A DNA stretch of 62,472 nt from Acidimicrobiia bacterium (GTDB lineage Bacteria > Actinomycetota > Acidimicrobiia > Spongiisociales > UBA5794). Made by a program: the position numbers and the translations under genes. The notes beneath the pieces are model-generated. The model was given only the letters and a program-made list of their open reading frames with translations, was not told where the DNA came from and ran no database searches. This document shows positions 1-62,472 of the stretch, one piece after another. The stretch is from contig JASJAS010000008.1 of assembly GCA_030066875.1 (NCBI GenBank), forward strand, positions 1 through 62,472, read 5' to 3'. Positions within the stretch are counted from its first letter, which is position 1. Each line of letters opens with the position of its first letter.

Positions 1-3
1 CCG

Positions 4-1227
4 ATGCTCTACGACCGTCAGATGAGCGATGCTGAGCTCAAACTGCGCGTCATGGAGATGCTCGAGTGGGCACTGGATCAAGAAGAGTCCGTGCCGCTCG
101 CCAGGGCCGATCGTGTAGCCCTGCTGCAGGAGATTGCCGACGACGTCCTGGGGTACGGCCCGATCGACCCCTATCTGTCCGACACCGATATCACCGAAGT
201 CATGGTCAACGGACCGCACCAGGTCTGGATCGAACGGTTGGGCAAACTCAGCCTCTCCGAAACCCGGTTTGTCGACGCGACGCACCTCGAGCGAATCATC
301 GAGAAGATCGTCGGCCAGGTCGGGCGTCGTATTGACGAGTCAACTCCGATGGTGGACGCCCGTCTTCCCGACGGCTCTCGTGTCAACGCGGTCATCCACC
401 CGCTGGCGATTGGCGGCCCCTTCCTGACGATCCGTAAGTTCAGCGCCGATCCGTTTACCTCCGATCAGCTCGTTGAGATGGGTTCCTTCACTGAACAGGT
501 GGCAGGTTTCCTCCGCCGCTGTGTCTACGGGCGCCTCAACGTGATCGTCAGTGGCGGTACCGGCTCCGGTAAGACCACTCTGCTCAACGTTCTCTCCAGC
601 TACATTCCGGACACCGACCGCATCATCACGGTCGAGGATGCGGCGGAGCTCCGTCTGAACCAGATGCACGTACTCTCGCTCGAGGGGCGCCCCCCGAACA
701 TCGAGGGTAAAGGCCGGGTCACCATTCGCGACCTGGTGCGCAATACGCTGCGTATGCGCCCGGACCGGATCGTGGTTGGTGAGGTTCGTGGCGGCGAGGC
801 TCTCGACATGCTCCAGGCCATGAACACCGGTCACGATGGCTCGTTGACGACGGTGCACTCCAACTCGCCGCGGGACACGTTGGCTCGTATCGAGACGATG
901 GTTCTCATGGCGGGCATGGACCTGCCGGTGCGTGCCATCCGCGAGCAGGTGTCGTCGGCCGTTGACCTGGTTGTGCACCTCAACCGGCTGCGCGACGGTA
1001 CGCGTCGAGTGACCCAGGTCACCGAGGTCGTCGGGATGGAGGGAGACGTCATCACGACCCAGGATCTCTTCATGTTCGACTACGGCATGGGTATCGATGG
1101 CGACGGCATGTACAAGGGCCGTCTCAAGGCAACGGGTATTCGGCCGACCTTCAGCGATCGGCTCACGGACTACGGCATCAACCTTCCGGCCGAGCTGTTT
1201 GCACCGGAACCCTTCGCAGGCAGGTAG
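4..1227 (+). CDS. tadA: Tad pilus assembly ATPase CpaF/TadA (probably 5'-truncated by the window edge)
   Basis: Walker [11 protein letters not shown], Asp-box [41 protein letters not shown]; followed by two T2SS-F genes. Confidence 0.95.
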
Positions 1228-1229
1228 AT

Positions 1230-2285
1230 ATGCGACGCCCGCTAACGGTGGCGACTCTGGCGCTGATCATGCTGATGAGCTTTGCCTCGCCGGCATTGGC
1301 GCAGAGCTCGGGCACCAGTAGCACGCGCTCAATGCTGTTGATTGCCGGCGCGATCGGCGCCGGCATCGCGTTGTTCCTTTTGATCGTCATTCTGTTCAAT
1401 CCAGCATCTTCGGTCGAGCGGGATCTACAGGGCCGGCTGGGTGCCTACACCGAGGGCGGCGAGGATCGGGGGCGTCTCGCCCGGATTCCGCTTCTCCGCC
1501 GCTTCGTCAGCGGCGCTGAAGACATCGCTCGCGATCGTGGGTTCATCAACCAGATCGAGACCGCGCTGGATCAGGCCAATCTCCCGCTTCGCCCAGGTGA
1601 GGCGATTGCAGGCATTGTCGGCCTTGCCGCGGTTGCCGGCATTGTGATCATGGTTGTCCAGCAGAGTCCGATCTGGGGGGCAATAACGGCGGCCGTTGTT
1701 CTGGCGGTGGCGGTTGTTCTCATCCAGGGCGTTGCGTCTCGTCACAAGACGAAGTTCGAGAACCAGCTCCCCGACACCCTCAACCTGCTTTCGACGTCGT
1801 TGCGTTCCGGGTACTCGTTGCTGCAGGCGGTGGAGGCAGTTGCCGCGGAGTCGCCGGAACCGACCGCGCGCGAGTTTGGTAGGGCCATGAACGAAACCCG
1901 GCTGGGGCGGTCGCCGGTTGCCGCGCTGAAGCACGTCGCGGACCGGATGGAATCAGTTGACTTCGACTGGGCAGTGCTGGCCATCAGTATCCAGCGCGAA
2001 GTCGGTGGCAACCTGGCCGAGGTGTTGCAGACCGCGTCCGACACGATGCTCCAACGCAACCGGTTGCGGCGTGAGATGAAGGCACTGACGGCCGAAGGTC
2101 GTGTGTCGGCAATCGTTTTGGGCTCGTTGCCTTTCTTCCTGTTCGCATTCTTGTTCACAACGCGTAGGGATTACCTACAGCCCATGCTGGACTCGACTTG
2201 GGGCCTCATCGCCCTCGGAGGGGCCTTCGGGCTGCTCCTCATCGGGATCTTCTGGCTGACACGCATCGTCAAGGTGGATGTCTAA
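1230..2285 (+). CDS. tadB: Tad inner-membrane platform protein TadB (T2SS F family)
   Basis: QLPDTLNLLSTSLRSGYSL, QREVGGNLAEVL, MKALTAEGRVSA motifs; position after tadA. Confidence 0.92.
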   Translation: MRRPLTVATLALIMLMSFASPALAQSSGTSSTRSMLLIAGAIGAGIALFLLIVILFNPASSVERDLQGRLGAYTEGGEDRGRLARIPLLRRFVSGAEDIARDRGFINQIETALDQANLPLRPGEAIAGIVGLAAVAGIVIMVVQQSPIWGAITAAVVLAVAVVLIQGVASRHKTKFENQLPDTLNLLSTSLRSGYSLLQAVEAVAAESPEPTAREFGRAMNETRLGRSPVAALKHVADRMESVDFDWAVLAISIQREVGGNLAEVLQTASDTMLQRNRLRREMKALTAEGRVSAIVLGSLPFFLFAFLFTTRRDYLQPMLDSTWGLIALGGAFGLLLIGIFWLTRIVKVDV

Positions 2286-3187
2286 TGGATCAAGCACTGT
2301 TTGCTGCAATAGCCGTCGGCGTCACCCTGGGAGCAGCCACCATCTTCATCGGCAGTGGCGTTCTCAAGGCTCGGGCGAGCGCCTCGCGCAGGCTTGCGGG
2401 ACTCCGCGAGACGAGAGCTGAAGTTCTGGAGAAAGGCTTCGGCGAACGAGCCGTGGCTCCCGTGTTCCAGGGCGTCGGACGATTCGCAATGCGGTACACG
2501 CCGCAAGGCTGGGGAGCACGCGTCGACAAGAAGCTCGTGATTGCGGGCTGGACGCCGCGCCTCGACGCCAATTCGTGGGCGGCCATCAGGGTGATTGCGT
2601 TCATAGCCGGCGTGTTCCTCGCCTGGTACGTCCAGGGAGTTCTGACCGGTACGGCGCGGCTTGCCGCAACCGTGGGCGCGCTGATCCTTGGTCTGCTTGG
2701 TCCGGAGGCGATCTTGAGCCGACGGGTTGACGAGCGCAAGGCTGCCATGGAACGAGACCTTCCTGACATCATTGACCTCCTCGTCATCAGTGTCGAGGCC
2801 GGTCTCGGCTTCGAGGGAGCTCTGGGTCGAGTGGTGCAGAATGTCCCAGGTGAACTGAGCGATGAGTTTTCGCGAATGCTGCAGGAAACGAGGGTCGGCG
2901 TGAGCAGGAACGCTGCGTTGAAGTCGTTGGCCGAACGCACAGACGTCGACGACCTCAACACGTTCATCATGGCCCTGACCCAGGCCGACGCCTTTGGTGT
3001 GTCGATTTCACGCATGCTTCGGGTTCAAGCCGACGAGATGCGTGTGCGGCGCCGCTTGCGGGCTCAGGAGCGAGCTTTTGCGGCTCCGGTGAAGATGACC
3101 TTCCCCCTCGTGCTTTGTATCTTCCCCGGAATCTTCACGGTGCTGCTCGGTCCGGCAGCAATTCAGATTGCCGACGCGATCCTCTGA
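2285..3187 (+). CDS. tadC: Tad inner-membrane platform protein TadC
   Basis: LPDIIDLLVISVEAGLGFEGAL, AFAAPVKMTFPLVLCIFP; ATG at 2285 overlaps the tadB stop (TAATG), so the track start at 2198 is too far upstream. Confidence 0.92.
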   Translation: MDQALFAAIAVGVTLGAATIFIGSGVLKARASASRRLAGLRETRAEVLEKGFGERAVAPVFQGVGRFAMRYTPQGWGARVDKKLVIAGWTPRLDANSWAAIRVIAFIAGVFLAWYVQGVLTGTARLAATVGALILGLLGPEAILSRRVDERKAAMERDLPDIIDLLVISVEAGLGFEGALGRVVQNVPGELSDEFSRMLQETRVGVSRNAALKSLAERTDVDDLNTFIMALTQADAFGVSISRMLRVQADEMRVRRRLRAQERAFAAPVKMTFPLVLCIFPGIFTVLLGPAAIQIADAIL

Positions 3188-3190
3188 TCT

Positions 3191-4534
3191 GTGAATCGAT
3201 TACGAGTCGCCCATCTTCGGCTGCTCGTTCCGTTTGTTGTACTGGCGTGGCGAGCCACCTTGCCCATCGGCGACAACTCGTTCCTGTGGCACGTACGCGC
3301 TGGAACGCTGCAGCTCGAAAGCGGCTCCGTACTTGCCGCGGACCCGTTCTCTTTCACCGCATTCGGTGAGCCGTGGCGGACTCAGTCCTGGCTGGCTGAA
3401 CTCGGCTACGGGTGGCTGGAGCGAGTGACGCACGGCATCGGATGGGTGCCTTTGATGAAGTTTGTCGCGATGTCGCTGACAATCGCGTTGCTCGGTCTGG
3501 TGATCTACCGAGTGGGAAAGGCGCGTCCATGGCTCACACTCGGCGGAATGCTTCTTCTCGTCTGGCAGGGGACACCGTTCGGGGTCGCCCGCCCTGCCCT
3601 GCTGGGATACTTGCTGCTTGCGATCGTTATAGCGGTCGCTCACACCAAGCCGGCGCCGCTGTGGATCTTGCCCCCGTTGTTCTGGCTATGGGCGTCGGTC
3701 CACGGGATGTTCGTCGTCGGTCTGGGCTACTTGTTTCTCGACGGGCTTCGCAAGCGCTCTCGCAAGCAGATCCTTGCGGCTGCAATCTCCGGCTTGGCCA
3801 CGGCATTGACTGCTCACGGCCTCGGAACGTGGTGGATCCTGGTGCAGTTCTTCGAGAACCGGGGCGCCCTCGACCTCATATCTGAGTGGCAGGCCCCGAA
3901 TTTCTCGAACCCGTTCATAGTCCCGATGCTCATTGTGCTGGTCGGCCTCATCGTGGCCGGTGCACTTGGCCGACTCGCCCCGGCCCAGTTGTGGATCGTC
4001 ATACCGTTCGTCGCTTTTGGCGTTCTCGCCGAGCGCAATCTGTGGCCCGCGGTATTGGCCCTGACACCCATAGCGATCTTGGGGTTTGCTCGTGAAGGGC
4101 CCATCAAGAAGCCCGCGACTTCCGAACCGGCAGCGATCAACTGGGCGATTGCGGTGACGATGATCGCAGTTGCGGGCTTGGGTGTCACTCGCCCTGTCGA
4201 GCTGCGCGACGACCGGTTCCCCTCCCGTGAGGCAGTGAGCTCATTGAATGAGGGTCCGGCGTTCCACGGAACCGCGGTCGGGGGGTACTTGATCTTCGCA
4301 GATTGGCCGGACCGTTCGGTGTTCATCGATGATCGCGCCGAACTCTACGGCGAATCAGGCTTCCAACGTTTCCATGATCTCCGCAACGGGGTTGACGTCC
4401 AGGACACGTTTGCCGAATTGGGGATCGACCAAGCTCTGGTCAGTGCCGACTGGCCGATTGTCGACTATCTCGAGCTCCTGGGCTGGGATTACCGTTACGA
4501 GGATGAGCACTTCGTCGTGATGGCGGCGTCCTAG
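3191..4534 (+). CDS. Polytopic membrane protein, putative GT-C-fold glycosyltransferase
   Basis: N-terminal TM followed by DNSFLWHVRAG...DPFSFT...W..QSWL loop, about 10 TM helices including LWASVHGMF and ISEWQAP, C-terminal soluble domain (GGYLIF...VFIDDRAELYG); 3 nt after tadC. Confidence 0.6.
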   Translation: MNRLRVAHLRLLVPFVVLAWRATLPIGDNSFLWHVRAGTLQLESGSVLAADPFSFTAFGEPWRTQSWLAELGYGWLERVTHGIGWVPLMKFVAMSLTIALLGLVIYRVGKARPWLTLGGMLLLVWQGTPFGVARPALLGYLLLAIVIAVAHTKPAPLWILPPLFWLWASVHGMFVVGLGYLFLDGLRKRSRKQILAAAISGLATALTAHGLGTWWILVQFFENRGALDLISEWQAPNFSNPFIVPMLIVLVGLIVAGALGRLAPAQLWIVIPFVAFGVLAERNLWPAVLALTPIAILGFAREGPIKKPATSEPAAINWAIAVTMIAVAGLGVTRPVELRDDRFPSREAVSSLNEGPAFHGTAVGGYLIFADWPDRSVFIDDRAELYGESGFQRFHDLRNGVDVQDTFAELGIDQALVSADWPIVDYLELLGWDYRYEDEHFVVMAAS

Positions 4535-4554
4535 GCCGAGAGGTAGAGGACGCG

Positions 4555-4580
4555 AAAAAGGGCCCCGGAGGGCCCTCTTC
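4555..4580 (-). terminator. Intrinsic terminator of the flp gene
   Basis: Minus strand reads GAAG-AGGGCCC-TCCG-GGGCCCT-TTTT: GC stem with a U tract, 17 nt after the flp stop. Confidence 0.8.
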
Positions 4581-4596
4581 CAGAGTAAGACTTCGC

Positions 4597-4761
4597 TTAC
4601 AGGGTCTGTGCAATCGAGTTGAACTCGGTGGAAACCGAACTACCCACAGCCGTGATGGCGATCAGGGCGACGATGGCGATGAGCGCAACCAACAGCGCAT
4701 ACTCGACGAGGCTGGCGCCCTCTTCATCGCGGTTCAAAAGTGCAGTCCACATATGGAGCAT
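4597..4761 (-). CDS. flp: Flp family type IVb (Tad) pilin, 54 aa, absent from the ORF track
   Basis: MLHMWTALLNRDEEG|ASLVEYALLVALIAIVALIAITAVGSSVSTEFNSIAQTL: G|xxxxEY prepilin motif plus hydrophobic helix; AAGGAGG RBS; own terminator. Confidence 0.96.
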   Translation of the reverse strand: MLHMWTALLNRDEEGASLVEYALLVALIAIVALIAITAVGSSVSTEFNSIAQTL

Positions 4762-4906
4762 GGTTTCTTCCTCCTTGGCAGGGTGATCCGAGATTGATTA
4801 TCCACAGATATGGGCGAGGCTCAATAGGTCGGACGCCCCAATTGGTAACTTTAAGTGGGTGAAACCACCGCGCGGAGTAGTCGAGGTCGGAAGGCCCCGC
4901 CGGGGC

Positions 4907-5536
4907 TCAGCGATGGATTCCGAGTCGAATCGCCTCCACGACGGCCTGGGCGCGATCCGTGATGGCGAGCTTCTCATAGATACTTGCCAGATGGTTCTTG
5001 ACGGTCTTTTGCGAGATGAAGAGCCGGTCGGCGAGATCCTCGGTGCCACTCACGCCGGAGGCGAGAAGCCGGAGAAGCTCGCGTTCCCGGCTGGTCAAGG
5101 CGGCCGCGCCCTCATCGAGAATGGGTTGACGGTGTCGATCTAGTACGTCGCGGATGGTGGCCTCGTCGAGGACCTCTTCTCCAGCGGCTACGGCACGAAT
5201 GGCTGCGGCCAGATCAGGAAGGGGTGCAGACTTCGAGAGGAATCCGGATGCCCCGGCCGCGGCCGCCTTGCGCCGCTGTTCATCCTCGGCATGCATGGTG
5301 ACGACAATCGAGGGAGGTGCTCCCTCCAACTTGCGCAAAGCTCCGATGCCGCTCAGTCGGGGCATTTCGATGTCGACCAGGATCACGTCGGGGGTCGCGC
5401 TGTCGAGTACCTCGATCAATTCGCGTCCGTCAGCGGCGGTGGCGATGACCTTGATGTCCGGCAGGCTGTCGAGTGCTTGGGAAAGCCCCTCCCGCAACAT
5501 TGTGTGGTCATCAGCGATGACGATCCTGATTGCCAT
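4907..5536 (-). CDS. NarL/LuxR-family response regulator
   Basis: REC domain (IVIADDH, VILVDIEMP, FLSK) plus LuxR HTH (LTSRERELL...ISQKTVKNHLASIYEKL). Confidence 0.95.
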   Translation of the reverse strand: MAIRIVIADDHTMLREGLSQALDSLPDIKVIATAADGRELIEVLDSATPDVILVDIEMPRLSGIGALRKLEGAPPSIVVTMHAEDEQRRKAAAAGASGFLSKSAPLPDLAAAIRAVAAGEEVLDEATIRDVLDRHRQPILDEGAAALTSRERELLRLLASGVSGTEDLADRLFISQKTVKNHLASIYEKLAITDRAQAVVEAIRLGIHR

Positions 5537-7039
5537 CTAGTGGTCCTCCCAGGTGATGGTAACGCGACTGCCCTGCTCGTCTCCGGAGTCTACGGTCAGG
5601 GTGCCGCCGATCTCGGCGGCGCGTTCCCTCATTCCGAGAACTCCGTAGTGGCCCTTGGGAAGGTCAGATGGGTCAAATCCACGTCCGTTGTCGAATACCG
5701 ATATTCGGCCGCGATCTCGATCCACCTCGCCTTCGATCCGAAGTACGGATGCGTGGGAATGTTCGATGGCATTGCGGACCGCCTCGGCCAGGATGGCACG
5801 CAGCTCGACGGCAACGGCTGGGCGGGGTGGGCGATGCTCCTCGATGGCGACCGATATCTCGGGCCCGGAGCCGGCCGCTTCAGCCGCAACCTCGTAGGCC
5901 TGCTCGACGATCGAAGCAACGTTGTCGTGGCGGAGGTCCGAGACCGTCGTACGCACCTCTTCGACGAGGGCCGTCACGGCCTCGCGGGTGCCCTCGAGAT
6001 GCCTGGCGAGCTCGGCATCCTCCGCCGTGTGGATGAGCATGTCGAGTCTCAGGCCGAGACTGGCCAGGGCCGGGCCTATGTTGTCATGCAGCTCGCGAGC
6101 CAGGCGGACCCGTTCCTCATGCACCGTCCGGTGTGCGATGCGCTGGAGGAGTGCGACATTGTCGAATGCCAGACCGACCTGGCTGACGATGGGCTGGATC
6201 GACGGGTTGTAGCGCCTCAGGTCATCTTCGGGCTGGGCCCAGAGCTCGATACGTCCCAGGCTGATCCCGCGCATCTCGATGGGGTAGACGACCGAGTCGG
6301 TCTCGCCGTTCGGTTCGCCGGTACGGGCGACGACTACCGCTTCGCCGTCGTCCCGGATGAGGCTCACCCGGCCTGCAGCGAACGGGACCGATCCGGCAAG
6401 ATCGCGTAGCGCAACGCTGCCGATTGTCACTGGATTGAGCTCCTGAGTGTTGGCCAGTTCGGAGAGACTGGTGAGAAGCGTGTGGGCAGTTTGGATGCGT
6501 TCGATGCGAACGGTCGCCGCCTGCAGCTCAGCGCTACGGGCGCTCGTCTCGGCCATGATCCTCCTCACCTGGGTGAAGGTGATCACGATCAACGCATAGA
6601 GGAAGGCCGGTTGGATCGTCGACTGGTCGAGAAGCGGCTGCTCGAGGGCGCGCGCAATGACAAACAACCCGGCGATGGCGAGGGCCGCCGTCTCGAGACC
6701 GACCCGCATACCCAGGAAGCTCGCAGCAAACAGAGGAGGTCCGGCGAGGAATATCACATAGGCCGATTCAGATCCGCCGGTCAACGCCATCGCGATCAAT
6801 GCCACGACGATGCCGAGCACTGCCATCAGCTCGCCCCATTGCTCGGAGTTGCGCAGTCGTCGGGGCAGGATCTGCATAGTGACCACCCAGGCTGCCGCTA
6901 ATAGCGCCGAGATACCCACCGTCGCCGTGGCGCCGCGAACGACTGCGCTCACGATCACCGAGAGGGTCAACGACGCCCAGAGCACCGCGGTCAGCGCCCA
7001 GTCGAGCCTCTGCTCCCAGGGGTCGTAGTCGGTGGTCAT
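5537..7039 (-). CDS. Membrane sensor histidine kinase (HisKA_3 type), cognate of the adjacent regulator
   Basis: N-terminal TM bundle, GAF-like segment, ERVRLARELHD H-box, EAVRNA / DNGRGF / GHYGVLGMRERA ATPase boxes; start set at ATG 7039; stop abuts the regulator start. Confidence 0.92.
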   Translation of the reverse strand: MTTDYDPWEQRLDWALTAVLWASLTLSVIVSAVVRGATATVGISALLAAAWVVTMQILPRRLRNSEQWGELMAVLGIVVALIAMALTGGSESAYVIFLAGPPLFAASFLGMRVGLETAALAIAGLFVIARALEQPLLDQSTIQPAFLYALIVITFTQVRRIMAETSARSAELQAATVRIERIQTAHTLLTSLSELANTQELNPVTIGSVALRDLAGSVPFAAGRVSLIRDDGEAVVVARTGEPNGETDSVVYPIEMRGISLGRIELWAQPEDDLRRYNPSIQPIVSQVGLAFDNVALLQRIAHRTVHEERVRLARELHDNIGPALASLGLRLDMLIHTAEDAELARHLEGTREAVTALVEEVRTTVSDLRHDNVASIVEQAYEVAAEAAGSGPEISVAIEEHRPPRPAVAVELRAILAEAVRNAIEHSHASVLRIEGEVDRDRGRISVFDNGRGFDPSDLPKGHYGVLGMRERAAEIGGTLTVDSGDEQGSRVTITWEDH

Positions 7040-7062
7040 TGCCACAGGGTACAGTCGAGTCC
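7040..7062. promoter_or_regulatory. Candidate bidirectional leaderless promoter with overlapping -10 boxes
   Basis: Plus strand TACAGT (7050-7055) then 7 nt to GTG 7063; minus strand TACCCT (7051-7046) then 6 nt to ATG 7039; no SD on either side. Confidence 0.55.
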
Positions 7063-7671
7063 GTGAGAGCTGAGGGCAATACTGATCAGCCACTCCGACT
7101 TGTCATCAGCGGCGGCATCGGCAGCGGCAAGTCGACCGTCTTGGCGATTCTCGCTGAGCTGGGAGCGGTCATCATCGAAGCCGATCGACTCGGCCACGAG
7201 GTTCTCGAACCCGGTGGCGCTGCCCATGGCGCCGTCGCCGACCAGTGGCCCGCCGTCGTAGACGGCGACAGAATCGATCGAACGTTGCTGGCTGCCGTTG
7301 TATTCAGTGATCCAGAGCAACTGGACACGTTGGAGCGACTCACTCACCCGCACATCCGCTTCGCGATTCAGGAGCTGGTCGATCGAAATCCCGATCGAGA
7401 CATCGCCGTCGAGCTGCCGGTCCGGTCGAATCTGGTTGGTCCGGGGTGGAGTCGGGTAGTGGTGGTCGCACCGGTCGAGGAAAGACTCGACCGAGCGGTC
7501 GCCCGAGGCTTTGCGGAGGGCGATGTTGCTCGCCGTATGGCGCTGCAGCCGTCCGATGCCGAATGGGCTGAATCTGCCGACCACATCATCGAGAACGCGG
7601 GAAGTCTCGGCGATCTGCGTCGAGCCGTGAGGAAACTGTGGGATGAGCTCCACGCAGATGCGGCCGGCTAG
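7063..7671 (+). CDS. coaE: Dephospho-CoA kinase
   Basis: ISGGIGSGKSTV P-loop, IEADRLGH, LERLTHP, DHIIENAGS; start set at GTG 7063 (track gives 7039). Confidence 0.9.
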   Translation: MRAEGNTDQPLRLVISGGIGSGKSTVLAILAELGAVIIEADRLGHEVLEPGGAAHGAVADQWPAVVDGDRIDRTLLAAVVFSDPEQLDTLERLTHPHIRFAIQELVDRNPDRDIAVELPVRSNLVGPGWSRVVVVAPVEERLDRAVARGFAEGDVARRMALQPSDAEWAESADHIIENAGSLGDLRRAVRKLWDELHADAAG

Positions 7672-7689
7672 CTAGCGGCACGGGTTTCT

Positions 7690-7711
7690 TGTCACCCTGA
7701 GGCGGTACGCT
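7690..7711 (+). promoter_or_regulatory. PafBC / RecA-NDp-type promoter of uvrB (leaderless)
   Basis: TGTCAC-N10-TACGCT, then 6 nt to the ATG; consensus is TGTCGG-N10-TA-N3-T. Confidence 0.65.
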
Positions 7712-7717
7712 GCCGCC

Positions 7718-9730
7718 ATGCGTCCTTTCAAGGTCCATTCCGACTTCGAGCCCGCGGGTGACCAGCCGGAGGCGGTTGCCCAGCTGGCTGCCGGCATCGA
7801 GAGGGGCGATCGTTTCCAAACGCTGATGGGTATCACCGGCTCTGGCAAGTCGGCGACTGTTGCCTGGCTCATCGAGCAGGTGCAGCGGCCGACCATCGTG
7901 CTAGCTCCCAACAAGGCGCTCGCGGCGCAACTCGCCAACGAGTTCCGTGAGTTCTTCCCCGAGAACCGGGTTGAGTATTTCGTCAGCTACTACGACTACT
8001 ACCAGCCCGAGGCCTACATCGCCCAAACCGACACCTACATCGAAAAAGAATCGACGATGAACGACGAGATCGATCGACTGCGCCACGCCGCAACTGCGGC
8101 CCTGTTGACGCGGGAGGACGTGATCATCGTGGCCTCGGTGTCGGCGATCTACGGGTTGGGTTCACCCGAGCAATACGAGGGAAGACTGCTGCGAGTGATC
8201 CGGGGTGTCGAGTATCCACTGGAGGATGCTGTGCGGCGGCTGGTCGACATCCAGTATGAGCGGAACGAAGTCAACCTGGTTCGCGGCAAGTTCCGCCTTC
8301 GCGGGGATACGCTCGAGATCTTTCCGGCATACGACGAGGCAATCTATCGCGTCGAGTACTTCGGTGATGAAGTCGACCGCATTCTGCGCATGAACCCGGT
8401 AACGGGGGAAATCCTCGAAGAGTTGCGTGAAGCGTTCGTCTATCCGGCTACCCATTACGTCGCCGGACAGGAGCGCATTCTTCGTGCGGTGCAGGACATC
8501 AATGAAGAACTGGCGGACCGGCTCGGCGAACTCCAAGACGCCGGGAAACTGCTCGAGGCGCAACGGCTGCGCATGCGGACTTCCTACGACATGGAGATGA
8601 TGCGAGAGATTGGCACCTGCGCCGGAATCGAGAACTACTCCCGTCACCTGGATCGGCGTGAACCCGGCGAGGCTCCTTACACCCTGCTCGACTACTTCCC
8701 GGCCGAGTACGTGACAATCATCGACGAAAGCCACGTCACCATTCCGCAGATCCACGGTCAATACGCTGGCGATCGGAGCCGCAAGGAGGTGCTCGTCGAG
8801 CACGGCTTCCGCCTCCCCTCGGCGATGGACAATCGCCCGCTCACCTTCGAGGAATGGTACGAGCGCACCAACCAGTGCGTGCTGTTGTCGGCGACCCCGG
8901 CAACCTGGGAAATGGACATCTCGACGCAGGTTGTCGAGCAGGTCATCCGGCCGACGGGCTTGGTCGACCCCGAGGTCGTGGTTCGACCCACGAAGGGGCA
9001 GATTGATGACCTGGTCGAGGAAATCAGACAGCGAGCCGAACGAGACCAGCGAGTCTTGGTGACGACGCTCACCAAGAAGATGTCGGAGGACCTCACCGAC
9101 TATTTGCTCGAGCTCGGGGTGAAGGCCCGCTACCTGCACTCCGACATCGACACGCTGGAGCGAGTGCAGATTCTCAGCGAGCTGCGGATGGGGGAGTACG
9201 ACGTGTTGGTAGGCGTGAACCTGTTACGGGAGGGTCTCGACCTACCGGAGGTAGCCCTGGTCGCGATCCTCGATGCCGACAAGGAGGGCTTCTTGCGTTC
9301 CCAGACTTCGCTGGTGCAGACGATCGGACGAGCGGCTCGCAACGTTGATGGTCAGGTCATCATGTATGCGGACCATGTCACAGATTCCATGCAGTGGGCG
9401 ATCAACGAAACCAACCGCCGTCGTCGCATCCAGATGGAGTTCAATGAAGCTCACGGAATCGATCCCCAGACGATCAGGAAGAAGGTCACCGACATTCTGC
9501 AGCTCGTCCAGAGTTCAGACATGCCCTCGGCCGACCGAAGGGCCAGGGAGACCAGGGAACGGGCACCGCTCGATCTGGGCACCGACGATCTGCGCCGGTT
9601 GATCCAAAGCCTCGAGGAAGAGATGCACGAGGCAGCGACGGAACTCAGGTTCGAATACGCGGCCCGCTTGCGGGATGAGGTCAACGAGCTGAAACGCGAG
9701 CTACGCGAGGTTGCCGAGGCCGCCAAATAG
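7718..9730 (+). CDS. uvrB: Excinuclease ABC subunit B
   Basis: [35 protein letters not shown]-terminal UVR coiled coil. Confidence 0.99.
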
Positions 9731-9765
9731 ACCGCTTTGGGCCGCGTCTTGGATATCGTCTCCTC

Positions 9766-10956
9766 GTGACCACCGACAACTCGACATCTTCGGGATGGCG
9801 ACTTCGTGTCTACCCGCTGGCTCTGGTTGTTGTGCTCGCAGCAGCGCTGCTCTTTGCGGTACTGACCTACGACATCGATCACCCCACCAGCCGTCTCGGA
9901 GGTGACTACCCGTCGTTCTACGGCGCCGGCGCTATTGCCCGGGCTGGAGACTGGGATGAGCTGTACAGCGCTGAGCGACAATCAGTCGAACAGGAGGGAC
10001 TGATCGACGATGCAGGGGGCTACCTGTATTTTTCGTATCCTCCGTTTGTTGCAGGGGCCTATTCGGTGCTCGCCTCGCTCGCCTACCGATGGTCTTTTCT
10101 GATTCACACCATTCTCATGGCGTTCGCGCTATTCGCTGCGATCAGATTGCTGGGGCCGTGGTTGCAGCGAGCGCAATGGCCTCCGCTGGCTCTGTTTGCC
10201 CTTGCTGTGGCGTTCTACCCGTTGCTGCGGGCTATTCCGGGTGGCCAGAACACCGCGTTGAGCCTGCTTCTGCTGGCTGCGGCGATTCGCTTGGACCTCG
10301 ACGAAGCGCCGTTTCTCTCGGGCCTAGCTCTTGCCGCGCTTCTGTTCAAGCCGCAGTTCGGTGTGGTCATCGTTCCACTGCTGATTGTGGGTCGGCGGTG
10401 GCGAGTGCTAGTCGGGTGGGCGACCGGTGCGGTGATTCTCTTCGTGACGTCGACACTGCTGATGGGCGGGACCTGGCTGGCCGAATGGTGGGAGCAGGCG
10501 AGTGCCTTCCGTGAACAGAACGTTGCTGCGAACGGGGTGAACTTCGTCTCTCTTCCCGGGTTCTTCGAGAACCTCCTGGGTGCCGGGACGACGTCGGCTT
10601 TCCTCTTCGGCTATGGGCTGGCCGCGCTCTTTGGTACGGCAGTCGTCTACTACTGGTGGCAGCATCCCCAATCTCACGCGCTCGAGCGCTACGCCCTGGC
10701 CGGCGCGGCGGTAGTGCTCGCAGCTCCTCAGACCTTGTACTACGACGCCGGGATACTGCTTCTCGGTCTGGTCGCCGCCTTTGCGCTGCTACCGCGGCGA
10801 GCTGTTCTGCTTATCGCGATGATTGTGTTGTCGTGGTCACACATCGCAGCTGACGACCTGGGTTGGTCACCGCTCGGGCCGCTGTCGTGGGCGGCGGCGG
10901 CCTGGCTTGCTTGGTGGCTGACCGCCAACCGCGAAACCGAAGCTACGTCTGTGTAA
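9766..10956 (+). CDS. GT87 / DUF2029-like polyprenol-dependent glycosyltransferase
   Basis: GGDYPSFYGAG, YFSYPPFVA, GGQNTALSL, LLFKPQ, TLYYD motifs in a multi-TM protein. Confidence 0.78.
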   Translation: MTTDNSTSSGWRLRVYPLALVVVLAAALLFAVLTYDIDHPTSRLGGDYPSFYGAGAIARAGDWDELYSAERQSVEQEGLIDDAGGYLYFSYPPFVAGAYSVLASLAYRWSFLIHTILMAFALFAAIRLLGPWLQRAQWPPLALFALAVAFYPLLRAIPGGQNTALSLLLLAAAIRLDLDEAPFLSGLALAALLFKPQFGVVIVPLLIVGRRWRVLVGWATGAVILFVTSTLLMGGTWLAEWWEQASAFREQNVAANGVNFVSLPGFFENLLGAGTTSAFLFGYGLAALFGTAVVYYWWQHPQSHALERYALAGAAVVLAAPQTLYYDAGILLLGLVAAFALLPRRAVLLIAMIVLSWSHIAADDLGWSPLGPLSWAAAAWLAWWLTANRETEATSV

Positions 10957-10959
10957 TTC

Positions 10960-10981
10960 TGTCGGGGGCGCGAACTACAAT
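10960..10981 (+). promoter_or_regulatory. PafBC / RecA-NDp-type promoter of uvrA
   Basis: TGTCGG-GGGCGCGAAC-TACAAT, an exact match to TGTCGG-N10-TA-N3-T. Confidence 0.8.
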
Positions 10982-11025
10982 CGCCGTCGGTTGCGCAATT
11001 GGTCGAGGCGGAGGACGGCGCACCG

Positions 11026-13854
11026 GTGGGTAGTAACAAGATCATCGTCAAAGGTGCTCGCGAGCACAATCTGGCCAACGTCGACCTGGAGTTGCCGCGC
11101 GACCAGCTGATCGTGTTCACCGGCCTTTCCGGATCGGGCAAGTCGTCGCTTGCCTTTGACACGATCTACGCTGAAGGGCAACGCCGCTATGTCGAGAGCC
11201 TCTCTGCCTATGCCCGCCAGTTCCTCGGGCAGATGGATAAACCAGACGTCGACTTCATCGAAGGCCTATCTCCTGCCATTTCGATAGATCAGAAGACGGC
11301 CAGTCGCAATCCGCGGTCGACCGTCGGCACGGTCACTGAGATTCACGACTACCTCAGGCTGTTGTACGCCCGTATCGGAGTGCCGCATTGTCCCAACGAT
11401 GGATCGGTGGTCGCTCGGCAAACCCCGCAACAGATCGTCGATCAGATCCTCGATCTCGCTGAGGGGACCCGATTTCAGATCCTTGCCCCGGTAGTCCAAG
11501 GTCGCAAGGGCGAGTACGAGTCTCTGCTGTCGGACCTTGCGAAGGATGGCTTCAGCCGAGCCCGTATCGATGGAGAAGTGCGCGACCTCACGGACGACGT
11601 CAAGTTGGACCGCTATTTCCAGCACACCATCGAGGTGATTGTCGACCGCCTGGTTCGCAAGGAAGGAATCGACCGGCGGCTCACCGACTCGCTCGAGACG
11701 GCTCTTTCGCTGTCAGAAGGAGTCGCGCTCATCGACATCATCGATGGGCCCACTCTGACGTTCAGTCAGCACTTTGCGTGTCCGCAGTGCGGGTTCTCGT
11801 TCGAGGAACTCCAGCCGCGCAACTTCTCGTTCAACAGTCCCTACGGGGCCTGTACGGCTTGCAGCGGGATCGGGACGCGCTATCAGGTCGATGCCGAGCT
11901 GGCTATTCCCCAGACCGACAAGAGCATTGGAGAAGGCGCCATCGCACCTTGGGCCGGTCGGCACCGCATGCGGTACTTCCAGCGGCTACTCGGGTCGGTT
12001 GCCGAGGAAGAAGGCATCGATCTCGATAAGCCGTTCGCCAAGCTATCGCAGCGACACAAGGACATCTTGATCAACGGCGCCGGCGACAAGCCGTTCACTG
12101 TCACGTATCAGAACAGATTCGGGCGGCGCCGTCGCTATGAAACGACTTACGAAGGGGTAGTTCCCTGGCTGCAGCGTCGCTACAAGGATGCGGAATCCGA
12201 CGCTGCACGCGACCAGTACCGCCAGTTCATGCGCGAGGTCCCCTGTGGCGAGTGCCATGGAGGGCGGCTCAACCCAATCTCGCTTGCCGTCACTGTGGGC
12301 GGCATGGGCATCTTCGACCTGTCGTCGTTGCCGCTGCGGCGTGCGGTGAATTGGCTCGACGATATCGAGCTCTCTGAGCGTGACGCACAGATTGCCCGGC
12401 TGGTAATCAAGGAAATCAGAGCGCGGCTTTCGTTCCTCGTCGATGTCGGGCTCGACTACCTCACGCTCATGCGGTCGGCCGCCACCCTGGCAGGCGGCGA
12501 GGCACAGCGAATTCGACTCGCCACTCAGATTGGTTCTGGTCTAGTCGGTGTTCTCTACATTCTCGACGAGCCTTCTATCGGTCTCCACCAGCGCGACAAC
12601 CGGCGGCTCATCGAGACCCTGCTTCGGTTGCGCGACCTGGGTAACACGCTCATCGTGGTCGAACACGACGAGGAAACCATCCGGGTTGCGGATCACATCG
12701 TGGACATAGGGCCCGGCGCCGGAGCGCACGGAGGCAAGATCGTGGCCGCCGGGAATCTCGACACCATTACGTCCTCCGCCCAGTCCATCACCGGTGACTA
12801 TCTGGTGGGGAGAAGATCCATCGAGGTGCCGTCGGTACGACGGCTGGGCACCGGGGGTGCCATCGTCGTAGAGGGTGCCGCGGAGAACAATCTCCAGGAC
12901 ATTGCGGTCGAGTTTCCGCTTGGCAAGATGACGGTGGTGACCGGCGTATCCGGGAGCGGCAAATCGTCTTTGGTGCAGGAGATTCTCTCCAAGGGCCTGC
13001 ATCACGACTTGCATGGCTCGCACGCCTTGCCGGGCAAGCATCGAAGGATCGTCGGCGTTGACCAAGTCGACAAGGTCATCAACATCGATCAGTCGCCGAT
13101 CGGCCGGACCCCGCGATCCAACGCAGCTACCTACACCAAGGTCTTCGACCGGATCAGAGAACTCTTCGCCGCCACTCCTGATGCACGAATGCGCGGCTAC
13201 AAGCCGGGGCGGTTCTCGTTCAACGTGGCCGGCGGCCGCTGTGAAACCTGCAAAGGTGACGGCACGATTCGCATTGAGATGCACTTCCTCCCCGATGTCT
13301 ACATCCCCTGCGAGGTCTGTAGGGGGAGGAGGTATAACAGGGACACCTTGCAGATCGGTTTCAAAGGTCACTCGATTGCCGACGTGCTCGAGATGTCGGT
13401 CGAAGAAGCCCTTCACTTCTTCGAGAATCAGCCTCGCATTGCTCGAGTTCTCGAGACCTTGTTCGACGTGGGCCTTGGGTATATCCGGCTGGGTCAACCG
13501 GCGCCGACCCTCTCCGGTGGCGAAGCGCAACGCGTCAAGCTCGCATCCGAACTGGGCAAGCGATCGACCGGCAGCACCTTCTACATCCTCGACGAACCGA
13601 CTACAGGACTTCACTTCGAAGATGTGCGCAAGCTGCTTGGGGTTCTGCAACGCCTCGTCGACGCAGGCAACACCGTGGTAGTGATCGAGCACAACCTGGA
13701 TGTTGTGAAGACGGCAGACTGGATCATCGATCTAGGTCCGGAGGGTGGCGAGGACGGCGGCCGGGTCGTCGCCGCCGGAACCCCGGAGGAGATCATCGCC
13801 GTTCCGGAGTCGTACACCGGTAAGTTCCTCCGGGAGTTATTGGTATCGGCGTGA
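11026..13854 (+). CDS. uvrA: Excinuclease ABC subunit A
   Basis: [30 protein letters not shown], two ABC ATPase modules, zinc fingers, LSGGEAQR; GTG 11026 has a GGAGGA RBS (alternative TTG at 10999). Confidence 0.99.
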
Positions 13855-14552
13855 GCGAATCGGCGACCGACTGGCCCGACTTGACCGACTGGTGGCTCGG
13901 CGAGGTCGCTACCGACCCTATCTATGAGCTCGATGTGCTACCGCTCGTCGTTGCGCTTGCCGGCGAGGAGCGCGGGTTGACTATCGACCTCGGTTGCGGT
14001 GAGGGGCAGGTGATGCGCCGCTTGCCAGGCAACGTCGTCGGAACCGACGTGGTGCTCCCGTTGCTCAAACGGGCATCTTCAGCTGGGCCGGTCGTGCAGA
14101 GCCGGTTGCCGGATCTCGGATGGCTCAGGACCGACGCGGTCGACACGGCGCTGCTGGTGCTGGTCCTCGAACACCTCCCCGACATGAGTCTCTTGGCCGG
14201 GGTTGCCCGAGTGGTGAAATCGGGTGGCCGGCTCGTTGCCGTGATGAACCATCCAGCCTTCACCGCGGCTGATGCCGGCCCGGTGATGGATCCAAGTGAC
14301 GGCGAGATCTTCTGGCGCTGGGGCGACTACTTCACGGCTGCGCGGGTGCAGATGGAAACGGGGGCCGGACCCAGAGTCCAGTTCTTCCACCGTCCGCTTT
14401 CGACGATCCTCAACGCTGCCGCGGATGCGGGATGGATGCTCGAACGCTTCGTCGAGTGCGGGTTCAGCGCTGCCGCCATAGAAGCGCAGCCGGGCTACGC
14501 CGGGCAGGAGCAAATGCCCAGACTCCTAGCCGTCCGCTGGAGAAGGGGTTAG
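13851..14552 (+). CDS. Class I SAM-dependent methyltransferase
   Basis: IDLGCGEG motif [24 protein letters not shown]; GTGA overlap with the uvrA stop. Confidence 0.85.
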
Positions 14553-14644
14553 CCGCTCGACTAGCCAACCACGGGGAGTGCTCAAGATCAACACTCAAGG
14601 TGGTGGCCATCTCGACCGATGACCTCGTGTTGACCAACGGAGGA

Positions 14645-14896
14645 ATGATGGACGGTTTCTACGTCGCCTACGAATACGGGAGCGGGGCCGCATGGGCATT
14701 CGTCAAGGCTGATACGGCCGCCGCAGTCACCGCCGAGTTTCCCGAGCTGGATGTGTATGACACACCGCCGGAGTGGATGACGGTCGAAGATTTACACCAG
14801 GTGCGGGAACACGCTGTGGTCGAGCTACACGCGACCCCGAACTTGGATCACATTCTCGATGCCAGCCGCAGGATGTCGCTGGCCGCAGCTTCCTAG
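14645..14896 (+). CDS. Small acidic hypothetical protein (83 aa)
   Basis: GGAGGA RBS before ATG 14645; MMDGFYVAYEYGSGAAWAFV... has a protein-like composition; the longer track start at 14432 overlaps the previous gene. Confidence 0.6.
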   Translation: MMDGFYVAYEYGSGAAWAFVKADTAAAVTAEFPELDVYDTPPEWMTVEDLHQVREHAVVELHATPNLDHILDASRRMSLAAAS

Positions 14897-15010
14897 TAAG
14901 CCACCGCAACCGATCACCGGGTCCGATTCGGGCCCGGTGATGCGCGTCCCGAGCTCCGGTAGGTCGGGAGATCGTGTACCGAACTCGGCACGTGGCGTAC
15001 CATCGCTGCG

Positions 15011-16858
15011 GTGATGGAACGGCCGCCTGCTTCGTCGATACCTGATAGCCCCGGGGTATACCTGTTCCACGGGAGCGACGACCGCGTTCTCTACATCGGC
15101 AAAGCAAAGTCCCTCAGGAAACGGCTCGCCAACTACTTCGGTGATGACCTGCTGGCGCGCACCCGGCTGATGATCGAACAAGCTCACCGGGTCGATTGGA
15201 TCGTCACCGACGGCGAGGTCGATGCTCTCATGCTGGAGTACACGCTCGTTCAGAAACACCAGCCCCGGTTCAATATCAAGCTGCGAGATGACAAGAGCTT
15301 CCCGTATCTAGCGATTACCCGCTACCAGGAATGGCCCCGCGTGATGGTCATGCGAGGCAAACGGCGCAAGGGTGTTCAGTACTTCGGCCCGTACGCGCAC
15401 GCGTACGCCATCCGGCAAACTCGGGATCTGCTGCTCCGCACGTTCCCGATCCGTTCCTGTACCGACTCGAAGTTCAACAGCCATGCTTCCCTGGGTCGAC
15501 CCTGTCTCCTGTTCCACATCGAGCGCTGTTCCGGGCCGTGCGTTGGTGAGGTTGCTCCGGCAGAGTACGCCGCCTCCGTCGACGGCCTGGCGGCGTTCCT
15601 CGACGGAGATCGCTCGGACCTGACTGCACAGTTGCGAGCCGAGATGGCCGCCGCAGCCGATCGTCTCGAATACGAGCATGCGGCCAGGCTGCGCGATCAG
15701 CTGGCGTCCGTCGAGAAGGCGCTCCAGCGCCAGGAGTTGGTATCGGATCGTCCGGAGACGTTCGATCTCATTGCGATCGAGGAGGACGAGCTCGAGGCCG
15801 CCGTGGTGGTCTTCAACGTGACCAGGGGACGCCTCACCGGCCGCAAAGCGAGCGTTCTCGACAAGGTGGAGGATGTATCACCCGGCGAGTTGGTCGGGAT
15901 CGTGCTCCGACAGACCTACGGCGGCGACGTGCCGCCACGGCTCGTGCTGGTCAGCGAACTGCCGGTCGATCCGGGCCTATGGATCGAATGGCTGGGCAGG
16001 CTTCGTCAAACAAAGGTCGAACTTCGAGTCCCGGCAAGAGGAGCAAAACGCCGGCTGCTGGAAACGGCCGGAGCCAACGCTCGCGAGGAGTTTGCCCGGC
16101 ACCGGTTGCGACGGGCTTCCGATCACAATGCGCGCGCCAAGGCGCTGCGAAGCCTCCAGGAACACCTCGGTCTCGAAACGGCACCGCTCCGCATCGAGTG
16201 CTACGACATCTCAACCATCCAGGGCACCGACACCGTCGGGTCGATGGTGGTGTTCGAGGATGGGCTGCCCAAGAAAGCCGACTACCGCAGGTTCAGGGTC
16301 AAGTCGGTCATGGGCCAAGATGATTTCGCGGCGATGGAGGAGGTTCTGCGTAGACGCTTTGCTGCCTATGTTGCGGATCAGGACCGGCCTGTCGAAGAGA
16401 GGGGTAAGTTCGCCTACCCACCGTCTTTGATCATCATTGATGGGGGCGCCGGCCAGCTGGGTCGAGCCGTCAAGGTGCTTGATCACTTTGGGCTAGACAT
16501 ACCAGTTGCCGGGTTGGCAAAGCGACTCGAAGAGGTCTACCGGCCGGAACAGTCGGAGCCGCTGTTGATCCCGCGTGGCGAAGACGCCCTCTATCTGCTG
16601 CAAAGCGTGCGGGATGAGGCTCACCGGTTTGCGGTGACGTACCACCGCCGTCTCCGCAGCAAGCGCATGGTCGACTCGGTTCTCGACTCGGTAGCGGGGA
16701 TCGGCCCGAAACGGAAGCGCCAACTGCTGCGCAGGTTTGGCTCGCTGAAGCGCTTGCGTGACGCTACCTTCGCAGAGATCGCCGAGGTCATTCCTGAGGC
16801 AGTTGCCACCGATCTGGTAGCGGCGCTTGGAAGACCCAACGATGGGAGTCAGGAGTGA
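15011..16858 (+). CDS. uvrC: Excinuclease ABC subunit C
   Basis: GIY-YIG (GVYLF...YIGKAKSLRKR), RIECYDIS RNase H-like domain, RDEAHRFA, HhH GIGPKR. Confidence 0.99.
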   Translation: MMERPPASSIPDSPGVYLFHGSDDRVLYIGKAKSLRKRLANYFGDDLLARTRLMIEQAHRVDWIVTDGEVDALMLEYTLVQKHQPRFNIKLRDDKSFPYLAITRYQEWPRVMVMRGKRRKGVQYFGPYAHAYAIRQTRDLLLRTFPIRSCTDSKFNSHASLGRPCLLFHIERCSGPCVGEVAPAEYAASVDGLAAFLDGDRSDLTAQLRAEMAAAADRLEYEHAARLRDQLASVEKALQRQELVSDRPETFDLIAIEEDELEAAVVVFNVTRGRLTGRKASVLDKVEDVSPGELVGIVLRQTYGGDVPPRLVLVSELPVDPGLWIEWLGRLRQTKVELRVPARGAKRRLLETAGANAREEFARHRLRRASDHNARAKALRSLQEHLGLETAPLRIECYDISTIQGTDTVGSMVVFEDGLPKKADYRRFRVKSVMGQDDFAAMEEVLRRRFAAYVADQDRPVEERGKFAYPPSLIIIDGGAGQLGRAVKVLDHFGLDIPVAGLAKRLEEVYRPEQSEPLLIPRGEDALYLLQSVRDEAHRFAVTYHRRLRSKRMVDSVLDSVAGIGPKRKRQLLRRFGSLKRLRDATFAEIAEVIPEAVATDLVAALGRPNDGSQE

Positions 16859-17724
16859 GTGAATCCAGAGCTGTGATCATCACCGGAATGTCCGGCGCCG
16901 GCCGCTCGCAGGCAGCCAAGGTGATGGAGGACCTCGGCTACTTCGTCGTCGACAACCTTCCGACGGAGATGATCAAGTTCCTCGTCGACCAGATCGGCGT
17001 ACCGGAAGGCCGGCGAGAGCGTATCGCCGTGGTGGTCGATACCCGCGGCGGGGTCACTTTCGACGCGCTCGATGCTGCGTTGCGCAGCCTGCTGCAACGC
17101 AGCATTCGGACAACGGTGCTATTCATGGATGCCAGCGACGAAGCGCTCGAGCGCCGCTTCGAGGAGACCCGGCGCAGCCATCCGATTGCTGAAGGAACCT
17201 TGGCCGACCGGATCGCCACCGAGCGAGACTCCTTCGAAGAGATCCGTGGTTTGGCGGACGTCATCATCGATACCACCGAGCTCAATGTTCACGAGTTGCG
17301 CGACAAGGTGATCGAAGCCTTTGAGACGTCGGGGCATACCCGGCGGCTCCGAGTCGACGTGATCTCATTCGGGTTCAAGCGGGGAACGCCGCGAGTCGTC
17401 GATGTGCTGTTCGATGTGCGCTTTCTTCCCAACCCGCATTGGATACCGGAACTCCGGCCACTCACGGGCCACGACGACCCCGTGCGGGATCACGTCCTGC
17501 GTTCAGCGGACGCGGAGGAGTTCGTGGCGAAGGCAATGGACCTGTTGCAGTTCCTGCTGCCGCGCTATGAGGCCGAGGGCAAGGCGTATCTGACGATCGG
17601 CATCGGGTGCACCGGTGGCAAACACCGATCGGTGGCACTCGCCGATGAACTGACCCGGCTACTGCGAGAAGAGGGGTTCGACGCCAACGTGAGTCATCGC
17701 GACACTCCGGATGCGGATGAATAG
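16855..17724 (+). CDS. rapZ: RNase adapter RapZ (YvcJ-like P-loop protein)
   Basis: ITGMSGAGRS, VVDNLP, SFGFKRG, DVRFLPNPHW, IGCTGGKHRSV. Confidence 0.96.
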   Translation: MSESRAVIITGMSGAGRSQAAKVMEDLGYFVVDNLPTEMIKFLVDQIGVPEGRRERIAVVVDTRGGVTFDALDAALRSLLQRSIRTTVLFMDASDEALERRFEETRRSHPIAEGTLADRIATERDSFEEIRGLADVIIDTTELNVHELRDKVIEAFETSGHTRRLRVDVISFGFKRGTPRVVDVLFDVRFLPNPHWIPELRPLTGHDDPVRDHVLRSADAEEFVAKAMDLLQFLLPRYEAEGKAYLTIGIGCTGGKHRSVALADELTRLLREEGFDANVSHRDTPDADE

Positions 17725-18694
17725 GCCGCTGGACACGCCGCTCACTGAGGCTCTGGAGAAAGCGCTCGCTGCGGAGCGGAGCGGTCCGCATGTTGTCGCC
17801 ATCGGCGGCGGCAAGGGTCTGGCCAGCGCGCTCAGCGCCGTGTTGCGGTACGCAGGTCGAATCGACGCCATCGTGACCGTCGCGGACGATGGAGGGTCTT
17901 CGGGACGCTTGGCACCGGATCTCCAGATCCCGCCCCCCGGAGACATCCGCAAGTGTCTGATTGCGCTTACACCGGAGGATTCCATCTGGAAGCGCTTGTT
18001 TGAGTACCGGTTTCTCGGCGCCGACGTCAGTGGCCACTCGCTCGGCAACCTGCTGATCGCGTCCCTTGCCGACTTGGAGGGCGACTTTGCGAAGGCGCTG
18101 CAGGCCGCCGAGACATTGCTGGGCACCGTCGGATCGGTGATTCCGGTTTCGCCGGAACGTCTGCATATCGAGGCTACGGTCGATGGGGAGCCCGTCGACG
18201 GACAGGTAGCGCTGGCGCTCAGTCGGGGTCGGGTAGAGGAGATGAGGCTGGTTCCCGAACATGCGGTCGCCAGCCCGGAGGCTCTCGATGCGATTGCTGA
18301 TGCCGACCAGATTGTCATCGGTCCGGGCAGCCTGTACACCTCGTTGTTGGCGACTCTGCTGGTCCCCGGAATCACGGAAGCGATCAACGCGGCTCCCGCA
18401 CGTCTCGTATACGTTGCCAACCTCAGCACCCAGGACGGCGAGACGTTGGGCATGGACTGCACCGATCACTTGGATGCACTGATCGCGATGAGTGGGATGA
18501 GACCGCCCGCTGCTATCGTTGCCAACGAAGCGTCGGTGACGTTTCCGCCTCCCCTGACGCAGCTCGAGGCCGATGAGGAGGTGCTGGCAACCTATGGTGT
18601 TGACGTGGTCTTCGGCCATCTCGTGGAAATCACTTCCACAGTGCCGAGACATGATCCGGTTCGCCTCGGCGGCGTATTGGCGCGTCTCATCTGA
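17711..18694 (+). CDS. yvcK: YvcK / CuvA family (UPF0052) UDP-GlcNAc-binding protein
   Basis: VAIGGGKGL, VTVADDGGSSGRL, PPGDIR, GHSLGNL, IGPGSLYTS. Confidence 0.93.
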   Translation: MRMNRPLDTPLTEALEKALAAERSGPHVVAIGGGKGLASALSAVLRYAGRIDAIVTVADDGGSSGRLAPDLQIPPPGDIRKCLIALTPEDSIWKRLFEYRFLGADVSGHSLGNLLIASLADLEGDFAKALQAAETLLGTVGSVIPVSPERLHIEATVDGEPVDGQVALALSRGRVEEMRLVPEHAVASPEALDAIADADQIVIGPGSLYTSLLATLLVPGITEAINAAPARLVYVANLSTQDGETLGMDCTDHLDALIAMSGMRPPAAIVANEASVTFPPPLTQLEADEEVLATYGVDVVFGHLVEITSTVPRHDPVRLGGVLARLI

Positions 18695-19711
<1,017 letters not shown>

Positions 19712-19729
19712 CACGGAATCGCCAGCTAA

Positions 19730-20914
19730 ATGACGACGCTTCCAACGCTCGGCTCGCTACGCGTCGAGGGAGCCACAGTTCTGGTGCGCTCTGATCTGAA
19801 CGTGCCGCTCGACGCCGGTGAGGTTGCAGACGACTTCCGTATCGCCGCCAGTCTTCCCACCATCGAAGAGTTGCGCGGGCGTGGCGCCAAGGTAGTGGTC
19901 TGCAGCCACCTCGGCCGCCCCAAGGGTGTGGATGACTCCCTACGTCTCGACCCGGTCGCCGCTCGTCTCGCTGAACTTGGCGGGTTTCCGGTTACCAAGG
20001 TAGGTGTTGTTGCCGGGAAAGAGGCGGAGGCTGCTGTAGCCGCGGCCGATACGAGCACGGTAATCATGCTCGAGAACACCCGTTTCGAGGAGGGTGAGAA
20101 GAAGAACGACCCGGTTCTTGCCGACGCGCTGGCGCGACTGGCAGATTGCTTCGTTCTCGACGCTTTTGGGACTGCGCATCGGGCCCACGCCACCACCGTC
20201 GGGGTCGCGCAGCGGATTCCTTCGGCGGCAGGGCTCCTTCTCCAGAAGGAGGTTGATGCACTCGCAGCGCTACTCGGCGAGCCACGGCGACCGTACGTCG
20301 TGATCCTCGGCGGCGCCAAGGTTTCGGACAAGCTGGCGGTCATGGAACACCTCTTGCCCCGGGTCGACAGGATGCTGGTTGGTGGAGGCATGTGTTTCAC
20401 GCTGCTGGCTGCACAGGGGCTGGCTATAGGCAAGTCGTTGGTAGAGCAATCGATGGTGGAAGTTGTCGGCGACTTGCTCAACGGCGAACACGGACACAAG
20501 ATCCTCCTGCCGACGGACGTTGTAGTCGCAGACGAGTTTGCCGCCGATGCGAACCACCGTGTCACCGCGGCGGCCGCGATGCCCGAAGACATGATGGGGC
20601 TAGACATCGGACCGGCATCGATTGAGACGTTCCGGGATGCTATCGACGATGCCGCCAGTGTCTTCTGGAACGGCCCGATGGGTGTGTTCGAGTGGGAGGC
20701 GTTCCGCGCCGGCACCGCCGGGGTTGCAGAGGCACTCGCGGACACCGACGGTTTCACAGTCATCGGCGGTGGTGACAGCGTCGCCGCAATCCGGTTGCTG
20801 GAGCGAGAAGACCAAATCAGTCACGTTTCCAGTGGCGGCGGCGCCGGTCTCGAGCTGTTGGAAGGAAAAGAACTACCCGGAATCAAGGCTCTGGAGAGGT
20901 GGAAGGATGCGTAA
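19730..20914 (+). CDS. pgk: Phosphoglycerate kinase
   Basis: VRSDLNVP, SHLGRP, LENTRF, DAFGTAHR, GGAKVSDK, WNGPMGVFE, GGGDS. Confidence 0.99.
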   Translation: MTTLPTLGSLRVEGATVLVRSDLNVPLDAGEVADDFRIAASLPTIEELRGRGAKVVVCSHLGRPKGVDDSLRLDPVAARLAELGGFPVTKVGVVAGKEAEAAVAAADTSTVIMLENTRFEEGEKKNDPVLADALARLADCFVLDAFGTAHRAHATTVGVAQRIPSAAGLLLQKEVDALAALLGEPRRPYVVILGGAKVSDKLAVMEHLLPRVDRMLVGGGMCFTLLAAQGLAIGKSLVEQSMVEVVGDLLNGEHGHKILLPTDVVVADEFAADANHRVTAAAAMPEDMMGLDIGPASIETFRDAIDDAASVFWNGPMGVFEWEAFRAGTAGVAEALADTDGFTVIGGGDSVAAIRLLEREDQISHVSSGGGAGLELLEGKELPGIKALERWKDA

Positions 20915-21671
20915 AGATCTCATCGCGGGCAATTGGAAGATGCACTCGACCCATCTCGATGCAATCCAGATGGTGCAGAAGCTGAGCTACCGACTCGACC
21001 CCGGCGACTATGAGCGGGTCGAGGTGGTGGTGTGCCCTCCGTTCACTGCACTGCGGTCCGCACAGACGGTGATCGAGTCAGACAACCTCCAGATCGGTCT
21101 CGGTGCCCAGCACTGCTTCTATGAGGAACAGGGCGCCTACACCGGTGAGGTGTCTCCCCAGATGCTCGCCAAGTTGTCGGTCGACTATGTGATCGCCGGC
21201 CACTCGGAACGACGCCAGGTGTTCGGCGAAACGGACGAGGACGTCAACAAGAAGGTCAAGGCAATCTTTGCTGCCGGCATGACTCCGATCATGTGTTGCG
21301 GCGAAACCGAGGAAGAGCGCGAAGAGGAGATGACCGAGGCGAAAGTCGGTAGCCAGGTGCGGCTCGGCCTCCAGGGCCTGACGGCGGACCAGGTAGCCAA
21401 GCTGGTGATTGCCTACGAGCCGATCTGGGCGATTGGCACCGGGAAGACGGCGAGTGCGGATGATGCAGGCGACATGTGCACGTTCGTGAGGAACATGGTC
21501 GCCGAGCAGTTCGGCGAGGCCGCAGATTCCGTTCGAGTTCTCTACGGGGGTTCGGTCAAGCCCGGCAACATCGCGGGGCTGATGGCGAAGCGCGATATCG
21601 ATGGTGCTCTGGTCGGCGGGGCTTCACTCGATCCCGACAGCTTTGCCTCGATCGTGCGCTACTGGATGTGA
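20907..21671 (+). CDS. tpiA: Triosephosphate isomerase
   Basis: IAGNWKM, GAYTGEVS, GHSERR, AYEPIWAIGTG, LYGGSVK, LVGGASL; ATG 20907 overlaps the pgk end. Confidence 0.99.
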   Translation: MRKDLIAGNWKMHSTHLDAIQMVQKLSYRLDPGDYERVEVVVCPPFTALRSAQTVIESDNLQIGLGAQHCFYEEQGAYTGEVSPQMLAKLSVDYVIAGHSERRQVFGETDEDVNKKVKAIFAAGMTPIMCCGETEEEREEEMTEAKVGSQVRLGLQGLTADQVAKLVIAYEPIWAIGTGKTASADDAGDMCTFVRNMVAEQFGEAADSVRVLYGGSVKPGNIAGLMAKRDIDGALVGGASLDPDSFASIVRYWM

Positions 21672-21858
21672 GGCGCTGACCCGGCCTCTCTGTGCTCGGG
21701 CAGGACGCCGCCTCAGGCGCTCACGTGCGCAGCAACGACCCTAGTGTGACTAGTGCGTCGGAGCTCGGTCAAATAGTCATTGCGTATGTGCCCGGCGGAA
21801 ACCACCATTGGTTGCTACGGCACTGCAGGGGGTAGTGGCGACCGAGGCGGGGGAGACG

Positions 21859-22236
21859 ATGCTGTACAGGGCAGCATTCGATTTTCGGGTGACTCGACGA
21901 ATCGAATGGGCCGACGATTTAGCCGCGTTTCACGGGCACATTGAGCAGGTTCGGCAACGCATCGCTGACCGCAAGATCACCGACGATGTCCGCGTTATGG
22001 CCGACATCGGAGAGTCGACGCTCACCCTCGACTTCCTCATCGAGGGACAGGACGAGAGTTCCGCGGAGATGGAAGCGCTGGCCGTCGTCAGCTTGGCCAT
22101 TCGGGAATGTGGAGCTCGCCACGTCGGTCTGTACCCGATCGTGGAGGAACGTCGCCTGCGGTCGCGCGTGAACGCCTTCTCGGGATTACGGACACCACGA
22201 TGGGAACCGCGCCGGATACTGATTGCCGCCGCCTGA
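21859..22236 (+). CDS. Hypothetical protein (125 aa)
   Basis: GGGGAG RBS before ATG 21859; fills the gap between tpiA and gpmA; no family recognised. Confidence 0.6.
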   Translation: MLYRAAFDFRVTRRIEWADDLAAFHGHIEQVRQRIADRKITDDVRVMADIGESTLTLDFLIEGQDESSAEMEALAVVSLAIRECGARHVGLYPIVEERRLRSRVNAFSGLRTPRWEPRRILIAAA

Positions 22237-22318
22237 GCATCTGGCAACCGTCGGTATCGACGATCTATGACGTTTTCTCGTCCTCCGCTAGCTTTGAAGC
22301 AGCCTACGAGGAGCATCT

Positions 22319-23059
22319 ATGACGCAGCTCGTTCTTCTTCGCCACGGACAATCGACCTGGAATCTCGAGAACGTCTTCACCGGTTGGACGGACGTACCGC
22401 TCTCAGACAAGGGGGTTGCCGAAGCCCGATCCGCCGGCCAGATCATGAAGGAGGAAGGCTTCGCCTTTGATGTCGCCCACACGTCGCTTCTGGTGAGGGC
22501 CATCGACACGCTGCATCTCGCCCTCATTGAGATGGGCCAAGCTTGGATTCCGGTCGTCAAGCACTGGCGTCTCAACGAGCGTCATTATGGAGCCCTCCAG
22601 GGTCTCAACAAGAAGCAGACCGCAGAGCAGCACGGCAAAGAGCAGGTCCACATGTGGCGTCGTTCATACTCGACGCCGCCTCCCGCGCTGGATCCAATGG
22701 ACGAGCGCCACCCCGGTAACGATCCGCGGTACTCCTGGATGCCGCCGGATCTGCTCCCCGCTACGGAGTGCCTGGAGGATGTCGTCGACCGCATGCTGCC
22801 GTATTGGCACGACGCCATCGTTCCGGACCTGCGGGAAGGAAAGACTGTCTTGGTTGCCGCACATGGGAACAGCCTCCGTGCGCTGGTCAAACACCTCGAC
22901 GACATCTCAGATGAAGAGATCCCCGACCTGAACATCCCCACCGGAATGCCGTTGCTCTATGAGCTGGATGCGGATTTGAGGCCGGTTGCCAGCCGCTACC
23001 TCGGTGATGCAGAAGCCGCGGCCGCGGCCGCGGAAGCGGTAGCCAAGCAGGCCGGTTGA
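22319..23059 (+). CDS. gpmA: 2,3-bisphosphoglycerate-dependent phosphoglycerate mutase
   Basis: [44 protein letters not shown]. Confidence 0.98.
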
Positions 23060-23171
23060 CCCGTCACCTGGAATATGCTGTCTCGCGAGACTTGATTCAA
23101 TCCGCGAGGTGCTCCATACTTCTCCGCTGGTGGGCCCGCAACCGCGGGTCCAGTGTCAGAAAGGCAGGCTC

Positions 23172-23399
23172 TTGGCTTCGGTTGTCGCAGCAATTCACGC
23201 GCTCGTGTCGCTCGGCCTCATCTTTCTCATCCTGCTTCATGCTGGACGTGGCGGAGGGCTGTCCGACATGTTCGGTGGAGGTATGAGCAGCGGCTTTTCC
23301 GGGTCGAACGTGGTCGAGAGAAACCTCGACCGCATCACAGTCGTCGCATCTGTCGTCTTTGCGATAACGACTGTCACGCTGACGTTCATGTGGCGCTAG
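23172..23399 (+). CDS. secG: Preprotein translocase subunit SecG
   Basis: ILLHAGRGGGLSDMFGGG...VERNLDRIT, two TM helices; start set at TTG 23172. Confidence 0.93.
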   Translation: MASVVAAIHALVSLGLIFLILLHAGRGGGLSDMFGGGMSSGFSGSNVVERNLDRITVVASVVFAITTVTLTFMWR

Positions 23400-23446
23400 G
23401 GCGTCGCCACTAGGAGCCGCTGCGAGGGGTCGGAGGAGGCAGCACC

Positions 23447-25246
23447 TTGAACCGAGCGTGGCGTGGCCGCACCGCGGTGTGGCTGGGCTTCTTCGCGGTT
23501 GCATTGCTTGTCGCCGCCTGCGACGACTCGCCGGGTGCTGAGTCGTCACTCACGACTTCGCCGACGACCACCGCCGCGCCGCAACCGGTGACCTCAGCGC
23601 CGACGACGACCACCCTTGCCGAAACGACCACGACCCCGGCACCAAACCTGAAGCCAACCGGAGGAGAGGCGGTCATCGGTCTTACTCGGGACCAAGAGCC
23701 ACCGACGTTGAACCCCTTCCAACCGGGCGGCGACAAGCTCGTCGTAGCAATGATCGGCCAGGCCTATCTGACGGGTGTCTACGACATCGACGGCGTCACG
23801 CTCGAGCTCGTCCCCGAGGTCGTCACCGAACTGCCGTCCGTCGACAACGGCGGAGTTGTTATCAACGAAGACGGTTCCATGACGGTGCAGTACACCATCC
23901 GCGAGGAAGCCCGCTGGGCAGACGGTACGCCGATAAGCGGTGACGACTTCGAGTTCACTCTCCAGACCATCCTCGACCCGAACCTCCCGATCAACAAGGA
24001 CGTCTATCAGGACATCGTTGGCTACGAGGCCGGCAGGAAGAGCTTCCGGTTCACGTTGGTGGCGCCGACGGTCAGATATGAGCTGCTATTCGGCACGATC
24101 CTCCCCAAACACGACGTGGAGGGTTCCGACTTCGAGAACGACTGGAACGACAGCATCTGGGTCTCCGGCGGTCCCTTTGTGTTCGAGTCGTGGGAGAAAG
24201 GTCAGGCAATCCGGCTGGTTCGCAACGAGAACTACTGGAAGATTGACGAGGAATCCGGTTTGGATCTGCCTTTCCTCGACGGTCTGCGTTTCCAGTTCGT
24301 GGAGGACAACGAGTCGTTGGTTGCCAGATTCAAAGGCCGGATTCTCGATGTAGTTCGCCCGCCCAATTCGGCTATTCCCGAGCTGCATGAACTCGAGGCA
24401 GAGGGCATTGTGGTGGAGGCGCTGAGCGGCACCCTGTGGGAGCACCTGAACTTCCAGTTCGGGCCGGGTCGCTTCGAACGCAATCCGGCGTCGGCCAATG
24501 AGAACGTGGACTATCGCCGAGCCGTGGCCCACGCCATCGACCGCCAACGCATTGTGGACGAATTGGTCGGAGAGGGGGCTGTTCCATTGCAGTCATTCGT
24601 CGGGCAGTACATACCGGTGGCACCCGAAATGACGTGGGAGAAGTATGGGTACGACGTTGCGCTTGCTCGGGAGTATGCGATCGCCGCGTGGACGGACCTC
24701 GGGGTCGAACAACTGACGACGGTCTTTACGACAACGTCGAACGTGGACGAACGGGTCCGTATCTCTGAACTACTCGCCGAAATGATGGCTGAGGTCGGCA
24801 TTGTCTATGAGAACCAGCTCGAGATATCGCAACTCTTCTTCGACGAGACGCTCCGCGCAGGCACCTGGGACCTCGGGCAGTGGGCCTGGAATGGGGGGCC
24901 CGGATTCTCCGGACTGCTTGGTGTGCTCAACGAGTTCGATCCGGCGGCGGCACCCGGCGTCGGATTCAACTATTACCGGTGGGGGACGGAGGAGTCATCT
25001 GTGGTCAACGAGTTCACAGAGCGCTACTCCGAGATTCTCGCCGCCCTCAGCTCATCGATCGATCCTGACGTAGTCGAACCGCTGGCGCGCGAGGCCGAGG
25101 GCATCCTCGCCGACCAGGTCGTGATCATTCCGCTGTACGCCCGAATCGACGCTGCAGCGGTGTGGGCGGACACCATCGGCGGGTTCAAACACAACCCGAC
25201 CGCGGCGACGCTCACTTGGAATGTGGAGGACTGGTATCACCTCTGA
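23447..25246 (+). CDS. Family 5 (peptide/nickel) ABC substrate-binding lipoprotein, canonical domain order
   Basis: Lipobox LVAAC, Thr-rich linker, DQEPPTLNP, YTIREEARWADGTPISGDDF, SGGPF, RNENYW, WEHLNF, terminal WNVEDW. Confidence 0.93.
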   Translation: MNRAWRGRTAVWLGFFAVALLVAACDDSPGAESSLTTSPTTTAAPQPVTSAPTTTTLAETTTTPAPNLKPTGGEAVIGLTRDQEPPTLNPFQPGGDKLVVAMIGQAYLTGVYDIDGVTLELVPEVVTELPSVDNGGVVINEDGSMTVQYTIREEARWADGTPISGDDFEFTLQTILDPNLPINKDVYQDIVGYEAGRKSFRFTLVAPTVRYELLFGTILPKHDVEGSDFENDWNDSIWVSGGPFVFESWEKGQAIRLVRNENYWKIDEESGLDLPFLDGLRFQFVEDNESLVARFKGRILDVVRPPNSAIPELHELEAEGIVVEALSGTLWEHLNFQFGPGRFERNPASANENVDYRRAVAHAIDRQRIVDELVGEGAVPLQSFVGQYIPVAPEMTWEKYGYDVALAREYAIAAWTDLGVEQLTTVFTTTSNVDERVRISELLAEMMAEVGIVYENQLEISQLFFDETLRAGTWDLGQWAWNGGPGFSGLLGVLNEFDPAAAPGVGFNYYRWGTEESSVVNEFTERYSEILAALSSSIDPDVVEPLAREAEGILADQVVIIPLYARIDAAAVWADTIGGFKHNPTAATLTWNVEDWYHL

Positions 25247-25274
25247 TTACACACTGGGAACCGTGCTCCCGAGG

Positions 25275-25313
25275 AGGGTGTTGAAGCCGGACATTCTCCG
25301 CTATCAACACCCT
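25275..25313 (+). other. Long stem-loop between the two SBP genes (terminator or stabiliser)
   Basis: AGGGTGTTGA...TCAACACCCT perfect 10 bp stem, extended by AGC(C)GGA-CATTC-TCCGCT. Confidence 0.55.
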
Positions 25314-25441
25314 GTATGACCCTGTCAGAAAATGGCTGGGCAGAGCTTTGCGTTTTTATTCAGCAGCGTTAGCCTGCACCATTAGCTGGCCCCATTCGGG
25401 CCAGACTTCGCGAACTGTTCTCGTATGGAGGAGACAGAATC

Positions 25442-27205
25442 TTGAGAAAACCGAACCTGGTATGGCGCTTGCTCGCCATCCTCGCCGTGTTCAGTCTCAT
25501 TGTCGCTGCGTGTGGCGACGATGACGAGGGCACCGGCGAAACCACAACTGCTGCGCCGACGACGACGGAGGCACCGACGACGACTGCAGCACCGACCACG
25601 ACGACGACCACCACGTTGCCAGAGCCAGAAGGGCAAGCACCGGTGGAAGGCGCCGCGATGTCGGTGACTTACAACATCCACCCGGATGCAACGTGGTCTG
25701 ATGGTGTTGCTGTGACGGCTGCAGACTTCGCGTTCTCCCATGAGATCATCATGAACCCGGACCTCGACATTCTGTCGCGGGAGGGGAACAACAAGATCAT
25801 CAATTGGGAGATCATCGACGACAAGACGATCCGTTTCGACTTCGGTGAGGTCTACGCCCCGTGGCAGACCCTGTGGGCGACCACCGGCATCCTTCCTGAG
25901 CACGAGCTCGATGGCAAAGACTTCGACTCGTACTGGGATGAGCAGATCACTCTTGGTTCCGGCCCGTTCATCTTCAAGGAGTGGGTGAAGGACCAACAGA
26001 TCGTTCTCGAGCGGAACCCGAACTACTGGCGCGACACGTTTGTAGACGGCACGCCGGTTGGTGACGTGCAGACGATCATCATCCCGTTCCTCGAGGATTC
26101 GCAGACCCAGGTCCAGGCTCTCCGTGGCCGCGAGATCGATATGTTCTATCCGCAGCCGCAGCTCGACCTCGTCGAGCAGGTAGCAGGGATCGAAGGTGTG
26201 ACATCCGAGGCCGGGCTCGGCCCGGTGTGGGAGCACTTCGACTTCAACCACTCGGATCCGCTGCTGTCGCAGACGTTCATTCGCCAGGCGATCGCCAAGG
26301 GCATTGATCGGGCTGCGATCGTTGAGGCGATCATCCAGCCGCTAGCGCCGGCCGCGGTGCCGCTGAACAACTCGATCTGGATGAACGGAACTGCGTTCTA
26401 TCAGGACCATTTCAGCCAGTTCGACTATGACCCGGTGGGTGCCGAAGCCCTGCTGACGGACAACGGCTGCGCCAAGGGCGGCGACGGTGTATATGAGTGC
26501 GGTGGCGAGCGGCTGTCCTTCACCTGGACGACCACCGCCGGCAATGAAGCACGTGAGCTGCAGTTCGAGATCGCTCAGCAGCAGCTGGCCCAGATCGGCA
26601 TCGAGGTGACGCCGAAGTTTGGTCCTGCGAGCGAGGTGTTCGCCGATGAGAACTTCTACGGCGACAACTCCGCATGGCAGGTCTTCAACTTCGCCTGGGT
26701 TGGAAGCCCGGACCCGGCCGGTAGCAACACCCTCTACTACTGCGAAGGTGATGCTCCCAACGGCTTCGGTTCGATCAACAACCTGCGGTACTGCGATGAG
26801 GAAGTTGATGCCCTTATCCGCTCAACCGACGGTCTGGTCGATCCCGCCGCACGCGCTGCTGCCTACAACGAGGCAGATGAGATGTGGCTCGCCGAGGTTC
26901 CGCTGATCCCGATGTATCAGAAGCCGACCTTCTTCGCCTGGTACACCGACATCGTCGGTCCCGCGGACAACGCCACTCAGGTGGGTCCGATGTGGAACGT
27001 TGAGGCCTGGACCGGGGCCGAGCAGATCGTGTTCGGTGCTGACCAGCAGCCGGATAGCTTGAATCAGTACACCCCGGACGGAAACCTGTTTGCCGCCACC
27101 CTCGTGGCCGGCGCAGTCCAGCAGGGTGCGTACACGATCCTTCCGGACTTCTCATACGTCCCGAACCTGATCGAGTCGGCCGACGTTACTCTCTACGAGG
27201 AGTAA
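25442..27205 (+). CDS. Family 5 ABC substrate-binding lipoprotein, circularly permuted
   Basis: Lipobox IVAAC, Thr-rich linker, then directly YNIHPDATWSDG; the usual N-terminal segment (IVFGADQQPDSLN...GAY...PDFSYVPNL) follows WNVEAW at the C terminus; TTG start with GGAGGA RBS. Confidence 0.9.
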   Translation: MRKPNLVWRLLAILAVFSLIVAACGDDDEGTGETTTAAPTTTEAPTTTAAPTTTTTTTLPEPEGQAPVEGAAMSVTYNIHPDATWSDGVAVTAADFAFSHEIIMNPDLDILSREGNNKIINWEIIDDKTIRFDFGEVYAPWQTLWATTGILPEHELDGKDFDSYWDEQITLGSGPFIFKEWVKDQQIVLERNPNYWRDTFVDGTPVGDVQTIIIPFLEDSQTQVQALRGREIDMFYPQPQLDLVEQVAGIEGVTSEAGLGPVWEHFDFNHSDPLLSQTFIRQAIAKGIDRAAIVEAIIQPLAPAAVPLNNSIWMNGTAFYQDHFSQFDYDPVGAEALLTDNGCAKGGDGVYECGGERLSFTWTTTAGNEARELQFEIAQQQLAQIGIEVTPKFGPASEVFADENFYGDNSAWQVFNFAWVGSPDPAGSNTLYYCEGDAPNGFGSINNLRYCDEEVDALIRSTDGLVDPAARAAAYNEADEMWLAEVPLIPMYQKPTFFAWYTDIVGPADNATQVGPMWNVEAWTGAEQIVFGADQQPDSLNQYTPDGNLFAATLVAGAVQQGAYTILPDFSYVPNLIESADVTLYEE

Positions 27206-27236
27206 TCGAAGCACGACGAGACGCTAGATAGTGCGC

Positions 27237-27266
27237 ATTGAAGGGGGCCTCCGGGCCCCCTTCAAT
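27237..27266 (+). terminator. 13 bp hairpin between the SBP and the permease (partial terminator or 3' stabiliser)
   Basis: ATTGAAGGGGGCC-TCCG-GGCCCCCTTCAAT, perfect stem, no U tract. Confidence 0.75.
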
Positions 27267-27364
27267 CGCGATTCAAGTCGGTCTTCCGATGGTCGCCCTG
27301 GGCTGACGATGCCCTCGCTGGGCCGCTAAGCTGCACCGCGCACGTCGATCATCGGGAGGCGACC

Positions 27365-28330
27365 ATCGGGACTTACATAATCCGTCGGCTGCTGTACAGC
27401 ATTCCCGTGCTGGTGATAGCTACGATGCTCATCTTCTTTGGGATGTCCCTCGTCACCGACCCGATTTCCCAGATCCGCCTGGTGCCCGATGTCAGCCAAC
27501 AGACCATCCAGAACATCGTCGATCGGAAGCACTTGGATGACCCGGTCATCGTGCAATATGGGTTCTGGCTGAAGGACGTCTTCACCAATCAGTTTGGTAC
27601 CACCATGCTGGGCGACAAGCCGATCTGGCCCGACCTGAGCCGGGCCATGTGGCAGACCGCCCAGCTCGTACTGGTTGCGGAGTTCATCGCCGTGGCCATC
27701 GCAATCGTGCTCGGTGTCCTGGCCGCCAAGAAGCAATACTCGTTCTTCGACTACGCCACCACCACCATCAGCTTCTTCGGCTTCTCCGTCCCGATCTTCT
27801 GGTTCGCGCTGATCCTGCAATGGCTGACGGTGAGCCTGTTCCTGGCCACAGGCTTCCGATTAGCCTATACCTTCGGACTCAGTTCGCCGGACCCGGCGAA
27901 CTGGTTCATCGATCGACTCCAGCACATGATCCTGCCGGTGACCGCGCTGGCGTATGTGAGCATCGCCCAGTACAGCCGCTACATGCGGTCGTCGATGCTC
28001 GATGTGCTCCACTCCGACTATGTGCGGACGGCAAAAGCCAAAGGCCTCAGCGACCGGACTGTGACGATGAAGCACGCCCTGCGAAACGCGTTGATCCCGC
28101 TCGTGACCGTTGTCGCATTGAACGTGGGAGCACTGCTGGGCGGGGTTGTGATCACGGAGACCATCTTCGCCTGGCCCGGCATGGGCAAGTTGTTCATCAC
28201 CGCGTTGGCGCGCGCTGAGCTCTATACGCTGATGGCTTGGATGCTCGTGGCCGGGGTGATCATCATCGTGTTCAACTTGCTGGCGGACATACTGTACGCG
28301 GCTCTCGACCCACGGATTCGTTATGAGTGA
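27365..28330 (+). CDS. oppB: OppB/DppB-type ABC permease
   Basis: xGTYIIRRLLYSIPVL N terminus, EAA loop SDYVRTAKAKGL, TIFAWPGMG, LDPRIR; homology extends upstream to ATC 27365 (first standard start is GTG 27407). Confidence 0.93.
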   Translation: MGTYIIRRLLYSIPVLVIATMLIFFGMSLVTDPISQIRLVPDVSQQTIQNIVDRKHLDDPVIVQYGFWLKDVFTNQFGTTMLGDKPIWPDLSRAMWQTAQLVLVAEFIAVAIAIVLGVLAAKKQYSFFDYATTTISFFGFSVPIFWFALILQWLTVSLFLATGFRLAYTFGLSSPDPANWFIDRLQHMILPVTALAYVSIAQYSRYMRSSMLDVLHSDYVRTAKAKGLSDRTVTMKHALRNALIPLVTVVALNVGALLGGVVITETIFAWPGMGKLFITALARAELYTLMAWMLVAGVIIIVFNLLADILYAALDPRIRYE

Positions 28331-29372
28331 TCGACATGACCCCGGCCGGCCCATCCACACCAAGGGTGCCGACGACCTCGCCGAGACGGAAGGCGCGACC
28401 GAGGCCTGGACAGAGCTAGCCGGCGGCAAGACGCCACCGGCGGCCGTTGAACGCCCCGCAACCGACTTGGAGGCCCGCCTCGAAGCCGAGCTGCTACGGG
28501 AAGGGCTCGAGGTCGAGCACCTCACCCAGTGGCAGCTGATCCGGCGGAAGTTCCTTCAGCACAAACTCGCGGTGGTGAGCCTGATCGTCCTCGTGATCAT
28601 CATCCTTGCCGGCGTATTTGCCGGGACCATTGCCCCGTACGGATTCGAGGAGATCGATCTACAGAACCGCTCGCAGGCGCCGACCCTCGACGGGTTCCAC
28701 ATCATGGGGACCGACAAGATAGGGCGGGACTACTTCTCGCGCGTGCTGTTCGGCACCCGAACCTCGCTGATCGTTGCGAGCATCGTGGCCGGTGTATCCA
28801 CCCTGATCGGGACCGTCGTCGGCGGTCTGGCCGGCTACATGGGGGGAAGGACCGACAACTGGCTGATGCGGCTCACCGACCTGTTCCTCACACTGCCGGG
28901 ACTTGCGATTCTGCTCATCCTGTCAGCATTCCTTGGGCAGGGCTCGCCCATCCGGGTGGCCTTCATCCTGGCCTTCCTCTTCTGGACGGCCACCGCACGC
29001 ATCGTCCGCGGCGTGTTCCTGTCTTTGAGGGAGAAGGAGTTCGTCGAAGCGGCCAAGGCTGCCGGCGCCTCGGACGGGCGGATCATCTTCCGTCACATCC
29101 TTCCCAACGCCATGGGTCCGATCATCGTTTCGATGACCCTGACGGTGGCCACTGCGATCCTGGTCGAGGCGGCACTGTCCTTCCTCGGGTTTGGGATCCA
29201 GCCGCCCAATCCAGCACTTGGCAAGCTCATCGCGGACGGGCAGGATTCGATGACAACCCAGTGGTGGCTGGTCACCATGCCCGGTTTGCTCATCGTGACC
29301 ATCTCGCTGTGTATCAACTTCATCGGTGACGGCTTACGGGACGCCCTCGACCCGACACAGGTGATCTCATGA
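28323..29372 (+). CDS. oppC: OppC/DppC-type ABC permease
   Basis: HIMGTDKIGRDYFSR, EFVEAAKAAGASD, EAALSFLGFG, FIGDGLRDALDP. Confidence 0.95.
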   Translation: MSDRHDPGRPIHTKGADDLAETEGATEAWTELAGGKTPPAAVERPATDLEARLEAELLREGLEVEHLTQWQLIRRKFLQHKLAVVSLIVLVIIILAGVFAGTIAPYGFEEIDLQNRSQAPTLDGFHIMGTDKIGRDYFSRVLFGTRTSLIVASIVAGVSTLIGTVVGGLAGYMGGRTDNWLMRLTDLFLTLPGLAILLILSAFLGQGSPIRVAFILAFLFWTATARIVRGVFLSLREKEFVEAAKAAGASDGRIIFRHILPNAMGPIIVSMTLTVATAILVEAALSFLGFGIQPPNPALGKLIADGQDSMTTQWWLVTMPGLLIVTISLCINFIGDGLRDALDPTQVIS

Positions 29373-30427
29373 CGCAAGCGGCTCTCAAACTCTCAGATCT
29401 AACAGTCGAGTTCGACACCGTCGATGGCGTGGTCCATGCGGTTGACGGTGTCAGTTACGAGGTGTATCCCGGTGAGGTACTCGCCGTTGTCGGTGAGTCC
29501 GGCTCCGGCAAGAGCGTCACGTACCTGGCGGTGATGGGACTGCTCCCGAAGCCGGCCGGTCGTGTAACGAAGGGCGAGGTTTGGTTCGAAGGCGAGAACC
29601 TCGTTGGACTGACCGACAAGGAAATGGAGCACATACGCGGCAACCGGATGGCCATGGTCTTCCAGGACCCCATGACGTCGCTCAATCCGGTCTTCACTGT
29701 TGGCTACCAGCTTGCCGAAGCGCTGCAGACCCACAATCCGGACATGTCGGATGAGGCTGCCAAAGATCGGGCGGTGTATCTGTTGTCCGCAGTCGGTGTG
29801 CCCGAACCTGAGACCAGGTTCGACCAATACCCTCACGAATACTCGGGCGGCATGCGGCAACGGGCCATGATCGCCATGGCAATGGCCAACGAACCGGCAC
29901 TGCTCATCGCTGACGAACCAACGACTGCGCTCGATGTGACCATCCAGGCGCAAGTGATCGAGGTGATGAAGACCGCGCAGCGGGAAACCAACGCGGCCAC
30001 CATCCTGATCACGCATGACCTCGGGCTGGTAGCCGAACTGGCCGACCGGGTGGTCGTCATGTACGGCGGCAAGGTCGTCGAGACAGGCACCATCGACGAG
30101 ATCTTCCACTCTCCGCGTCATCCCTACACGCTGGGCTTGATGATGAGCTTGCCTCGGCTCACGGTGAACCTGACCAGGCTGCGGCCGATCCCAGGTCAGC
30201 CGCCGAGCCTGATCAATCGTCCGCCGGGGTGTGCGTTCCACCCCCGCTGTGGCATGTCGGCGGGGAGGGAGATTTGCCGGCAAGAGGTTCCGACCCTGGC
30301 GAGTACCAATGGAGGCGGCCATCACTCGGCCTGCCACTTCTTCACGGAGGTCGCTCGGGAGCTGGAGATGCAGGCTGCGGATCTCGGGATTCAGGCCGAA
30401 GGGGGTGTTCTCGATGACGTCGGCTGA
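29369..30427 (+). CDS. oppD: OppD-type ABC ATP-binding protein
   Basis: GESGSGKS, YPHEYSGGMRQR, ADEPTTALDV, HPYT, Cys-rich oligo_HPY tail. Confidence 0.96.
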   Translation: MTQAALKLSDLTVEFDTVDGVVHAVDGVSYEVYPGEVLAVVGESGSGKSVTYLAVMGLLPKPAGRVTKGEVWFEGENLVGLTDKEMEHIRGNRMAMVFQDPMTSLNPVFTVGYQLAEALQTHNPDMSDEAAKDRAVYLLSAVGVPEPETRFDQYPHEYSGGMRQRAMIAMAMANEPALLIADEPTTALDVTIQAQVIEVMKTAQRETNAATILITHDLGLVAELADRVVVMYGGKVVETGTIDEIFHSPRHPYTLGLMMSLPRLTVNLTRLRPIPGQPPSLINRPPGCAFHPRCGMSAGREICRQEVPTLASTNGGGHHSACHFFTEVARELEMQAADLGIQAEGGVLDDVG

Positions 30428-31448
30428 TACAGAAACGACGCCGACCGCCAATGGCAGCGAGATCATCCGGGCCGAGGATCTGAAGGTGCACTTCCCGATC
30501 ATGGCCGGTATCCGGCGCCACCAGGTGGGGACCGTATACGCCGTCGACGGACTCGATTTCGAAGTCCAGAAAGGCGAGACGCTCGGCCTGGTCGGTGAGT
30601 CGGGATGCGGCAAGTCGACGACGGCCCGGGCAGTGATGCGGCTCAACAACATCACGGAAGGCAAGGTCTACTTCGAGGGCACCGACATCACGAATCTGAG
30701 TCGCAAGGCGATGCGCCCGTTCCGCAAGCGGCTGCAAATAGTGTTCCAGGACCCGTATGCGTCGTTGAATCCGCGGATGACAGTGCATGACATCATTGCC
30801 GAGCCTTTGAAGGTCCATGACGTCGGCACCAAAGAGGAACGCAGTGAGCGGGTTGGGCAGCTGCTCGAGACGGTGCAGCTGAGCCCCGAGCACGGGAACC
30901 GATTCCCGCACGAGTTCTCGGGGGGCCAGCGGCAACGTATCGGTGTTGCTCGAGCCCTGGCCTTGAACCCTGAGGTGATGATCCTGGATGAGCCAGTGTC
31001 GGCGCTCGATGTGTCGATTCAGGCACAGGTGATCAACCTTCTCGAAGCCATTCAGGAGGAGTTCGGGCTCGCCTACCTGTTCATTGCCCACGATCTCTCG
31101 GTGGTTCGTCACATTTGCGACAGGGTCGCCGTGATGTACCTGGGCAAGATCGTGGAGATCGGGCCCCGCGACCAGATCTTCGAGGATCCGAAGCACCCCT
31201 ACACGAAGGCGCTTCTGTCGGCGGTGCCGATCCCGGAGCCGCGCGGCCGCGAGGAGCGAGGTCGTATCGTCTTAGAGGGCGACGTGCCGACGCCCGTGGA
31301 TCCTCCGTCGGGTTGCAGGTTCCGTACTCGGTGCTGGATGGCTCAAGGGATCTGTGCGGAGGAGGAACCCCCGTTGGTTGGCGACGGTCACCGGGCGGCG
31401 TGTCACTTCGTCGACAGCGTCGTGATGCCACCTTCGGTCAAGGCCTGA
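30414..31448 (+). CDS. oppF: OppF-type ABC ATP-binding protein
   Basis: GESGCGKST, FPHEFSGGQRQR, DEPVSALDVS, HPYT, PPSGCRF; start set at ATG 30414. Confidence 0.96.
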   Translation: MTSADTETTPTANGSEIIRAEDLKVHFPIMAGIRRHQVGTVYAVDGLDFEVQKGETLGLVGESGCGKSTTARAVMRLNNITEGKVYFEGTDITNLSRKAMRPFRKRLQIVFQDPYASLNPRMTVHDIIAEPLKVHDVGTKEERSERVGQLLETVQLSPEHGNRFPHEFSGGQRQRIGVARALALNPEVMILDEPVSALDVSIQAQVINLLEAIQEEFGLAYLFIAHDLSVVRHICDRVAVMYLGKIVEIGPRDQIFEDPKHPYTKALLSAVPIPEPRGREERGRIVLEGDVPTPVDPPSGCRFRTRCWMAQGICAEEEPPLVGDGHRAACHFVDSVVMPPSVKA

Positions 31449-31492
31449 GGTCGGGGTCAGGTCGGCGAGATCGGCAGGAACCGGCGGCCGGG

Positions 31493-31498
31493 TATACT
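31493..31498 (+). promoter_or_regulatory. -10 box of the tRNA-Leu promoter
   Basis: TATACT 15 nt upstream of the mature tRNA 5' end. Confidence 0.55.
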
Positions 31499-31513
31499 CT
31501 CGCCGCCGTGCTC

Positions 31514-31601
31514 GTCGGAGTGGCGGAATTGGTAGACGCGCTAGGTTGAGGGCCTAGTGGGACATTGTCCCGTGGAGGTTCGAGTCCTCTCTCCGACACC
31601 A
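31514..31601 (+). tRNA. tRNA-Leu(GAG), CCA encoded
   Basis: Acceptor GTCGGAG/CTCCGAC, D-loop TTGGTA, anticodon arm CTAGG-TTGAGGG-CCTAG, long variable arm GGGACATTGTCCC, GTTCGAG T-loop, ACCA end. Confidence 0.97.
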
Positions 31602-31604
31602 ATG

Positions 31605-31633
31605 AACCCGGGGGTCTTCACCGCTCCCGGGTT
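31605..31633 (+). terminator. Hairpin after tRNA-Leu
   Basis: AACCCGGG...CCCGGGTT followed by T-rich sequence. Confidence 0.55.
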
Positions 31634-31894
31634 TGTCACGTCTAGCGCACGAACTGTGGATTGCAACCCGTTTACAGCCCGAATAGGGGCAACAAGCGTT
31701 TGATGGCTCGTCATTTGCCGAACACTTCGGCGACGGTTTCGGCTGCAGCACGGTCCATGCCGTCAACGAGATGCGAGCATCGATCGAGCGTTCTCCGACG
31801 CACCATAAGCATTTCCGAGCAGTCGCAAGGACCAGAAGCCAATCGACTGATTCGCACGCATGGGGCCGGCTAGCGACCGGTAGGAAAGGGTGCC

Positions 31895-32494
31895 TCATTC
31901 AGAGAATCCGAAGCCGCAGTGAGGGATGGCGTACTCGTCGATTGTGATGAGGCCACGGACCGCAGCAGCCGACGCCTCATCATTCATTCTTACCCGGTCG
32001 TCAAGCAGAGTCCCGATCTTTGCAACGTCCGCCACGCTTTGCACATCGGCGAGAATCACGGTTGTGTAGGCAAGCACAAGAAAGCTGAAGTCACGCACTG
32101 CCTGGACAGCGTTCGCAAGCTCGTCGTCGGAGGCCGATCGCATCGCCCGGTCGTAGGCGGCTATCAGATCCGGCAACAGCGCCTCCAGATGGTTGGCTAC
32201 GTCGTGGACCTCATCCAGGAACCGTTCCTCATCGATGGATCCGGTATCAACTGCATCCAGAGCCACACGCAGCACGACATTGGTCGACAGCGTGAACTCG
32301 GTGGACAAGCGACGGACTGTGGCGAGAGACTCACAGAAGGCGCTGTCAGCGGCACTGCGCGACTCAGATTCGGCTTCCGTAGTAGTCGGTTCCGAAGACC
32401 CCGGTGCGCTAGTAGTCGATGTCGAATCAGTCGACGATGTACACCCCGCAACGAGAGCTGCAGCGACAACGATTGCCAAGACCGTGCGTTCCAT
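31895..32494 (-). CDS. Hypothetical lipoprotein (199 aa)
   Basis: MERTVLAIVVAAALVAG|C lipobox, Ser/Thr linker, helical body with FC...C pair; GGAG RBS at ATG 32494. Confidence 0.75.
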   Translation of the reverse strand: MERTVLAIVVAAALVAGCTSSTDSTSTTSAPGSSEPTTTEAESESRSAADSAFCESLATVRRLSTEFTLSTNVVLRVALDAVDTGSIDEERFLDEVHDVANHLEALLPDLIAAYDRAMRSASDDELANAVQAVRDFSFLVLAYTTVILADVQSVADVAKIGTLLDDRVRMNDEASAAAVRGLITIDEYAIPHCGFGFSE

Positions 32495-32689
32495 GGTGTA
32501 CTCCAACGCCCGTAGGCCCTTCCACCCGCCCGGTACGCTCAGCATCTCACCACCCGTTTTGCTGGTCAACATCCACCACGCTCACATCGGCACTTCGGCG
32601 CGGTCGCTTCTCGATAGCCGAGCAGAGCAATCGGCGGCCGCATCATCACGGCATCACTGCAACCCGATTGCAATCCAACACGCTCCGAC

Positions 32690-32777
32690 GGGACGGGACT
32701 GGTTTGGATGAAGCGTCCCAGGTTTAGGTCCGGGTGGGCGAAGGTTCGTGGGGGTTCGAGTCCTCTCTCCGACACCA
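32690..32777 (+). pseudogene. Degenerate tRNA-Leu(TAG)-like copy (attR remnant)
   Basis: Aligns with the upstream tRNA from the D-loop onward (TTGG, CCAGG-TTTAGGT-CCGGG, GGGC-GAAG-GTTC variable arm, T-arm, CTCCGACACCA), but the 5' acceptor strand does not pair. Confidence 0.6.
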
Positions 32778-32808
32778 ATGCCGGGAGATATCACGACCTC
32801 CGGTTTCT

Positions 32809-33192
32809 CTATGTCTCGTTGTCGTGGCCGATGAGCGCGGAACCGCCACCATTGTCGATAGTGAACTTCCACGACCCATCGCTCTGTCGACGCAGCACCT
32901 CTGCGCTCGCCCCCTCGGCAACTCGGCCGTCGGGCAACGTCATCGTCCACGCCCAATGGACCAGCGCGAGGTCACCAGCCTCGAACGCCACCGACTCGTT
33001 CATGACAATGGATGCACCGGTCGAGAGATACCCGGCGACTACCTCGCCGATCGCATCCAGGCCTTCGTGGGCTCCCTGGGCGGTGACAAACACGGCGCCA
33101 TCCTCGTAGAGGTCAATCACCCCGTCGAGGTCGCCAGCGGCGAACCGTTCTTCGAAGAGCTTGCCTGCCTGCTGCGGATGAATCGCACCCAT
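32809..33192 (-). CDS. NTF2-like / SnoaL (YybH/DUF4440-type) protein
   Basis: FAAGDLDGVIDLYEDGAV, GDLALV, SAEVLRRQSDGSWKFTIDN; TATAGT -10 and GGGAG RBS. Confidence 0.85.
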   Translation of the reverse strand: MGAIHPQQAGKLFEERFAAGDLDGVIDLYEDGAVFVTAQGAHEGLDAIGEVVAGYLSTGASIVMNESVAFEAGDLALVHWAWTMTLPDGRVAEGASAEVLRRQSDGSWKFTIDNGGGSALIGHDNET

Positions 33193-33265
33193 GAAAGATC
33201 TCCCGGTACGGTGTCCTCGACTATACGCAACGGACGTTTGCGCGGGCCGAAGCCTGAGCCGGACC

Positions 33266-33730
33266 CTACGCTCCGAACTCGGCGCCGAGACCCTTGACGA
33301 GGAAGAAGCGCTGATGCCCCGGCGGGTAGTCGTCCAGCGTTGCGAACACCTCGTAGCCGTGGCGCTCGTAGAACGGCTTGGCTTGAAACGCGAAGGTGTC
33401 AAGGTGTGCCCGTGTGCATCCGCGCGCCGCCGCGGCCACCTCGATTTCCTCGAGGAGCCGGGAGCCCAGGCCCTTGCCTCGTTGCTCAGCTGCCACCCAG
33501 AGCAGGGAGATCTGGAGCCACGTCCAATTGACGAAGCCGTAGGCGCCACCGACCAAATCCCCGTCCTTCCCGCGCGCGAAGACCGCGAGGGGGCGAAAGC
33601 CGAGGGTACCGACAATCGCCCCCGAGTGCTCGTTCAGCCCCACCGCGAGCGCCTCGACGTCCGCCGGGTCCGGCTCGGTCTCGATTGAAACAGCGAGTTG
33701 CGGCAGCTGAGGTTCTCCGGGCCCTGACAC
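33266..33730 (-). CDS. GNAT family N-acetyltransferase
   Basis: LWVAAEQRGKGLGSRLL acetyl-CoA motif, LDTFAFQAKPFYERHGY. Confidence 0.92.
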   Translation of the reverse strand: MSGPGEPQLPQLAVSIETEPDPADVEALAVGLNEHSGAIVGTLGFRPLAVFARGKDGDLVGGAYGFVNWTWLQISLLWVAAEQRGKGLGSRLLEEIEVAAAARGCTRAHLDTFAFQAKPFYERHGYEVFATLDDYPPGHQRFFLVKGLGAEFGA

Positions 33731-33981
33731 GAGCGCAGTCTACCTACGGTCCGCGCCCATGCCCCGCCGGCACCATGAGGCAGGCTCACTGAATGCCGCT
33801 GGGCTCAGTACGCGTTCGTGCGCATCCCGTGGCGCAACGTCATCCACAGGATCTCGAGGTGGTATTGGGGCCCTCTTCTTGATCGAGGTGTTTCGGCGCC
33901 ACCCGTGCACCCGCACCCAGCTGGTGATGCCCGACTTGGCGCTGCAAGGCATCAGTCAACCCTGATCCGGTCGACTTCAGC

Positions 33982-34791
33982 TCAAACCAACTCGAGCTGG
34001 CGTTCACCACGGGGTTGCTCGTCGGCCGGCGGGGGCCGTTGGCGGTCCTGGTGGGGCCGGCCCGGATTCCCGGTGAGCACCATGACGCCGACACGTGCGA
34101 TCCGCCAGGCCACGATGGTGGTCGCCAATGCTGCCAACGCAAACAGGAACACAACAACAGCGCCTCGCGCGGAACGGCCGATGGAGCCGAGGGCCCCGTC
34201 GAGCGTCGCAGAGATTTCGTCGCCCACGTCACCGACGGCGTCTGTCAGGCTCGCCTCGATGTCCATGTTGAGGAGTGCATCGATCTGGCCCGCGGTGCCG
34301 GAGGTCGCATCCACGCCGGGTATGGCGACCTCGCCGGCGAGGGTGTTGGTGGCACCATCGGCATCTTCCACCGTCAGTGTCACGATGTAGCTGCCGTAGT
34401 TGTCATAGTCGTGGACGACGGACTCGCCATCAAGCGAGGTGCCGTCTCCGAAGTCCCATCGCCACGCGACGAGGTCGGCCTGGCCTGGTGTCGATGTCGA
34501 TTCGAGTCGAATTCGATACACCGGCGGGCTGACAGACTCGACGACGATTGCCTCCCAACGGAATCGTGCGAGTGGCCCGGGCCGGACGACGTTGTCGTCG
34601 GCTACGGTCGCGACCACCGGGCCTTGGTTTTCTGTGGTGGGGAACCATCGGTCATACGTCGTCACCGGGTCACGCAGGATTGGAAACAGCGTGTAGAAGA
34701 CGATCATGAAGAGGGCGAGGCCGATGAGAACCAGCGCGCTCCCCAGCACGGTGGCCCACTCGGGTCGGCGATAGACGAAGCGATCGATCAC
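33982..34791 (-). CDS. PKD-domain membrane protein (TM-PKD-TM)
   Basis: AWRWDFGDGTSLDGESVVHDYDNYGSYIVTLTVED PKD signature, flanked by hydrophobic helices. Confidence 0.8.
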   Translation of the reverse strand: MIDRFVYRRPEWATVLGSALVLIGLALFMIVFYTLFPILRDPVTTYDRWFPTTENQGPVVATVADDNVVRPGPLARFRWEAIVVESVSPPVYRIRLESTSTPGQADLVAWRWDFGDGTSLDGESVVHDYDNYGSYIVTLTVEDADGATNTLAGEVAIPGVDATSGTAGQIDALLNMDIEASLTDAVGDVGDEISATLDGALGSIGRSARGAVVVFLFALAALATTIVAWRIARVGVMVLTGNPGRPHQDRQRPPPADEQPRGERQLELV

Positions 34792-35010
34792 GATCTATCC
34801 GTCGGCGAGTGGACCCCGCGTGTTAGGGGCGGTGGCCCGCGCCGACACCGCTGGAAGCGTCGCCCAAGCGCACCGTTGTGGAAGCAGCGAGATTGACGTG
34901 ACCACGCCCTGAGTCGGCTTGTTTGCGGTCACCCGGCTACATAGCAACCGCAGCCCGATCGCGGCGACCAGGGTCGGCCACACGTAAGGCGACAGCCCTA
35001 GGTGGCTCGA

Positions 35011-35285
35011 TCAGGACGACCGAAAGTAGACAGAAACCGGCTCGCCATGACGCTGCGGCTTGTTCGCTGGCTCACCCTCCGCCTGCACCTGAGGAAGCAC
35101 CCGTTCCATGTAGAAGTCCGATATCGCCCCGGGTGTGTCCCATACATTGACGGTCGTGATCATCCCGTTGCCAGCATTCCATGCGATGGAAGCCACCAGC
35201 GCACCAGGCGGTTCGGCGTGCATGGCCACTTGTCGTTCCACAGGTGCCAATCATTGCTCGGCTGCGTGATGGTCTCAACGAACAT
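35011..35285 (-). pseudogene. Small hypothetical gene split by an apparent 1 nt deletion
   Basis: Frame A, MFVETITQPSNDWHLWNDK, continues in frame B as (L)AMHAEPPGALVASIAW...NVWDTPGAISDFYMERVLP; the junction AAG TG GCC needs one extra base. Confidence 0.5.
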
Positions 35286-35353
35286 AGATCGACTCTACCT
35301 GCCACGTAGCTCTCACCGCAGGTTGCCTAGATCGACGATGCCCTTGGCATGGT

Positions 35354-35992
35354 TCACTTGAACGCCAGCTTCATCACGATGCTCGATGCGCTCGCTAGCG
35401 CACAGCCGCCGAGAACACCCACTACAGGCACGAACCACAACGGGGTGACCCGCGCCCTCGGGAGCACGTCATCCCAGGAGCCCTTCGCCTCGAACGCCGA
35501 GTGCGACTGGGGTACACAACCATCCGTCGGGGCGAAGCGCACGGCTAACGTGACCATTCCGCCTCCCGTCCGCATGCCATAGCAGGTTCCGGCTGCCGTT
35601 GGTTGAGAGTGGGTCAACACCCAGGTTGTTCGCCCGCCGACCGTGAAGTCGTACAGTCGCACACCATCAGGGATGGCAGCGTCTTCGATCGAAATGTCAC
35701 CTTGCCACACAGATTCGAGCACATCTTGCAGACGATCTGCTTCGGATCGCGCCTCCGGGTAGTCAGTTGTCTCCACTTCTGCGTAAGGCCAAAGAGGGAA
35801 CATGACAGCGACCACGATGGCAAGGAGTGCCACTTCGCGCACGATGCGCGGCTTTGGCTCAGGAGCATCCGTAGAAGCAGCTAGGGATCGAAGTCGGCGG
35901 GCGCGATGTTCAACTGAGAACTGGCTCAGGTTCTCATCGCGAGACCCGCTCTCCGACCGATCCCGCGCACTGCTTGCGGCTTCCTCCTCCAT
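35354..35992 (-). CDS. Hypothetical membrane protein with an extracytoplasmic loop
   Basis: Two TM segments flanking a domain with a Cys pair (GTCYG, DGCV); start set at ATG 35992. Confidence 0.6.
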   Translation of the reverse strand: MEEEAASSARDRSESGSRDENLSQFSVEHRARRLRSLAASTDAPEPKPRIVREVALLAIVVAVMFPLWPYAEVETTDYPEARSEADRLQDVLESVWQGDISIEDAAIPDGVRLYDFTVGGRTTWVLTHSQPTAAGTCYGMRTGGGMVTLAVRFAPTDGCVPQSHSAFEAKGSWDDVLPRARVTPLWFVPVVGVLGGCALASASSIVMKLAFK

Positions 35993-36212
35993 ACCTCTCT
36001 GCCCGAGCGTCTGTCCGATTCTCCGAGGCTTGACCGTCAAGAGCAACTCAGTGCACGCGGGTCATCGTTGCAGGGATCGGAAACGAGGCTCAATCTGTCG
36101 TTCGTCTCCAAGCCTATCCGAACCGTCCAAATGGGCGCGTTCCTCCACCGATGAGTGCTGCGGGGTATTGCTGTGTGTAGCGTTGATGTGCAGCTAGAGA
36201 GGAGAATGCCGG

Positions 36213-36860
36213 TTGAGCATTCTTCGGTATCCGTTCGATCGGTACGTGTTGTGCATCTTCGGAGTTGCAAGCCTTATCAGCGCGTGCACCCCCACGGAAG
36301 TTGAGAGCTCGCCAGCTGAGGCTTCCAGAGCGCCGTCGACCGTCGTTTCGGTGGCGCCGCCCCGAGCAGCATCAAGCCCCGCCACAACGGACGCGATCTA
36401 CTCGATAGCGGCCCATGGCGTAATCCCGGGCCCCCTGCCCGGCAGTGGCGAGTATCTCGGATCGGGATGCACCCCGGCGTCCGACGCCTTGCCGGATGGA
36501 ATCTGGTTTGGCTTGGTACGGGGCGCAGGTGAGGGCGCGATTGGACTCGATCTCGCCTGTTTCAGATGGATCGACGATCCGGCTGATGCGATCGAACCCG
36601 GGGGCTGGGGGGTCGATAACAGCGGTCCCGAGGTGTGGAGTGTGCCGGTCGCTTCAGGGACTGCGGTGACCTGCCAGCCATCGGATTGCCCGCAGCCCTA
36701 TATGGCGTATGCGGCCTGGGCTCAACTCACTCGTGACTATCTCGACGCCCATCCCGAAGCCGCAATGTGGATCGAAGGCAACGACTTCGGCATCATGGTC
36801 TGGCTGTACGTGAACGGCGGCAGAACCACGGAGATAGTTGAGCCCGTTCTCGGTGGCTGA
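36213..36860 (+). CDS. Hypothetical lipoprotein
   Basis: LISA|C lipobox, Ser/Pro linker, Cys-containing domain (GSGCTP, DLACF, TCQPSDC); GGAG RBS before TTG. Confidence 0.65.
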   Translation: MSILRYPFDRYVLCIFGVASLISACTPTEVESSPAEASRAPSTVVSVAPPRAASSPATTDAIYSIAAHGVIPGPLPGSGEYLGSGCTPASDALPDGIWFGLVRGAGEGAIGLDLACFRWIDDPADAIEPGGWGVDNSGPEVWSVPVASGTAVTCQPSDCPQPYMAYAAWAQLTRDYLDAHPEAAMWIEGNDFGIMVWLYVNGGRTTEIVEPVLGG

Positions 36861-36882
36861 GAATCGAGGCAGTGTGTCGCGC

Positions 36883-37266
36883 TCAGCCTTCGTCGAGGTG
36901 TTTCTGGGCGGTGTCGGGGTCGTCGACTGCGAGAGCGAAGCGGAGCCCCTCTGAACTGGAATGGACCAGATACATCGCATCGATGTTCACGCCGGTCGCT
37001 GCCAGAGCTTCGGCCATCTGTGCGAGCGCACCCGGATGATCGTGAAGAGTTGCCGAGACGATGCGACGCTCCTCGAACGGCACGCCCGCGTTCTTGAGCA
37101 CGATGCGCGCGGTGTCGTCGTTGTCGACGACGAGCTTCACATACGCTTCAGGACCCGTCGAGAAGGCGGCCAACGTTTCTATGTTGACACCGGCGGATCC
37201 CAGTTCACGCGCCAAGGTGGCGAGCTGTCCGGGGCGGTTGACCATGTTGACTGAGAATTCGATCAT
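36883..37266 (-). CDS. Stand-alone tandem ACT domain protein
   Basis: Two ACT repeats: NRPGQLATLARELGSAGVNI and DHPGALAQMAEALAATGVNI; leaderless-type TAACCT-N6-ATG. Confidence 0.9.
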   Translation of the reverse strand: MIEFSVNMVNRPGQLATLARELGSAGVNIETLAAFSTGPEAYVKLVVDNDDTARIVLKNAGVPFEERRIVSATLHDHPGALAQMAEALAATGVNIDAMYLVHSSSEGLRFALAVDDPDTAQKHLDEG

Positions 37267-37375
37267 GCCTGAAGGTTACGCCTGCGACGGTGACGCGTCG
37301 AGTCGAAATCGCGCGGCGGGATCGTCGACGAGGGTCAACCCGACATTGGACGCCCGAGGAACCACAGGAGACCCC

Positions 37376-37425
37376 GTTGAGTCTCGTGCAAGGAACCGTT
37401 GAGCGGACCGTCTCATGGTGTTGAG
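37376..37425. promoter_or_regulatory. Three GTTGAG direct repeats at 22 bp spacing (candidate SARP operator)
   Basis: GTTGAG starts at 37376, 37398 and 37420 in the divergent ACT/SGNH intergenic region. Confidence 0.6.
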
Positions 37426-37442
37426 CAGCATGAGAGGAGAGT

Positions 37443-38180
37443 GTGATGCTCGTGTCTGCAAGCCGACGCAAGGCGGTTGCCCGCGTGGTTTCTGCCCTGG
37501 TGCTCTTGGGCGCGATCTCGTCGTGCAACGGCGATACCGGCCCGATCGCAATCATGCCGATCGGGGACTCGATTACCCATGGTGAGGCGGGCACGCCGTC
37601 CTACCGCTGCTATCTCGACCAGATGCTCACCGAGGCAGGAGTCGCTTTCGACTTAGTCGGCACTCAGTCCATGCCATATTGGGGAACCAGCTACAGGTGT
37701 CCCACGACGTTCGATCAGGACCACGAGGGCTACACAGGCGCCCGCATCCAGGATGTCGTCGAAGACGTCACTGCCAGCGTGGCAGCTCTGCAGCCCGATG
37801 TAGCGCTGATCCACCTCGGAACCAACGATCTAGGAGGGCGGACCGAACCTCTCGAGGACGCCGCCACCCTGGAATCGTTCATCACGGGACTGCAAGCGGT
37901 CAACCCCGACATGGCGATCTTGGTGGCGAAGATCATTCCCTGCAATCCAGGACCTGTCGCCGAGTACGGTTCCGCCTGCACCGCTGAGGTACCGGCATTC
38001 AACGAGCTACTGGATTCGTTCGGACGGCTGTCAACCGCCGACTCGTCGGTGATCGTGGTCGACATGGAGACCGGCTTCGGTTACGACCTGCTCCGCGATA
38101 AGTGGCATCCAACGGACGACGGTGACGAACTGATGGCCACCCGTTGGATGACAGCCCTCAAAGACGAGGGACTCATCTAG
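37443..38180 (+). CDS. SGNH/GDSL hydrolase-family lipoprotein
   Basis: IMPIGDSIT block I, HEGYTG, HLGTND block III, DKWHP block V; ISSC lipobox. Confidence 0.9.
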   Translation: MMLVSASRRKAVARVVSALVLLGAISSCNGDTGPIAIMPIGDSITHGEAGTPSYRCYLDQMLTEAGVAFDLVGTQSMPYWGTSYRCPTTFDQDHEGYTGARIQDVVEDVTASVAALQPDVALIHLGTNDLGGRTEPLEDAATLESFITGLQAVNPDMAILVAKIIPCNPGPVAEYGSACTAEVPAFNELLDSFGRLSTADSSVIVVDMETGFGYDLLRDKWHPTDDGDELMATRWMTALKDEGLI

Positions 38181-38246
38181 CGGCCGGGATCACCCGGGCG
38201 CGGCCAACGGCGTGTAGGTTGGAGCCAGCTTGCGGGGAGGGCTCCG

Positions 38247-41200
38247 ATGCAGAACGGCAGACAAACGCGCGCCTCCGAGCGGCGCGTTGTCACCGCGTTG
38301 TTCTGTGACGTCGTCGGTTCGACCTCCCTTGCGGAGACAATGGATCCGGAGGATTGGGCGGAGATCGTCAACGAAGTCGTCGCCGGTATGGTGGTCTGCA
38401 TTGAGCGCTACGGCGGCACGGTGGCGCAGTTCGCGGGAGACTCGATACTTGCCATCTTCGGCGCTCCCGCCGCGCATGAAGACGATCCGTATCGGGCGGT
38501 GCGTGCCGGGCTCGACATCATCGCCAACGTTGGCCGGGGCTCGGACTATGCCGTTGACATAAGCGTGCGCGCCGGAATCCACACTGGGCTGGTGGTTGTC
38601 GGCGATCTGACCGCCGGCGATCTCAACGTCTATGCAGCCTTGGGTGACACCACGAATGTGGCCGCCCGGATCCAGGCCCTGGCGGAGCCCGGTAGCCTGC
38701 TCGTCTCCGAAGACACGCACCGGCTCGTAGCGAACGACGTGGTGGTCCGGGAGTTGGGCCCGGTCGAAATGAAGGGCAAGAAGGAGCCGGTCGCGGTCTT
38801 TGAGATCAGGGACGCTCGTGACGTCAGTTCGCGCCGACGGGGGATCCCAGGCTTCGAGAGCCCGATGGTGGGCCGGGCCGCCGAGCTGGCACAACTTGTC
38901 GAGATGGTGGGTTACTCCCAAGCAGGATCCGGTCGCGTCGGCGTCATCGTCGGTGATCCAGGCGTCGGCAAGAGCCGGTTGGTCGCCGAACTGCACGACG
39001 TGGTTGTCGGGATTGGCGGGGCGCGCTGGGTGTTGGGCCGCTGTGCGGCCTACGACCAGCACCGGCCGTACCACCTTGCTGCATCCATCGTGCTGGCCCT
39101 CGCCGGAGTGACCGAGAGCGACGATCCCGAGGTCATCAGCAAGGCTCTCGAGGATATTGCCCAGCCCGCCTTCGGCGAAGACAGCGCATCGTTGGGGCAT
39201 TTGCTGCAGCTGCTCGGGCTTGCCGATGGGCATCCGGACGACGACCCGGACGTGCTCCACAAGCAGTACGACCAAGCCCTCTTCCACCTGCTTTCGGCAA
39301 CTGCAGCAGTCAGTAACCCTCTGGTTCTCGTTTGTGAGGATGTCCATTGGGCCGACGCATCCTCGGCCGAGCTGCTGGCAGGGCTTCTCGAGAGGATTCG
39401 GCAGACGACAACGACTCTCATCATCGTGACCCGCCCAGAGCGTCAGTCGCATGGCTGGGAGATGGTGGTCACCCGTGCCGAGCGTGAGCTCGGCGAAGCG
39501 TTCGTGGAAAGCAAACTGCAGCCCCTCGACGATAGGGAGAGTCGGCAACTCGTTGCCAACCTTCTCGAGATCGAATCCCTACCCGCCGACGTGCGCGCTC
39601 TAGTCCTCAGCCGCACCGAAGGCAATCCGTTCTTCATCGAGGAAGTTGTTCGGATGCTGGTCGACCGCGGGCTGATCGAGAAACAGGGGGACCGCTGGGT
39701 CGCAAGCGCGGAGATCAGCACGCTCGATGTGCCGGAGACCCTCCACGGTCTGCTGGCCTCTCGAATCGACTCCCTGCCCGCAGAAGTGCGTCGCGTCGCG
39801 CGCATTGCCGCCGTGATCGGCCGTCGCTTCGAAGCTCGATTGCTGAATGCAGTTCTATCAAAGACTGGTGAGGATCCGGTCCCGGCGGAGCTCAACACGC
39901 TCGAGGCGCGCGGTGTGGTGAAGCTGGTCGCGGTGCAGCCCGAGTTGGCCTTCAGCTTCCGTCATGCCCTCATCCACGATGTCGCCTACGAATCAATCCT
40001 GAGGAAGGAGCGACGCAGTCTTCATGCCCAGGTGGGTGCGGCCCTGGCCGTGCTCTACAACGATCGTTTGGAGGAGCATGCCCCAACCCTGGCTCGCCAC
40101 TACGAGGAGGCAGGAGACCATGATGAGGCTGTTCGCTACCTGGTCATGGCCGGAGGGACGGCCCGGGCCCGACATGCGATGCCGGAGAGCCATCGGTTCT
40201 ACAGCCGGGCGTTGGAGCTGATCGAAACCGATCCTGACAGCCCTGCCGGCCAACGAATCGACGTAGCGTTGTCCATGGCAGCGGCCGGGATGAGGTTCGT
40301 TCCGGGCCTCGAAACCCTGGCCGCGCTTGATGCCGTGCGCGCCGAGGCAGAACAGATCGGTGACCCGGACGTCCTAGCTCGGGTCTATGCACTATCGCTC
40401 GAGGTGCGGGCGATGATGGAGGAAAGTTATGCAGACCCCGGGTTCCGGGAAACGATGGACCGCGCCTACGCCCTCGCGCCGCGTGTCCATCAGCCTGATC
40501 TCAGGGCCTTTCTCGAAGGAATGATGGGCCAGGCGCTGCGTAGTGCTGACGAGTATGCGAAGGCTGCCCAGTTGGTGGGAGGCTCCGTCGGTCCTCTCGA
40601 GGAGGCCGGGCGAGTCGGCGAGGCGGGTTTCAATGCCGCTCTCACGGCCGACGTTGAAGCATCGCGCGGTCGATTCGCAGAGGCCGATCGATGGATCAGG
40701 CATGCTTGCGAATTGGCCGAGGAGAGCGGCAACCCAAACGTCATCGCCGATGTCGAGCTGATGCGAGGTCGGATCGCTGCGGCTCGAGGGGAGTTGGAGA
40801 CGGCGCTTGCCCACACCCAACTAGGAACGGAGACTGCAGAAGGTGCCGGCAATATCGAATGCACCCTCGTCGGCAACTTCCTGATTGCCGACCAGCATCT
40901 GCGGAGCGGCGACGCTGCTGCGGCGATTCCGTATCTCGAGCGTACCTTTGAGCTCGGGGAGTACTGCAACGCCGAAGCCATGGTGGGGCTGGGACAGGCA
41001 TGGCTCGCCACGGCGAAAGCGCGCCTCGGTGAGCTCAATGCGGACGATTATTCGCGGCCTCTCGAGATGGCTCAGGCCGGCGGTAGCCGGAGCGGCGAAG
41101 CCGCAGTGCGCTTGCAGCGCGCGATCGCCGTTGCCGGTGAGCCGAGTTCGAGCTGGAAGCAGGTGGTGGCTGATTTCGAACGGGCCATCGAGTTGTTCGA

Positions 41201-41348
41201 GAGCATCGACGCTCGGCCCGATCAGGCACGGGCAATCCACGCCTATGCGAATGCACTCGAGGCGGCCGGACGCCACGAGGAGAGTCAAGTCCAGCTGAAC
41301 ACGGCAATGGAGATGTTCGGCGCCATGGGTATCAGCCCCGACGGGTAA
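38247..41348 (+). CDS. Class III adenylate/guanylate cyclase - AAA/STAND ATPase - TPR protein
   Basis: VTALFCDVVGST, AQFAGDSILAIFG, LGDTTNVAARIQ; GDPGVGKSRL Walker A, EDVHWAD Walker B, EGNPFFIEE; helical repeat tail. Confidence 0.93.
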   Translation: MQNGRQTRASERRVVTALFCDVVGSTSLAETMDPEDWAEIVNEVVAGMVVCIERYGGTVAQFAGDSILAIFGAPAAHEDDPYRAVRAGLDIIANVGRGSDYAVDISVRAGIHTGLVVVGDLTAGDLNVYAALGDTTNVAARIQALAEPGSLLVSEDTHRLVANDVVVRELGPVEMKGKKEPVAVFEIRDARDVSSRRRGIPGFESPMVGRAAELAQLVEMVGYSQAGSGRVGVIVGDPGVGKSRLVAELHDVVVGIGGARWVLGRCAAYDQHRPYHLAASIVLALAGVTESDDPEVISKALEDIAQPAFGEDSASLGHLLQLLGLADGHPDDDPDVLHKQYDQALFHLLSATAAVSNPLVLVCEDVHWADASSAELLAGLLERIRQTTTTLIIVTRPERQSHGWEMVVTRAERELGEAFVESKLQPLDDRESRQLVANLLEIESLPADVRALVLSRTEGNPFFIEEVVRMLVDRGLIEKQGDRWVASAEISTLDVPETLHGLLASRIDSLPAEVRRVARIAAVIGRRFEARLLNAVLSKTGEDPVPAELNTLEARGVVKLVAVQPELAFSFRHALIHDVAYESILRKERRSLHAQVGAALAVLYNDRLEEHAPTLARHYEEAGDHDEAVRYLVMAGGTARARHAMPESHRFYSRALELIETDPDSPAGQRIDVALSMAAAGMRFVPGLETLAALDAVRAEAEQIGDPDVLARVYALSLEVRAMMEESYADPGFRETMDRAYALAPRVHQPDLRAFLEGMMGQALRSADEYAKAAQLVGGSVGPLEEAGRVGEAGFNAALTADVEASRGRFAEADRWIRHACELAEESGNPNVIADVELMRGRIAAARGELETALAHTQLGTETAEGAGNIECTLVGNFLIADQHLRSGDAAAAIPYLERTFELGEYCNAEAMVGLGQAWLATAKARLGELNADDYSRPLEMAQAGGSRSGEAAVRLQRAIAVAGEPSSSWKQVVADFERAIELFESIDARPDQARAIHAYANALEAAGRHEESQVQLNTAMEMFGAMGISPDG

Positions 41349-41382
41349 GCGAGCAAGAGCCTCCGAGCTCGCTGACGTTTGC

Positions 41383-41829
41383 CTAGGCCGCGTGCCCCAA
41401 CAAGGTCGACTTGATGTGGTCGTTGTCACCGGCCAGCAAGAGCCGATAGACCCATCCCCAGTACCGTCGATGAGCGGCGTCGAAGCGAAGGCGATTCTCC
41501 CATTCTTCGATATATGTGAGGGCGTTCTCCAGGAGCGATTGGATCGCTTCCGCCAGGTTGTCGCCATCGCCGCTGATGGGCGGACCATCGACGAGGACTA
41601 TTTCGACCGCAACACGTTTGCGATCGTCAACGGGTGCCATATGCGCCCGGAAGGGAAATCGTTCCGCGAGTAGGTCTTCGAGGTCTTGTCTGCTGCTGAC
41701 CGCGGTCGAGGTAGACAACGTGGGAGATGTCCCGCAATCGAGCTCGACCGACTGGTGCTCGGCAAGGGCTTCGAGAACCGATCCGATGTCGGGTTGGGGT
41801 AGGTCCGGTCTAACTGCAAGTAGTGTCAT
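41383..41829 (-). CDS. Orphan antitoxin-like protein (actinobacterial PHD/HicB-like fold)
   Basis: C-terminal ISGDGDNLAEAIQSLLENALTYIEEWENRL...HRRYWGWV resembles the actinobacterial HicB-like pattern A.G....EA...........Y..DW..RL....H...W; recognised from memory. Confidence 0.55.
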   Translation of the reverse strand: MTLLAVRPDLPQPDIGSVLEALAEHQSVELDCGTSPTLSTSTAVSSRQDLEDLLAERFPFRAHMAPVDDRKRVAVEIVLVDGPPISGDGDNLAEAIQSLLENALTYIEEWENRLRFDAAHRRYWGWVYRLLLAGDNDHIKSTLLGHAA

Positions 41830-42072
41830 CGCAGTCTGTTCCTTGTGTGGCCCCGACGGCCTGTCGGGGGGCTGCCGTTCAGTCCGTTCTCTCCCATTAC
41901 TGTCGGCAGGTCCATCAGTGGTTTGAGCTCACACGGCTCGTCATTTCCCAAGAGCCCGACCTATCTAGACACAGGTTGTGGGCGGAGCCACACGATTCTC
42001 CGCCCAAATCCCTGCCCGCCTGCTAACGATGGTGGGTGGAGTGCTTCCACGACTGAAAGGAGGGAAGGAATC

Positions 42073-42426
42073 ATGTGGAACGCAGCACTCATGCACAGCT
42101 ACACGAAGCCGATCACCGGCCGTGAAGCAAAGGCGATGGAAGTGTTTGCGGATGCCTTGACGCTGTACGGCAAGCTCGCTGCAGACGGCAGGTGTGCCGA
42201 GCCCGAGGTCTTCCACCACTTCGTCGGCGGCGGGATGTTCATCGTCAAGACCGAGACTCTCGAGATCGCACACGAGATTCTTGATATGGACGACATCCGC
42301 AAGATGCTCGACACGGCCATGTTCACGGTCGAGGACTTCAAAGTGGAGATCATGGTCACCGGCGAGCAGCTGATGAACAACATGTCGCTCTACACCGCTA
42401 TCGGCACGGAGCTGGGCTACATCTGA
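42073..42426 (+). CDS. Conserved-looking hypothetical protein (117 aa)
   Basis: Strong RBS GAAAGGAGGGAAGGA; GREAKAMEVF; followed by a terminator hairpin. Confidence 0.75.
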   Translation: MWNAALMHSYTKPITGREAKAMEVFADALTLYGKLAADGRCAEPEVFHHFVGGGMFIVKTETLEIAHEILDMDDIRKMLDTAMFTVEDFKVEIMVTGEQLMNNMSLYTAIGTELGYI

Positions 42427-42446
42427 TCATCCGCAACTTGACGTAC

Positions 42447-42478
42447 GAGAGAGGCATGGGACGGGGGATGCCTCTCTC
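42447..42478 (+). terminator. Terminator hairpin
   Basis: GAGAGAGGCAT-N10-ATGCCTCTCTC perfect 11 bp stem. Confidence 0.7.
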
Positions 42479-42516
42479 CGTCGTAGGAACCGTGGTCCCA
42501 ACGACCGGGTAATCAC

Positions 42517-44196
42517 TTGAGGCTCAGACGTAAGCTGCCGAATCTCTATCCAATGATTGTTTCGTCGTCTACGCGTGCGGGCGCAGATCGCACCGCGCAC
42601 GACATGGATCGCCTCGAGGAAGTCATTGTTCGGGTCACGACCTGGGTGTCATTGGCCTTCCTCGTGTTGCTCCTTGCCACGGGAGCCATCACCGGTGATG
42701 AGAAGTTCTTCGTGCGTGCGCTCAACCCGCTATTGCCGGGCGCAGCCGGAGTCTGGATGCTGCTCAAAGAGCAGCCGCGAGCCCTAGTGCAGCTCGGCGC
42801 CGGCGCAATCGCGGTGGCGACGACCACCGGCCTGGCCGACATCGCGTCACGGCCGGGGGCACTGCTCGGTTTGCTCAGCATGGGGATCGTGGGTGCGCTG
42901 TTGGTGCGGCGCCACGTGGTGATCTACCTGGTAGTGGCCGGCACAGCGCTGTTCGCCGTATCCATGTGGTGGGCATCGAGCGACCTATCACCACGCGACC
43001 GGGCGGTGGAAGCCGCCGGACCCGTATTCGCCCTACTGCTGACTGCAGGTCTGGTCATCTGGTTGAAGCGGGCCCTGCTAATGGAGGGCGAGCGTCGTCA
43101 CGAGGCGGCTAAGGCGCTTGCCGCTTCTGAAGAGCAGTTCCGGACGGCGTTCGAGACCTCGGCGGCAACGATGGCTCTGGTTCGTGCCAGTGACTTGCAG
43201 TTTCTCAGGGTGAACCAAGCTGGGTGTGAGATGCTCGGATACACCGAGGACGAGCTATTGAGAATGACTGTTCCTGAGGTGATTCATCCCGACGATCAGG
43301 TAGCCAGTCGAACACGTATGAGACAACTGCTGGCAGGAGAAGAGCAGGGTACGAGAGGTGTAGTTCGCTACCTCAAGAGCGACGGGTCGATCGTCTACGG
43401 GCTCGTGTCGGCGGCACTCGTCAGCGATGCGGACGGAAACCCGAGTCATTTCGTGGCGCAACTGGTTGACACAACGGACCAGCATCACGCCGAGCAGCGC
43501 CTCATGGATCTGCTCGCCTCCCGGGACGAGCTCATCGCGTCGGTGTCGCACGAGCTGCGGACACCGCTCACCGCGGTTCTGGGTTATGCGAGTCTGTTGC
43601 TCGAAGAGTTGCCGGGGACACCCGAAGGCTACGAGGACATGCTCCGCGAGATCTTCAGTCAGGGCCGAGACCTCGTCGGAATCATCGAAGACCTGCTCGT
43701 CTTTGCGCAATCCGACTCAGACTCGATAACGGTCAAGCCGGTTCAGCTCGATGTGCGCGATCAGGCGACGCTGGTGCTGGAGTCGCTACGGACCGAGCTC
43801 TCGGTGGATCACATCGATCTGGTTGGCCCGCGGGTCGAAGCATTCGGAGATCCGCTACGAGTCCGGCAGGTGCTGCGGAATCTGCTCTCCAATGCCGTGC
43901 GCTATGGAGGTAGCTCCATCGTCGTCGAGATGTCCGAATCCAATTCCACGGCTCGCATCGTGGTCTCCGACGACGGCTCAGGAGTACCCCGGGAGGATCG
44001 CGAACGGATCTTTGAGCCGTATCAACGGTCCCAGCCGAAAGATGGGTTGACGGCTTCCATTGGCGTTGGGCTTACCGTCGCCCGCCGGCTGGCCCGACTC
44101 ATGAACGGCGACCTCACCTACGAGTATCGGGACGGACGGAGCCGATTCTCGCTCTCGTTGCCGAAGTACCAAGCTCGCAAGCTCCGCTCAGCCTGA
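42517..44196 (+). CDS. Orphan TM-PAS sensor histidine kinase (HisKA)
   Basis: About 6 TM helices, PAS (VNQAGCEMLGY, IHPDD), ASVSHELRTPLT, NLLSNAVRY, DDGSG, GVGL; start uncertain; no adjacent response regulator. Confidence 0.92.
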   Translation: MRLRRKLPNLYPMIVSSSTRAGADRTAHDMDRLEEVIVRVTTWVSLAFLVLLLATGAITGDEKFFVRALNPLLPGAAGVWMLLKEQPRALVQLGAGAIAVATTTGLADIASRPGALLGLLSMGIVGALLVRRHVVIYLVVAGTALFAVSMWWASSDLSPRDRAVEAAGPVFALLLTAGLVIWLKRALLMEGERRHEAAKALAASEEQFRTAFETSAATMALVRASDLQFLRVNQAGCEMLGYTEDELLRMTVPEVIHPDDQVASRTRMRQLLAGEEQGTRGVVRYLKSDGSIVYGLVSAALVSDADGNPSHFVAQLVDTTDQHHAEQRLMDLLASRDELIASVSHELRTPLTAVLGYASLLLEELPGTPEGYEDMLREIFSQGRDLVGIIEDLLVFAQSDSDSITVKPVQLDVRDQATLVLESLRTELSVDHIDLVGPRVEAFGDPLRVRQVLRNLLSNAVRYGGSSIVVEMSESNSTARIVVSDDGSGVPREDRERIFEPYQRSQPKDGLTASIGVGLTVARRLARLMNGDLTYEYRDGRSRFSLSLPKYQARKLRSA

Positions 44197-44294
44197 CCTG
44201 CGTTGGTCGCCCCGAAATGGGGCCCATTCCTCATGCGAACTAGGCTCAGCTGGCCGGGTCGGTACTGGGCAAACGGGATTGGAGGTGACCGCGG

Positions 44295-46937
44295 GTGGGC
44301 GGCATGGTTCCGCTTCGAGTGAACCACGAACAGCGCACGTACGTGTTCACTCAGCCAGAGGTCACCATCGGCCGTGAAGCGGGTGTAGACGTCGTCATAG
44401 ATGTGCCCGACGTGTCACGGGTTCACGGCATCGTCAGATGGATCCATGACGAGTGGCATTTCACCGACAATTCGAGCCGCAACGGGAGCTTCCTGGCGGG
44501 GAGTCGTGTCAACGAGGTGGTGATCGATGGTTCGCTCACGGTCAATCTCGCGGGTCGAACCGGACCGGAGGTCACGTTCTCCCCAGCGATCGATCTTGCC
44601 ACGGAGGTGACCGCTACGACATCTCGGCTCGTGGGCGATATTGGCGTCGTTTCCGCAGTGCACGACACGAGGAGGGACTCGACAACTCTGGGGCGGGCTC
44701 CGGACAACGACATCGTGGTCGACGACCTTGAGGTCTCTCGCCACCACGCCGAGATGAGGACATCGACCGAGGGCCAGCTCGAAATCGTTGACCTGGGGAG
44801 CCACAACGGCACCTATGTCAATGGTGTTCAGGTGGAACGAGCCACGCTGAACGACTTCGATCTCGTGACTGTCGGTCACCACATGTTCCGGGTTCTCGAC
44901 GGTGTGCTAGAAGAGTTCGTCGATGCGGGCGCGGTGCAGTTCGAAGCCATTGGTCTCGGGGTGGAGCTCCCGGGGGGTTTTCGGATCCTGGATCAGGTCA
45001 GCTTCACGTTGCCGGAACGTAGCTTGGTCGCGGTCCTGGGGCCAAGCGGTTCCGGCAAGACGACCCTGTTGCGGGCGCTCACCGGGTTCAGTCCCGCCAC
45101 CGAGGGTCAGGTCATCTACGGCGGCCGGGATATGTATGCCTCGTACGCAGATGTGCGGCAACGTATTGGCTACGTTCCCCAGGACGACATTCTCCATAAC
45201 GAGCTCACCGTGCGCCAGGCACTGCGTTACGCAGCCCGGCTGCGCTTCCCGCCTGATGTACCGGCCGAAGACATCGCCGAGCGGGTTGACCAAGTCATCA
45301 ACGAATTGGGACTGGCGCATCGCGCCGACGTCGCCATCTCATCGCTCTCCGGGGGTCAGCGCAAACGAGCCTCGGTGGGGTTCGAGCTACTGACGAAGCC
45401 GTCGCTGCTGTTCCTCGACGAGCCGACCTCAGGACTGGATCCGGGATACGAGCGCGCCCTGACCCAGTTGCTGCGGGAGCTGGCAGACGGCGGCAGAAGT
45501 ATCGTCGTGGTCACTCACAGCGTGCAGAGTCTCGACCTGTGCGATCGGGTCGTCATGCTGGCACCGGGCGGCCGGTTGGCCTACTTCGGGCCACCTGACG
45601 AGGCTCTTCGCTATCTCGGCTGCGACTCGTTCGCCGAGGCGTATGTGCTGCTTGCCGACCCGGACGGACCGGATTGGCACCAGAACTACCAGGCAAGTCC
45701 GGCTCATCGAACCTATGTAGAGCTGCCCAACGCAGGCACCCGTGTGGAAGAGGCTGAGGCGCCAGAGGCGGCCGCACCAGTCCGGCAACGCGGCTGGTTC
45801 CGCCAATACCGCACCCTGACACGCCGCTACGCATCGGTCATCTGGCAGGATCGCAAACTCACCACCTTGCTGGCATTGCAGGCCCCTTTGCTGGCGCTGT
45901 TGATGCTGATTGCGATGGGGGAGGGTCGTCTCGCCCCGAGGACCGGACCCGGACTGTCGACGGCCTCCCTGGTCCTGGCGGTGCTTGTGCTGGCCGCCAC
46001 CTGGCTGGGTATGTCGAACTCGGGTAGGGAGATTGCCAAGGAAACCGCAATCTATCGGAGAGAGCGGGCGATTGGCCTGTCCACCTCGGCGTATGTCGCT
46101 TCCAAGGTGACGGTGCTGGCCTTCATAACGCTGTTGCAGACCACTGTTCTGGTAGTCGTCGGCCTGGCACGTCAGGGGGTCTCATCGCAGGCTGCTCTCA
46201 TTGAACCGGGCATGCTCGAATTGGTGCTTGGGGTCGGGCTCAGCGGCATCGCCGCGGTGAGTCTGGGGTTGCTGATATCGGCCTTGGCCAAGACACCGGA
46301 CCGCGCCATGAGCCTGCTCCCTGTGGTGCTTATCGTGCAGCTGGTTGTTGCCGGCGGTTTCAAGGACATGGCCGAGAAGCCGCTGCTGCGTGAGATCAGC
46401 TATGTGGCAACCGCCCAGTGGGGCTTCTCCGCGGCGGCATCAACCGTCGACCTCAACGACCTGCAGTTGCCCAACGACTGCCTGGCAGAAGTAACCCGGA
46501 TCGACGACGAGACCGGGATCGAGGATCGGGCGGCATCGTTGGCGCGCTGCGCGTTGTCTGATGCGGCGCTCATGCAAGCGATGCAGACCGTGATCGCACG
46601 ATCCCAAGAACCGCTACCGATCGAGGCCGACTGTGTTACCCAACTCGAAGGCCTCGATGCCGCAACCGTGGAAGGAATGAGTTCCGCGGAGATCGATGAG
46701 GCGCTGCTGTGTACGGCGGCTCACCCTGAGGCGGCGACCGCCGCGGTTGCGGACGAAACGGCTCTCGAGACTCTGGCAGCCCGGGCGGGACCGGTAAACG
46801 ACAATCATCCATTTCGCTTCTGGGATCAGACACCGCGTCACTGGCTCATCAACATGACACTGCTCGGGTTGCTCACAGCGTTCGGATTGGTCGGTACGTG
46901 GTGGGTGCTGCGCCGACGCGATCCTGAATCGAGCTAG
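44295..46937 (+). CDS. FHA-FHA-ABC ATPase-permease fusion transporter (Rv1747-like)
   Basis: Two FHA domains (IGR/VSRVH/SRNG; LGR/VSRHH/SHNG), GPSGSGKT, LSGGQRKR, DEPTSGLD, ABC-2 membrane domain (AKETAIYRRER). Confidence 0.95.
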   Translation: MGGMVPLRVNHEQRTYVFTQPEVTIGREAGVDVVIDVPDVSRVHGIVRWIHDEWHFTDNSSRNGSFLAGSRVNEVVIDGSLTVNLAGRTGPEVTFSPAIDLATEVTATTSRLVGDIGVVSAVHDTRRDSTTLGRAPDNDIVVDDLEVSRHHAEMRTSTEGQLEIVDLGSHNGTYVNGVQVERATLNDFDLVTVGHHMFRVLDGVLEEFVDAGAVQFEAIGLGVELPGGFRILDQVSFTLPERSLVAVLGPSGSGKTTLLRALTGFSPATEGQVIYGGRDMYASYADVRQRIGYVPQDDILHNELTVRQALRYAARLRFPPDVPAEDIAERVDQVINELGLAHRADVAISSLSGGQRKRASVGFELLTKPSLLFLDEPTSGLDPGYERALTQLLRELADGGRSIVVVTHSVQSLDLCDRVVMLAPGGRLAYFGPPDEALRYLGCDSFAEAYVLLADPDGPDWHQNYQASPAHRTYVELPNAGTRVEEAEAPEAAAPVRQRGWFRQYRTLTRRYASVIWQDRKLTTLLALQAPLLALLMLIAMGEGRLAPRTGPGLSTASLVLAVLVLAATWLGMSNSGREIAKETAIYRRERAIGLSTSAYVASKVTVLAFITLLQTTVLVVVGLARQGVSSQAALIEPGMLELVLGVGLSGIAAVSLGLLISALAKTPDRAMSLLPVVLIVQLVVAGGFKDMAEKPLLREISYVATAQWGFSAAASTVDLNDLQLPNDCLAEVTRIDDETGIEDRAASLARCALSDAALMQAMQTVIARSQEPLPIEADCVTQLEGLDAATVEGMSSAEIDEALLCTAAHPEAATAAVADETALETLAARAGPVNDNHPFRFWDQTPRHWLINMTLLGLLTAFGLVGTWWVLRRRDPESS

Positions 46938-47569
46938 TCGAGAGGTTCTAGCCGCCACTCGCTGAAGCGGAAGTTGTGATCGCCGACGGCCACCCGGTCG
47001 AGTTCCAGGATCGGGGTTCGGGTCACTCGCTGACCGTTCAGATAGGTTCCGTTGTGACTGCTCAGGTCGACGAGTTCGTACTCGTTGTTGGGGGTCACTC
47101 TGATCTCGGCGTGATGCCACGACACGGCTGGGTCTTCGACAACTACGTCGTTGTCCGGAGCTCGTCCGATTGTGATCACTTGGGCGGACTTCCGCAGCGA
47201 CCGGGTTGCCCCGGTAGCCTCCGGTTCCGAGGCGCGGGGGAGCGCGGTGGTCTTCTCACTGAGATAGGGCAAGGCTGGGGTCAGGGTGAGGAAAGGTCCG
47301 GTGGGGTCTCCGAGAGCGATCTGCATAGGCGCTCGGATTTCGACCCTGGTGACCCGGGCACCGTTGAGAAAGGTGCCGTTGGCGCTGTCCTTGTCTTCGA
47401 GGATCCAGATGTCATCCTCGAAGGCGAGCACGGCGTGCCTTCGGGATACGCGGCGGCTGGCAACGTGCAATGCAGCATCGGGATGACGCCCGATGGTCAC
47501 TATCTCATCGGGCCGGAAAGTGACGGTGGTTCCGTCGTGGGTCACCCTTATCAGCCCAGCGTCGTTCAT
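46934..47569 (-). CDS. Stand-alone tandem FHA-FHA protein
   Basis: IGRHP..VSRRH..SANGTF and IGRAPDND..VSWHH..SHNGTY; start set at ATG 47569. Confidence 0.92.
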   Translation of the reverse strand: MNDAGLIRVTHDGTTVTFRPDEIVTIGRHPDAALHVASRRVSRRHAVLAFEDDIWILEDKDSANGTFLNGARVTRVEIRAPMQIALGDPTGPFLTLTPALPYLSEKTTALPRASEPEATGATRSLRKSAQVITIGRAPDNDVVVEDPAVSWHHAEIRVTPNNEYELVDLSSHNGTYLNGQRVTRTPILELDRVAVGDHNFRFSEWRLEPLD

Positions 47570-47667
47570 ACTGCCCGGCTCATTTTTGGCACATGCGTAC
47601 TGTAGGCGATGGCCCGCGATGAGCAGTGGAAACGGACCGAAATGGGGTGGTGGAGTACACTGCAGCA

Positions 47668-50600
47668 ATGGCGCAATCCGCACCTCTCGATTTGGGGATT
47701 CCCGGTCTCGAAGATGCGATGCTCTTGGGTCGAGGTGGGTTTGCGGTGGTTTATCGGGCGTATCAGCCTGCCTTCCGACGCACAGTTGCGGTCAAGGTTG
47801 TCTCGGTCACCGAGGTCGATGAACTGACCCGCGAGCGATTCCGCCGCGAGTGCCAGGCAATGGGTCTGCTGTCGGAGCACCCATCGATTGTCACCGTGCT
47901 TGAGGCTGGCTTTCTCGACGATGGTCGTCCCTTCCTGGTCATGGCATACATGCCGGAAGGCTCACTGCAGGACCGGCTGCGCCAAGGCCCCCTCGGATGG
48001 CAGGAAGCGACCCGGATCGCGGTGAAACTGGCTGGAGCCCTTGGGACCGCCCACCAGGCCGGGGTGCTGCACCGTGATGTGAAACCGGCCAATGTGCTCG
48101 TATCGCAATACGGCGAACCGCAACTGGCCGACTTCGGCATCGCCCGCGTGGCGGGCGGTCAAGAGACGTCGTCTGGGGTCATCACCGCTTCGTTGTCCTA
48201 CGCGCCTCCGGAGATCGTCGATGGGCAGCGCCCGTCTGTAGCTTCCGATGTGTACTCGCTGGGAGCCACAGTCCATGCGCTGATGACTGGAGCCGCTCCT
48301 TTCTGGAAGGATCGCGAGGACTCGATTGCCGCGCTGTTGAATCGGGTGATGAATCACCCGCCGCGTGATCTCAGGGAGTTCGGTGTCCCCTCCAACGTAG
48401 CTGAGGTGCTCGAGCTCACGATGGCGAAGGATCCTCAGGATCGGCCGGCATCCGCTGCCCAGTTCGGCAGGCTGCTCCGTCTGGCTGAGGACGAGAACGG
48501 GTTGCGCCCTACCCAGATGACGGTCTACAAGCCGGCTGACGAGCCACATCCCCCGACTCCGCCGGTCGAAGCACCACCGACCGAAGTAGCGCCCAGCATC
48601 GAGGATTCCGAGGACTTCACCGACTCACCGACGGATATCGTCGACACCGACGAGATGCTCACTGCCGCCGCCACAGCGACGGCAGCTGCCACATCGATCA
48701 ACGAGACCCCATCAGTGGACGGTCCGCCGACCGGTACCGTCGAGCAAGATGCAGCCGAAACCGAAGTGATCGACGAGCAGCAGACGGCTGAAGTTGTGGC
48801 TCCGGTTGCGGATGGGCTGGTGGCGGCGCCGGACGTGGAGGCATCGGAGCCCGTTGTGGAACCCGAGATGGCCCCTACTGCCACGGTGGCTGCCGCCAGC
48901 GCTGCAGCGCCCCCGGACGCGACGACTGACCTGCCCGCCGGGCCCGAGGCCGGTCAGGAACCGGAGGCGCCGGGCCGGCGCCGTGGCCTTTGGCTTGGGG
49001 TGGCGGCGGTTGTGGCGCTGCTCGCGGTGGTCGGCGGGTTCTTCTTGACCAGAGGCGGCGACGCCGGGCCTATAGACACGACGATACGAAGCACAAGCGA
49101 CGGGAGCTCAGATTTCGAACCGCCGCCTTGGTGGACAGCCGACCCGGTTCTCGGCTCGGCGGTGCTGGTTGATCATGAATCGCATGTAGACCGAAACTTC
49201 GAGCAGCTCGCTGTAGGCTCGGGGCCGGTGACCGGCGAGCAGCGCTGGGTCGCACCCACTCCGCCGGCGTGGTCGCCGGAGTTCTATCACGGCTGGATGC
49301 TCGTAGGATTGTCCGAGGGCGAACAGGATCCGTACACCGAACAGCAGATTGAAGAGAAACGCTTCTTTCGCGAGCCGGCGTCGGCCGAAGGCGACTATGC
49401 CGCCGTAGTCCGCTTCACGCCCACGCAGCTCGACGGCTATCTCCTGTTCAACCTCGAACACAACTCGGCAGACGGCAGTGAGCACCGGATGTTCTCGATT
49501 GATCTCGGGACCAACAGCTCGGGGTTTGCTTTCACCACTCAAGATGGGGACCAATCCGGCGATGACCCCTTCCAGCGGCCAATCGAACTCGAGGTCGATA
49601 AGTCGTACGACTTAGCCCTCGTGGCGACTACAACTGGGGCATTCCGGGCTTTGGTCTGGCCTTCCGGAGAGATGGCGGCCGGAGTCGATGAAGTCGCCGG
49701 AATCGAAACCGAAGCCGGACATGAGTTCGTCACCGACAACTGGATCGCAAGCATCGGGGTGGGTCCGGGTTCGGCGATATCGATAGACGAGTTTTGGGGC
49801 TTCCGGCTTCCGACCCCAGGCGGTGATGCGGCGGTGCCGGACGACGAGGCCGAGCCCGGGCCGACGATTACATTCGATTTCCCGCAGTGGTGGCTCGCCG
49901 ACCCTGACTGGTCGCGGGCTGAGCTGGTCGATCACGAAACCCACGACAGTTACAACTGGGTTGTCGGCGACACCGCGGCCTCTGTGTGGCACTCGCCCCC
50001 ACCTCCGCCGACGTGGCGTGGGACGTTTGGAGGGGGGCTGATGACGATTGCGACGGAAAGGGGAGAGTCCGACAACATCGGTATTCCGATTGAGAGCAAA
50101 CGCTTCTGGCGGGCACCAACCACTTCGACAAACGAGTATGCAGCGGTGTTCCGTTTGATCGTCAACGAGCTCGGTGACGGGTTCCAGATCTTCATTGAGA
50201 GCGGGGCCTTCGACGCAGGCTTCTTTCGCAACGTCGTGCTCGTCGTAGACGGAGAGGGGCAGGTGTTTGCGCATTACTCACAGGGTGATGACGACTCTTT
50301 CCTAATCCAAGACCTTGACAACCCCATGAAGCTCCTCCCCGGCACCTCTTACGATGTTGCACTCTTCGCCGAAGGAGGTGGCGTCTTCAACCTCCGCCTT
50401 TGGCCCACCGGCCAGTCGCCACAGGAGCTAGAAGATGTCCCAGGAATACGGCTCGAACTAGGGGATGAGTTCGTGGTGACAGGGGGGTGGGACCCCGGCA
50501 TGGACGTTGTCGCCGGGGCATCCGTTTCCATTGACGAGTACTGGGGCTTCGAGCTACCCGGCGCTGGCGATGAGGCGCCGCTGGCGTCAGCCGATGTCGG

Positions 50601-51522
50601 TCTGGTGTTCGACATTGGTGGTCGCGGCGACCAGTCGTTCAATGACGCCGCCGCCGCAGGACTCGACCAGGCCACCGCCGAGCTCGGCATCCGCCCATCC
50701 GAAGCCTCGGCCAACCAGGACGGTTCGAACCGGGAGGAACTGTTGGCACTGCAGGCCGACGAGTCCGATCTGGTGTTTGGTGTCGGTTTCTTGTTTGCCG
50801 AACCGATGTTGAGTGTTGCTGAGGCATACCCAGACGTGAGTTTCGCCATCGTTGACGACTCGTCGATCGATCTGCCCAACGTCGCCAACCTGGTGTTTGC
50901 AGAGGAGGAAGGCTCTTATCTTGTCGGTGTCGCTGCCGCGCTCAACAGTCCGAATCTGCGGGTGGGTTTCATCGGGGGAGTCAACATGGAGTTGATCCAG
51001 CGGTTCGAGGCCGGGTTCACCGCGGGAGTCACCGCGGTCAACCCGCTCGTGACCGTCGATGTGCAGTACCTGACGGAACCCCCCGACTTTGCCGGTTTCA
51101 ATGACCCGGCGGCGGCCCGAGTTGTCGCCGAGGCGATGTATCAACGCGGCGCCGATGTGATCTACCACGCCGCCGGCGGATCCGGGGCCGGGCTGTTCCA
51201 GGCGGCCAAGGACTACTCGGAGGCCAACAACACCAAGGTCTGGGCCATCGGGGTGGACTCCGACCAGTATTTGACAGCGGATGAGGGAGTGCGGCCCTAC
51301 ATCTTGACTTCGATGATGAAACGGGTCGATACCGCGGTGTACACAACAGTCCAGGACTTCGTGAGCGGCAGGTTCACGTCGGGAACCACGGTCCTCGACC
51401 TTTCGGTCGATGGGGTCGGCTACGCCACCAGCGGCGGGTTCGTGAACGCCATCATCGACCAGCTCGAGGACTACAAAACCCAGATCATCTACGGAAGTAT
51501 CCAGGTACCGACTGTGCCTTGA
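47668..51522 (+). CDS. Hanks-type Ser/Thr kinase - acidic linker - TM - two ~230 aa repeats - BMP (PnrA/TmpC-like) binding domain
   Basis: LGRGGF, VAVK, HRDVKPAN, DFG, YAPPE; TM at 48988-49050; repeats at 49114-49812 and 49873-50559; BMP motifs GGRGDQSFND, EEEGSYLVG, IYHAAGGSG, AIGVDSDQ, SMMKRVD; leaderless TACACT-N6-ATG. Confidence 0.93.
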   Translation: MAQSAPLDLGIPGLEDAMLLGRGGFAVVYRAYQPAFRRTVAVKVVSVTEVDELTRERFRRECQAMGLLSEHPSIVTVLEAGFLDDGRPFLVMAYMPEGSLQDRLRQGPLGWQEATRIAVKLAGALGTAHQAGVLHRDVKPANVLVSQYGEPQLADFGIARVAGGQETSSGVITASLSYAPPEIVDGQRPSVASDVYSLGATVHALMTGAAPFWKDREDSIAALLNRVMNHPPRDLREFGVPSNVAEVLELTMAKDPQDRPASAAQFGRLLRLAEDENGLRPTQMTVYKPADEPHPPTPPVEAPPTEVAPSIEDSEDFTDSPTDIVDTDEMLTAAATATAAATSINETPSVDGPPTGTVEQDAAETEVIDEQQTAEVVAPVADGLVAAPDVEASEPVVEPEMAPTATVAAASAAAPPDATTDLPAGPEAGQEPEAPGRRRGLWLGVAAVVALLAVVGGFFLTRGGDAGPIDTTIRSTSDGSSDFEPPPWWTADPVLGSAVLVDHESHVDRNFEQLAVGSGPVTGEQRWVAPTPPAWSPEFYHGWMLVGLSEGEQDPYTEQQIEEKRFFREPASAEGDYAAVVRFTPTQLDGYLLFNLEHNSADGSEHRMFSIDLGTNSSGFAFTTQDGDQSGDDPFQRPIELEVDKSYDLALVATTTGAFRALVWPSGEMAAGVDEVAGIETEAGHEFVTDNWIASIGVGPGSAISIDEFWGFRLPTPGGDAAVPDDEAEPGPTITFDFPQWWLADPDWSRAELVDHETHDSYNWVVGDTAASVWHSPPPPPTWRGTFGGGLMTIATERGESDNIGIPIESKRFWRAPTTSTNEYAAVFRLIVNELGDGFQIFIESGAFDAGFFRNVVLVVDGEGQVFAHYSQGDDDSFLIQDLDNPMKLLPGTSYDVALFAEGGGVFNLRLWPTGQSPQELEDVPGIRLELGDEFVVTGGWDPGMDVVAGASVSIDEYWGFELPGAGDEAPLASADVGLVFDIGGRGDQSFNDAAAAGLDQATAELGIRPSEASANQDGSNREELLALQADESDLVFGVGFLFAEPMLSVAEAYPDVSFAIVDDSSIDLPNVANLVFAEEEGSYLVGVAAALNSPNLRVGFIGGVNMELIQRFEAGFTAGVTAVNPLVTVDVQYLTEPPDFAGFNDPAAARVVAEAMYQRGADVIYHAAGGSGAGLFQAAKDYSEANNTKVWAIGVDSDQYLTADEGVRPYILTSMMKRVDTAVYTTVQDFVSGRFTSGTTVLDLSVDGVGYATSGGFVNAIIDQLEDYKTQIIYGSIQVPTVP
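49114..50559 (+). repeat. Two tandem copies of an unrecognised ~230 aa extracellular domain
   Basis: Shared motifs WW.ADP....A.LVDHE.H, IE.KRF.R.P, YAAV.R, SYD.AL.A, WP.G, GI..E.G.EFV, SIDE(F/Y)WGF.LP. Confidence 0.9.
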
Positions 51523-51577
51523 GCGTGGTGCGGAGGGGTGACGGCTAGTCTCGGCTGTGCGCGTTTGCGGAGGGTGG

Positions 51578-53881
51578 ATGGAGTTCAGGATTCTCGGGTC
51601 GCTCGAGATCGAGGCTTCTGACGGATCACCGCTGCAGGTTTCAGGACCCAAGCAACGCGGTCTTCTTGCATTGCTCGTGATTCATGCGAACGAAGTCCTC
51701 TCCACCGATCGGATCATCGATGCGCTCTGGGGGGAGGAGCCTCCGTCAGGAGCCCTGAACTCGTTGCGCTTTCACATTTCCAAGCTCCGGTCGGCTCTCG
51801 GGGATGAGCAGGAGAGGCTGGCAACCAAGGGGCCCGGCTACGTGTTGCTTGCAAGTCCCGGGGAAGTCGACGCGCAACGATTCGAATCTGCAGTGGCCGA
51901 GGCGGTTGCACTGGTTCCCGACAACCCGGAAGCGGCTGTCGCTCGATATCAAGACGCCATCGAGTTGTGGCGGGGTCCCACCCTCGCCGATTTCGAATAC
52001 GAGGACTTCGCTCGCACCGAAATCGCCCGATTGCGGGAGCTGCGTCTCGCCGCCGTCGAGGGAAGGTTCGAAGCAGAGCTCGCTGCCGGTCGTCATGACG
52101 AGTTGGTAGGAGAATTGCGCACACTGGTTGACGAGCATCCCCTACGCGAGCGGCTCTGGGCCTCACTGATGACTGCGCTGTACCGCAGTGGCCGCCAGGC
52201 GGAAGCTCTCCGGGCGTATCAGGAAGCGCGCTCCACGCTGGGTGATGAACTCGGCATTGAGCCCTCCGAGGAGCTACGTGATCTCGAGGAGAAGGTGCTC
52301 CTCCAGGACGAATCAATCAAGACCCCGGACGCCCCTCGTCGCGCGCACAACCTTCCCGCCAGAGTCAGTCGCTTCGTTGGCCGTGATCAGGAGATCTCGA
52401 CCATCGGCAAGCTGCTTGGTCGGAGCCGGTTGGTAACGCTCATGGGCGTTGGTGGTGTCGGTAAGACGAGTCTTGCTCTCGAGGTTGCCGGGCGTCACGT
52501 CGACGAGTTCCGGGACGGTGTCTGGTTGGTCGACCTGGCGACGGTGACGGACGCTACTGGGGTGTTGGTTGCTGCTGCGGAAGCCCTTCGAGTGCGCACC
52601 CGATCTTCCGAGCACATCCTCGCCGACATCCAGCTGCGGATGGCCAACACCGAAGTGCTTGTCATCTTGGACAACTGCGAACACGTAATCGCTGCCGCGG
52701 CTGATCTCGCCGCCGACCTCCTTGCGAAGTGCCCTGGAGTGAAGATTCTGGCCACAAGCCGGGAACTGCTGTCAGTTCCCGGCGAGATCACCTTTGGTGT
52801 GTCGCCGATGACGCTCGGCGATGACCATGTTGCGGGCGATGCTGTCGCGCTGTTCACCGACCGGCTTGAGGCCTTCTTGCCGGGCACCGGCCTAGGCGAT
52901 GAAGAGCAGCAGACGGTGTACCGGATTTGTCGTGCGGTCGATGGCTTGCCTCTCGCAATCGAGCTCGCCGCCGCCCGCACCCGTGCCCTCTCGCTCGACG
53001 AAGTGGAACGTCGCCTGAGTGACCGCTTTGCACTGCTGGCCGGGGGCAGCCGAACCGCAGCCCCCCGGCAGCGAACTCTGCGGGCAACCATCGACTGGAG
53101 CTACGACTTGCTCTCGGACTCCGAGCAAGGGCTCTTTGCCGTGTTGTCGGTGCTGCCGGGCTCGTTCACCGCCGAAGCTGTGGAAGCGATTGTTCGAGCA
53201 GGCAAGTGGGAAGATGATGCGCTCGACCTGCTCGCAGCCCTGGTAGACAAGTCGTTGGTCGCCCGGATCGGCGGCCGCTACTACCTGCTGCCTACGTTGC
53301 GGCGCTACGCCGCCGGGAAGGTAGACGGGAAAGCGATAGCACGAACGAGGCGCGTCCTGGTCGAACACTATGCCGGACTCGCTTCCCGGCTCGAAGACAG
53401 CTTCTTTGCCACAGAAGAGCCTCAGTTAGCCGAGCACGTTGTCGACGAACGCTCCAATATGCGATCGGCCTTGGCGTGGTCAATGGAAAGCGGTGACACG
53501 GATGCGGCGCTGACTGTTGCTGCGTCTCTGGCCTTCTATTGGATCCGATCGGGCGTTTGGACAGAGGGCTGGTTGAGACGGGGAGTAGGTGCCGGGGACG
53601 ATGTTCCACAGACGGTCCAGCTCCAGGAGGGATTGTTGCTGCTGGAAGGGATTGCGGAACCGGCCGACGCTCTAGCGGCCCTTGCGCAGCTAGTCGAGAA
53701 GGAGGGCGAGGCGGCTAGAGCCACCCGTCTCCTCGGAGCTGCGCACCAGATCCGCCATGACCTCGGCCACGAGCCACCGCGGGCGGAAGACGACCTCGCG
53801 GGCCGTCTGGAGCTCGCTCTAGGCAAGGAGTCGTTTGACGACGAGTGGCAAGCAGGACGAACTGTGGCGCAGCGCCGGTGA
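51578..53881 (+). CDS. SARP (wHTH-BTAD) - STAND ATPase regulator (AfsR-like) with a short C terminus
   Basis: MEFRILGSLE, LVDEHPLRERLW, ALYRSGRQAEAL, HNLPARVSRFVGR, GVGGVGKTSLA, LDNCEHV, DGLPLAIELAAAR. Confidence 0.93.
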   Translation: MEFRILGSLEIEASDGSPLQVSGPKQRGLLALLVIHANEVLSTDRIIDALWGEEPPSGALNSLRFHISKLRSALGDEQERLATKGPGYVLLASPGEVDAQRFESAVAEAVALVPDNPEAAVARYQDAIELWRGPTLADFEYEDFARTEIARLRELRLAAVEGRFEAELAAGRHDELVGELRTLVDEHPLRERLWASLMTALYRSGRQAEALRAYQEARSTLGDELGIEPSEELRDLEEKVLLQDESIKTPDAPRRAHNLPARVSRFVGRDQEISTIGKLLGRSRLVTLMGVGGVGKTSLALEVAGRHVDEFRDGVWLVDLATVTDATGVLVAAAEALRVRTRSSEHILADIQLRMANTEVLVILDNCEHVIAAAADLAADLLAKCPGVKILATSRELLSVPGEITFGVSPMTLGDDHVAGDAVALFTDRLEAFLPGTGLGDEEQQTVYRICRAVDGLPLAIELAAARTRALSLDEVERRLSDRFALLAGGSRTAAPRQRTLRATIDWSYDLLSDSEQGLFAVLSVLPGSFTAEAVEAIVRAGKWEDDALDLLAALVDKSLVARIGGRYYLLPTLRRYAAGKVDGKAIARTRRVLVEHYAGLASRLEDSFFATEEPQLAEHVVDERSNMRSALAWSMESGDTDAALTVAASLAFYWIRSGVWTEGWLRRGVGAGDDVPQTVQLQEGLLLLEGIAEPADALAALAQLVEKEGEAARATRLLGAAHQIRHDLGHEPPRAEDDLAGRLELALGKESFDDEWQAGRTVAQRR

Positions 53882-53884
53882 GCC

Positions 53885-53901
53885 CTCAACAAGTTCTCAA
53901 C
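53885..53901 (+). promoter_or_regulatory. Two CTCAAC direct repeats at 11 bp spacing
   Basis: CTCAAC at 53885 and 53896, upstream of the amino-acid SBP gene. Confidence 0.6.
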
Positions 53902-53926
53902 GGAACCGGCGCAAAGTAAGGGCGTT
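53902..53926 (+). promoter_or_regulatory. Candidate ECF sigma (SigH/SigE/SigR-like) promoter
   Basis: GGAAC-N17-GTT immediately after the CTCAAC repeats. Confidence 0.3.
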
Positions 53927-53949
53927 ACGAAGGTGAAAGGAGATATCTG

Positions 53950-55035
53950 ATGATCCGGCGACTGGCGCTAGTAGCCGTCCTTTTGCTCATCGGGCCTGCT
54001 TGCAGTGGTGACGACCAGACCGTCGCTGAAACCACCACGACTCAGGTGACGACTACGACGGTCGCCGAAGCCGGCCCCACCGAAACCCTGGAGATCGTGC
54101 GCGCCCGGGACCGGCTGGTCTGCGGACACGGTCTAGGGATCCCTGGTTTCGCCGACTTGGGACCGCGCGGCGAGCTCACCGGTCTCATGCTCGATTTCTG
54201 CCGCGCGGTTGCAACTGCGGTTGTCGGAGATGCAGCCAAGGTGGATTGGGTCTCCCTGGAGCCCAGTGAGATGATCGATGTCCTGGCTCAAGGTGATGTG
54301 GACTTACTGACCCACTTCACCACCTGGACCTTCAGTCGGGACAACGCTTCTCCGGTCGATTTCGGTCCAACGTACTTCTTTGATGGACTCGGGATTCTGG
54401 TTGCGGCCGCGGAGCATCAGGCGTCCGATGGCTTGGACTCGCTGCAGGGCGAGACGGTCTGCACCGTCGCAGGGACAACAAGCGAAGCGAACCTACGGTC
54501 GGCGGCTGAACACGCAGGAGTCGTGCTCGACATCCGAACCTTCCCGGACCCCTTCCAGATCTGGGACGCCTTCCGGGCCGGAGAGTGCGAGGCCAACGTA
54601 GGGGAGCGTTCGGTGCTCTTTCTGACGCGCGGCGAGCACTTCGACTCGCCCGAGGATGGGCTGGTGCTCGACCTCGTTCTGGCGCAGGAGCCACTTGGTC
54701 CGGTTTACCGGGAGGGTGACCCCACGTGGGCGGACATCGTCAACTGGACCATGTATGCCCTGCTGGTAGCCGAGGAGAAGGGGCTGACGAGCGAGAATAT
54801 CGAAGAGAGGGTGGCGACGAGCACCGATCCTGAAGTCCTGGCGCTATTCGCTGGCCAAGGGCTCTCGCTGTCTGAGTCGATGGATTTGGATCGCGAGGCC
54901 TTCCGAAGGGTGATCAGGGTTCTCGGCAACTATGACGAGATCTTCGAACGCAACCTCGCCCCGCTGGGTGTGAGTCGAGGGCTGAATGCATTGTGGCGTG
55001 ATGGCGGGCTGATGTTTGCACCGCCGGCGCGCTAG
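53950..55035 (+). CDS. Orphan AapJ/BztA-like amino-acid ABC substrate-binding lipoprotein
   Basis: GPA|C lipobox, DFCRAVATAV, TTWTFSRD, FGPTYFFDG, VCTVAGTTSE, EPLGPV, WADIVNW, GNYDEIFERNL, WRDGGLMFAPP; no permease nearby. Confidence 0.92.
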   Translation: MIRRLALVAVLLLIGPACSGDDQTVAETTTTQVTTTTVAEAGPTETLEIVRARDRLVCGHGLGIPGFADLGPRGELTGLMLDFCRAVATAVVGDAAKVDWVSLEPSEMIDVLAQGDVDLLTHFTTWTFSRDNASPVDFGPTYFFDGLGILVAAAEHQASDGLDSLQGETVCTVAGTTSEANLRSAAEHAGVVLDIRTFPDPFQIWDAFRAGECEANVGERSVLFLTRGEHFDSPEDGLVLDLVLAQEPLGPVYREGDPTWADIVNWTMYALLVAEEKGLTSENIEERVATSTDPEVLALFAGQGLSLSESMDLDREAFRRVIRVLGNYDEIFERNLAPLGVSRGLNALWRDGGLMFAPPAR

Positions 55036-58000
55036 CCCTCCGATCCAGCCTGCCCTTTCGACCAGGCTTCGTACGCCTGCCAGTCGGCTTCGATGAGCGA
55101 GAAGATGGCTTCGACCCCACCAAGTTCGCCGGCGTGGATTTCAGCAATGCCGGCCAGGAAGCTCCCCGGGGTCCCCAACTCGAATATGTACCCGGGGTGG
55201 AGTTCCCGCATTGATCCCGGGCCCGCGGTGCCGATTGCGCCCGGCATAAGGTCCGACCCGTCGAAGCGGAAACGATTCTGCTGCAGCCCGCTGCGAATCA
55301 GCTCCCGGGCGTGTTGCTGAAGGGGGTCTGCAGCGGTAGGGGGGTCATTGTCGAGGTGAGGAAGCGACGACCACAAGCCTGGGTAGTCGGACGATGCGAG
55401 AAAGCGCATCAATTCCCGAATCTCGGGCCTGTCGCGCATCGCCATGATCATTTCGCCACCGCCGAGGATGTAAGGCGACCGTTCTTCGGAGATCGGGGGG
55501 AGCGGAAACATGTCGTAGCCAATGCCGAACTCCAGATCCGGAGGCGGTGCTGGTCCCATGTACATGGCGCAGCCAGGAGGGTCGGAGGCGAACAGGCGAT
55601 GGACCTCCTCGAAGTCGATCAGCAACACGCCTCCTTCGCCTGTTTCCACAAGACCCTCACCAAGTGCGATCTTCGCAAACTCCTCTCCGGCAGACACGAT
55701 GTCCGGATGATCAAACGGTATGTCGTTGCGTATCCACTGGTCGTAGATCGCCGCGCCGGAGTTCGCCAGCACCAGGCTCTCAACCCAGTCGGTTCCCGGC
55801 GCGCCAGTCCAGTGCCCCAGGAATTCGCCCATGCACCATGGGCCCTGGCCATCCGCAGCCAGACGCTCGGTCACCGCCAGCAACTCACCCCAAGTTTGCG
55901 GGACGTCATAGCCGGCGGCGCTGAAGACGTCCGCCCGGTAGAACACGAGGTTCTTGATGCTGAGCTGTGACCACAAACCGAGGGTGGATCCCGAGGTGGC
56001 AGGCCATTCTCCCGATTCGCCGATCGTGACTAGCGAGAGCAAGTAGTCACCGTATCGGTCGCCCAGGGCACCTCGGTCGAGGTACATCCCGATGTCGATC
56101 ACTGTGTCCGTACCAGCGGAGACAATCCGGCCCGGATCGCTTGCGACGACCAGGTCGGGCAAGAACTGTGGTGGGCTGTTCCCGGTAAAAAGCCCAGTCT
56201 CGTATTCGATCTCTATCCCGGTCGATTCTTGGAATTCGCCGAGGGCCGCGGCGAATCCGGAAACCTTGGGTTCGCCCCAGAACGGATCCCGCAGCACTGC
56301 AGTCGTGCCGGCCAGAGGCTGGTTGGGATCTGCGGTGTCACCGTTCGGCTCGACAACGGCCGTCATCAGAACCGTGGTGTCGGAGAGCGAGCATGATGCG
56401 GTCTGGAAGTATGTCAGGCACTCGGAGTTGCCGAAGACCCTACCGTCGGCGGCTAGCGTCAGTGCCTCGGCCACCCACGACAGCGGAACGTCGTATAGCC
56501 CCTGCGGACCGTCCGGGCCGGGACGCACTAACACGGGGCCGCCGTCGGCGGGGTACGGGACTTGCGAGGCTTGCAGCGTCCAATGCATGGCATCCCTGAC
56601 CTCGGGCAGCACCTCACCCGAGATGTCGGCTGTGACTGTTGCGGCCTCGAGGCTCAGCAATGCTGCCAATTGCGGGTCGATCGTCAGTCGATCGAGTGCC
56701 GCAGCAGCCAACTCGCGGGCCCGGGGCGTCGCCTCCACCAATGCCAGCTCCCGTTGCCGATCGGCCTCGCGTCGTTGCGCAACCGCAAAGACCGTAAGCG
56801 TCACCGCCGTCACGATGGCGGTGGCCAGCACGGCGACCAGCCCCCAGGTACGCCGCTTCGACCGCCGCTCGAGCCGTAGTTGTGCCGCTACCCGGGCTCG
56901 CTCGATTTCCTCGGCCTCTTCCCGGGCACCCACACTCGCCTGCAAGAAGGTCCGCTCGGCAGCAGTGAGGGCAATCTCCGAATCCTCCGCCCAGACGGCA
57001 AGCCGGTCGAGGGCGCCACCGCTGAGCAAGTAGTCGTCACTGCGATCCGCTTCGACCCACTCGCGGCATGCCGCAGTGAGTCTGCGGTGGGAGCGAACAT
57101 CATCGCGATGATCCTCGATCCATTGGCGCAGCCGAGACCATTCGCGAAGCAGCGCTTCGTGCGCGACCTCGACGGTCGCCGCTCGGGTCCGCGGATCGCG
57201 ATCGAAAGAGAGCAGACGGTACCTGCCAAAAGCTTCAAGCACGTCCTGTGTTGCCTTATGGAAGCCGAAGATGGAGTCGAGTTCACCCCGCCGCACCCTG
57301 CGCCGAGAGTCCTCGGCGCCCTCCTCGACCGTCACCAGTCTGAGGAAGATTTGACGGGCAGCGGCCTGAGCGGCCGCCGACAAGGATTCGAAGACCTGTT
57401 CGGCCCGGGTCGCCAAAGCTGCCGAGACACCTCCTGAAGCGTCGTAGGCAGCAGCCGGTATCAGGTGCCCGTCGCGGCGCTCGAAGGCCTCGGTCATCGC
57501 ATATTGAACGAGCGGGAGCATCCCGGGCTGACCGGCAACATCTCCGGCGATTCGTTCTGCGAGACCGGGTTCGAGGCCAACGCCAATCGTTCGCGCCGGC
57601 TCGGATATGGCCCGCAGCATCTCTGCTGCGCTGAGTGGCATCACTGTGACCATCTGACTGCGCACCAACTCGCCAAACCCGGCGTACTGAAGTGGCCGGT
57701 CGTAGAAGTCGGCCCGCAACGTGATCACGACGCGAACGCGGTTGCGTTCGTCGGCCACGGTCTCAGCCAGCATGTGGAGAAAGGCAGAGCGGGTCGCTTC
57801 GTCTTCGACCAACGTGAACAATTCCTCGAATTGGTCCACCACCAGCAGCAGCTCTGCGGAGTCATCACGCAGAATGGCCGCCGCTGCTGCAGACAGGACG
57901 GTGAGATCAACGGAGGCGTGTTCGCCGGCTGAGATGCGACGCAATGCCGCGGCAAGTGCATCGAACGGGTACTGACCTGGATACATGGAGACGATGAACC

Positions 58001-59714
58001 ACCGGTTTGATCCGGGCACGGCTCCTCTTCGCAGCGCAGGGATCAGACCCGCGTTGACGGCACTCGATTTCCCGGACCCGCTCGGACCAACCACCGCGAG
58101 GAAGCGACCTGTCGGGCCGCGTTGTGAGAGGAAGTCCACAAGGTCGGCGGTCAGCCTCTCGCGGCCGAAGAACACGCCGGCGTCTCCTTCTGCGAAGGGG
58201 CGTAGGCCCAGATATGGGTTGGGCAGGTCGGCGTCTCCGGCGGGCGTTGGCTTTGCCCGCCCGGCCGCCTCGCCGAAGGACGCGACGAATTCCAAAGCCG
58301 ACATCGATTCGCCGGCCGCTGTCGCTTCGGCCAGTTCGCGGAGAGCCGGGGACGCACCCTCCATGGAGTCGAGGATCGATAGGACGACTCGAGCCAATCC
58401 GGCAACGTCCGCTGACATCACAGCGTCGCGGTCCGTGCCAGTCGCCGCATCCGCGGCGAGGTCACGGGCGACACCGAAGTCCGATAGATAGGCGTTACGA
58501 TCCTCGTCGAAGAGGATGTTCGAGCCTTTCACATCGCCGTGAACGACACCCTGTCGATGGGCGGCGTCCAAACCGCCCCCGACCTGTTCAACCATCCTGA
58601 ACAGCGCATCCCAGGTCCATGCTGAGGTGACGCTGGCAGCGCTGCCTCCACGAAAGAGACGCATCACGATGAAGGCGCCCCGGGGCTCCCTCCAGAAGTC
58701 ATAAAGCGGCACGATATGGGGGTGCTCCAACCTGGCAACCAACTGGGCCTCTGCATCGAAGGCACGGACAAAGGCGGGATCGTCGGCGAACCTGGGCCGG
58801 ATCACCTTCACTGCGACCTCGCGTCCGATTGAGTGCTGGTAGGCGACGTGGACCTCTCCAAAGCGACCGGCACCGATTTGTTCCCTGAGCTCGTACCCAC
58901 GTATGGAGCGCCCGGTAGCCGCAGCGGTCTCGGTGGGCTCGAGAACCGACACTGGACCGGATGGGGTCACGTTGAGAGAGGCGTCCTGCATCAAGATCTG
59001 CCGCTCGAGCTCCTTTAGCTCTGGAGAAGGATCGATCCCTAGTTCCTCGACCAGCGTCCGGCGGGTACGTTCATACGCGCGGAGCGCTTCGGACTGTCGC
59101 CCGGAGCGATACAAGGCAAGCATGAGCTGCCCACCGAACCGCTCTCGGAGCGGGTACTCCTGCACCAGAGTTTCGAGTTCGCCAACCAACCCGCTGTCGT
59201 AACCCAATGCCAGCTCTGCATCGATGCGGTACTCGATCGCGGTGAGCCGAAGTTCGTCGAGGCGGGTGATCTCTGGGCGCAACGCCGGTTCACCGCCGAG
59301 GTCTGCATAGGGTGCGCCCTGCCACAGCTCCAATGCTTCCCAGAGCATCCGGGTAGCGGCTGCCGGGTCGGCATCGATGACTGCTCGCGCCTGCGTCGTG
59401 AGCGCGGAGAAACGATGAGCGTCGATCAGCTCAGGCTCAACCGTGATTACGTAGCCGGGATCCTTGCGGAGCAAGGTCTCCGGTCGAGCGCCCTCGATGG
59501 CGCGCCGCAGGTGCGAAACGTAGGACTGCAGAGTTCGCTTCGCTCCTTCGGCGGGCTCGCCACGCCAAACATCTTCTAGGAGGCGATCGGTCGACACCAC
59601 CTCGTTGGCATGGGCGAGAAGGAGAGCGAGTACCAGGCGCTGCCGCGGGCCACCCAGGGGCAGCCGTTCACCCTCGTGATGGACCTCGAGAGGCCCCAGC
59701 ACCCGAAAATCCAC
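55032..59714 (-). CDS. SARP - degenerate Ser/Thr kinase - nSTAND1-type NTPase - TM - extracellular family-1 (AglE-like) solute-binding domain
   Basis: MDFRVLGPLE/BTAD; VAVK, HGDVKGSN, DFG; NPYLGLRPF, GPSGSGKSS, VVDQFEELF, LRADFY, VAHEALL..W; one TM; SIKNLVFY...VPQTWGEL...PWCMG...TDWVE..YDQW..IPFDHP. Confidence 0.9.
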   Translation of the reverse strand: MDFRVLGPLEVHHEGERLPLGGPRQRLVLALLLAHANEVVSTDRLLEDVWRGEPAEGAKRTLQSYVSHLRRAIEGARPETLLRKDPGYVITVEPELIDAHRFSALTTQARAVIDADPAAATRMLWEALELWQGAPYADLGGEPALRPEITRLDELRLTAIEYRIDAELALGYDSGLVGELETLVQEYPLRERFGGQLMLALYRSGRQSEALRAYERTRRTLVEELGIDPSPELKELERQILMQDASLNVTPSGPVSVLEPTETAAATGRSIRGYELREQIGAGRFGEVHVAYQHSIGREVAVKVIRPRFADDPAFVRAFDAEAQLVARLEHPHIVPLYDFWREPRGAFIVMRLFRGGSAASVTSAWTWDALFRMVEQVGGGLDAAHRQGVVHGDVKGSNILFDEDRNAYLSDFGVARDLAADAATGTDRDAVMSADVAGLARVVLSILDSMEGASPALRELAEATAAGESMSALEFVASFGEAAGRAKPTPAGDADLPNPYLGLRPFAEGDAGVFFGRERLTADLVDFLSQRGPTGRFLAVVGPSGSGKSSAVNAGLIPALRRGAVPGSNRWFIVSMYPGQYPFDALAAALRRISAGEHASVDLTVLSAAAAAILRDDSAELLLVVDQFEELFTLVEDEATRSAFLHMLAETVADERNRVRVVITLRADFYDRPLQYAGFGELVRSQMVTVMPLSAAEMLRAISEPARTIGVGLEPGLAERIAGDVAGQPGMLPLVQYAMTEAFERRDGHLIPAAAYDASGGVSAALATRAEQVFESLSAAAQAAARQIFLRLVTVEEGAEDSRRRVRRGELDSIFGFHKATQDVLEAFGRYRLLSFDRDPRTRAATVEVAHEALLREWSRLRQWIEDHRDDVRSHRRLTAACREWVEADRSDDYLLSGGALDRLAVWAEDSEIALTAAERTFLQASVGAREEAEEIERARVAAQLRLERRSKRRTWGLVAVLATAIVTAVTLTVFAVAQRREADRQRELALVEATPRARELAAAALDRLTIDPQLAALLSLEAATVTADISGEVLPEVRDAMHWTLQASQVPYPADGGPVLVRPGPDGPQGLYDVPLSWVAEALTLAADGRVFGNSECLTYFQTASCSLSDTTVLMTAVVEPNGDTADPNQPLAGTTAVLRDPFWGEPKVSGFAAALGEFQESTGIEIEYETGLFTGNSPPQFLPDLVVASDPGRIVSAGTDTVIDIGMYLDRGALGDRYGDYLLSLVTIGESGEWPATSGSTLGLWSQLSIKNLVFYRADVFSAAGYDVPQTWGELLAVTERLAADGQGPWCMGEFLGHWTGAPGTDWVESLVLANSGAAIYDQWIRNDIPFDHPDIVSAGEEFAKIALGEGLVETGEGGVLLIDFEEVHRLFASDPPGCAMYMGPAPPPDLEFGIGYDMFPLPPISEERSPYILGGGEMIMAMRDRPEIRELMRFLASSDYPGLWSSLPHLDNDPPTAADPLQQHARELIRSGLQQNRFRFDGSDLMPGAIGTAGPGSMRELHPGYIFELGTPGSFLAGIAEIHAGELGGVEAIFSLIEADWQAYEAWSKGQAGSEG

Positions 59715-59841
59715 GGCTCCCTTTCCGCGGTCGCGACCTGCCAGATGTTAACGGTTGAGTCGGATTCCTCTGCTTCGCATCCGGGTCTCAGTGCTCGTCG
59801 ACACTGGAACGGGTCCTCGTAGCCCAGAACAGCTCCGGGGT

Positions 59842-59869
59842 CTCAACATCCTCTCAACACCTGACCAAC
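59842..59869 (+). promoter_or_regulatory. Three phased (C/A)(T/C)CAAC repeats at 11 bp spacing
   Basis: CTCAAC 59842, CTCAAC 59853, ACCAAC 59864; an additional GTTGAG at 59754, 40 nt upstream of the SARP start. Confidence 0.65.
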
Positions 59870-59902
59870 AAGCCCGCAAGCGCTCGGGCGGACGCTGCAG
59901 AT

Positions 59903-60577
59903 ATGCAGCAAACAACCCGCCTCCTCAGCACAATCGCACTGATCTTCTCGCTACTCCTGGCCGCTCAGCCAGCATTCGCCAGTTCATCGTCAGGTCGCCG
60001 GGCGGGTGCAGATCGCCCGGCCACCTCCGTGCTCGGGGCGACCGAGCAGGAAACGGAGATGGTGGAATGGGCACTCGGACGTTTTGCGGCGGCGGGCATG
60101 GAACTCCCAGCGGTGAAGGTTGGGTTCTTCACCGATTATGAGGACTGCCTGGGGTTCATTGGATACTTCCGCACGTCGACCCGCACGGTGTTCATGTGCA
60201 ACCGGGGCGGGGAAGAGAGAGTTCCGGAGCATACGCTGATTCATGAACTCGGTCATGCTTGGGCGGATCACAACCTTGAGGCGGCGGATCGGGAAGCCTT
60301 TATGGAACTCCGTGGCGTTGAGTTCTGGAACACGGGTGGAAGCGGTGCAGCGTCCCCGGCCTGGTGGCAACGAGGCTACGAACACGCTGCAGAGATCATC
60401 GCGTGGGGCCTTGCCGAGACGCCGTTCCACAGCATGTGGTTGCACACCGAACTGTGCACCGATCTCGCTAGCGCATTCACCGCACTTACTGGTATCGAGC
60501 CGCTCAACGACTCGACCAGCTTTTGCAAGTGCCAAGAGGCAGGCTCGCCTTACAAGCAAGCGTGCCCGGCGGACTAG
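59903..60577 (+). CDS. Secreted zincin-like (HExxH) protein
   Basis: Signal peptide ending AQPAFA, HTLIHELGHAW, downstream YEHAAEIIAWGL as candidate third ligand, several Cys. Confidence 0.7.
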   Translation: MQQTTRLLSTIALIFSLLLAAQPAFASSSSGRRAGADRPATSVLGATEQETEMVEWALGRFAAAGMELPAVKVGFFTDYEDCLGFIGYFRTSTRTVFMCNRGGEERVPEHTLIHELGHAWADHNLEAADREAFMELRGVEFWNTGGSGAASPAWWQRGYEHAAEIIAWGLAETPFHSMWLHTELCTDLASAFTALTGIEPLNDSTSFCKCQEAGSPYKQACPAD

Positions 60578-60636
60578 CCGCATTCGCAATAGGCTGGAGA
60601 CGACGAGAGCCGAGCAACCGTGGTGTTTGATTGCCG

Positions 60637-61113
60637 ATGACGAGTCCTCCTGAACGAAGCGCCGGGATCCTGCTCTTCAGGACTGAGCCATCGCTCGGGG
60701 TTCTGATAGGTCACCCGGGCGGACCCTTCTGGCGGAACAAGCATGAAGGTGCGTGGAGCATTCCAAAGGGTCTTGTCGAACCGGGAGAAGACGAACGGAA
60801 CGCAGCGCTGCGTGAGTTCGCCGAAGAAACCGGCGTGAAGCTGGAACCGGCGGCGATGATCGACCTGGGCGAAGTGCAGCTTCGTTCCGGCAAGGTGGTG
60901 GTGGCATGGGCGGTGCGGGGCGACCTCGATGCATCGCTGCTGGCCTCCAACCCGGTTCGATTGGAGTGGCCGCGAGGGAGCGGCCGGGTACTTGAATTCC
61001 CCGAAATCGACGAGTTCCGCTGGTGCTCACCGGCGGAGGCTGGATTACTGCTCAATGAACGCCAGGAACCGCTACTCCGCAGGCTCGAAGAATACCTTGA
61101 CCACGAGGAGTAG
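60637..61113 (+). CDS. NUDIX hydrolase (COG4119-like)
   Basis: HPGGPFW, WSIPKG, AALREFAEETG Nudix box, FPEID. Confidence 0.92.
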   Translation: MTSPPERSAGILLFRTEPSLGVLIGHPGGPFWRNKHEGAWSIPKGLVEPGEDERNAALREFAEETGVKLEPAAMIDLGEVQLRSGKVVVAWAVRGDLDASLLASNPVRLEWPRGSGRVLEFPEIDEFRWCSPAEAGLLLNERQEPLLRRLEEYLDHEE

Positions 61114-61170
61114 TTGACGATACACTCTTAGTGGCGGTAGAAAGGCTGCTACGGAAACGCGGAGGCGGCC

Positions 61171-61851
61171 ATGAAACTGTGGACAGAATTGGAAGGGGCA
61201 CAATTCGACCTCTCTGTTCGCGGCTACGACCGAGATGAAGTCGACGACTTCATCGACGCAGCCGTGATAGCGGTGCGCGAGATCGAGGACAAGAACTCGG
61301 CACTGCATGCAAAGGTCAAGGCGCTGGAGTCCGAATTGGCGGCTCGCAAGCAGACCTCGTCGAGCATCGAGCATGCCTTTCTCGAAGCTGTTGAGAAGAA
61401 GCAGCTGATGTTGGAGGACGCGGAGAAGCGTGCCAACGAGATCCTGGAGAGAGCCGAAAGCCACGCCTCCAATGCCCGCGCTGCTGAGGATGTTGAAGCG
61501 CTACGCGCCCAAGCGCGACTGATGCTCGAACAGGCATCAACGATGTTGTCGGATGCGCAGCGGGAAGCCGCCATGATTCGCTCGAACGCGGCCACCGAAG
61601 GCGAGACCGCGTTTGCACAGATCAGGGCCGAAGCAGACCGGATGCTGGCCGCTGCCCAAGCCGAAGCCGCGGCAATCGTTGCCGGTGCCGAGCAGCAGCA
61701 CGATCGGCTTGCTGCCGCGCTTCGCCTCCTCCAGGATGCGGTCACCGAGATGCTGACAACCGGTGCTGAGCAGCACGAGGTCATCAAGGTTGTGCTGGAC
61801 GGCGAGCAGCCCCAGTCTGAGACGTCGGACCGGGGCGCCGCCATCGCCTGA
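61171..61851 (+). CDS. DivIVA-domain coiled-coil protein
   Basis: FDLSVRGYDRDEVDDFID DivIVA motif followed by a long Ala/Glu-rich coiled coil. Confidence 0.85.
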   Translation: MKLWTELEGAQFDLSVRGYDRDEVDDFIDAAVIAVREIEDKNSALHAKVKALESELAARKQTSSSIEHAFLEAVEKKQLMLEDAEKRANEILERAESHASNARAAEDVEALRAQARLMLEQASTMLSDAQREAAMIRSNAATEGETAFAQIRAEADRMLAAAQAEAAAIVAGAEQQHDRLAAALRLLQDAVTEMLTTGAEQHEVIKVVLDGEQPQSETSDRGAAIA

Positions 61852-61939
61852 ACAGATCGATCGCGAAATCTCGATCTCCAGTACCATTGCTCAGCGGTAG
61901 GCCCAAGGTGTCGGGCAGCAACACCTATTGACGAGGACC

Positions 61940-62472
61940 ATGGCTAGGAAAAAGGTATCGAACCGGCTCAAACAGATCGGTGACAGCGAGCCGCGCGGAC
62001 CGATGCCGCCGATGCCGGGAACGCGCAGCGATGCACAGCTGGTGGAGATCGGGGCTTTCATATCCGTCACCGTCATCGGCACCTTGATCCTCGTCGGGAT
62101 GGCCGTCTTCTTCGGCCTCAAGGCTATTGAGAATCATCTGGAGTCAGAGTCGCTTCGGGCAGTCGATGCCGTGGTATTTGCGGCTGCAGAGGAGGACCCG
62201 TCCTTCCGCAATATCACGGATATCTCTGCTGAGGCGTCAGGTTTGAATGTGCATCTCCGCGGCACTGTCGACAACGAAGAGATGATCGAAACAATCCCCG
62301 CTTTGGTCGGCACGATCAACGGCATCGGCACCGTGACTGCGGAATTGGAATGGGTGCCTCCCCTCAACGCCGAACAGCCGGCGGTGACGACAATACCGAT
62401 CACCCTGACCTGGAGCGGCAATTCCGCAACAATTGTCGGTGAAGTATCCGACGAGTCGAGTCGCACGGCGGT
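61940..62472 (+). CDS. TM-anchored BON-like domain protein (ArfA/OmpA-type candidate), 3'-truncated and absent from the track
   Basis: Open frame from ATG 61940 to the window end: MARKKVSNR...TM (FISVTVIGTLILVGMAVFFGL)...GLNVHLRGTV...INGIGTVTAEL...TIVGEVSDE; GAGG RBS. Confidence 0.6.
   Translation, partial: MARKKVSNRLKQIGDSEPRGPMPPMPGTRSDAQLVEIGAFISVTVIGTLILVGMAVFFGLKAIENHLESESLRAVDAVVFAAAEEDPSFRNITDISAEASGLNVHLRGTVDNEEMIETIPALVGTINGIGTVTAELEWVPPLNAEQPAVTTIPITLTWSGNSATIVGEVSDESSRTA

Follow-up and report, generated by a model that had tools for sequence, protein, structure and literature searches.

A transmembrane SARP-nSTAND1 protein with a predicted extracytoplasmic solute-binding domain and its likely target gene in an Acidimicrobiia bacterium

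STAND/NLR switches are regarded as receptors of the cytosol, and SARPs as soluble proteins that activate antibiotic clusters. The SARP of AfsR is inhibited by its NOD and TPR domains, an effect relieved by ATP binding (PMC10936776); SARPs bind direct repeats located 8 nt upstream of the -10 element (PMC11301090). ToxR and CadC bind DNA while in the membrane, a property that is only inferred for the protein described here. Our analysis of 62,472 nucleotides of an Acidimicrobiia contig (JASJAS010000008.1, the window) points to a receptor family that wires STAND and SARP modules to a predicted extracellular solute-binding sensor through one TM helix, with the putative target promoter adjacent to the receptor gene. 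The receptor and the divergent zincin gene probably form a two-gene module in which the first switches on the second, a reading that no experiment of any kind supports so far. An already characterized architecture would have refuted the original prediction, and no publication on a SARP-nSTAND1-TM-SBP design was found in the literature searched.

Pfam and hydropathy gave the order of domains along the receptor, from the N to the C terminus, as SARP (wHTH plus BTAD), kinase-like domain, nSTAND1 NTPase, TM helix, stalk and family-1 solute-binding protein (SBP) (Table 1), and this architecture is shown by computation. Membership of the SARP family rests on Trans_reg_C followed directly by BTAD, both above the Pfam curated cut-offs; the recognition-helix region of the winged helix reads KRTLQSYVSHLRR. 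The nSTAND1 match (PF20703) is essentially full length (profile positions 1-378 of 379), with Walker A GPSGSGKSS at aa 543-551 and Walker B LLLVVDQFEE at aa 622-631. No WD40 or TPR repeat sensor was found by Pfam at the C terminus, where SBP_bac_1 is found instead. The original prediction had placed these domains on one polypeptide (55032-59714), with a kinase at 58895-58270 (aa 274-481), an nSTAND1 NTPase from about 58226 (aa 497), a TM segment at 56850-56779 and an AglE-like family-1 SBP at 56320-55035 (aa 1132-1560). The ORF and the Pfam matches upheld the order, as well as the location of the kinase, the NTPase (Pfam start at aa 500) and the family-1 assignment, and the Kyte-Doolittle profile upheld the TM segment to within one codon. 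The kinase had to be refined to a truncated and degenerate domain, and the AglE-like label is unsupported beyond CUT1-type.

Table 1. Features of the receptor gene, the divergent zincin gene and the region between them (window coordinates)
Feature	Position	Strand	Details
Receptor gene	55032..59714	-	Single intact ORF, 1560 aa, GTG start with GGGAG before start
OmpR-type winged helix (Trans_reg_C)	59481..59648	-	aa 23-78, Pfam E 2.6e-11
BTAD	58992..59426	-	aa 97-241, Pfam E 1.6e-44, full profile; completes the SARP module
Kinase-like domain	58245..58895	-	aa 274-490; Pfam Pkinase aa 274-423, E 2.6e-28
nSTAND1 NTPase	57036..58217	-	aa 500-893, Pfam E 6.5e-119, 398 bits
Single TM helix	56778..56846	-	aa 957-979, RLERRSKRR just before the helix
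Stalk/juxtamembrane module (predicted extracytoplasmic)	56325..56777	-	aa 980-1130, conserved Cys pair C1099/C1108
Family-1 (CUT1-type) SBP ectodomain	55035..56324	-	aa 1131-1560, Cys pair C1294/C1382
Candidate SARP boxes	59841..59880	+	11-nt phasing, -62 to -23 of zincin ATG
-10-like hexamer GACGCT	59891..59896	+	6 nt before ATG at 59903; -12 to -7
Zincin gene, divergent partner	59903..60577	+	224 aa, signal peptide, HELGH at aa 114-118

The same architecture was observed in around 36 protein clusters from independent assemblies. Two collinear homologs, P0003 and P0004 (1544 and 1534 aa), have a Pfam domain set identical to that of the receptor and, when queried with its ectodomain (aa 960-1560), are 53-55% identical to it. 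Among clusters formed at 50% identity, 196 had a match to the ectodomain (E<=1e-30), and many of these are 1000-2000 aa in length and carry the SBP C-terminally; variants without the kinase, or with TIR in place of the SARP, were also seen.

The Pkinase match of the receptor covers only positions 1-152 of the 263-position profile. By motif positions in the family alignment, the domain keeps the G-loop, VAVK, the Glu, HGD-VKGSN and DFG, and P0001, P0003 and P0004 have lost the activation loop, the APE motif and part of the C-lobe. In most other family members the kinase domain is complete, and some members are clear pseudokinases. Truncated and degenerate, the kinase of the receptor clade probably does not work as a normal kinase, given its HGD and its missing activation loop and APE motif.

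The TM helix (WGLVAVLATAIVTAVTLTVFAVA) is the sole hydrophobic peak of the receptor (Kyte-Doolittle mean 2.44 over 19 aa). Exactly one strong TM is present in each of the ~54 relatives, SBP-bearing and WD40 alike, and is flanked on its N-terminal side by 3-8 K/R residues. In the AF2 model, one continuous helix runs through the TM segment, and the stalk is modelled at high confidence. Most homologs contain 0-3 cytoplasmic Cys per ~1000 residues (up to 7 in one) and, in the same proteins, 4 or 6 Cys in the ~560 aa of the ectodomain, arranged in conserved pairs; conservation of the ectodomain Cys is 36/39. The free-standing SBP relatives are lipoproteins, and the C1294/C1382 pair is kept. The conservation of these topology signals is shown by computation, and those expected of a ToxR/CadC-like protein (N-in wHTH, single TM, extracytoplasmic sensor) are present. 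The hydropathy peak, the positive-inside pattern, the two conserved Cys pairs and the lipoprotein relatives together make it very likely that the SBP lies outside the cell, a placement inferred from sequence.

One could object that the gene is a misassembled fusion, or that the helix does not span the membrane and leaves the SBP in the cytoplasm. We found no support for this reading; the genome is fragmented (171 contigs, 81% completeness). Against it, dozens of independent assemblies contain the same collinear architecture, the composition shows no break, and export is indicated alike by the strength of the TM, the charge bias, the Cys pattern and the lipoprotein relatives. An artefact, which the original prediction had named as a possible refutation, is contradicted by the independent clusters and is all but excluded.

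The SBP_bac_1 match spans aa 1153-1443 (Pfam, E 9.9e-12), and the ectodomain was modelled with an AF2 pLDDT of 89 and a pTM of 0.88. Foldseek aligned the model with sugar SBPs at TM 0.7-0.79 over ~450 columns (E 1e-14); the best structural neighbours in the PDB were xylo-oligosaccharide, glucose/galactose and chitin-oligosaccharide SBPs and AcbH, which was also the top PDB match by sequence (E 7e-5). The fold is thus shown to be that of a CUT1-type sugar SBP and can be assigned no finer, as its neighbours bind diverse sugars. The extracellular sugar or glycan fragment that had been proposed as ligand is plausible from the fold and is not shown.

A tethered SBP might also dock on an ABC importer and report transport flux. 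In favor of this model, free-standing lipoprotein SBPs share 30-39% identity with the ectodomain, and its closest paralog in the genome sits in a LacI-SBP-permease-permease operon on contig C86. However, no BPD_transp_1 permease gene was found within ~26 kb of the receptor (the nearest are at 27.7-29.4 kb of the window), no permease gene is conserved in 40 linked loci, and the paralogs with WD40 ectodomains cannot dock onto importers. We consider transporter coupling very unlikely.

The genome encodes four paralogs of the receptor, three of them complete and one cut by a contig end. Two of the complete ones have WD40/beta-propeller ectodomains (C86 and C78) and the third has a Bmp ectodomain (C13). 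The window also encodes a kinase-TM-Bmp receptor (47626..51522). The stalk is common to the SBP-type receptor and its WD40 relatives: in nSTAND1-TM-WD40 proteins a post-TM stalk runs into the propeller, and the ARELAAAAL...LAALLSLEA segment of the receptor (aa 999-1024) shows 41-49% identity to this stalk (E ~1e-24). The original prediction had read this segment as a WD40 lead-in and had proposed that an SBP replaced the repeat sensor, both of which held; its further inference that the swap produced a membrane-tethered activator needs correction, as the WD40 and Bmp relatives share the TM and stalk. The sensor was exchanged outside a pre-existing tether. Since the WD40 and Bmp relatives carry the same TM and stalk, their sensors would also be outside the cell, and the family implies extracellular propellers on many actinobacterial nSTAND1-TM-WD40 proteins.

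The partner gene encodes a protein with no family match in Pfam, NCBIfam or PADLOC. In an alignment of 62 sequences, H114, E115, H118 and E160 are invariant, as are C82 and C99; the AF2 model (pLDDT 83) gave weak matches to generic zincin cores (E >= 2e-3). The protein likely represents a new family of small secreted HExxH+E zincins, with catalysis inferred from sequence. The receptor adjoins the zincin in L001-L003, and a SARP gene, nearly always of the receptor type, does so in 50 of 78 zincin loci (40 divergent and 10 co-directional); this gene-pair linkage is shown by computation. Zincins were found in 10 of the 151 genomes of the class. The association is not universal: a full receptor lacks an adjacent zincin at the P0012 locus (L007-L009), and two of the five receptors of the genome have no zincin neighbour. 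No third gene was conserved across the linked loci.

In the region between the two genes, a repeat finder identified TCTCAAC (59841), TCTCAAC (59852), GACCAAC (59863) and a degenerate CCGCAAG (59874), that is, boxes at -62, -51, -40 and (-29) from the ATG, which are conserved in the orthologous loci L001 and L002. Exact heptamers at 11-nt spacing occur in 18 of 44 intergenic regions, as compared with 0-7 at other spacings among 7-24. Of 73 zincin genes, 37 have an in-frame GACNNT-N6-start arrangement, for which the background rate is 1.5e-4 per nt, and a GACNNT-type element is also present at the partners of the C55, C78 and C13 paralogs. A gap of 10 nt separates the last box from the -10-like hexamer (8 nt in AfsR sites). 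Among the three receptor-zincin pairs of the genome, the register of the boxes (-51, -40, -29) is kept and their sequence is different, and the box sequence covaries with the SARP recognition helix among paralogs and orthologs. Box phasing, position and covariation are thus shown, and the features expected of a SARP target promoter, direct heptamers spaced by 11 nt next to a -10, are satisfied by computation only, without binding data; the -10 assignment and a leaderless zincin mRNA are inferred from conservation alone. These data confirm the zincin gene (HELGH motif) and the phased repeats (two exact TCTCAAC heptamers 11 nt apart) noted originally, and support the proposal that the divergent zincin gene is the target, through linkage, 11-nt enrichment, the position of the -10-like element and helix-box covariation.

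One must also consider a model where the zincin is not merely the output and cuts the shared stalk, like a site-1 protease, to free or activate the SARP-STAND part. The zincin accompanies a constant SARP-nSTAND1-TM-stalk chassis whether the sensor is SBP, WD40 or Bmp, and the linkage survives changes in gene order; SARP-less variants fell outside this comparison as their contigs were too short. However, the zincin has its own SARP-box promoter even when it lies co-directional downstream, the C13 Bmp paralog has a secreted esterase and no zincin behind the same type of promoter, and no intramembrane protease gene is conserved nearby. Proteolytic release is therefore unlikely.

The data favor the module in which the receptor switches on the zincin gene. 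The receptor would be a single-pass N-in/C-out membrane protein holding the SBP on a helical stalk, where it would bind a small ligand from outside the cell, the likeliest being a carbohydrate or glycan fragment. Closure of the SBP is inferred to reach the nSTAND1 NTPase along the continuous helix that joins stalk, TM and cytoplasmic part. By analogy with AfsR, this NTPase would keep the SARP inactive until ATP binding or oligomerization frees it; the kinase-like domain between the two would probably serve as a scaffold or bind nucleotide. In the oligomer, several SARP domains may then bind the 3-4 phased boxes (TCTCAAC) at -62 to -23 of the zincin gene and recruit RNA polymerase to the GACGCT -10, giving a leaderless mRNA for a putative secreted HExxH+E metallopeptidase. 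Tethered DNA binding, ligand gating, the ligand class, protease activity and the substrate are all inferred. Besides the 10-nt gap and the receptors without an adjacent zincin, two further points weigh against this explanation: a tethered cytoplasmic part of 956 residues must reach the chromosome, and it is not obvious why, physiologically, a sugar sensor should drive a protease.

A less likely but serious alternative is a surveillance role, in which the protein would not sense nutrients and would be a transmembrane STAND pattern receptor of NLR type for signs of danger or competitors outside the cell, cell-wall glycan fragments for instance, with the secreted hydrolase as effector. This possibility overlaps with the preferred explanation and differs only in biological purpose, the SARP being one interchangeable output. 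It is supported by the definition of nSTAND1 in conflict systems (PMC8195603), by fusions of the same SBP clade to TIR-nSTAND1 (P0029), caspase-TPR (P0164) and CHAT (P0174) outputs, by a note on caspase proteins that combine a TM with an extracellular PBP (Kaur et al. 2020, PMC7159879), and by the patchy zincin distribution together with strong lineage-specific expansion (five receptors and seven zincins in a 3.2 Mb genome). Against it, the family conserves, and does not diversify, the residues expected to line the SBP pocket, PADLOC matched the receptor only with generic kinase-domain models (PD-T4-6 and mad6, aa 266-434) and no defence system beyond this kinase fold, and no known defence genes are conserved nearby.

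A bolder reading, to which we would at present give clearly less than even credence, is that of a transmembrane NLR-like receptor family built on a constant chassis of nSTAND1, TM and disulfide-bonded stalk, with exchangeable sensors (CUT1 SBP, Bmp or WD40 propeller) and outputs (SARP or TIR, with caspase and CHAT on related SBPs). Paralogs of the SARP version would each have their own recognition helix and their own box before a leaderless secreted-hydrolase gene, so that one genome would run several insulated cue-to-secreted-enzyme lines. Their purpose might be to watch for glycans from cell walls or competitors, and not to sense nutrients.

If the two-gene module is correct, signals outside the cell can drive a STAND NTPase, and one protein with ~190 bp of DNA is enough for an entire signal-to-gene pathway. 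The box/recognition-helix pairs of the paralogs would amount to a natural toolkit of insulated sensor-promoter parts and a direct route to what uncultured Acidimicrobiia sense. As the receptor's boxes front the neighbouring zincin gene, the signalling design is directly testable.

Among known systems, AfsR and the other large SARPs of Streptomyces (SARP-NB-ARC/NOD-TPR) share with the receptor an N-terminal wHTH and BTAD followed by a gating STAND-class NTPase, sites made of direct repeats on one DNA face next to the -10, and a Ser/Thr-kinase connection, through the kinase AfsK in AfsR and through a degenerate domain in cis here. The receptor differs in having nSTAND1 and not NB-ARC, no TPR, a membrane-spanning helix and a predicted extracytoplasmic SBP sensor; the NCBIfam AfsR equivalog matched only its SARP part (176 bits, cut-off 1430). 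ToxR and CadC combine, as predicted here, a cytoplasmic N-terminal OmpR-type wHTH with one TM and an extracytoplasmic sensor. However, they have no BTAD, kinase-like or STAND domain, their cytoplasmic part is ~180 aa as compared with 956, their sensor is not a Venus-flytrap SBP, and they are unrelated to the receptor beyond the wHTH. STAND/NLR-like conflict proteins (Kaur et al. 2020/2021; Avs, bNACHT) follow the same logic of output, NTPase and C-terminal sensor, and there are relatives in which the output is TIR, caspase or CHAT and the sensor WD40, whereas the receptor has a transcription-activator output with a putative cognate promoter and a solute-binding sensor predicted to be extracellular. 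Finally, EmbR/PknH of Mycobacterium tuberculosis and receptor Ser/Thr kinases couple an extracellular sensor to a SARP-type activator by Hanks-kinase chemistry; EmbR/PknH does so with two proteins, phosphorylation and FHA, whereas the receptor would do so within one polypeptide, through a STAND switch and with kinase function probably lost.

The receptor is encoded by a single uninterrupted reading frame when the window is translated, and the GC content over it is even (0.62-0.67), without a composition break. All of the domain coordinates in the original prediction held to within a few codons of the residues found (table below). The AfsR model of NCBIfam matched only the SARP part, at 176 bits vs a cut-off of 1430. 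A misassembled fusion would have refuted the prediction; this objection failed, as a search with aa 960-1560 recovered ~36 collinear protein clusters from NCBI, JGI, ENA and Logan assemblies, 1520-1740 aa in length and with an identical order of Pfam domains.

Features of the receptor, its divergent partner gene and neighboring genes in the window
Feature	Position	Strand	Remarks
Receptor ORF	55032..59714	-	1560 aa
Trans_reg_C	aa 23-78	-	Pfam
BTAD	aa 97-241	-	Pfam
Pkinase	aa 274-423	-	Pfam, profile positions 1-152 of 263 only
nSTAND1	aa 500-893	-	Pfam E 6.5e-119, essentially entire profile
Walker A GPSGSGKSS	aa 543-551	-	in nSTAND1, intact
Walker B LLLVVDQFEE	aa 622-631	-	in nSTAND1, intact
TM helix	aa 957-979	-	RLERRSKRR on the N-terminal side
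SBP_bac_1	aa 1153-1443	-	Pfam
Box TCTCAAC	59841	+	upstream of zincin ATG, 11-nt spacing
Box TCTCAAC	59852	+	upstream of zincin ATG, 11-nt spacing
Box GACCAAC	59863	+	upstream of zincin ATG, 11-nt spacing
Box CCGCAAG	59874	+	degenerate, upstream of zincin ATG, 11-nt spacing
GACGCT	59891-59896	+	-10-like, exactly 6 nt before ATG 59903
Zincin gene	59903..60577	+	224 aa, signal peptide, HELGH motif, six Cys
FHA genes	44295..47683
Kinase receptor	47626..51522	+	1298 aa
Soluble SARP	51557..53881	+	774 aa
SBP_bac_3 lipoprotein	53950..55035	+	stop codon overlaps that of the receptor by 4 nt

P0003 and P0004, its nearest homologs at 53-55% identity across the ectodomain query, have nearly the length of the receptor and an identical domain series. 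The same search returned kinase-less variants of ~1300 aa (P0011, P0021, P0031, P0033, P0037 and P0038), variants without SARP and kinase (P0014, P0026 and P0028) and one protein with a TIR domain ahead of nSTAND1 (P0029). P0026 and P0029 lie on contigs of ~3.5 kb without flanks, so the SARP-less variants stay outside the evidence for zincin linkage discussed below. When the ectodomain was run against all 1.84 billion representatives, 196 clusters reached E<=1e-30; many of these proteins measure 1000-2000 aa and match at their C-terminal end. The same clade of solute-binding domain (SBP) was also seen C-terminally in caspase-TPR (P0164), CHAT (P0174) and MscS-cNMP-binding (P0136) proteins, and it is on this ground that we regard it as an extracellular sensor widely reused with very different outputs. 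Kaur et al. 2020 (PMC7159879) refer to caspase proteins that have a TM and, outside the cell, a PBP.

The predicted single TM and extracytoplasmic SBP are supported by hydropathy, charge, cysteines and lipoprotein relatives, although this remains an inference without a topology experiment. Every SBP homolog of the same architecture and every WD40-type relative had a single strongly hydrophobic 19-mer (Kyte-Doolittle mean 2.1-2.9), always between nSTAND1 and the C-terminal domain and with 3-8 Lys/Arg in the 15 residues ahead of it. Cytoplasmic cysteines are scarce (one in 956 residues of the window protein, 0-3 in most relatives and up to seven in one), and ectodomains almost always have four or six. 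The pairs C1099/C1108 and C1294/C1382 are conserved or invariant; pairing was judged by conservation and the correlated presence of pairs, not by distances in the AlphaFold2 model. Free-standing relatives of the ectodomain (30-39% identity, ~430-450 aa) mostly start with lipoprotein signal peptides, and 36 of 39 keep the C1294/C1382 pair. Because the N-terminal part requires DNA and ATP and there is only one TM, the SBP must lie on the other side of the membrane, and we consider its location outside the cell very likely.

An AlphaFold2 model of aa 956-1560, built from 35 sequences (pLDDT 89, pTM 0.88), predicted a continuous helix of ~53 residues running through the TM into the stalk, a small helical/beta module bearing the first Cys pair, and a two-lobed binding domain. 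When this ectodomain model was compared with the PDB by Foldseek, the top ranks were all sugar-binding proteins, for xylo-oligosaccharide (4g68), glucose/galactose (2b3b) and chitin-oligosaccharide (7ehu) as well as AcbH (3ooa), at E ~1e-14, target TM-scores of 0.7-0.79 and ~450 aligned columns. By sequence, AcbH was the best solved relative (E 7e-5), and the closest paralog that this genome encodes as a separate protein lies within a LacI-SBP-permease-permease operon on contig C86. Taken together, these matches and this operon support a family-1 sugar-type SBP. The proposal of an AglE-like carbohydrate-binding domain thus held at the level of the family, the specific ligand not being established. 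No permease gene was found within ~26 kb of the receptor in the window.

Stalk residues 940-1055 share 41-49% identity (E ~1e-24) with the corresponding part of SARP-kinase-nSTAND1-TM-WD40 and cyclase-nSTAND1-TM-WD40 proteins. The genome itself (3.16 Mb, 171 contigs, 81% complete) encodes five nSTAND1 receptors: the SARP-kinase-like-nSTAND1-TM-SBP protein studied here (contig C9), a SARP-kinase-nSTAND1-TM-propeller protein (C86, ORF of 1744 aa), a SARP-pseudokinase-nSTAND1-TM-WD40 protein (C78, 1719 aa), a SARP-nSTAND1-TM-Bmp protein (C13, 1219 aa) and an incomplete SARP-pseudokinase-nSTAND1 protein cut by the contig end (C55). Since the stalk is common to the WD40 proteins and the paralogs differ in their ectodomains, the sensor has been exchanged on a constant SARP-nSTAND1-TM-stalk chassis. 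The original prediction of a sensor swap that created a membrane-tethered activator therefore held for the swap and failed for the tether, which by sequence comparison is the older of the two. A motif (F/L)T..EC..(Y/F)......C(P) lies between stalk and SBP in the window protein (aa 1097-1109), whereas in WD40 relatives (the C86 and C78 paralogs) the motif stands behind the propeller, at the very C-terminus; this difference in position suggests that the propeller was inserted into a juxtamembrane module to which the SBP was instead appended.

Most family members have HRD, DFG and SPE/APE motifs and a full kinase C-lobe in the family alignment; HRD and APE are intact in the C86 paralog, for example. 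In the window protein and its two nearest relatives HGD stands in place of HRD, and the activation loop, P+1 loop and some of the C-lobe are missing; HGE, HGG, HGA or HGR is found in other lineages. Judging from this motif loss, catalysis is evidently dispensable in several lineages, and the kinase-like domain of the window protein is probably a scaffold or nucleotide-binding module.

The divergent partner gene encodes an HExxH metallopeptidase-like protein (zincin), with homologs divergently upstream of the receptor in loci L001, L002 and L003, although the receptor P0023 is only 33% identical to ours. Among species-representative genomes 78 zincin loci were found, the majority of them in Acidimicrobiia. 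A SARP gene adjoins the zincin in 50 of them, nearly always with nSTAND1 behind the SARP; 40 pairs are divergent, and the receptor lies on the same strand upstream in five and downstream in five. The linked receptors carry SBP, WD40 (L023), Bmp (L014 and L076) or unrecognised sensors. No third conserved gene was found around the pair across 40 linked loci. The genome has seven zincin paralogs, and three of its five receptors (C9, C55 and C78) have a divergent copy of their own; P0012, a full-length relative, and two of the local paralogs have no zincin next to them. Seven residues (C82, C99, H114, E115, H118, W120 and E160) are invariant in a 62-sequence alignment, the family had no match in Pfam, NCBIfam or PADLOC, and the AlphaFold2 model (pLDDT 83) only weakly resembled solved generic zincin cores in a Foldseek search of the PDB. 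The conserved loci, the invariant residues and the lack of matches point to a new family of small secreted gluzincin-like metallopeptidases, catalysis being inferred from motifs. Deriving a substrate from structure was rejected, given the weak and generic matches.

The SBP_bac_3 (amino-acid-binding) lipoprotein gene convergent with the receptor, which has no permease nearby, was rejected as part of the module: it is kept in the same place in L001 and L002 only, not in more distant loci, and is best seen as local synteny. Outside the window, a secreted alpha/beta-hydrolase (C13:15498-16208, minus strand, and L089:502-1209; Pfam BD-FAE, E 2.5e-15) takes the place of the zincin as divergent neighbor of the Bmp-type paralog. 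Its promoter has a GACCTT-N6-ATG core and weak phased boxes (CTTACAC/CTTAATC/CCCACAC). As this paralog pairs with a different hydrolase behind the same core element, the output of the receptor family is likely a secreted hydrolase and not specifically the zincin.

In L001 and L002, the candidate SARP heptamer repeats (boxes) and a GACGCTGCrGATATG element are kept within a spacer that has otherwise diverged. Over 44 divergent intergenic regions (~41 non-redundant), an exact 7-mer repeat occurred at spacing 11 in 18 and at every other spacing from 7 to 24 in 0-7. An in-frame GACNNT-N6-ATG/GTG was present in 37 of 73 zincin genes, against a background of 1.5e-4 per nt, including where the zincin lies same-strand downstream of the receptor. 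In a -10 hexamer, the conserved bases are the A at position 2 and the T at position 6. With the start codon 6 nt beyond the hexamer, the zincin mRNA is inferred to be leaderless. The three pairs in this genome hold their boxes in the same register to the ATG (-51, -40 and -29) with different sequences: TCTCAAC (C9), CTGCAAC/CTGCACG (C55) and GCACTAA (C78). Across loci, box type follows the wHTH recognition helix, NALWVHxSxLR going with TAAGCC, TxQSYVSHLR with TCAAGCG (TCTCAAC in the window), RKTLQVYVARLR with TGCAGCC and RKTIQGYVHHLR with TCCAACC. The sites bound by SARPs are direct repeats that overlap the -35 region and lie 8 nt upstream of the -10 element (PMC11301090); by analogy, the layout matches this arrangement, although the gap here is 10 nt. 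Linkage, phasing and covariation hence support the zincin as the predicted target, in the absence of binding data. Sequences that resemble the boxes but point the other way, towards the receptor gene, were seen at 59746-59759 (GTTAACgGTTGAGT, with GTTGAG at 59753) and in L001 at ~540-565 (GGTTGGCacctGTTGACC, GGTTGGC/GTTGACC, 11 nt apart); autoregulation is possible, the signal being too weak to claim it.

Beyond the architecture, linkage and box evidence, the mechanism is inference throughout. Ligand binding to the external SBP would be relayed via the stalk-TM helix to nSTAND1. In AfsR, the NOD and TPR inhibit the SARP and ATP binding relieves this inhibition (PMC10936776); by analogy, nSTAND1 may then release or cluster the SARP domains, which would bind at the phased boxes and turn on transcription of the leaderless zincin gene. 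Two readings of its purpose remain open. The system could be a nutrient or glycan sensor controlling a secreted hydrolase, or it could be an NLR-like surveillance receptor, a reading favored by the relatives with TIR, caspase or CHAT domains, by the local expansion of receptors and zincins and by a patchy occurrence, the zincin being present in 10 of 151 genomes of the class. The PADLOC matches of the receptor, which are to the generic kinase only, were rejected as a sign that it belongs to a defence system.

Other genes of note lie nearby in the window. The Hanks kinase receptor has a TM and an unassigned extracellular domain of ~230 aa, present twice, and ends in a Bmp/PnrA-type binding domain; it is thus a second receptor of the island with a solute-binding-fold ectodomain. 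Adjoining it are an FHA-FHA-ABC transporter fusion (880 aa, Rv1747-like layout) and a convergent, separate 249-aa FHA-FHA protein. The soluble SARP, two genes from the receptor, is AfsR-like, with a P-loop NTPase and a C-terminal part that is helical; over the SARP domain it shares 50% identity with the receptor.

In the full-text literature searched, nSTAND1 appeared in conflict-system papers only, and nothing was found on the zincin or on this architecture, whether under nSTAND1 or under SARP/BTAD combined with kinase, WD40, TM or solute-binding. The closest known systems are the AfsR-type large SARPs, the ToxR/CadC-type membrane-bound activators and the STAND conflict proteins; the module combines features of all three and belongs to none of them.
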